This document shows, in pieces, positions 1 to 22,968 of a DNA stretch of 22,968 nucleotides. The notes beneath the pieces were generated by a model. That model ran no database searches and was not told the DNA's origin. It was given only the letters and a program-made list of their open reading frames with translations. Made by a program: the position numbers and the translations under genes. This DNA is from a virus (lineage: Duplodnaviria > Heunggongvirae > Uroviricota > Caudoviricetes), in the IMG/VR virus record IMGVR_UViG_2541047936_000003; one strand, 5' to 3'. Numbering within the stretch: position 1 is the stretch's first letter; each line of letters opens with the position of its first letter.

Positions 1-19
1 CTATTTGATAAATATTAAA

Positions 20-1315
20 TTAATTTTTCATTGCTTCGTTATGGGGCATGGTTGGGGCAAACTCGCTTAACTGTGTATTTAACAAAGCTACCTGTGCATT
101 ATTGTTTTCAGACATCCATTTTCCGTATACCTGAAATACCATTTGCGCATCTGCATGGCCCATCTGGTTTGCTATAAATGCCGGGTTAGCACCAGCTGTC
201 AGCGACCAGCAGGCATAAGTATGTCTCGACTGATATGATTTTCGATGGCGGAGTCCGGCACGTTTTATCGCTGCGTCCCACATCTGCCTTATTGAGTCAA
301 CGGTAAAATGGTCACCATAATTTTTTACTCTCGCTGACACTTCAGGTTGAAAAACAAAGGTGCATTTTTGTTTTTCTGTTCTGCCATACTCTCTGAGGTG
401 AACATCAATGATATGCTCTTTGCTCAGTCTCGTTAATGTCATCTGACTCCGGAGAGCGTCGATTGCTGGCTTAATAAGATGAATGACCCGATTGGTTCCC
501 GCCTGTGTTTTTGGTACCGTGAAACGGTCTTTTGCTAAATTTCTCCTGATCATCATTGTTCCATTTTTCAGATCTATGTCCTCCCATCCAAGTGCACACA
601 GCTCACCAGGGCGAACTCCAGTATAAACAGAAACACACCATAAATTTTTTGCTTGCTGATTTCTGCACGCATCGATAAGACGGATAAATTCTTCCCGCGA
701 AAGAGGATCCGGAATGGTTCTTGATTCCTTTAATGGCGAGATCCCCTTAAACGGATTATCTGCCAGGTAACCGTTATCAACACCAAACTGGAACACGGCG
801 TTAAGATTTGTCATGTAATTATTTACAGTTACAGCCGATCTCCCTGGTTGTGTAACAATATAGTTACTTTTGGGGATCTGGTATCCAGTCAGTAACTCTT
901 TACGAACCTCCAGTAATTTTTCTTTATTAATCGATGAGGCAAGATTTTTTTCACCGATTATGCTCAGGATATTTTTGATGACGGCACGGTATGTGTTGAG
1001 TGATGTTTTGGCGACTTCAGTTTCTTTCAGTGCCAGAAATTTTTCAGCCAGTTCTTTTATGGTTAAATCTTGTCGGGCCTCACCAAATTTTTCCAGATTG
1101 CGTGAGGAGGGAAACTGTTTTGCATAGTCGAAAACACCAGTTTTTATTGCGTAACAAACAGAGGAGCGTAGTTCACCTGCAACGCGCCTGTTTTTTGCTG
1201 TGTCAGGAACCCCCAGATTTTCCCTGACTCTTACGTCTTTATAAACAAACCAGATACGTAATTTCCCTCCATGGTTTTCCACGCCTGTCGGATATTTCAT
1301 TTCAACTTCTCTCAT
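20..1315 (-). CDS. phage tyrosine integrase (lambda-Int family site-specific recombinase)
   Basis: 431-aa ORF with a C-terminal catalytic region carrying a conserved Arg (VYTGVRPGE), an H-x-x-R box (SRHTYA) and a Tyr near the C-terminus (VYGKW); xis-like ORF directly upstream on the same strand. True start could be the second Met (MKYPTG) 15 nt downstream. Confidence 0.85.
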   Translation of the reverse strand: MREVEMKYPTGVENHGGKLRIWFVYKDVRVRENLGVPDTAKNRRVAGELRSSVCYAIKTGVFDYAKQFPSSRNLEKFGEARQDLTIKELAEKFLALKETEVAKTSLNTYRAVIKNILSIIGEKNLASSINKEKLLEVRKELLTGYQIPKSNYIVTQPGRSAVTVNNYMTNLNAVFQFGVDNGYLADNPFKGISPLKESRTIPDPLSREEFIRLIDACRNQQAKNLWCVSVYTGVRPGELCALGWEDIDLKNGTMMIRRNLAKDRFTVPKTQAGTNRVIHLIKPAIDALRSQMTLTRLSKEHIIDVHLREYGRTEKQKCTFVFQPEVSARVKNYGDHFTVDSIRQMWDAAIKRAGLRHRKSYQSRHTYACWSLTAGANPAFIANQMGHADAQMVFQVYGKWMSENNNAQVALLNTQLSEFAPTMPHNEAMKN

Positions 1316-1334
1316 TAGTTAGTGTGGCTTTTAG

Positions 1335-1586
1335 TCAAGTAAGATGACGTCTTGGTCTCGCTGATGCCTGGCGCTCAATCCAGCGATCAATTTCTTCCAG
1401 GTTGTAAAAGCATGGACTGTTATCCCATGGCATACCGTCATGAGCGACATGCTTATATTCCCTTCCTTCCATAAACGATTTTTCCCGGGCCTTTTTTAAC
1501 GTACCTTTTTTTATTCCTTTCAGCGCAATTAACTGCTCTTCGGATACCCATTTGCCGGGAGAGACAATCATGATTACTTCGCTCAT
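1335..1586 (-). CDS. excisionase-like small protein (putative Xis / recombination directionality factor)
   Basis: 83-aa basic ORF ending 20 nt upstream of the integrase start, the classic xis-int arrangement; no strong motif recognised. Confidence 0.45.
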   Translation of the reverse strand: MSEVIMIVSPGKWVSEEQLIALKGIKKGTLKKAREKSFMEGREYKHVAHDGMPWDNSPCFYNLEEIDRWIERQASARPRRHLT

Positions 1587-1658
1587 CGATTTCTTTATCT
1601 CTTACATCAGACGAGCGCCGGTTGCAGAATACCAGTCACAACCGGCGACAGTTGAACA

Positions 1659-2429
1659 TTAAGAATCAGCCTGACTCGGGATCAGTTTTTGCCAGATAAC
1701 TGAAACGTATTTTGCCTGGTAACGGGCGTCATCAAGTGCATTATGGCGCTCACCTTCGAATGGAATAGCCGTTCTGGCATCGAAGTCTATGGCTTTCCCC
1801 AGCTCAACGATTGTGCGTACATCGCGATCGTTGTAGTAACGCCACGGGCAGGGGATCCCCTGCCGTTCGTATGAACGGCGCAAAATCGTGTTGTCGAAGT
1901 TGGCTCCATTTCCCCAAACCTGAACAAAAAATTCACCGGAGTTTTCGTCGATAAATTCTCGCAATTGTAACAGTGCATCATCTAACGGGATTTCATCGGT
2001 CATAATGGCAGATTGCGCTTCGCGTGATTGCTTAAGCCACCATTTAATGGTGTCCCGATCAATGACTCCGCCAGCAGTTTCCAGATCGATAGTCTTACTA
2101 AATTCCGGTCCCATATCTCCGGTTTGCGGATCGAAAAATATTGCACCTATTGAGATGATCGGGGCATCAGGATTTTTTCCCATGGTTTCAAGGTCGATCA
2201 TTAGATGGTCACACGTCCTGCTGGTGGATGTGATTTCGTGATGACCGTTCACCTTAATTGGGTGATCTGCCGTCTCGCCAGTTTCATTATCGCTATTGTG
2301 ATGCTGATTGCCGCCAGTGTTCTCCTTGTGTGGATGTTCAGCGCCTTCCATTTCCTCCGGATCATCTTCCTGAACTTCAACCTGATACTCTTCATCGAAT
2401 GTTTCTTGGTATGTTGCGTCGCCCATCAC
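1659..2429 (-). CDS. DEDDh-type (DnaQ-like) 3'-5' exonuclease with acidic N-terminal extension
   Basis: Exo motifs in translation: Exo [10 protein letters not shown], Exo [14 protein letters not shown], Exo [16 protein letters not shown]; the first ~75 aa are Asp/Glu/His-rich and low-complexity. Confidence 0.7.
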
Positions 2430-2507
2430 CGCGCCACAATCAGGGCAGTTGCCGCCGCCGGTCTGTGAACCGCCCCGGGTTTCCTGGAGAGTGTTTTATC
2501 TGTGAAC

Positions 2508-3398
2508 TCAGGCTGCCAGATCATCGTTTCCGATGGAAGCATAATAAGCTTTTTCTGCTTCTGCCGGAGGAGTATGGCCCAGCCTTTCCAGCAATCGTCG
2601 ATTGTTATACCAGTCCACCCACGTGAGTGTGGCCAGTTCCACTTCTGCACGGTTTTTCCAGCTCTTACGGTGTATTACCTCCGCTTTGTAAAGACCATTG
2701 ATGCTCTCCGCCATCGCGTTGTCATACGAGTCGCCTGTACTTCCTGTTGATGCCAGTAATCCGGCTTCCTTAAGCCGCTGTGTGTAGGCCAGCGATACAT
2801 ACTGAGAACCTTTATCACTGTGATGGACCGTGCCGGACGGTCGACGGGCCCATAACGCCTGCTCCAGTGCATCCAGCACGAATGTCGTTTCCATGGACGA
2901 TGAGACCCGCCACCCCACGATGTATCCGGCAAACACATCAATGATGAACGCCACATAGACGAAGCCCCGCCATGTGCTGACGTAAGTAAAATCAGCCACC
3001 CACAGCTGGTCAGGTCGTTCTGCCACGAACTGACGGTTTACGCGGTCGCCTGCGGCAACGGCTTTCCGGCTGATGGTCGTACGGACCTTTTTACCCCGGA
3101 GAACACCGGCAAGTCCCATAACCGCCATGAGGCGCGCCACTGTACATCTGGCCACCCTGATTCCTTCCCGTAACAACTGACGCCAGACTTTACGCACACC
3201 GTACACCTGATGATTTTCATCGTATACGCGCTGTATCTCTCTCTTCAGCCAGTCATCGTGCTGCGCACGGGCACTGCGTTTATCCGGATGATGTCGCTGT
3301 TGCTGACAATGGTAATACGTTGACGGGGCAATATGCAGTTCGCTGCATACCGGTCCGACCCCGTACTGCTCACGCAGCTTATCCAGCAGTGGCATCAT
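2508..3398 (-). CDS. IS629 transposase OrfB (DDE / rve catalytic domain)
   Basis: 296-aa ORF immediately downstream of and overlapping OrfA in the -1 frame, the IS3-family layout; integrase-core-like sequence. Confidence 0.85.
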
Positions 3399-3721
3399 TT
3401 TTTCCAGAGGCGGTCGAACTCCGCCTTCGCAAAATAAGCGGAAGCCTGGCGAAGGATATCGTTACTGCGGCGCAGTTCACGATTTTCACGTTCCAGCTCT
3501 TTCAGACGCTGACGTTCAGCGCTGGTGAGCCCACCATCACCGCCCCCGGTATCCCGCTCATGCTGGCGAACCCAGACACGCAGAGTCTCCGGCGTACAGC
3601 CAATCTTTGGGGCAATGGAACAAATTGCCGCCCACTGTGAGTCATATTCATCCTGACTTTCCAGAACCATACGGACTGCCCGTTGACGGACTTCGGGGGA
3701 AAAACGAGTATTTTTAGTCAT
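3395..3721 (-). CDS. IS629 transposase OrfA (HTH DNA-binding; leucine-zipper region)
   Basis: 108-aa ORF starting [23 protein letters not shown], recognised as IS629/IS1203 OrfA; an A6 run (minus strand, 3398-3403) at the OrfA/OrfB overlap fits a programmed -1 frameshift site. Confidence 0.85.
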
Positions 3722-3838
3722 CCTGTTTACCTCTTTCTCAGGAAGTTTAGTCTCCAGGATTCCCGGGGCGGTTCAGAAGAGCGAAGTTATGCAGCGCATA
3801 CTGGCTTTCTATCAGGGTAATTTTCAGGACGTGGCGCA

Positions 3839-4285
3839 GTGAGTGCACCGGCAACCATTCTTGATATGTGCTGTGGCAGCCGCATGTTCTGGTTCGATAA
3901 GTCTGACGAACGGGCGATATTCAGCGATATCAGAAAAGAAGGATACACATTACGCAATGGGAGACGCTTGATTATCAGCCCTGACATTATCGCAGATTTT
4001 CGTGCATTATCATTTGCAGACGCATCTTTTTCGATGGTTGTATTAGACCCTCCGCATCTTGAGAGTGTTGGTGATAACGCCTGGATGGGAAAGAAATATG
4101 GACGGCTGAATAAAGATGCCTGGCGTGATGATTCGCGACAGAGATTTAAAGAAGCCTTTCGGGTGTTGAGGCCGCACGGCGTTCTGATTTTTTAATGGAA
4201 TGAAACGCAAATACCGGTAAGCCAGATTCTGGCACTGACAGACAGAAAACCTGTTATCTGTCAACGAACAGGGAAAAAACGATAA
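3839..4285 (+). pseudogene. SAM-dependent (DNA) methyltransferase-like gene interrupted by an in-frame TAA
   Basis: Translation has a motif-I-like DMCCGS and a motif-IV-like VVLDPPHL (DPP[YFWH] class); in-frame TAA at 4193-4195 followed by 29 more open codons to TAA at 4283-4285; start is GTG 3839 or ATG 3866. Confidence 0.45.
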
Positions 4286-4457
4286 AACCCACTGGATTAT
4301 TTTTATGAAAGAGGCATCCAGTGAGTAGATTCGTAAGGCTACAGATACGTATATCTGAATAATTAAATTCAGTTCTGTAAATAAAATTTAATCCTTAACC
4401 GGATGGATTTCTGCACCCTCAGAACATCAGGAGGCCGCCCGAAAGGGCGGTAGTGAA

Positions 4458-4640
4458 ATGCGAAAGTTCAAAATTATTATTGAAACGGGAATAGCTGGTG
4501 GAGATTTTGAGGATGTATTCGAAGTGGACGATGACGCAACACCTGAGGAAATTCATGACGGAGCATAAGAAATTTTCTTTAACTACTGCAATTACTCATA
4601 CCACGAAATAAAAGACGATGAGGAAGAACAAAGTGGCTGA
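4458..4640 (+). pseudogene. hypothetical small acidic protein, in-frame TAA at 4566
   Basis: ATG 4458 sits behind a GC hairpin with a GAAA loop; 36 codons, TAA at 4566-4568, then 23 open codons to TGA at 4638-4640. Confidence 0.3.
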
Positions 4641-4692
4641 TTTTTGTTCAGCTAAATATAACATCAGTTTTGAAGAGCGGGATGAACTATTA

Positions 4693-4809
4693 ATGGACTA
4701 TGGTGAGTTACGCGGTGGAAGTGCTGCTGATGTCGAATCCTAGCGTGATGACTATGAAGCGGGAAAAACTCCGGTCGAAGCATATTGTGATGAGTGGGGC
4801 GATGAATGA
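4693..4809 (+). pseudogene. hypothetical small protein, in-frame TAG at 4741
   Basis: 16 codons, TAG at 4741-4743, then 21 open codons to TGA at 4807-4809; its stop overlaps the next ORF's start (ATGA), suggesting translational coupling. Confidence 0.25.
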
Positions 4810-5093
4810 GCGAGATTAATTATCAGGAAGGGCATGAAACGGCGGGGCAAGCAAAACCAGTGGCATGGCGATATCGCTACGTGAAAAAAGGCGTTACGGA
4901 CTTTCAGGGGAAGTAGTGGTCTGGTGACTGGAAATATGTACCGAAAAAAGAGGATTGTAACGACAGGCCGAACTATCAAATTCAGGCCTTATTCACTGCC
5001 TCACCAGTCCCAGTTACATCAGAAGAACTGGTTAAAGCTGTGCACTTTTATGAACAACTAAAACGCGAAAATCCACCAACATCCGGCAACTAG
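4806..5093 (+). pseudogene. hypothetical protein, in-frame TAG at 4914
   Basis: 36 codons (MSEINYQEGHE...), TAG at 4914-4916, then 58 open codons containing no ATG before the stop at 5091-5093, which argues the downstream stretch is a continuation and not a separate gene. Confidence 0.35.
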
Positions 5094-5347
5094 ATTAATG
5101 GATTAACTATGTCGGTTAAACGACCAGCCAACTGAAAAAGCGGAAACCTGATTACAGGTTGCCAGATAAGGCAATGAGCTACCTGGCGCGGAACGGACTG
5201 ATAAGTATGGGGAATGTTTTACGATGAACCTTTAGACTAAAGAGTTTGTAACGCTATGTAAGTGATTTTTTCTGGTTTAGATATTTATATGTCCGGCCAA
5301 ATTGAGGTGTGTTTAAATGTAATTGCACATTGATTGTAGGAGGAATA

Positions 5348-5527
5348 ATGAAAAACGCATTGCAGTTTTTGTTTGTTGCGTTCTGGTTGTTCGCATCATG
5401 TATGCCCATCATCTTCACAGCAAGGTATATGGAAAAAGTTGATGTTTTGATATTAATATTTGGATATATAAATGCCCTTTTTTTAGGGGTGTTCATGGCG
5501 GTCATGTGCATTGAATACTGGCGGTAA
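5348..5527 (+). CDS. small hydrophobic membrane protein (59 aa, two predicted TM helices)
   Basis: Strong SD GTAGGAGGA at 5336-5344 placed 3-4 nt before ATG 5348; translation MKNALQFLFVAFWLFASCMPIIF...LILIFGYINALFLGVFMAVMCIEYWR is two hydrophobic segments. Confidence 0.5.
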   Translation: MKNALQFLFVAFWLFASCMPIIFTARYMEKVDVLILIFGYINALFLGVFMAVMCIEYWR

Positions 5528-5861
5528 ATACAGCGAACTCCATTGGTTTAGTTGGATATTTACTGTGCTGGACAAAAACGGTTTGCGGGGAAATCTTAGT
5601 TAAGTAGAATGACTGCGGGTGCTTGAGGCTATCTGCCTCGGGCATGGACACCAACGGCAGATAGAGAAAAGCCCCAGTTAACATTACGCGTCCTGCAAGA
5701 CGCTTAACATTAATCTGAGGCCAATTTCATGCTAGACACATGTAGGTTAGCCTCTTAGGTGCCGAAAGGCACGGAGAAGCAGGCTATTGTTAACACCAAG
5801 CTGTAATGTCCCCTTTGAACCATTCTAAAATGTCCCCAGACAATTCTCTGGGGGATTTTTC

Positions 5862-7175
5862 ATGATCAAAGAGACTGTTACGATGAGTCATAAGGAACTC
5901 CACCGACTTCAGATTATTCAGGAACAAGCTGCGGCACGCATTGGCATTTCTATTCGGCAGGTTAAACGTCTGGTGCAACGGTATAGAAATGAAGGGCCTT
6001 CTGGTCTGGTTTCCCACCGACGTGGAAAGCGTCCTAATAATTCCTTTTCTACTGAATTCAGAGCAACAGTAATTTCACTCCTCAAAGGCCGTTACGCTGA
6101 TTTTGGACCTACGTTTGCGTGCGAAAAATTGCGCGAGATACACGGTTTATCTTTATCCGTTGAAACTCTCAGAAAGTGGATGATAGAAGAGGGGTTATGG
6201 CGTGAACGCCGTCGTAAAATTGCCCGTATATATCAACGCCGCATGCGACGACCATCTTACGGTGAACTGATCCAGATTGATGGCTCACCTCATGACTGGT
6301 TTGAAAATCGAGGCCCCAGATGTACACTGATCGTTTTCATTGATGATGCCACCAGTGCGTTGATGGCGTTGCGTTTTGTGCCTGCTGAAACAACCCGGGC
6401 TTACATGGAAACCCTCCGGGGTTACCTTAATGATCATGGCGTACCGCTCGCTCTCTACTCTGATAGACACAGTATATTCAGGGTAAATAACCCAGAGCGG
6501 GAAGGTGAGCTGACCCAGTTCACTCGTGCGATAAAGACACTGGGCATCGAGCCAATCCATGCCAACAGCCCGCAGGCAAAAGGGCGGGTAGAGCGCGCCA
6601 ATCAGACACTACAGGACAGGCTGGTCAAAGAAATGCGGCTTCAGAATATCAGTGATATTGAAACAGCAAATGCATGGTTGCCGACCTTTATTGAAGCCTA
6701 TAACAACCGGTTCGCTACGTCGCCTCGTACTACTGATAATGCTCATCTTGATGTGCACCATTCTGAAGAGGAACTGGGTTATATCTTCAGCCTACAGGCG
6801 AAGCGCGTTCTGTCTAAAAATCTCACTTTCCAGTACAAAAGCAGTGCGTTTCAGGTACGCAGTGAGGGCCGGGGATATCGACTTAGGCATTCGGTTGTTA
6901 CTGTATGCGAGAACTTTGACGGTGAAATTAACGTTCTGTATGACGGGAAAGCGCTGGGCTGGGAAAAGTATGTTGATGGCCCGGAGCCTATACCACTGGA
7001 TGATGAAAAGAGTGTCCATGAACGAGTGGATAATGCCCGTATTGATTTACGCTCAAAATACTATGTTAAACCTAAAGCTGACCATCCCTGGCTTACGCGC
7101 CGAACGCAAAGTCATCAGCAAGTTAAGCCCCCGAAGTTACCTAAAAAGAAGCCTGATCCCGATAAAAAAGATTGA
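5862..7175 (+). CDS. DDE-type transposase/integrase (rve core with N-terminal HTH; IS481/ISNCY-like)
   Basis: 437-aa ORF; N-terminal HTH-like segment (ARIGISIRQVKRLV), catalytic-core-like segments (IQIDGSPHDWF, LYSDRHSIF, RVERANQTLQD) and a Lys/Pro-rich C-terminal tail. Element ends not identified. Confidence 0.8.
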   Translation: MIKETVTMSHKELHRLQIIQEQAAARIGISIRQVKRLVQRYRNEGPSGLVSHRRGKRPNNSFSTEFRATVISLLKGRYADFGPTFACEKLREIHGLSLSVETLRKWMIEEGLWRERRRKIARIYQRRMRRPSYGELIQIDGSPHDWFENRGPRCTLIVFIDDATSALMALRFVPAETTRAYMETLRGYLNDHGVPLALYSDRHSIFRVNNPEREGELTQFTRAIKTLGIEPIHANSPQAKGRVERANQTLQDRLVKEMRLQNISDIETANAWLPTFIEAYNNRFATSPRTTDNAHLDVHHSEEELGYIFSLQAKRVLSKNLTFQYKSSAFQVRSEGRGYRLRHSVVTVCENFDGEINVLYDGKALGWEKYVDGPEPIPLDDEKSVHERVDNARIDLRSKYYVKPKADHPWLTRRTQSHQQVKPPKLPKKKPDPDKKD

Positions 7176-7611
7176 AACCAAGATCGATTCGGTTGAGTGC
7201 ATATCCATTCATAGGGTAGATTCTTAAGTCGCGTTTCTGGTGTTCATTTTCGGGTGGTTTGTTACTTGTTTTACCGGGGATATGCCAGAAACGCGCTGAG
7301 TCAGTCTGGGCGGTGCGCGTAATGAGGCGTTATGGTAAATAGCCTATGCTAATGTCCGCTAAGAGCAAGAAGCGGAAGTTGGCAGTTTTGTGGACTGTCC
7401 CCACAAAAGTGACTACAGAAATAGTTGCAATTCATAATTGATCATGGGTTGTCAGTTAAACTCGTGGCGATTTAAATAGACTAATTGGGAGTGCGTCCAT
7501 TACTTATATCTTGTAATGTTAACTATCAGAAATGATACAAAGATAATATGTCTTTAAAGAAAAGGCTGATGGCGAAAAGTGGCCCGATGAGGGCCACAAT
7601 ACGGCTGTCAC

Positions 7612-7944
7612 TTAGACGTAAATATCAATGGTGCCAGCGGTATTTGTATCGTCTTTTTTCTCTTCTTTTTTATCAGGCTGAACTGTCGCGTCTTCATTCT
7701 TTTTCTCTGCCTGCTGCCTTAACAACTGCTCCAGTTGAGCCCAGAGGCTTTCAATTTGCTTCTGTACCAATGCAGCCATTTCTTTTTTCTGCTGTGTCGT
7801 CATCCCCTCTTCCGATGAGATTTTCCCAAGCTTTTCAGTCAGCACCTGAATTTGTCTTGTGATTTTGGCTATTTCTGATGTTCCTTCCGGGGCGGAGTTG
7901 TTTGAAATAACGGTTGAGGTATTTCCCTGAATTGTGACAGACAT
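7612..7944 (-). CDS. flxA: FlxA-like protein (flagellar-regulon member of Qin prophage)
   Basis: 110-aa ORF recognised as FlxA; good SD (AAAGGAGAAATCT-ATG on the minus strand); sigma-28 promoter immediately upstream. Confidence 0.85.
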   Translation of the reverse strand: MSVTIQGNTSTVISNNSAPEGTSEIAKITRQIQVLTEKLGKISSEEGMTTQQKKEMAALVQKQIESLWAQLEQLLRQQAEKKNEDATVQPDKKEEKKDDTNTAGTIDIYV

Positions 7945-7967
7945 AGATTTCTCCTTTTAAAAAAGCA

Positions 7968-7994
7968 CTATCGGCATGCACAAAAAAATCTTTA
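7968..7994 (-). promoter_or_regulatory. sigma-28 (FliA) class-3 promoter for flxA
   Basis: Minus strand reads TAAAGATT-N11-GCCGATAG against consensus TAAAGTTT-N11-GCCGATAA, about 24 nt upstream of the flxA ATG. Confidence 0.55.
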
Positions 7995-8146
7995 ATCGTA
8001 TTTCTTGTGTCATTAATTGTTTGATGTTCAGATTGTTTTCCTCGCGGGCTGGCGCGCCTCAGAAAGTAAAGCTTGTTGACAGGGGTAAACGTTCGGCAAT
8101 AATTTTCTGCCGCATGCGGGTGTTGCATAAAACGTGTTACGTTCCT

Positions 8147-8452
8147 TTATCGACAGGTCAGGTCACCGCTCACCCGCCGACGAGAAAGCAACACTGACAT
8201 GCTAAAGCAAAAAATAGATGAATAAGTTGAGTTGTGCATATGTAGCCTGACCGTCACAAAGTATATGGTGTCTGTACCAGTAAGATGATGGCCGGACTCT
8301 TTAAAAACGAGCTGACCTGCACAATACAGGATGGACTTAGCAATGGCTGCTCCTGGCACAAAGCGGACAGTGATCACTGTTCTTACGACTACTTTCTGAC
8401 TTCCTTCGTGACTTGCCCTAAGCATGTTGTAGTGCGATACTTGTAATGACAT
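8147..8452 (-). CDS. ydfV: YdfV-like uncharacterised prophage protein
   Basis: 101-aa ORF lying between flxA and relB as in K-12 Qin; no functional motif recognised. Confidence 0.5.
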   Translation of the reverse strand: MSLQVSHYNMLRASHEGSQKVVVRTVITVRFVPGAAIAKSILYCAGQLVFKESGHHLTGTDTIYFVTVRLHMHNSTYSSIFCFSMSVLLSRRRVSGDLTCR

Positions 8453-8464
8453 TTGTAATTACAA
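8441..8464 (+). promoter_or_regulatory. relBE operator (relO) palindromes in the promoter region
   Basis: TTGTAATGACATTTGTAATTACAA, including the perfect palindrome TTGTAATTACAA, ending 12 nt upstream of the relB ATG. Confidence 0.6.
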
Positions 8465-8476
8465 GAGGTGTAAGAC

Positions 8477-8716
8477 ATGGGTAGCATTAACCTGCGTATT
8501 GACGATGAACTTAAAGCGCGTTCTTACGCCGCGCTTGAAAAAATGGGTGTAACTCCTTCTGAAGCGCTTCGTCTCATGCTCGAGTATATCGCTGACAATG
8601 AACGCTTGCCGTTCAAACAGACACTCCTGAGTGATGAAGATGCTGAACTTGTGGAGATAGTGAAAGAACGGCTTCGTAATCCTAAGCCAGTACGTGTGAC
8701 GCTGGATGAACTCTGA
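8477..8716 (+). CDS. relB: RelB antitoxin (type II TA)
   Basis: 79-aa ORF MGSINLRIDDELKARSYA...; recognised RelB; its stop overlaps the relE start. Confidence 0.95.
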   Translation: MGSINLRIDDELKARSYAALEKMGVTPSEALRLMLEYIADNERLPFKQTLLSDEDAELVEIVKERLRNPKPVRVTLDEL

Positions 8717-9003
8717 TGGCGTATTTTCTGGATTTTGACGAGCGGGCACTAAAGGAATGGCGAAAGCTGGGCTCGACGGTACGTGAACAGTTGAAAAAGA
8801 AGCTGGTTGAAGTACTTGAGTCACCCCGGATTGAAGCAAACAAGCTCCGTGGTATGCCTGATTGTTACAAGATTAAGCTCCGGTCTTCAGGCTATCGCCT
8901 TGTATACCAGGTTATAGACGAGAAAGTTGTCGTTTTCGTGATTTCTGTTGGGAAAAGAGAACGCTCGGAAGTATATAGCGAGGCGGTCAAACGCATTCTC
9001 TGA
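8716..9003 (+). CDS. relE: RelE mRNA-interferase toxin (type II TA)
   Basis: 95-aa ORF MAYFLDFDERALKEWRKLGSTVREQLKKKL...; recognised RelE; start overlaps the relB stop (ATGA-type coupling). Confidence 0.95.
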   Translation: MAYFLDFDERALKEWRKLGSTVREQLKKKLVEVLESPRIEANKLRGMPDCYKIKLRSSGYRLVYQVIDEKVVVFVISVGKRERSEVYSEAVKRIL

Positions 9004-9074
9004 ACCAAAGCATGACATCTCTGTTTCGCACCGAAGGTGACACTTCTGCTTTGCGTTGACAGGAGAAGCAGGCT

Positions 9075-9230
9075 ATGAAGCAGCAAAAGGCGATGTTAAT
9101 CGCCCTGATCGTCATCTGTTTAACCGTCATAGTGACGGCACTGGTAACGAGGAAAGACCTCTGCGAGGTACGAATCCGAACCGGCCAGACGGAGGTCGCT
9201 GTCTTCACAGCTTACGAACCTGAGGAGTAA
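9075..9230 (+). CDS. hokD: HokD (RelF) Hok-family membrane toxin
   Basis: 51-aa ORF MKQQKAMLIALIVICLTVIVTALVTRKDLCEVRIRTGQTEVAVFTAYEPEE, translated by hand (below the ORF-track cutoff); SD AGGAGAAGCAGGCT-ATG. Confidence 0.85.
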   Translation: MKQQKAMLIALIVICLTVIVTALVTRKDLCEVRIRTGQTEVAVFTAYEPEE

Positions 9231-9298
9231 GAGACCCGGCGGGGGAGAAATCCCTCGCCACCTCTGATGTGGCAGGCATCCTCAACGCACCCGCACTT

Positions 9299-9325
9299 AA
9301 CCCGCTTCGGCGGGTTTTTGTTTTT
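9299..9325 (+). terminator. rho-independent terminator after relBE-hokD
   Basis: AACCCGC-TTCG-GCGGGTT hairpin followed by TTTTGTTTTTATTTT. Confidence 0.55.
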
Positions 9326-9446
9326 ATTTTCAACGCGTTTGAAGTTCTGGACGGTGCCGGAATAGAATCAAAAATACTTAAGTAGCGCGCAGGGATAAGA
9401 GGGATGGTCCCTTAAAGGGGAGAGCTAATTATCCGGAAGGATTCTG

Positions 9447-9698
9447 ATGATGAACATCGAAGAACTGCGTAAAATTTTTTGTGAAGATGGCCTCTATGCT
9501 GTGTGCGTTGAAAATGGAAATCTTGTTAGTCATTACCGCATTATGTGTTTGCGAAAGAATGGGGCTGCGTTAATTAATTTTGTGGATGCTCGGGTCACGG
9601 ACGGATTTATCTTGCGCGAAGGTGAGTTTGTCACTTCATTACAGGCATTGAAAGAGATCGGAATAAAAGCTGGCTTTTCTGCTTTTTCAGGAGAATAA
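9447..9698 (+). CDS. rem: Rem-like small prophage protein
   Basis: 83-aa ORF (MMNIEELRKIF...) at the position of rem, between hokD and ydfU. Confidence 0.65.
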   Translation: MMNIEELRKIFCEDGLYAVCVENGNLVSHYRIMCLRKNGAALINFVDARVTDGFILREGEFVTSLQALKEIGIKAGFSAFSGE

Positions 9699-9764
9699 AC
9701 TCATCTACAATCTTGCGCGGGGCTGAACTCCCGCTGAGTAACACCGTGCCACCGGAGAAAACCG

Positions 9765-10043
9765 ATGGCACGCAACGCAAAATATTACAATTCTGATAAT
9801 TCGCCCGTTCTTGCCTGCACGCACGGGCGGTATTCTCACGCATTCAAGTCTGAATGGTTCCAGCACCCTCCATGCACTGCAGAACAGGCCGAATGGCTGA
9901 TTCATTCTTACCGCAGGCGCGGGTTCGAGGTTAAGAAAGCTCTCAGTCTCGACTATCGGCACTGGATAATCTCTGTCAGGCTGCCTTATTCCGAACGCCC
10001 ACCACGTGCGTCCCGCACTTTCCAGCAACGGATCTGGAGGTAA
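9765..10043 (+). CDS. hypothetical protein (92 aa)
   Basis: ATG preceded by GGAGAAAACCG (SD-like); its 3' end overlaps the longest possible ydfU start by 38 nt; no family recognised. Confidence 0.3.
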   Translation: MARNAKYYNSDNSPVLACTHGRYSHAFKSEWFQHPPCTAEQAEWLIHSYRRRGFEVKKALSLDYRHWIISVRLPYSERPPRASRTFQQRIWR

Positions 10044-11094
10044 CGTGCGGGTATTACTTAGACCTGTTCTGGTGCCTGAGCTTGGGCTGGTGGTCCTTAA
10101 GCCGGGCCGTGAATCCATACAGATATTTCATAATCCTCGAGTGCTGGTGGAACCGGAACCAAAAAGCATGCGTAATCTGCCATCCGGAGTCGTTCCTGCC
10201 GTTCGCCAGCCGCTGGCGGAAGACAAAACATTGCTGCCGTTTTTTAGTAACGAACGGGTGATTCGTGCTGCTGGCGGCGTTGGCGCATTGTCCGACTGGC
10301 TATTACGTCATGTTACATCCTGCCAGTGGCCTAATGGCGATTACCATCACACTGAAACAGTCATTCACCGTTATGGTACCGGCGCAATGGTGTTGTGCTG
10401 GCACTGCGACAACCAACTGCGTGACCAGACATCGGAATCACTGGAGCTGCTTGCTCAACAAAATCTGACAGCATGGGTGATTGACGTCATCCGTCACGCA
10501 ATAAGCGGTACGCAGGAGCGGGAATTATCTTTGGCTGAATTATCCTGGTGGGCGGTCTGCAATCAGGTGGTGGATGCACTACCTGAGGCTGTATCGCGTC
10601 GTTCGCTGGGATTACCAGCGGAAAAAATCTGCTCGGTGTACCGCGAAAGCGACATCGTACCGGGAGAGCAGACCGCCACCAGCATATTGAAACAACGCAC
10701 AAAAAATCTTGCACCGTTGCCTTACGCCCACCAGCAACAAAAATCACCACAGGAAAAGACGGTGGTAAGCATCACCGTTGATCCAGAGTCTCCGGAATCT
10801 TTCATGAAGCTGCCTAAACGTCGCCGCTGGGTTAAGGAGAAATACACACGTTGGGTTAAGACACAGCCGTGTGCTTGCTGCGGTATGCCAGCCGACGATC
10901 CGCATCATCTGATTGGTCACGGGCAGGGCGGAATGGGAACAAAAGCACATGATCTCTTTGTGTTGCCTTTGTGCAGAAAGCATCACAACGAGCTGCATAC
11001 GGATACAGTGGCATTTGAAGATAAGTATGGCTCCCAACTGGAGCTGATATTTCGTTTTATCGATCGCGCGCTGGCAATTGGCGTACTGGCGTAA
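10006..11094 (+). CDS. ydfU: YdfU-like DUF968 protein with HNH-like Cys/His cluster
   Basis: C-terminal CACCGMPADDPHHLIGHGQGG...LPLCRKHHNELH resembles an HNH/zinc-finger nuclease motif; start uncertain (GTG 10006 is the longest option). Confidence 0.65.
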   Translation: MRPALSSNGSGGNVRVLLRPVLVPELGLVVLKPGRESIQIFHNPRVLVEPEPKSMRNLPSGVVPAVRQPLAEDKTLLPFFSNERVIRAAGGVGALSDWLLRHVTSCQWPNGDYHHTETVIHRYGTGAMVLCWHCDNQLRDQTSESLELLAQQNLTAWVIDVIRHAISGTQERELSLAELSWWAVCNQVVDALPEAVSRRSLGLPAEKICSVYRESDIVPGEQTATSILKQRTKNLAPLPYAHQQQKSPQEKTVVSITVDPESPESFMKLPKRRRWVKEKYTRWVKTQPCACCGMPADDPHHLIGHGQGGMGTKAHDLFVLPLCRKHHNELHTDTVAFEDKYGSQLELIFRFIDRALAIGVLA

Positions 11095-11107
11095 GTGGAG
11101 AACGAGC

Positions 11108-11860
11108 ATGAACCTTGAAGCCTTACCAAAATATTACTCCCCAAAATCTCCAAAATTGAGCGATGACGCTCCAGCGACAGGCACCGGTTGTTTAACAATT
11201 ACGGATGTAATGGCAGCGCAGGGGATGGTGCAGTCGAAAGCACCACTTGGGTTGGCCTTATTTCTGGCAAAAGTTGGTGTTCAGGACCCTCAGTTTGCGA
11301 TTGAAGGCCTGCTAAATTACGCGATGGCACTGGATAACCCGACATTGAACAAATTGAGTGAAGAAATCCGGTTACAGATTATTCCTTACCTCGTGAGTTT
11401 TGCCTTTGCTGATTACTCCAGGTCTGCGGCAAGTAAGGCTCGCTGTGAGCATTGTTCAGGTACGGGATTTTATAATGTATTGCGCGAAGTGGTGAAACAC
11501 TACAGACGCGGGGAATCTGTAATCAAGGAAGAATGGGTGAAGGAACTATGTCAGCATTGCCATGGTAAGGGCGAAGCCAGCACAGCGTGCAGAGGGTGTA
11601 AGGGTAAAGGGATTGTTCTGGATGAAAAAAGAACCCGGTTTCATGGCGTACCGGTATATAAGATTTGTGGGCGTTGTAATGGAAACCGGTTTAGTCGTTT
11701 ACCGACCACGCTGGCACGACGTCATGTCCAGAAGCTGGTACCAGACCTGACCGATTATCAGTGGTATAAGGGGTATGCGGACGTCATTGGTAAACTGGTA
11801 ACAAAGTGCTGGCAGGAAGAAGCATACGCGGAAGCGCAATTGAGGAAGGTGACGAGATAA
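11108..11860 (+). CDS. quuQ: Q-family late-gene antiterminator
   Basis: 250 aa from ATG 11108 (SD GGAGAACGAGC); several CxxC/CxxH clusters (CEHCSGTG, CQHCHGKG, CRGCKGKG, CGRCNG) typical of a Q zinc-binding domain. Confidence 0.8.
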   Translation: MNLEALPKYYSPKSPKLSDDAPATGTGCLTITDVMAAQGMVQSKAPLGLALFLAKVGVQDPQFAIEGLLNYAMALDNPTLNKLSEEIRLQIIPYLVSFAFADYSRSAASKARCEHCSGTGFYNVLREVVKHYRRGESVIKEEWVKELCQHCHGKGEASTACRGCKGKGIVLDEKRTRFHGVPVYKICGRCNGNRFSRLPTTLARRHVQKLVPDLTDYQWYKGYADVIGKLVTKCWQEEAYAEAQLRKVTR

Positions 11861-11901
11861 ATGATTTTTGCTGAAGATGGCGACATGATGTTTGCATTTT
11901 T

Positions 11902-11930
11902 CAAAAAATATGGATAAAATTTTTTCAACG
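11902..11930 (+). promoter_or_regulatory. candidate late promoter (pR'-like) downstream of Q
   Basis: TTGCAT-N17-TAAAAT located 40-70 nt after the quuQ stop and about 50 nt before an intrinsic terminator, the lambdoid pR'/tR' layout. Confidence 0.3.
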
Positions 11931-11976
11931 ATGGGCTTTGTATACCCGACGTTAAGAAAAAGTAGAAAACCCGCTG

Positions 11977-12003
11977 ATGAGCGGGTTTTGTGCTTTAAAT
12001 GGG
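11977..12003 (+). terminator. intrinsic terminator (tR'-like)
   Basis: AACCCGCT-GATG-AGCGGGTT hairpin followed by a T-rich tract. Confidence 0.5.
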
Positions 12004-12281
12004 GCAATGGTAATGTTGAATCTCATCCCGGGACTCATGTCTGTTAACTTATTATTTAGCTGGTGACTTGGTTATTTGCCTGATGTTTAAAATGTTTTCT
12101 TCCAGTACAATGTCCCTAAACACAATGAGTCTGCTTATTATATTATTAGCAGAGCTATTACGGCCAAAGTACAGCATAAGCTTTTAAAGCCAATCAACCA
12201 GTCATCAAGACAGACGGGGTTATTCATAAAAACTCTCCATGTGTGATCCGATGGGGCCTGAAATTAAAGCTTTAATATAGC

Positions 12282-12494
12282 TCATGAAAGGTAAACATTG
12301 GCAGCTGAAGGGCCACGCAGACCATTTATCCGGCAAAATTCCACGCGTAATCCGGTGGTAATTTCTTCTGCATCGCGGAGATTGAGCGCTGAAACATGAA
12401 GCTGGACATCGATACGACCATCGGATGGGGTGATAAGACCCTTGCCGCTTTTGCCGTCAAAGGTTTTGACAATTCCTGTCATTTTACGGGACAA
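12282..12494 (-). CDS. cspF: cold-shock-domain protein CspF-like
   Basis: 70-aa [29 protein letters not shown]... with the CSD fold signature; divergent from cspB. Confidence 0.85.
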
Positions 12495-12794
12495 AAAAAT
12501 TCCTTAATACTGATAACTTGGCGCACTATACACACGTTCCTGAAGAAAGCTATAGTTTTTTGATGGGGTTGAAGATGGCTGGATGTCTAAAATAAACATT
12601 GCTTCATATGTTCAACTATGCGTTAATGATTGCGTCGGTTTGAAGAACAGACGATATACGAAGTAGTTTACTAAAGCAGTTCTCATTTCAGGTGTTATTC
12701 ACTTATTCCTTCTTTGAGTCTCTCCAATTAAGTACGAAGTCGTTTCTGTTATGCAAACCATTTATGCCGAAAGGCTCAAGTTAAGGAATGTAGA

Positions 12795-13010
12795 ATGTCA
12801 AATAAAATGACTGGTTTAGTAAAATGGTTTAACGCTGATAAAGGTTTCGGCTTTATTTCTCCTGTTGATGGTAGTAAAGATGTGTTTGTGCATTTTTCTG
12901 CGATTCAGAATGATAATTATCGAACCTTATTTGAAGGTCAAAAGGTTACCTTCTCTATAGAGAGTGGTGCTAAAGGTCCTGCAGCAGCAAATGTCATCAT
13001 TACTGATTAA
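12795..13010 (+). CDS. cspB: cold-shock protein CspB-like
   Basis: 71-aa [41 protein letters not shown]... with RNP1/RNP2 motifs (KGFGFI, VFVHF). Confidence 0.9.
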
Positions 13011-13291
13011 AATTCATCGCTCGTCTGTATACGATAACGAAGAAGGCTGATGCCTGAGTAGAGATACGGACAGAGTAGTGAATATTGGATCTCTTTAATA
13101 AAAAGTAAGGAGGTCCAATACATGAAACAATGGCTAGCATATTTGGCAAAATCTTAATCAGGAAAAGTATGCTAACCATTGTGGTGAAGTGCAGGTTTGC
13201 TGCATGAATAGTTTTACAGCAGAAGCTAACTGCTGGCATGGCAAAACAAAGTGCGTAAGTGGATGACTCCCACAAAAAGCACCACAATCTC

Positions 13292-13318
13292 AAACCCGCT
13301 CAGGCGGGTTTTTTATTA
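13292..13318 (+). terminator. intrinsic terminator
   Basis: AACCCGC-TCAG-GCGGGTT hairpin followed by TTTTTTATTAT. Confidence 0.5.
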
Positions 13319-13373
13319 TCTGCTTTAAATATATTATTAAAATATAAAAAATACTTGTTACTAATAAAATCAA

Positions 13374-13544
13374 TCAGGCTACAGCTTTAAGATTTGTCTG
13401 GAATACTTTGTTGCAATGAGGGCAGATCAAAAGGGCACCTTTTTGTACTCTTGAAAAACTGTGTTCTGACTCTTGGGTGCAGTTTGGGCAGGAACATTTA
13501 ACGAGATAATTACGGCGTGATTTTGAGTTTTTACGTTCTGACAT
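13374..13544 (-). CDS. small zinc-ribbon protein (56 aa)
   Basis: CSCPNC...CPHC (two CxxC pairs); SD AGGAAAAG 4-5 nt upstream of ATG 13544; the ORF track's longer form starts at 13595. Confidence 0.45.
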   Translation of the reverse strand: MSERKNSKSRRNYLVKCSCPNCTQESEHSFSRVQKGALLICPHCNKVFQTNLKAVA

Positions 13545-13763
13545 AGGCTTTTCCTGTATAAATGGCCGTATACAGTACACTAAATATGAAAACATTTCTC
13601 GTATTATTATTTTATATATGACTTTCTTTCAAAATAATTACCCACATTTTTAATGTGTATGTTTTTTTAGCGCCGTTGAGAACAACGTGTGCTGTCAAAA
13701 CTACCCCGTAGACTCCGATCTTTTCAAACATATTGCACCATCCGTGTACATCGGGGTGAGGAT

Positions 13764-13979
13764 ATGAAATCAATGGATAAGTTAACAACAGGTGTTGCCT
13801 ATGGCACATCGGCGGGTAATGCTGGTTTCTGGGCATTGCAGTTACTCGATAAAGTAACTCCGTCACAGTGGGCTGCAATCGGTGTGCTGGGTAGCCTGGT
13901 TTTTGGCCTGCTGACGTATCTGACAAATCTTTATTTCAAGATTAAAGAAGACAGGCGTAAGGCTGCGAGAGGAGAGTAA
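13764..13979 (+). CDS. essQ: holin (lambdoid class II, dual-start MKSM)
   Basis: 71-aa [31 protein letters not shown]...[17 protein letters not shown] with two TM segments and a charged C-terminus; first gene of the lysis cassette. Confidence 0.85.
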
Positions 13980-13983
13980 TCCA

Positions 13984-14291
13984 ATGACTCAAGACTATGA
14001 ACTGGTTGTGAAAGGAGTCCGTAATTTTGAGAATAAAGTTACGGTAACTGTAGCCTTACAGGACAAAGAACGCTTTGACGGTGAAATTTTTGACCTGGAT
14101 GTCGCCATGGACCGTGTTGAAGGAGCTGCGCTGGAGTTTTATGAGGCAGCAGCCAGAAGGAGCGTCCGGCAAGTCTTCCTGGAAGTAGCAGAAAAATTGT
14201 CAGAAAAAGTTGAGTCTTATCTGCAGCATCAGTACTCCTTTAAGATTGAAAATCCTGCCAATAAGCACGAGCGTCCTCATCATAAATATCT

Positions 14292-14295
<4 letters not shown>
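13984..14295 (+). CDS. ydfR: YdfR-like protein (DUF1327)
   Basis: 103-aa ORF between holin and endolysin; tight spacing to neighbours. Confidence 0.65.
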
Positions 14296-15319
<1,024 letters not shown>

Positions 15320-15681
15320 GGTAATATTAAATCGGAACATTTACATCGCGGAATGTAAAATTTAAATAAAAAGGACTCTTCCATGAGCCAAAATTCCTGA
15401 AATCTTAAGGGTAAGATAAAAGGTCTTAATCAGAATGACACGTTTTATTAATAAATAAAGCTATTCTTTCATTGCTGTGTTTTTCTTTACAAAAGTAATC
15501 CTTGCTATGGGTGGTTAATCATGCGTTAATGGTGTTCTGGTTTGTTACAAATTTATCTGAAGCAGTCATTGTTATAATTTTATTATTTGTACCTCTTGAG
15601 ATTTCCTTGTTGGTTTTTCTCTCTGATATTTTTTTTCGGACCATTCTGCCCAAGGGCTAATTTCTTCAAAAGGTAATAATT

Positions 15682-15894
15682 ATGTCTAACAAAATGACTG
15701 GTTTAGTGAAATGGTTTAACCCTGAAAAAGGTTTTGGTTTCATCACGCCGAAAGATGGCAGCAAAGATGTGTTTGTCCATTTCTCAGCAATTCAGAGCAA
15801 CGATTTCAAAACATTAACTGAGAATCAGGAAGTTGAATTTGGTATTGAGAACGGACCTAAAGGTCCTGCCGCTGTTCATGTAGTGGCGCTTTGA
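15682..15894 (+). CDS. cspI: cold-shock protein CspI-like
   Basis: 70-aa [41 protein letters not shown]...; long AT-rich 5' leader upstream. Confidence 0.9.
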
Positions 15895-16098
15895 GGTAGA
15901 CAATATTACAAACCATATTCACTTTAGATGCCCGTGTTGTCATGGTTCCCAGTATAGAACATCATCTTTTGATGTTTCTGACATGAATCCTTTCGGGGCA
16001 AAATGTATCTTTTGTAAATCAATGATGATTACATTTGATAATATTTCACAATACTTAAATGCCAGCCGTCTGTCGTTGGATTTAAAAAAGTGAAAATG

Positions 16099-16124
16099 AA
16101 GGCTCCTTCGGGAGCTTTTTTGCT
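16099..16124 (+). terminator. intrinsic terminator
   Basis: GCTCC-TTCG-GGAGC hairpin followed by TTTTTTGCTT. Confidence 0.5.
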
Positions 16125-16566
16125 TGGTGTCTATTCGATGGATACTCACATACTACGGTAACATCATGAAAAAAATCATAGTTTTTTTTAACTCTGAACC
16201 AGCAGTGGTAGTGCCAGCGATGACTGGAGTTAACACCATCATGCGTGAATATCCAAATGGCGAAAAACACACCTTACTGTAATGGCCGCAGGGTTTCCAT
16301 CTCTGACCGGAGATCATATAGTCATTTATGTAGCCGCGGATCGACATGTTACTTCAGAAGAAATTCTGGAAGCAGCAATAAGGCTCTTGAGTTGATTTGA
16401 TGCTATTGCATTGATAATTCAGGAAAATTCTCTTTGTCTGTTTGTGTAAAATTTAGACTATCGTATGTTGATTATTGCGATGTTTCATCTTATCTTTTAC
16501 ACGTTTGCACCATATAATCGACTTACTGTGTAACTGGAAAGTCATAACAGACTAAAAGAGGAAATG

Positions 16567-16740
16567 ATGAATATTGAAAACTTAAAAACAAAAGCAGAAG
16601 CAGATATTTCTGAATATATAACAAAAAAAATTATTGAACTTAAGAAAAAGACCGGGAAAGAAGTTACCAGTATTCAGTTTACCGCACGGGAAAAAATGAC
16701 GGGTCTTGAAAGCTATGATGTCAAGATTAATTTAATCTGA
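16567..16740 (+). CDS. gnsB: GnsB-like (Gns family) small protein
   Basis: 57 aa MNIENLKTKAEADISEYI...TAREKMTGLESYDVKINLI; SD AGAGGA upstream. Confidence 0.75.
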   Translation: MNIENLKTKAEADISEYITKKIIELKKKTGKEVTSIQFTAREKMTGLESYDVKINLI

Positions 16741-16891
16741 TGTATTCAATAATAAAATTTATCCATAAACCTCGTTTTTACGGGGTTTTGTTATATTTGA
16801 ATGGTTCCGAATATCTAAATCACAATTGTTGATGGTTTTTATTAAACCAATGCAGTCCGGCTCAGGAGTGAGAGAAGCCGGACGTTATGGT

Positions 16892-17302
16892 TTAGCGTGG
16901 TAAGATCTGTGTAGTTTTCTGGATGCTTTCAGTAAATAGTAATGAATTATCAAAGGTATAGTAATATCTTTTTTGTTCGTGGATATTTGTAACCCACCGA
17001 AAAACTCCTGCTTTAGCAAGGTTTCTTCTGTATTCCTGAAATGTGATCTCTCTGGATTTCAGCTTATTAGAGGTCGTTTCTATAAGATGCCTATCCTTTG
17101 AAAATTTGACAGACACAATGTTTTTTAGGCCCTTTAATAACACTGTATTATCATTTTTTAATACAATATGAACATTCTCTGTGGCTAAATAGTAAATGTA
17201 ATGTGAGACATTGTGACGTTTTAGCTCAGAATAAAACCATTGATAGTTTAAATCGTTTCGAACTTTATCAAATATTTGTTTAAAAATGACTACCTGATCC
17301 AT
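16892..17302 (-). CDS. ydfO: YdfO-like DUF1398 protein
   Basis: About 136 aa from the internal Met ([11 protein letters not shown]...); the longest ORF extends to 17317. Confidence 0.65.
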
Positions 17303-17359
17303 AGATAAACCTTCCATGTGATATGAGGGGGCGTAGTCTGCACGATTATCTAAATTGCT

Positions 17360-17593
17360 TCAATCTGGTCTGACCTGTTTTCTGAGCAATTCAGTAATGT
17401 CACTCTTTTCTTTGTTTGCTTCAGAAGAAACTCTTTTTTCTGAGCACAGTCTCCGGCGGCAGGCTTCAATGACCCAGGCTGAGAAATTCCCGGACCCTTT
17501 TTGCTCAAGAGCGATGTTAATTTGTTCAATCATTTGGTTAGGAAAGCGGATGTTGCGGGTTGTTGTTCTGCGGGTTCTGTTCTTCGTTGACAT
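17360..17593 (-). CDS. small basic protein (possibly YnfO-like)
   Basis: 77-aa ORF with an Arg/Thr-rich N-terminus; position between ydfO and cos matches the Qin layout; identity tentative. Confidence 0.45.
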   Translation of the reverse strand: MSTKNRTRRTTTRNIRFPNQMIEQINIALEQKGSGNFSAWVIEACRRRLCSEKRVSSEANKEKSDITELLRKQVRPD

Positions 17594-17779
17594 GAGGTTG
17601 CCCCGTATTCAGTGTCGCTGATTTGTATTGTCTGAAGTTGTTTTTACGTTAAGTTGATGCAGATCAATTAATACGATACCTGCGTCATAATTGATTATTT
17701 GACGTGGTTTGATGGCCTCCACGCACGTTGTGATATGTAGATGATAATCATTATCACTTTACGGGTCCTTTCCGGTGAT

Positions 17780-17960
17780 CCGACAGGTTACGGGGCGGCG
17801 ACCTCGCGGGTTTTCGCTATTTATGAAAATTTTCCGGTTTAAGGTGTTTCCGTTCTTCTTCGTCGTAACTTAATGTTTTTATTTAAAATACCCCCTGAAA
17901 AGAAAGGAAACGACAGGTGCTGAAAGCGGGCTTTTTGGCCTTTGTCGTTTCCTTTCTCTG
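17780..17960 (+). other. lambda-type cos site (cosN 12-nt cohesive-end sequence plus cosB terminase-binding R elements)
   Basis: GGGCGGCGACCT at 17793-17804 is identical to the lambda cohesive end; downstream R-element-like repeats GTTTCCGTTCTTCTTCGTC, GAAAGGAAACGACAGGTG and TTTGTCGTTTCCTTTCTC lie just upstream of the Nu1-like gene. Confidence 0.8.
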
Positions 17961-17981
17961 TTTTTGTCCGTGGAATGAACA

Positions 17982-18527
17982 ATGGAAGTCAACAAAAAGC
18001 AGCTGGCTGACATTTTCGGTGCGAGTATCCGTACCATTCAGAACTGGCAGGAACAGGGAATGCCCGTTCTGCGAGGCGGTGGCAAGGGTAATGAGGTGCT
18101 TTATGATTCTGCCGCCGTCATAAAATGGTATGCCGAAAGGGATGCTGAAATTGAGAACGAAAAGCTGCGCCGGGAAGTTGAAGAACTGCGGCAGGCCAGC
18201 GAGACAGATCTCCAGCCAGGGACTATTGAGTACGAACGCCATCGACTTACGCGTGCGCAGGCCGACGCACAGGAGCTGAAAAATGCCAGAGACTCCGCTG
18301 AAGTGGTGGAAACCGCATTCTGTACTTTCGTGCTGTCGCGGATCGCAGGTGAAATTGCCAGTATTCTCGACGGGATCCCCCTGTCGGTGCAGCGGCGTTT
18401 TCCGGAACTGGAAAACCGACATGTTGATTTCCTGAAACGGGATATCATCAAAGCCATGAACAAAGCAGCCGCGCTGGATGAACTGATAACGGGGCGCACT
18501 TTGACGGTGACCAGAGCGGCACGGTGA
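17982..18527 (+). CDS. nohA: terminase small subunit Nu1 homologue with replaced C-terminus
   Basis: Translation MEVNKKQLADIFGASIRTIQNWQEQGMPVLRGGG... matches lambda Nu1 until about residue 166; the last ~13 residues (TGRTLTVTRAAR) diverge, marking a deletion junction. Confidence 0.85.
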   Translation: MEVNKKQLADIFGASIRTIQNWQEQGMPVLRGGGKGNEVLYDSAAVIKWYAERDAEIENEKLRREVEELRQASETDLQPGTIEYERHRLTRAQADAQELKNARDSAEVVETAFCTFVLSRIAGEIASILDGIPLSVQRRFPELENRHVDFLKRDIIKAMNKAAALDELITGRTLTVTRAAR

Positions 18528-18790
18528 ATGGTGTCACGCCGCCAGCAGTTCAGCACCTGACCGCAGAAGTCACCGCAGACAGCGGGGAATACCAGGTGCT
18601 GGCGCGCTGGGACACGCCGAAGGTGGTGAAGGGGGTGAGCTTTATGCTTCGCCTGACCGTGGCAGCGGACGACGGCAGTGAGCGGTTGGTCAGCACGGCC
18701 CGGACGACGGAAACCACATATCGCTTCACGCAGCTGGCGCTGGGAAATTACAGGCTGACAGTCCGGGCGGTAAATGCATGGGGACAGCCG
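18524..18790 (+). pseudogene. internal fragment of a lambda J-like tail-tip / host-specificity protein
   Basis: Translation ...[44 protein letters not shown] matches an internal part of J; no native start; reading frame differs from nohA. Confidence 0.6.
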
Positions 18791-19086
18791 GTGCACATAC
18801 CCATTCGATGACATTTGTTTCAGGTGGTTCCAGTGGTGCTCCGGGAAGTGGATCACCTGATTATTCTAAATACAGTGTTAACACTTCTTCTGCAGGCGCT
18901 CATACGCACTCTGTATCGGGTACTGCTGCAAGCGCAGGTGCACACGCACATACTGTCGGTATTGGTGCTCATACGCACTCCGTTGCGATTGGTTCACATG
19001 GACATACCATCACCGTTAACGCTGCTGGTAACGCGGAAAACACCGTCAAAAACATCGCATTTAACTATATTGTGAGGCTTGCGTAA
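18790..19086 (+). pseudogene. C-terminal fragment of a side tail fibre (Stf) protein
   Basis: Repeated His-box motifs ([26 protein letters not shown]) and the conserved tail-fibre C-terminus [15 protein letters not shown]; joined to the J fragment in another frame. Confidence 0.65.
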
Positions 19087-19661
19087 TGGCATTCAGAATG
19101 AGTGAACAACCACGGACCATAAAAATTTATAATCTGCTGGCCGGAACTAATGAATTTATTGGTGAAGGTGACGCATATATTCCGCCTCATACAGGTCTGC
19201 CAGCAAACAGTACCGATATTGCACCGCCAGATATTCCGGCAGGCTTCGTGGCTGTTTTCAACAGTGATGAGGCATCGTGGCATCTCGTTGAAGATCATCG
19301 GGGTAAAACGGTTTATGACGTGGCATCAGGGGACGCGTTATTTATTTCTGAACTCGGTCCGTTACCGGAAAATGTTACCTGGTTATCGCCGGGAGGGGAA
19401 TATCAGAAGTGGAACGGCACAGCCTGGGTGAAGGATACGGAAGCAGAAAAACTGTTCCGGATCCGGGAGGCGGAAGAAACAAAAAACAGCCTGATGCAGA
19501 TAGCCAGTGAGCATATAGCGCCGCTTCAGGATGCTGTGGATCTGGAGATCGCAACGGAGGAAGAAACCTTGTTGCTGGAAGCCTGGAAAAAGTATCGGGT
19601 GTTGCTGAACCGTGTTGATACATCAACTGCACCGGATATTGAATGGCCAGCACTGCCGTAG
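19086..19661 (+). CDS. tfaQ: tail fibre assembly protein (Tfa family)
   Basis: 191-aa ORF immediately after the stf fragment (stop/start overlap); Tfa-like N-terminus [39 protein letters not shown]. Confidence 0.85.
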
Positions 19662-19758
19662 GGTAAAACATATAAATTCTATAATTAGATGTATCTCTCC
19701 ATTTACGGCAAGGAAGGGGGCTTGGAAGACGTAAAGCATCTCACACCGAGATTATTTT

Positions 19759-20349
19759 TTATATGTCAGGTGTCTGAAGTTTTGCTTTGGCTCTTAAAAT
19801 GGTTTGCCGCGAGGTTTTGAATTCCCGGGCAATGGCACTTATACTTACACCTGACTTAATTCGTTCGAATACCACCTGTTTCTGTTCTTCATTTAACACA
19901 GGTGGTCGACCAAAACGTTTCCCTGCGCCGCGGGCTCTTACTATCCCGGAATGAGTGCGTTCAAGTAAAAGGTCTCGTTCAAATTCAGCGACTGCTGAAA
20001 TTACGTGCATCATCATTTTTCCTGTTGGACTGGTCAGGTCAATGCCCCCCAATGCTAAGCAATGCACTCTGATACCTGTTTCGGTCAGTTGTTCCACTGT
20101 TTTCCTGATATCCATTGCATTACAACCAAGGCGATCCAGTTTTGTCACAATCAATTGATCACCACATTTCAGGCGAGCAAGCAACCGGTTAAAACCAGGA
20201 CGCTCACTGGTTGCTGCTGAGCCGCTAATGTGTTCTTCGATTATTTGCTGAGGTTTGATTTTAAAACCTGCACTTTCGATTTCCCGGCGTTGATTTTCGG
20301 TGGTCTGATCCAGCGTTGATATCCGACAGTAAGCAAAAATTCGAGACAT
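19759..20349 (-). CDS. pinQ: serine DNA invertase (Pin/Gin/Hin/Cin family)
   Basis: 196 aa; N-terminal catalytic region [20 protein letters not shown] (active-site Ser in RIS) and a C-terminal HTH; adjacent to tail-fibre genes. Confidence 0.9.
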
Positions 20350-20665
20350 AGTGAGACTCTATACGAAATTGGTGTTCATATCATAATGCATCTCAGAAAA
20401 TAATTTTGATTATTTTTGTGCATATTTGTATGTACACGTTCGAAAATAAACGAATGCGTATGCAACCCCGTAACTTTGGTGAGACCCAAAATCGATTTTG
20501 TGAAAAATGGCTTTAACTCGGTTTGTTTTTCGAGTTCCGGGCGGACTCAAGGAAGAAGAATAGTGTTGCGTGTTATTTTAACCAGATTTCAAGTTGTTTG
20601 GTCGTGGAAAAGTGGAGCAAAATGTTGTTAAAGTGGAAAAATGATAAAAAAGTAAGTTTATTATA

Positions 20666-20899
20666 TTACATTTTACCATTTAAATTTTGGTTGTCTTTAA
20701 GAACTGATATCGCTGTTTGTAATAATTCTTTGTTATCCAGCCATGATTTTTTCTTTATGTTTCCTTCAATGTAATCAAGCAATGTTCTGGTATTGATAGG
20801 TCTTCCCTGTTTTGCTACTTCCACTACAGCATCCCCTAGGATAATTCTGACTTCAGGAAGCTGCGCAGGGAACCACTTTAGGGTGTCTTTTGATTTCAT
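20666..20899 (-). CDS. ydfK: YdfK/YnaE-like cold-shock-induced small protein
   Basis: 77 aa from the internal Met (MKSKDTLKWFPAQLPEVRIILGDAVVEVAKQGRPINTRTLLDYIEGNIKK...); the longest ORF starts at 20932. Confidence 0.7.
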   Translation of the reverse strand: MKSKDTLKWFPAQLPEVRIILGDAVVEVAKQGRPINTRTLLDYIEGNIKKKSWLDNKELLQTAISVLKDNQNLNGKM

Positions 20900-21684
20900 G
20901 AATATATTCCTTAAAATATTATTGATTTTCATTGCGATATTGTATGTCTGATTCAGGATATGTTGACTTATACATCGGTTTTGTCTGGGTTATTGGATAT
21001 GCCAATCCCTAATTTTATTAGAGCATGACTAAAAATGCTGAATATGATAAGGAGCGAAGTGATTATCAGTATGCTGTTCATATAGCCTCGAATTAGTAAT
21101 GTGTTATATATGATATAGTTGACAATTTTTATCCTGGGTGTTCTTAAAGTTCGTAGATAAACATTGTCGTTTCAGGTATACAGGAATGCTAACAGATGGC
21201 GGCAAAAATCAGGCGGTTTATGGCGCAAGCTGAAGTGGCAACTGCAAACTATCTTATGCAGAGACTCTACACGGATTGGGTTTAAAAGTATACATAGATA
21301 ACAGTTTTTATCTGAAGAAGAAAAATATCAAGGTGATATAGCCTATATGCCTTTGATGTGGAGGAATGAATGTGATGGGAGTGATGTATCTGAATAGTTG
21401 AAAAACCGCAGACACGCCTTATGCAAGAACGTGCTGCGGTTGGCTGGTAAATTTTTCGATAGTGCGAGTATTGAATGATTTCCAGCCGTTATTGATTTTA
21501 CGCGTAACTCCATGAAAAAACTACTTATCTGTTGAGGAGTTTTTTTGGGGCATATATGGGACAGAAATGGGCCCCAGATAGACACTGAGATCGAACTTAG
21601 GATGCTTTTTAAAAAATGCAACTATCTGAAAAAACCTAGAAAACGCCAAGGAAACCACAGGATGGGAAAAAACACCTGTGAATT

Positions 21685-22968
21685 ATGGATTTCCAGTTAT
21701 ATTCGCTCGGCGCAGCGTTAGTGTTTCATGAAATATTTTTTCCTGAATCATCAACGGCAATGGCGTTAATTCTGGCAATGGGAACCTACGGTGCAGGTTA
21801 TGTGGCGCGTATTGTCGGAGCATTTATTTTCGGCAAAATGGGCGACAGAATAGGGCGTAAAAAAGTGCTCTTTATTACCATCACCATGATGGGGATCTGT
21901 ACCACCTTAATTGGTGTGTTACCGACCTATGCACAGATTGGTGTTTTTGCACCCATCTTGCTGGTGACGTTGCGTATTATTCAGGGGTTGGGTGCAGGTG
22001 CGGAAATTTCCGGTGCCGGTACGATGCTGGCGGAATATGCGCCAAAAGGTAAGCGCGGAATTATCTCCTCATTTGTGGCTATGGGAACTAACTGCGGAAC
22101 CTTGAGCGCAACGGCAATCTGGGCCTTTATGTTCTTCATTCTCAGTAAAGAGGAACTGCTGGCGTGGGGATGGCGTATACCGTTCCTGGCGAGTGTTGTC
22201 GTGATGGTCTTTGCTATCTGGTTGCGTATGAATCTGAAAGAAAGCCCGGTCTTTGAGAAGGTTAACGACAGTAACCAACCGACAGCAAAACCTGCACCTG
22301 CTGGTAGCATGTTCCAGAGCAAATCCTTCTGGCTGGCAACAGGGCTGCGTTTTGGTCAGGCGGGTAACTCCGGGTTAATTCAGACTTTCCTTGCAGGCTA
22401 TTTAGTGCAGACGTTATTGTTTAACAAAGCAATTCCAACAGATGCATTGATGATCAGTTCGATTCTCGGCTTTATGACCATTCCGTTCCTTGGTTGGTTA
22501 TCCGATAAAATTGGTCGCCGGATCCCGTATATTATTATGAATACCTCCGCGATTGTGCTGGCATGGCCAATGCTTTCTATCATTGTAGATAAAAGCTATG
22601 CCCCGAGCACCATTATGGTTGCACTGATTGTGATTCATAACTGTGCGGTGCTGGGATTATTTGCTCTGGAAAACATTACCATGGCAGAAATGTTCGGCTG
22701 TAAAAACCGCTTTACCCGGATGGCTATTTCTAAAGAAATTGGTGGTCTTATCGCTTCCGGTTTTGGTCCTATCCTGGCGGGTATTTTCTGCACCATGACG
22801 GAATCCTGGTATCCGATCGCCATTATGATCATGGCATATTCAGTGATTGGTTTAATCTCTGCGCTGAAAATGCCAGAGGTGAAAGACCGTGATTTAAGTG
22901 CGCTGGAAGACGCTGCGGAAGATCAACCGCGTGTTGTAAGAGCTGCGCAACCTTCCAGAAGTCTGTAA
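21685..22968 (+). CDS. ydfJ: MFS metabolite:H+ symporter-family transporter, 5'-truncated
   Basis: 427 aa with multiple TM segments and an MFS loop motif GKMGDRIGRKK; the ORF begins inside the conserved TM1 (E-W-Y-DF-x-x-Y region, here MDFQLYSL) and an in-frame TGA lies 6 nt upstream, so the native N-terminus is absent. Confidence 0.85.
   Translation: MDFQLYSLGAALVFHEIFFPESSTAMALILAMGTYGAGYVARIVGAFIFGKMGDRIGRKKVLFITITMMGICTTLIGVLPTYAQIGVFAPILLVTLRIIQGLGAGAEISGAGTMLAEYAPKGKRGIISSFVAMGTNCGTLSATAIWAFMFFILSKEELLAWGWRIPFLASVVVMVFAIWLRMNLKESPVFEKVNDSNQPTAKPAPAGSMFQSKSFWLATGLRFGQAGNSGLIQTFLAGYLVQTLLFNKAIPTDALMISSILGFMTIPFLGWLSDKIGRRIPYIIMNTSAIVLAWPMLSIIVDKSYAPSTIMVALIVIHNCAVLGLFALENITMAEMFGCKNRFTRMAISKEIGGLIASGFGPILAGIFCTMTESWYPIAIMIMAYSVIGLISALKMPEVKDRDLSALEDAAEDQPRVVRAAQPSRSL

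Follow-up and report, generated by a model that had tools for sequence, protein, structure and literature searches.

Probable origin of a mosaic segment in a Qin-type prophage by deletion, backbone decay, and insertion of a toxin-antitoxin-bearing transposon in hokD

What occupies the segment of a Qin-type prophage where the immunity region would be expected? In a 22,968-bp stretch of phage DNA (hereafter, the window), an initial annotation had read positions 3776 to 7540 as an accessory island between two IS elements, a place for uncharacterized defense or exclusion genes. Comparison with related prophages indicates that these positions are very probably a patchwork of three separate events in a lambdoid prophage, namely, an IS629-associated deletion, decay of the backbone, and insertion of a transposon in hokD, rather than an inserted island. 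The gene inventory of that annotation was borne out: a methyltransferase-like gene, small acidic ORFs (4458 to 4743, now recognized as a DUF7167 pseudogene), a small hydrophobic membrane protein ORF of 72 amino acids, and a second transposase ORF of 437 amino acids are all present.

The missing immunity region and the adjoining backbone

The left boundary of the segment is an insertion element, and the features on its right are remnants of phage genes:

2466 to 3775 (−), IS629-like IS3-family element, 1,310 bp, with orfA, orfB, and an ALIL pseudoknot
2508 to 3398 (−), IS629-like orfB
3395 to 3721 (−), IS629-like orfA
3776 to 3842 (+), last 67 bp of a DUF977 gene, the rest deleted (DUF977 at L002 7645 to 8067, placed by coordinate map)
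3839 to 4328 (+), orphan phage DNA methyltransferase pseudogene (phrog_954, 5.8e-72; PADLOC MTase_II and oMTase)
4458 to 4640 (+), DUF7167/phrog_1997 pseudogene (PF23768, 3e-13; stop at codon 37)
4806 to 5227 (+), phrog_660-related pseudogene (8.8e-29, profile positions 34 to 118 of 193; internal stops and a frameshift)
5309 to 5527 (+), 72-amino-acid hydrophobic ORF, status unproven (from the ORF list; not called by PGAP)

The element at 2466 to 3775, which we take to be IS629 from its length, has inverted repeats identical in their first 14 nt and a frameshift pseudoknot at 3324 to 3440 (Rfam ALIL, 121 bits), and base 3776 is the first base past it. At locus L001, an IS629 copy at the same right-hand junction is a simple insertion with a GAA duplication. 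The window aligns with an intact relative in strain cq9 (locus L002) on both sides of the element, at 100% identity for 436 to 2465 (L002 1 to 2030) and 99.98% for 3776 to 15600 (L002 8001 to 19825), and IS629 stands in place of exactly 5,970 bp of that relative. Because its left and right flanks derive from two separate places in the intact prophage, IS629 marks a 5,970-bp deletion, which also explains why its flanks (CTG on the left and GAA on the right) form no 3-bp target duplication. The missing DNA encodes most of the exonuclease gene, ydfD, dicB, ydfCBA, dicA, dicC, ydaT, a replication gene, and most of DUF977.

This loss accounts for the absence of dic genes, which had been noted correctly: the window contains no ORF for dicA, dicC, or dicB and no divergent dicA/dicC repressor pair of the kind that defines a Qin-type immunity region, and a search of the whole window at Rfam gathering thresholds yielded no DicF, nor did one of 3700 to 9400 at an E value of ≤1. 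By comparison with cq9, the immunity region lay to the left of the segment and was deleted, not replaced. The deletion arose either by recombination between two IS629 copies or as an adjacent deletion; it starts within the recE-like exonuclease gene, reaches almost to the end of DUF977, and took the dicF region with it. Since the early promoters of the downstream block would have lain in the lost region, they were probably removed at the same time.

Positions 3776 to 5600, within the segment that had been described as the least backbone-like part of the window, are ordinary post-replication, nin-like Qin backbone in a decayed state. The block from 3776 to 5787 has the same annotation in cq9 as in Escherichia phage PhiR42_1, where it is the normal neighbor downstream of the replication genes, and at least 412 of 5,426 complete E. 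coli genomes carry this backbone, counting those in which at least 80% of window positions 3700 to 7600 is covered. A common, annotated block of this kind is what the initial annotation had named as grounds for rejecting its reading. The methyltransferase-like ORF as read (3839 to 4195) ends at a TAA stop at codon 119 (4193 to 4195), and a +1 frameshift follows near 4272 (approximately codon 145). Although its DPPH motif is kept, it falls short of the full-length enzyme of about 160 amino acids expected for phrog_954, and its 82% identity to an intact 160-amino-acid Klebsiella phage enzyme is split over two frames. Two small phage genes are likewise reduced to pseudogenes, and the backbone had already decayed. 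The 72-amino-acid ORF had no family match among Pfam, NCBIfam, PHROG, and PADLOC profiles; it is 99 to 100% conserved in loci L002, L003, and L088 and was found in only three E. coli phages.

A horizontally acquired island, bounded by two IS elements, that replaced the immunity region and encodes an uncharacterized defense or exclusion function would fit some features of this segment. The interval between DUF977 and hok varies among Qin-like prophages, with a 484-amino-acid gene lacking any family match at locus L004 and nothing at locus L007, GC content drops to 36 to 40% around 4000 to 5600, and the methyltransferase matches PADLOC MTase models. However, those MTase_II and oMTase matches were the only ones from PADLOC, which returned nothing for the other ORFs, RelB, RelE, or HokD, and Pfam and NCBIfam likewise yielded no defense match beyond this broken methyltransferase. 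All three recognizable genes are pseudogenes, and the two IS elements, which are of different families, arose in unrelated events. Above all, the block is collinear with, and 99.98% identical to, intact prophages that keep the immunity region on their left, and the island reading, now extremely improbable, was rejected as refuted by synteny. What stands of the earlier description is that this stretch is a mosaic flanked or occupied by mobile elements; these do not bound an island. The accessory cargo that it predicted is present in the form of a toxin-antitoxin-bearing transposon and a hok/sok remnant, not as an uncharacterized defense gene.

A transposon within hokD

Downstream of the decayed backbone, the window encodes both halves of a split hokD gene and the element that lies between them:

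5617 to 5787 (+), orphaned hokD mRNA leader, mok/sok regulatory region (RF01794, 105.2 bits, model positions 1 to 157 of 157)
5773 to 5787 (strand not given), left copy of a 15-bp target-site duplication, GGAGAAGCAGGCTAT
5788 to 9061, IS1202-family transposon, 3,274 bp (IRL, transposase, cer-like Xer site, flxA, ydfV, relBE, IRR)
5788 to 5815 (+), left terminal inverted repeat (IRL), TGTTAACACCAAGCTGTAATGTCCCCTT, matching the IRL of a simple 1,449-bp Hahella relative
5862 to 7175 (+), DDE transposase of the IS1202 family (ISNCY, ISEsa1-like), 437 amino acids (NF033594, 456 bits, positions 7 to 365 of 368)
7230 to 7340 (+), cer-like XerC/XerD recombination site, core at 7312 to 7340 with about 80 bp of accessory-like sequence upstream of it
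7381 to 8348 (−), variable cargo of the E. coli version, flxA (7612 to 7944) and most of the ydfV ORF
8349 to 9061 (+), conserved right arm with the relBE promoter region, relB, relE, and the right inverted repeat
8477 to 8716 (+), relB, 79 amino acids
8716 to 9003 (+), relE, 95 amino acids
about 9034 to 9061, right inverted repeat (IRR), ending in TTGCGTTGACA
9062 to 9076, right copy of the target-site duplication, restoring the hokD Shine-Dalgarno sequence and the AT of its ATG

The leader, which the initial annotation overlooked, covers the full RF01794 model, including the mok/Sok target region, and stops exactly at the expected position of the hok ATG; the role proposed for its Sok promoter is one that we assume from resemblance to the R1 sequence. 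The leader ends at 5787 and the hokD ORF lies at 9075 to 9230, out of contact with it; in the intact relatives at loci L003 and L004, the same leader is joined directly to an identical hokD. The insertion point falls between the hokD Shine-Dalgarno sequence and ATG. These features indicate that the transposon severed the leader from its ORF upon insertion with a 15-bp duplication, which would leave hokD uncoupled from mok/Sok control and now behind relBE.

The second transposase belongs to this larger transposon, which the initial annotation did not recognize and which reaches 9061, past the end of the annotated segment. Its Pfam domains (HTH_32, HTH_29, and rve_3) and length are those of the IS1202 family, in which a DDE transposase of 400 to 500 amino acids has an N-terminal helix-turn-helix (HTH), and the imperfect terminal repeats start with TGT as in that family (TGTTAACACC... 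and, in reverse complement, TGTCAACGCA...). In seven other copies the transposase ORF is an intact 446 amino acids; the window version lacks nine (ESINRHITQ) beside the HTH, and this copy may be inactive as a result. PGAP labels the transposase incomplete, which we attribute to its reference protein.

Directly 3′ of the transposase gene, the predicted Xer core reads GGTGCGCGTAA-TGAGGCG-TTATGGTAAAT, an arm-spacer-arm arrangement with a spacer in the 6- to 8-bp range. The site was called by resemblance to reference cer (ColE1) and dif sequences, and its position is conserved among left arms with 70 to 98% identity. Relatives swap the segment from 7381 to 8348 for other cargo and keep both arms. 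In the right arm, relB and relE overlap by one base as a relBE type II toxin-antitoxin pair, and relatives are 98.9 to 100% identical in DNA over relBE, with annotated RelB WP_000534858.1 and RelE WP_000323025.1, as in K-12. A plain IS has 1.3 to 2.0 kb and a transposase gene only; this element has 3,274 bp here and 4.3 to 7.3 kb in relatives, with passenger genes, and is therefore a transporter IS or unit transposon. Its relBE genes may stabilize any replicon that bears it, and the Xer site could, speculatively, resolve cointegrates or multimers, or mediate cargo exchange.

Copies, target sites, and the extent of the mobile unit

Identical 3.3-kb units were found at independent sites, each with its own duplication of 13 to 16 bp, as in these three cases:

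Qin hokD site, duplication GGAGAAGCAGGCTAT
Between nlpD and rpoS in NCTC9699, duplication GGGAAATCCGTAAAC
In front of a plasmid hok gene, duplication TGGAGGGGCTGCGATG

Such duplications occur at 10 or more independent sites, in agreement with the 15- to 17-bp duplications of the long-duplication (ISTde1-type) subgroup, and demonstrate, at the level of sequence, that the predicted 3.3-kb transposon moves as one unit. Both terminal repeats match those of the simple 1,449-bp Hahella relative, which has duplications of 15 to 16 bp. A Scandinavium element shares about 70% DNA identity in its left arm and, 4.27 kb away, the terminal 18 nt of the IRR; it has a 15-bp duplication and encodes tacA with a GNAT toxin instead of relBE.

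Among 20 distinct left flanks, 15 correspond to the Shine-Dalgarno/ATG region of a hok gene; they represent about ten divergent hok genes, all entered at one position, and one of these insertions is in inverted orientation. The five sites outside hok genes have no clear consensus. This pattern supports an apparent preference for the translation-initiation region of hok-family genes, and a single insertion may be the source of many of the copies at the hokD site in Qin-like prophages. The leader/IRL junction is present in 687 of 5,426 E. coli genomes, and the unit has matches in 889 PLSDB plasmids, which are chiefly conjugative ones from Klebsiella and Enterobacter. We found no published description of a hok-targeting relBE transposon.

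Two other readings of these data have to be weighed. The mobile element might be only a 1.6-kb ISEsa1-like IS (5788 to about 7370), with the 3.3-kb units formed through occasional use of a surrogate right end farther downstream, in the manner of ISEcp1, that dragged relBE along. The 1,609-bp length of ISEsa1 in ISfinder (PMC10132070) is that of the conserved left arm, where homology ends at 7366 to 7380, and cargo varies between copies. Yet the sequence at about 7370 contains no inverted repeat. Target duplications around the short form were absent from every copy examined, in line with the findings of Harmer and Hall (PMC10132070). The outer IRR retains both conserved repeat domains of the simple relative, and 18 nt of it are unchanged between elements that share only 70% identity in their left arms and have unrelated right arms; we consider this short form unlikely.

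We also doubt that the hok association reflects ancestry, in which one old insertion spread by homologous recombination between plasmid and prophage hok loci. In favor of such a history, one hokD duplication is common to most prophage copies, and plasmids and prophages are rich in hok loci (bioRxiv 10.1101/2025.08.07.668861). Against it, the duplicated sequence varies with each hok gene (hokD-like, R1-hok-like, hokE-like, and MKMPNQP-type) among elements 90 to 99% identical to one another, the local sequence is perfectly duplicated around every complete copy, and the oppositely oriented insertion uses the same 15-bp window. Repeated insertion of a whole transposon at hok start regions remains the preferred reading.

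Relation to K-12 Qin and to known elements

Qin of E. coli K-12 is a prophage of the same type (intQ ... dicB-dicF-ydfCBA-dicA-dicC-ydfX-ydfW-flxA-ydfV-relBE-hokD-rem ...), and its flxA, ydfV, relB, relE, hokD, rem, ydfU, and antiterminator proteins are identical to those of the window and in identical order. K-12 retains the immunity region that the window has lost. Its own deletion, complementary to that of the window, runs from inside ydaT (ydfX) to window position 6990, and K-12 has lost the replication gene, DUF977, methyltransferase block, hok leader, IRL, and 1.2 kb of transposase, whereas the window keeps the methyltransferase block, leader, IRL, and transposase. Both derive by deletion from a prophage of the cq9/PhiR42_1 type. 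The hokD gene of K-12 is reportedly inactivated by a major genetic rearrangement. With an identical HokD ORF and the full-length leader that K-12 lacks, the window allows that rearrangement to be identified: leader and ORF are 3.3 kb apart, and between them lies a transposon with a clean 15-bp duplication.

The element shares with the IS1202 family a single DDE transposase of about 446 amino acids with an N-terminal HTH, TGT ends, and long duplications of 13 to 16 bp. It differs in its size (3.3 to 7.3 kb), toxin-antitoxin module, cer-like Xer site, and exchangeable cargo, and in targeting hok start regions as opposed to the Xer sites used by the ISAba32 subgroup. Typical members have 1.3 to 2.0 kb and ends that start with TGT, and passenger genes occurred in 5 of the 166 members surveyed by Siguier et al., with a toxin-antitoxin pair in none (bioRxiv 10.1101/2022.12.17.520857). 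The ISfinder entry for ISEsa1, as quoted in PMC10132070, gives 1,609 bp, 15/22 inverted repeats, and no target duplication, which conflicts with boundaries at 5788 and 9061 unless its right end is the junction of left arm and cargo. The Xer site has the 11-bp XerC-type arm, 7-bp spacer, and 11-bp XerD-type arm of ColE1 cer, plasmid multimer-resolution sites, and Acinetobacter plasmid dif modules, and over the approximately 80 bp upstream of its core it shares 75 to 83% identity with small E. coli plasmids, among them L008, which encodes Rop; this homology runs to the end of the XerD arm and no further. Unlike ColE1 cer, the site lies inside a transposon.

While positions 3776 to 7540 are themselves ordinary, a deletion scar and decayed prophage backbone with no hidden defense gene, the joint evidence leads us to propose, tentatively and at somewhat less than even odds, a previously unrecognized class of IS1202-family unit transposons (IRL, transposase, cer-like Xer site, exchangeable cargo, toxin-antitoxin module, and IRR) that homes to the Shine-Dalgarno/ATG window of hok-family genes. 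If so, hok loci, enriched on plasmids and prophages, would be safe landing sites, where insertion would disable a resident hok/sok addiction system and put the transposon's own toxin-antitoxin pair in its place, and host XerCD would resolve cointegrates or swap cargo through the internal Xer site. ISEsa1 of ISfinder would then be the left arm only, a possible reason for its lack of a target duplication.

The K-12 relBE-hokD (relF) operon, ydfW, and ydfV would likewise be by-products of one such insertion. In K-12, relBE is fused to a hok gene without mok/sok control, which its arrival on a transposon inserted at the hokD start codon explains, and three y-genes are reinterpreted: ydfW is the last 49 codons of the transposase gene, ydfX is the head of ydaT, and ydfV spans the junction of cargo and right arm. 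More broadly, these results point to a widespread transposon family with a toxin-antitoxin module and a Xer site whose apparent site preference is another toxin-antitoxin locus.

IS629 junction and the decayed backbone

The initial annotation had read positions 3776 to 7540 as an accessory island between two IS elements, with possible defense or exclusion cargo where an immunity region would be expected. The gene content it listed (IS629, a methyltransferase-like gene, small acidic and membrane ORFs, and a second transposase) was confirmed by the ORF list and Rfam.

Features of the interval and its left border, from the ORF list except as marked
2466-3775: IS629-like IS3-family element, 1,310 bp, with orfA, orfB, and an ALIL frameshift pseudoknot (ORF list, Rfam)
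3776-3842: DUF977 remnant, final 67 bp (cq9 comparison)
3839-4195: methyltransferase-like ORF
about 4458-4743: short acidic ORFs
4806-5227: phrog_660-related fragment with stops and a frameshift (family comparison)
5309-5527: 72-aa hydrophobic ORF
5862-7175: transposase ORF, 437 aa

The reported lack of immunity genes also held: dicA, dicC, and dicB were absent from the ORF list, and no match to DicF RNA was obtained across the whole window at Rfam gathering thresholds or within 3700-9400 at an E value of ≤1. These genes are kept in the complete prophage of strain cq9 (L002), which has the order int, xis, a 2.5-kb exonuclease gene, ydfD, dicB, ydfC, ydfB, ydfA, dicA, dicC, ydaT, a replication-type gene, DUF977, a methyltransferase, a DUF7167 pseudogene, a further pseudogene, the ISNCY transposase, ydfW, flxA, ydfV, relB, relE, hokD, and rem. 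Window positions 436 to 2465 correspond to cq9 positions 1 to 2030 (100% identity) and 3776 to 15600 correspond to 8001 to 19825 (99.98% identity), and IS629 therefore stands in place of exactly 5,970 bp. The element is flanked by CTG on the left and GAA on the right, with no 3-bp duplication, while strain Z1323CEC0003 (L001) has a simple IS629 insertion with the same right-hand junction and a GAA duplication. The window copy therefore joins two once-separate insertion sites, the mark left when two IS copies recombine or when an IS brings about an adjacent deletion.

The cryptic Qin prophage of K-12 differs in carrying another deletion of the same ancestor, with dicC followed by ydfX and then directly by ydfW (equivalent to window 6991 onward), and Escherichia phage PhiR42_1 (from ECOR13) retains the full arrangement, including the block at 3776-5600. 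Because this block is kept in both cq9 and PhiR42_1, it is standard backbone of Qin-type prophages; among the 5,426 complete E. coli genomes, 412 cover at least 80% of window 3700-7600. Such a common block is what the initial annotation had itself named as evidence against its island reading. In K-12 (L150, 4223-4685), ydfW (window 7026-7175) corresponds to the final 49 codons of the IS1202-family transposase and ydfX is an N-terminal fragment of a YdaT-family gene, the two being joined by the K-12-specific deletion.

The recognizable genes in this block are broken. The methyltransferase falls in a widespread phage family of orphan DNA methyltransferases (phrog_954, 5.8e-72; PADLOC MTase_II and oMTase; tblastn matches in 254 phage records). 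Compared with an intact 160-aa Klebsiella phage enzyme (82% identity), it has a TAA stop where that enzyme has Lys119, and its reading frame shifts by +1 near codon 145. Codon 37 of the DUF7167 (phrog_1997) gene is a stop, and PGAP labels both this gene and 4806-5227 as pseudogenes. Every ORF in 3776-5600 was scanned against Pfam, NCBIfam, PHROGs, and PADLOC, and matches were confined to the broken methyltransferase, DUF7167, and phrog_660; PADLOC returned nothing beyond the methyltransferase, and no candidate defense gene emerged. The synteny and profile results largely refuted the cargo-island reading, leaving an interval made up of a deletion scar and decayed backbone.

The 72-aa ORF at 5309-5527 is unproven as a real gene, having no family match in the same four databases, no PGAP call, and an annotated gene on the opposite strand in PhiR42_1. 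It occurs in only three E. coli phages and is 99 to 100% conserved in relatives, as is the surrounding DNA. At the variable position between DUF977 and hok, the only candidate for unknown cargo was a 484-aa gene in strain TUM12368 (L004, 4486-5940) with no Pfam or PADLOC match. Further along the prophage, Rfam detected two cspA-type thermoregulator 5′ UTRs and an sRNA, with cspB annotated in cq9 at the position matching the first UTR.

Rfam features further along the prophage
12634-13026: cspA-type 5′ UTR, 159 bits
15536-15921: cspA-type 5′ UTR, 113 bits
19429-19627: IS009 sRNA, 221 bits

A transposon between hokD and its leader

The second transposase belongs to a hok-targeting transposon carrying a toxin-antitoxin module, including the classical relBE locus, a conclusion that is well supported. 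Positions 5788-9061 are one transposon, a 3,274-bp IS1202-family (ISNCY) unit bracketed by a perfect 15-bp direct repeat, GGAGAAGCAGGCTAT, at 5773-5787 and 9062-9076, which is present as a single copy in intact hokD loci. Its 5′ end, TGTTAACACCAAGCTGTAATGTCCCC, and 3′ end, ...GGTGACACTTCTGCTTTGCGTTGACA, are imperfect inverted repeats (IRL and IRR). The same transposon occurs in NCTC9699 between nlpD and rpoS and on pSTEC2018_166-c in front of a plasmid hok gene, each time with its own duplication (GGGAAATCCGTAAAC and TGGAGGGGCTGCGATG, respectively). A simple relative in Hahella (1,449 bp, 62% protein identity, at least 7 copies) has IRL and IRR motifs matching those of the transposon, and these ends, together with its 15- to 16-bp duplications, fit the IS1202 subgroup of Siguier et al. 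with TGT ends and 15- to 17-bp repeats (bioRxiv 10.1101/2022.12.17.520857). A right inverted repeat had been sought near 7400-7440, where nothing convincing was found; the IRR lies instead at 9061.

The transposase matched the NCBIfam ISNCY model over its full length (456 bits). Homologs are 446 aa long, with intact 446-aa ORFs at related loci (L005, L006, L007, L009, L010, L019, and L020), and the window protein is missing ESINRHITQ, nine residues immediately N-terminal to the HTH, through an in-frame deletion. The PGAP label “incomplete transposase” was rejected, since the model is fully covered and the protein equals its 446-aa homologs minus this in-frame deletion. In the deposited complete genome of PhiR42_1 (L088, approximately 9024-10337), this 9-aa deletion is accompanied by a premature stop at codon 129 of the transposase, which shows further decay in some lineages.

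To the left of the transposon, Rfam model RF01794, named sok, matched the plus strand at 5617-5788 over its whole length (105 bits). The 3′ end of the model consensus is the Shine-Dalgarno sequence and AUG of hok, and the match is therefore the hok mRNA leader in sense orientation; Sok is antisense to part of this leader. The AUG position reads AUU in the window; in homologous leaders at other E. coli loci the match stops at 5787, and a hok gene comes next. In two Qin-like prophages (L003 and L004) the leader runs straight into a hokD gene encoding the same protein as 9075-9230, and the window hokD has therefore been split from its leader, 3.3 kb away. The window leader has two point differences from its intact relatives. 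A promoter scan found no consensus sigma-70 promoter in 5200-5900; hok and sok promoters are presumed by analogy with plasmid R1.

Read from the ATG at 5729, the window frame closes at a TAG (5729-5760) created by a C-to-G change relative to L003 and L004, and in L004 the equivalent frame runs in frame into the hokD ATG; hokD-type loci may have a mok arrangement unlike that of R1. Just downstream of hokD, a subthreshold Rfam isrK match (9239-9320, 25 bits, E = 0.024) probably reflects the 3′ end of the hok mRNA itself, with its terminator and fold-back region, and not a separate sRNA.

Conserved arms, variable cargo, and a cer-like Xer site

Comparison with loci found via the transposase in other Enterobacteriaceae revealed two conserved arms. 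The left arm, from 5788 to approximately 7370, comprises the IRL, the transposase, and about 200 bp beyond it (about 90% identical in the common plasmid form), and the right arm, 8349-9061, contains the relBE promoter region, relB, relE, and the IRR (98 to 99% identical). The middle segment is variable, with flxA and ydfV in Escherichia and Shigella and a cytochrome b561 plus a cation-diffusion-facilitator transporter in Enterobacter, Citrobacter, and Kluyvera, where secondary IS110 or IS30 insertions sometimes occur. An element from Scandinavium, whose left arm is about 70% identical at the DNA level, has a 15-bp duplication and the identical terminal 18 nt of the IRR 4.27 kb away; its cargo is GrpB, a hexapeptide acetyltransferase, and a tacA/GNAT-toxin pair adjoining the IRR. 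The place next to the IRR is thus again taken by a toxin-antitoxin module, here of another toxin family. Among the other relatives, a second copy of the left flank was found downstream for L040 only; the remaining loci probably stop short of the IRR.

At the end of the left arm (7312-7340) is a cer-like site, GGTGCGCGTAA-TGAGGCG-TTATGGTAAAT. About 80 bp upstream of its core are 75 to 83% identical to small E. coli plasmids, one of which (L008) encodes Rop, and this homology ends where the XerD arm ends. The site is kept at the same position in diverged left arms; speculatively, it might resolve cointegrates or mediate cargo exchange. Three loci (L023, L024, and L037) have a second cer-like region (equivalent to window 7231/7312-7366) 1 to 2 kb to the right of the first, and two Xer sites may therefore flank some of the cargo, as in dif modules.

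The ydfV ORF (8147-8452, minus strand) spans the boundary at about 8349 between variable cargo and the relBE arm, and in Enterobacter and Kluyvera elements its first 33 codons run on into unrelated sequence to give a 64-aa ORF. It may therefore be a chimeric or spurious ORF overlapping the relBE promoter region. In Leclercia sp. EMC7 (L024, 2627-7540), a second element of the same family, about 71% identical, starts right after the duplication 3′ of the first IRR, in what looks like a nested or tandem insertion at one hok site.

As quoted in PMC10132070, the ISfinder entry for the IS1202-family element ISEsa1 gives 1,609 bp, 15/22 inverted repeats, and no detectable duplication. This length equals that of the transposon's left arm, and no inverted repeat or duplication is visible at the left-arm boundary (approximately 7370), so the entry as quoted is suspected to represent the left arm only.

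Target choice and inferred consequences for hokD and relBE

All loci carrying the exact IRL, 60 prophage contigs among them, together gave 20 distinct left flanks, 15 of which were the Shine-Dalgarno-to-ATG window of hok-family genes; five lay outside hok genes. The hok flanks represent about 10 different sequences (hokD-like, two MK(M/L)PNQP types, R1-hok-like MPQRTF, hokE-like MLTKYAL, and others), and one insertion was inverted, yet at the identical 15-bp window. The elements are 90 to 99% identical while the hok genes are highly diverged, which makes the insertions independent events.

The leader/IRL junction was present in 687 of 5,426 complete E. coli genomes, and the transposon or its arms matched 889 PLSDB plasmids, mostly conjugative and from Klebsiella and Enterobacter. 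Surveys of IS1202 elements report passenger genes in only five members and a toxin-antitoxin pair in none (bioRxiv 10.1101/2022.12.17.520857). In the non-subscription literature on the hokD and relBE genes, ISEsa1, the flxA/ydfV part of Qin, and the IS1202 family, no account turned up of a transposon carrying relBE or of insertion targeted to hok. Such a transposon is apparently undescribed, and an earlier description is possible.

For hokD, the duplication would restore a Shine-Dalgarno sequence and ATG ahead of the gene while removing the leader, which would place hokD beyond mok/Sok control, 58 bp behind relE. This position agrees with the long-known transcription unit in which relB, relE, and relF are reportedly co-transcribed. 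Next to the left copy of the duplication comes a T, and no hok start therefore remains there. Immediately ahead of the transposase start codon, a hairpin followed by a T-run (5833-5854) may shield that gene from transcription entering from outside. The relBE module probably stabilizes the replicon that carries the transposon.

Follow-up and report, generated by a model that had tools for sequence, protein, structure and literature searches.

Decay of four accessory genes in a copy of the Qin cryptic prophage of Escherichia coli

Four consecutive genes in the window, by which we mean the whole 22,968-nucleotide stretch of DNA analysed here, are pseudogenes in a copy of Qin, the cryptic (defective lambdoid) prophage of E. 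coli located at the rspB / ydfJ site. Their condition is very probably due to neutral decay of the usual kind, affecting accessory genes of a prophage that is grounded, with no special mechanism at work. Comparison with other genomes revealed the lesions, the ancestral states that they replaced, their fixation, and ongoing decay; we infer that fixation came about by relaxed selection (drift) and not by selection for loss. The pseudogene status of the genes is already known: RefSeq/PGAP marks them 'internal stop' or 'frameshifted; internal stop', and PGAP makes the same calls in sister genomes with an annotated Qin.

Over its first 12 kb, the window matched the E. coli Z1323HEC0011 chromosome (NZ_CP148385) at 100% identity. 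In the annotation of the matching Z1323HEC0011 region, the prophage is flanked by rspB and ydfJ and carries the Qin markers int, flxA, ydfV, relBE, hokD, rem, ydfU and ydfT, together with cspB/F/I, essD, rrrQ, nohA, tfaQ and pinQ. The four-gene segment has replication genes on one side and hokD, rem, ydfU and the antiterminator ydfT on the other, and is the accessory, nin-like portion of the early-right operon. The features of the segment, and the insertion sequence beside it, are as follows.

2467 to 3776 (approximate boundaries), minus strand: IS3-family (IS629-like) element; placed by annotation and by the match to IS-free strains, which starts at 3776
3839 to 4328, plus strand: pseudogene of a phage class I SAM-dependent DNA methyltransferase; identified by profiles and by comparison with four intact homologues
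4193 to 4195, plus strand: premature TAA in the methyltransferase; AAA (Lys, in VLIFKWNE) in 4/4 intact homologues
4271 to 4273, plus strand: 1-bp insertion, GGG against GG in intact homologues; frameshifts the 3' end of the methyltransferase
4458 to 4640, plus strand: ORF1, pseudogene of a DUF7167 60-aa protein; TAA at 4566-4568 for AAA (Lys37)
4633 to 4809, plus strand: ORF2, pseudogene of a 58-aa ORF, phrog_519 (unknown function); homologue alignment
4806 to 5227, plus strand: ORF3, pseudogene of a 171-aa ORF, phrog_660 (unknown function); homologue alignment
4884 to 4889, plus strand: A6 run in ORF3; A5 in two other loci (L003, L013) and A8 in phage vB_EcoS-640R1

The IS629-like element adjoins the last ~60 nt of a DUF977 gene, just upstream of the methyltransferase, and contains an ALIL frameshift pseudoknot at 3324-3440 (Rfam). 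In NCTC9008 and the phage record PhiR42_1, the genes before the methyltransferase run in the order dicA, dicC, a YdaT-family gene, an O-like replication gene and DUF977. The window therefore differs from other Qin copies, such as that of NCTC9008, in having an IS3-family element where those have dicA to DUF977; the element has displaced the immunity and replication genes (dicA, dicC, YdaT-like and O-like), and the DUF977 remnant on one side of it is matched on the other by a truncated 3'-5' exoribonuclease gene. This Qin copy and its relatives keep the methyltransferase-to-ORF3 segment, unlike K-12 MG1655, which presumably is without it and has just ydfX and ydfW between dicC and flxA. The Qin cryptic prophage is described for K-12 and other strains in two published accounts (PMC3105296; PMC6379469), and is highly variable and mutation-prone between strains (PMC6379469). 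Our reading of the segment as decayed agrees with the published variability of Qin (PMC6379469; PMC3105296).

To compare the segment with its intact counterparts, we retrieved homologues from phage records and from other prophages of E. coli, and aligned 3-6 intact copies of each gene. The intact methyltransferase is 157 aa long. One intact homologue (L005) matched phrog_954 'DNA methyltransferase' (2e-86) and lay just above the cutoff for Pfam Methyltransf_11 (PF08241; 24.2 bits, cutoff 21.2). The window translation carries the SAM-binding motif ILDMCCGS and a DPPH motif, as a class I methyltransferase does. The window ORF at 3839-4195 begins with GTG and encodes 118 aa, a cut-down N-terminal part of the enzyme with the last 39 residues missing in frame. 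The TAA at 4193 is an A-to-T transversion (AAA to TAA). Owing to the inserted G, the true C-terminus (...GKNDKTHWIIFMK) sits in another frame than the continuation after the TAA; it is the +1 frame from 4272 that reads as in the intact C-terminus. Sister-strain PGAP labels the gene 'frameshifted; internal stop', and in many genomes PGAP counts the shortened 118-aa product as a valid CDS. Substitutions private to this methyltransferase, polarised against intact homologues, comprised 14 transitions and 17 transversions. At 80-90% identity, 390 records held methyltransferase homologues, and 4/4 of those fetched were intact.

ORF1 has a single stop. At position 4566, six intact homologues have AAA, and the window has an A-to-T transversion that ends the DUF7167 copy at codon 37; PGAP labels it 'internal stop'. 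An intact homologue belongs to DUF7167 (PF23768, 6.9e-14, 52.1 bits, cutoff 24.4) and matches phrog_1997 (1.2e-30). Between a GGAGG motif and the DUF7167 ATG lies a perfect hairpin, GCCGCCC-GAAA-GGGCGG (4430-4457), which is identical in every aligned homologue, intact or broken, and may serve as a conserved element controlling translation or transcription.

In ORF2, the stop TAG at 4741-4743 replaces TGG (Trp37) through a G-to-A change at 4742. The real start of this gene is 4633, which is ATG in the homologues and GTG here; the upstream ATG at 4618 is not the start. The 36 codons upstream of the stop hold nine private missense changes, and the 21 codons after it encode amino acids identical to those of the intact homologues. 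This tail is near-identical at synonymous sites too, in all homologues, and so represents a low-divergence mosaic block and not the effect of protein-level selection. ORF1 and ORF2 each have one stop and no frameshift in the window, and their overlap coupling is kept. As the initial annotation had noted, the read-through frame of ORF2 terminates in a TGA that overlaps the ATG of ORF3 as ATGA (4806-4809). No Pfam family was found for the 58-aa ORF or the 171-aa ORF, and PHROGs returned 'unknown function' families alone.

ORF3 carries several lesions. Its first stop, TAG at 4914-4916, stands where intact copies have CCG (Pro) or CTG (Leu), so that two substitutions (4914-4915) were needed to create it. 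A 90-nt in-frame deletion at about 5079 is flanked by AATCCACCA direct repeats; intact L006 and L007 have 30 extra ORF3 codons relative to the window. A second premature stop, TAG at 5091-5093, is CAG in the intact homologue (C-to-T), and a 4-nt frameshifting deletion follows at 5124/5125. The original terminator is the TGA at 5225-5227, and PGAP marks the ORF3 span 'frameshifted; internal stop'. The A-run at 4884-4889, which differs in length from strain to strain, is a slippage hotspot at which frameshifts are added or removed. Downstream of ORF3, on the plus strand, we also observed a small hydrophobic ORF that lacks annotation (5309-5527). It has a GGAGG Shine-Dalgarno and encodes 59 aa if read from ATG 5349 or 72 aa if read from GTG 5309; L004 and L014 conserve its start. 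What phage records annotate here is an opposite-strand 252-nt ORF ('hornerin').

Over 3839-5227, then, five codons have become stops, one start codon is altered, two indels shift the reading frame and one deletion removes 90 nt. At the five stop positions intact copies have AAA, AAA, TGG, CCG/CTG and CAG, and the remaining damage is of several kinds (+1 G at 4271-4273, -90 at ~5079, -4 at 5124/5125, and ATG to GTG at 4633). The stop-creating changes are themselves mixed, comprising two A-to-T changes, one G-to-A, one C-to-T and one double substitution, and hence indicate no single mutational burst or signature. Intact lambdoid cassettes, examples of which occur in E. coli AVS0787, E2855 and OkiPb01715 and in the record of Actinobacillus phage vB_Apl-pPE4, have 85-93% DNA identity to the window, with the same gene order and start/stop overlaps and the same hairpin ahead of the DUF7167 gene; unlike the window, they have sense codons at all five stops and neither the +1 nor the -4 indel. 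The last of these records (L007, PP818812.1) is attributed to Actinobacillus pleuropneumoniae and has ~90% DNA identity to the cassette; its host attribution may merit checking.

These comparisons change the picture given by the initial annotation, which had described four genes in 3839-5093, each with exactly one in-frame stop and no frameshift. The four stops that it listed (TAA 4193, TAA 4566, TAG 4741 and TAG 4914) are present in the sequence and its translation, and the frames stay open beyond them for 29, 23, 21 and 58 codons, a set of continuations with a joint chance from base composition of about 1.6e-4; the 58-codon continuation indeed has no in-frame ATG. It was also right that the genes are broken and not genuinely short, because independent intact homologues read through with sense codons, and homology identifies the stretches after the stops as the rest of the same genes. 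The pattern of one stop and no frameshift is nonetheless contradicted by the +1 G, the 4-nt deletion and the second ORF3 stop at 5091, and arose from the choice of ORF ends: the TAG at 5091-5093, taken as the natural end of ORF3, is premature, and the affected span runs to 5227. The proposal that Gln or Trp codons would occupy the four positions in homologues held in that all four are sense codons, but Trp is found only at 4741, the others being Lys, Lys and Pro/Leu. Likewise, of the transitions suggested (CAA, CAG or TGG to stop), TGG to TAG at 4742 is real, and the other listed stops come from two AAA-to-TAA transversions and one double change. The argument that neutral decay would have left indels, and that none were seen, fails on the two frameshifting indels and the 90-nt deletion, to which sister strains add frameshifts, IS insertions and stops of their own.

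No Rfam element was found within 3839-5227, and all matches lie elsewhere in the window. A sok (hok/sok antitoxin RNA) match of 105 bits at 5617-5788 (plus strand) ends at the start of an ISNCY/ISEsa1-like element, whose 437-aa transposase ORF occupies 5862-7175, and appears to belong to a second hok/sok locus that the IS has interrupted; sister-genome annotation places an intact hokD farther along, at ~9075-9230. The matches at 12634-13026, 15536-15921 and 19429-19627 (plus strand) are two cspA-type thermoregulator leaders and an IS009 small RNA. By sister-genome annotation the leaders stand upstream of cspB and cspI, and the leaders and IS009 are expected Qin cargo.

Next, we determined how widely the broken alleles are shared by searching 5,426 complete E. 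coli genomes. At an identity of at least 99%, 382 records matched the methyltransferase segment and 504 the three small ORFs. The two full rankings were sampled at even intervals, giving 40 rows for the methyltransferase and 60 for the small ORFs; the best 15 and the best 7 of these, respectively, showed 100% identity. Carriers include ATCC 8739, NCTC9008, O55:H7 and O139:H1, and come from human, pig, bird and water isolates. We also probed the collection with 71-mers that put a sense codon back at 4193, 4566 or 4742. No exact match was obtained in the 5,426 E. coli genomes; at 95-99% identity (1-3 mismatches), the same probes matched 475, 632 and 506 records, respectively. Since hundreds of genomes share the alleles and no restored-codon match exists, the stops are fixed in the Qin-type allele and are neither sequencing errors nor a recent strain-specific event.

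The initial annotation had offered recent mutation and sequencing error among its explanations; with the same stops shared by about 380-500 complete genomes of E. coli, from varied hosts and serotypes, neither holds, and sequencing error is excluded. An assembly or sequencing error, or a recent burst of mutation in one strain (e.g. a mutator strain), would account for the clustering of the stops and for nothing beyond it. The identical sequence in hundreds of independent complete assemblies, from varied laboratories, hosts and serotypes, and the mixture of substitution types leave such an origin a vanishingly small probability.

The order of the lesions can be partly read from relatives with fewer of them. 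In strain 64 (L011), ORF1 and ORF2 are intact, yet ORF3 has both TAGs and both the 90-nt and the 4-nt deletions. Phage vB_EcoS-640R1 (L004) likewise has ORF1 and ORF2 intact, and has TAG 4914 and the 90-nt deletion; its A-run is longer by a further +2, and the stretch that would hold 5091 and the 4-nt deletion is absent. Thus, the decay of ORF3 predates the other stops or moved independently of them. Decay also continues strain by strain. L003 and L013 have lost one base from the ORF3 A-run; L020 and L022 have an extra ORF2 stop (TCA to TAA at 4649); L022 has ISEc52 inside ORF3, at a window-equivalent position of ~4846; and AH21 (L008) has IS1 inside the methyltransferase.

We then asked whether the number of stops exceeds what neutral decay would give. 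In the polarisable part, changes private to the Qin-type lineage comprised about 33 missense, 29 synonymous and 4 nonsense. The ratio of 33 missense to 29 synonymous changes corresponds to roughly dN/dS 0.4, a value drawn from few changes in which functional and neutral phases are mixed and which recombination confounds. When all single-base changes of the intact sequences were enumerated, 4.3-5.0% were nonsense, with a stop-to-missense ratio of ~0.065. Taking 20-33 missense changes as belonging to the neutral phase, 1.4-2.3 stops are expected and 4 were observed; a count this large or larger has a probability of about 0.05-0.2, a figure uncorrected for the fact that its stops were what drew attention to the region. 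Nonsense changes are somewhat more numerous than neutrality predicts, but the excess is not significant.

This count bears on the suggestion, also made in the initial annotation, that selection inactivated a toxic or restricting module. If carrying the methyltransferase and the genes next to it imposed a cost on the host or poisoned it, knock-out alleles would be favoured and an operon-wide excess of nonsense mutations would follow, and the four stops, together with the involvement of all four consecutive genes, point that way. The excess is not significant, however, in a region chosen for its stops, and other prophages of E. coli often carry intact copies, with the 390 methyltransferase records joined by about 1,450 small-ORF records at 80-95% identity. 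Moreover, ORF3 carries lesions where ORF1 and ORF2 are intact, which shows that inactivation did not strike the four genes as a unit. No cognate restriction or toxin gene adjoins the methyltransferase in the window or in nine related loci, where the neighbours are DUF977, ead/Ea22-like, DUF7167 and hypothetical genes; the idea of a restriction-modification or toxin module under selection for loss was set aside on this ground. We regard selection for loss as very unlikely.

Polymorphism within Qin was examined in an alignment from which L008 was left out owing to its IS1 insertion. It held 9 non-synonymous, 1 nonsense and 8 synonymous polymorphisms, a small sample that recombination confounds; with so few polymorphisms, the non-synonymous share is below the roughly 3:1 neutral ratio. 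Downstream of the stops, 4/4 polymorphisms were synonymous (a small sample). Several of these polymorphic sites carry states that are also found in intact homologues, and recombination or ancestral polymorphism therefore suffices to explain the synonymous bias.

The synonymous changes after the stops would also be expected if the stops were tolerated or regulatory, with low-level read-through keeping ORF1 and/or ORF2 expressed at a reduced level. The frames of both genes stay open after the stop, their translational-coupling overlaps are kept, and the 21 codons at the end of ORF2 still encode the intact amino acids. Against this, functional homologues are without these stops, and no tRNA gene, and hence no suppressor tRNA gene, was found in the window. 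In E. coli, TAA is generally the stop codon least prone to read-through, and the stops of ORF1 and the methyltransferase are TAA. ORF2 has lost its ATG, has its nine private missense changes upstream of the stop, and in some strains has the second stop at 4649, while the conservation of its tail reaches synonymous sites, as in a mosaic block. Read-through could not rescue the methyltransferase or ORF3, which have frameshifts and multiple stops. These considerations make read-through of ORF1 or ORF2 extremely unlikely. Programmed read-through or recoding was rejected as well, homologues having sense codons and 2/4 genes having frameshifts or extra stops downstream; no tRNA gene was found in the window, nor any relevant Rfam element in the region.

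Read-through has been proposed for many bacterial in-frame stops by Belinky et al. 2021 (PMC7918605), and the stops conserved there resemble ours in being kept through many genomes. The difference from the stops of that study (PMC7918605) is that conservation here reflects one recently shared allele at 99-100% identity, which comes with frameshifts, additional stops and, in some strains, IS insertions, and which shows no clear sign of purifying selection.

A wider form of the same idea is that low-level read-through of ORF1 or ORF2, or retained N-terminal fragments together with the 118-aa methyltransferase, serve a role of benefit to the host. The chance of this appears exceedingly slim. If true, a retained role would explain the uniformity of the allele in hundreds of genomes as well as the synonymous polymorphisms after the stops.

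Neutral decay, the explanation we favour, would have proceeded as follows. Once the prophage had lost lytic growth, the four accessory genes would no longer have been under selection. Independent point mutations then piled up (five nonsense, one start-codon change and about 33 missense), the indels (+1, -4 and -90) likewise accumulated, and all became fixed in the Qin lineage. The broken genes are now passed on with the prophage in several hundred E. coli genomes, and later decay in separate strains has brought new stops, the A-run frameshift and IS insertions. The products would be shortened or absent, and presumably non-functional.

Beyond housekeeping, the importance of these relics is slight. 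A tidy pattern of single stops can stem from where ORFs are ended, and alignment to homologues exposes further lesions. The decay forms a series, in which ORF3 was broken first (or its broken form moved independently), the methyltransferase, ORF1 and ORF2 followed, and strain-specific changes came last, and its steps could serve as markers of Qin sub-lineages.
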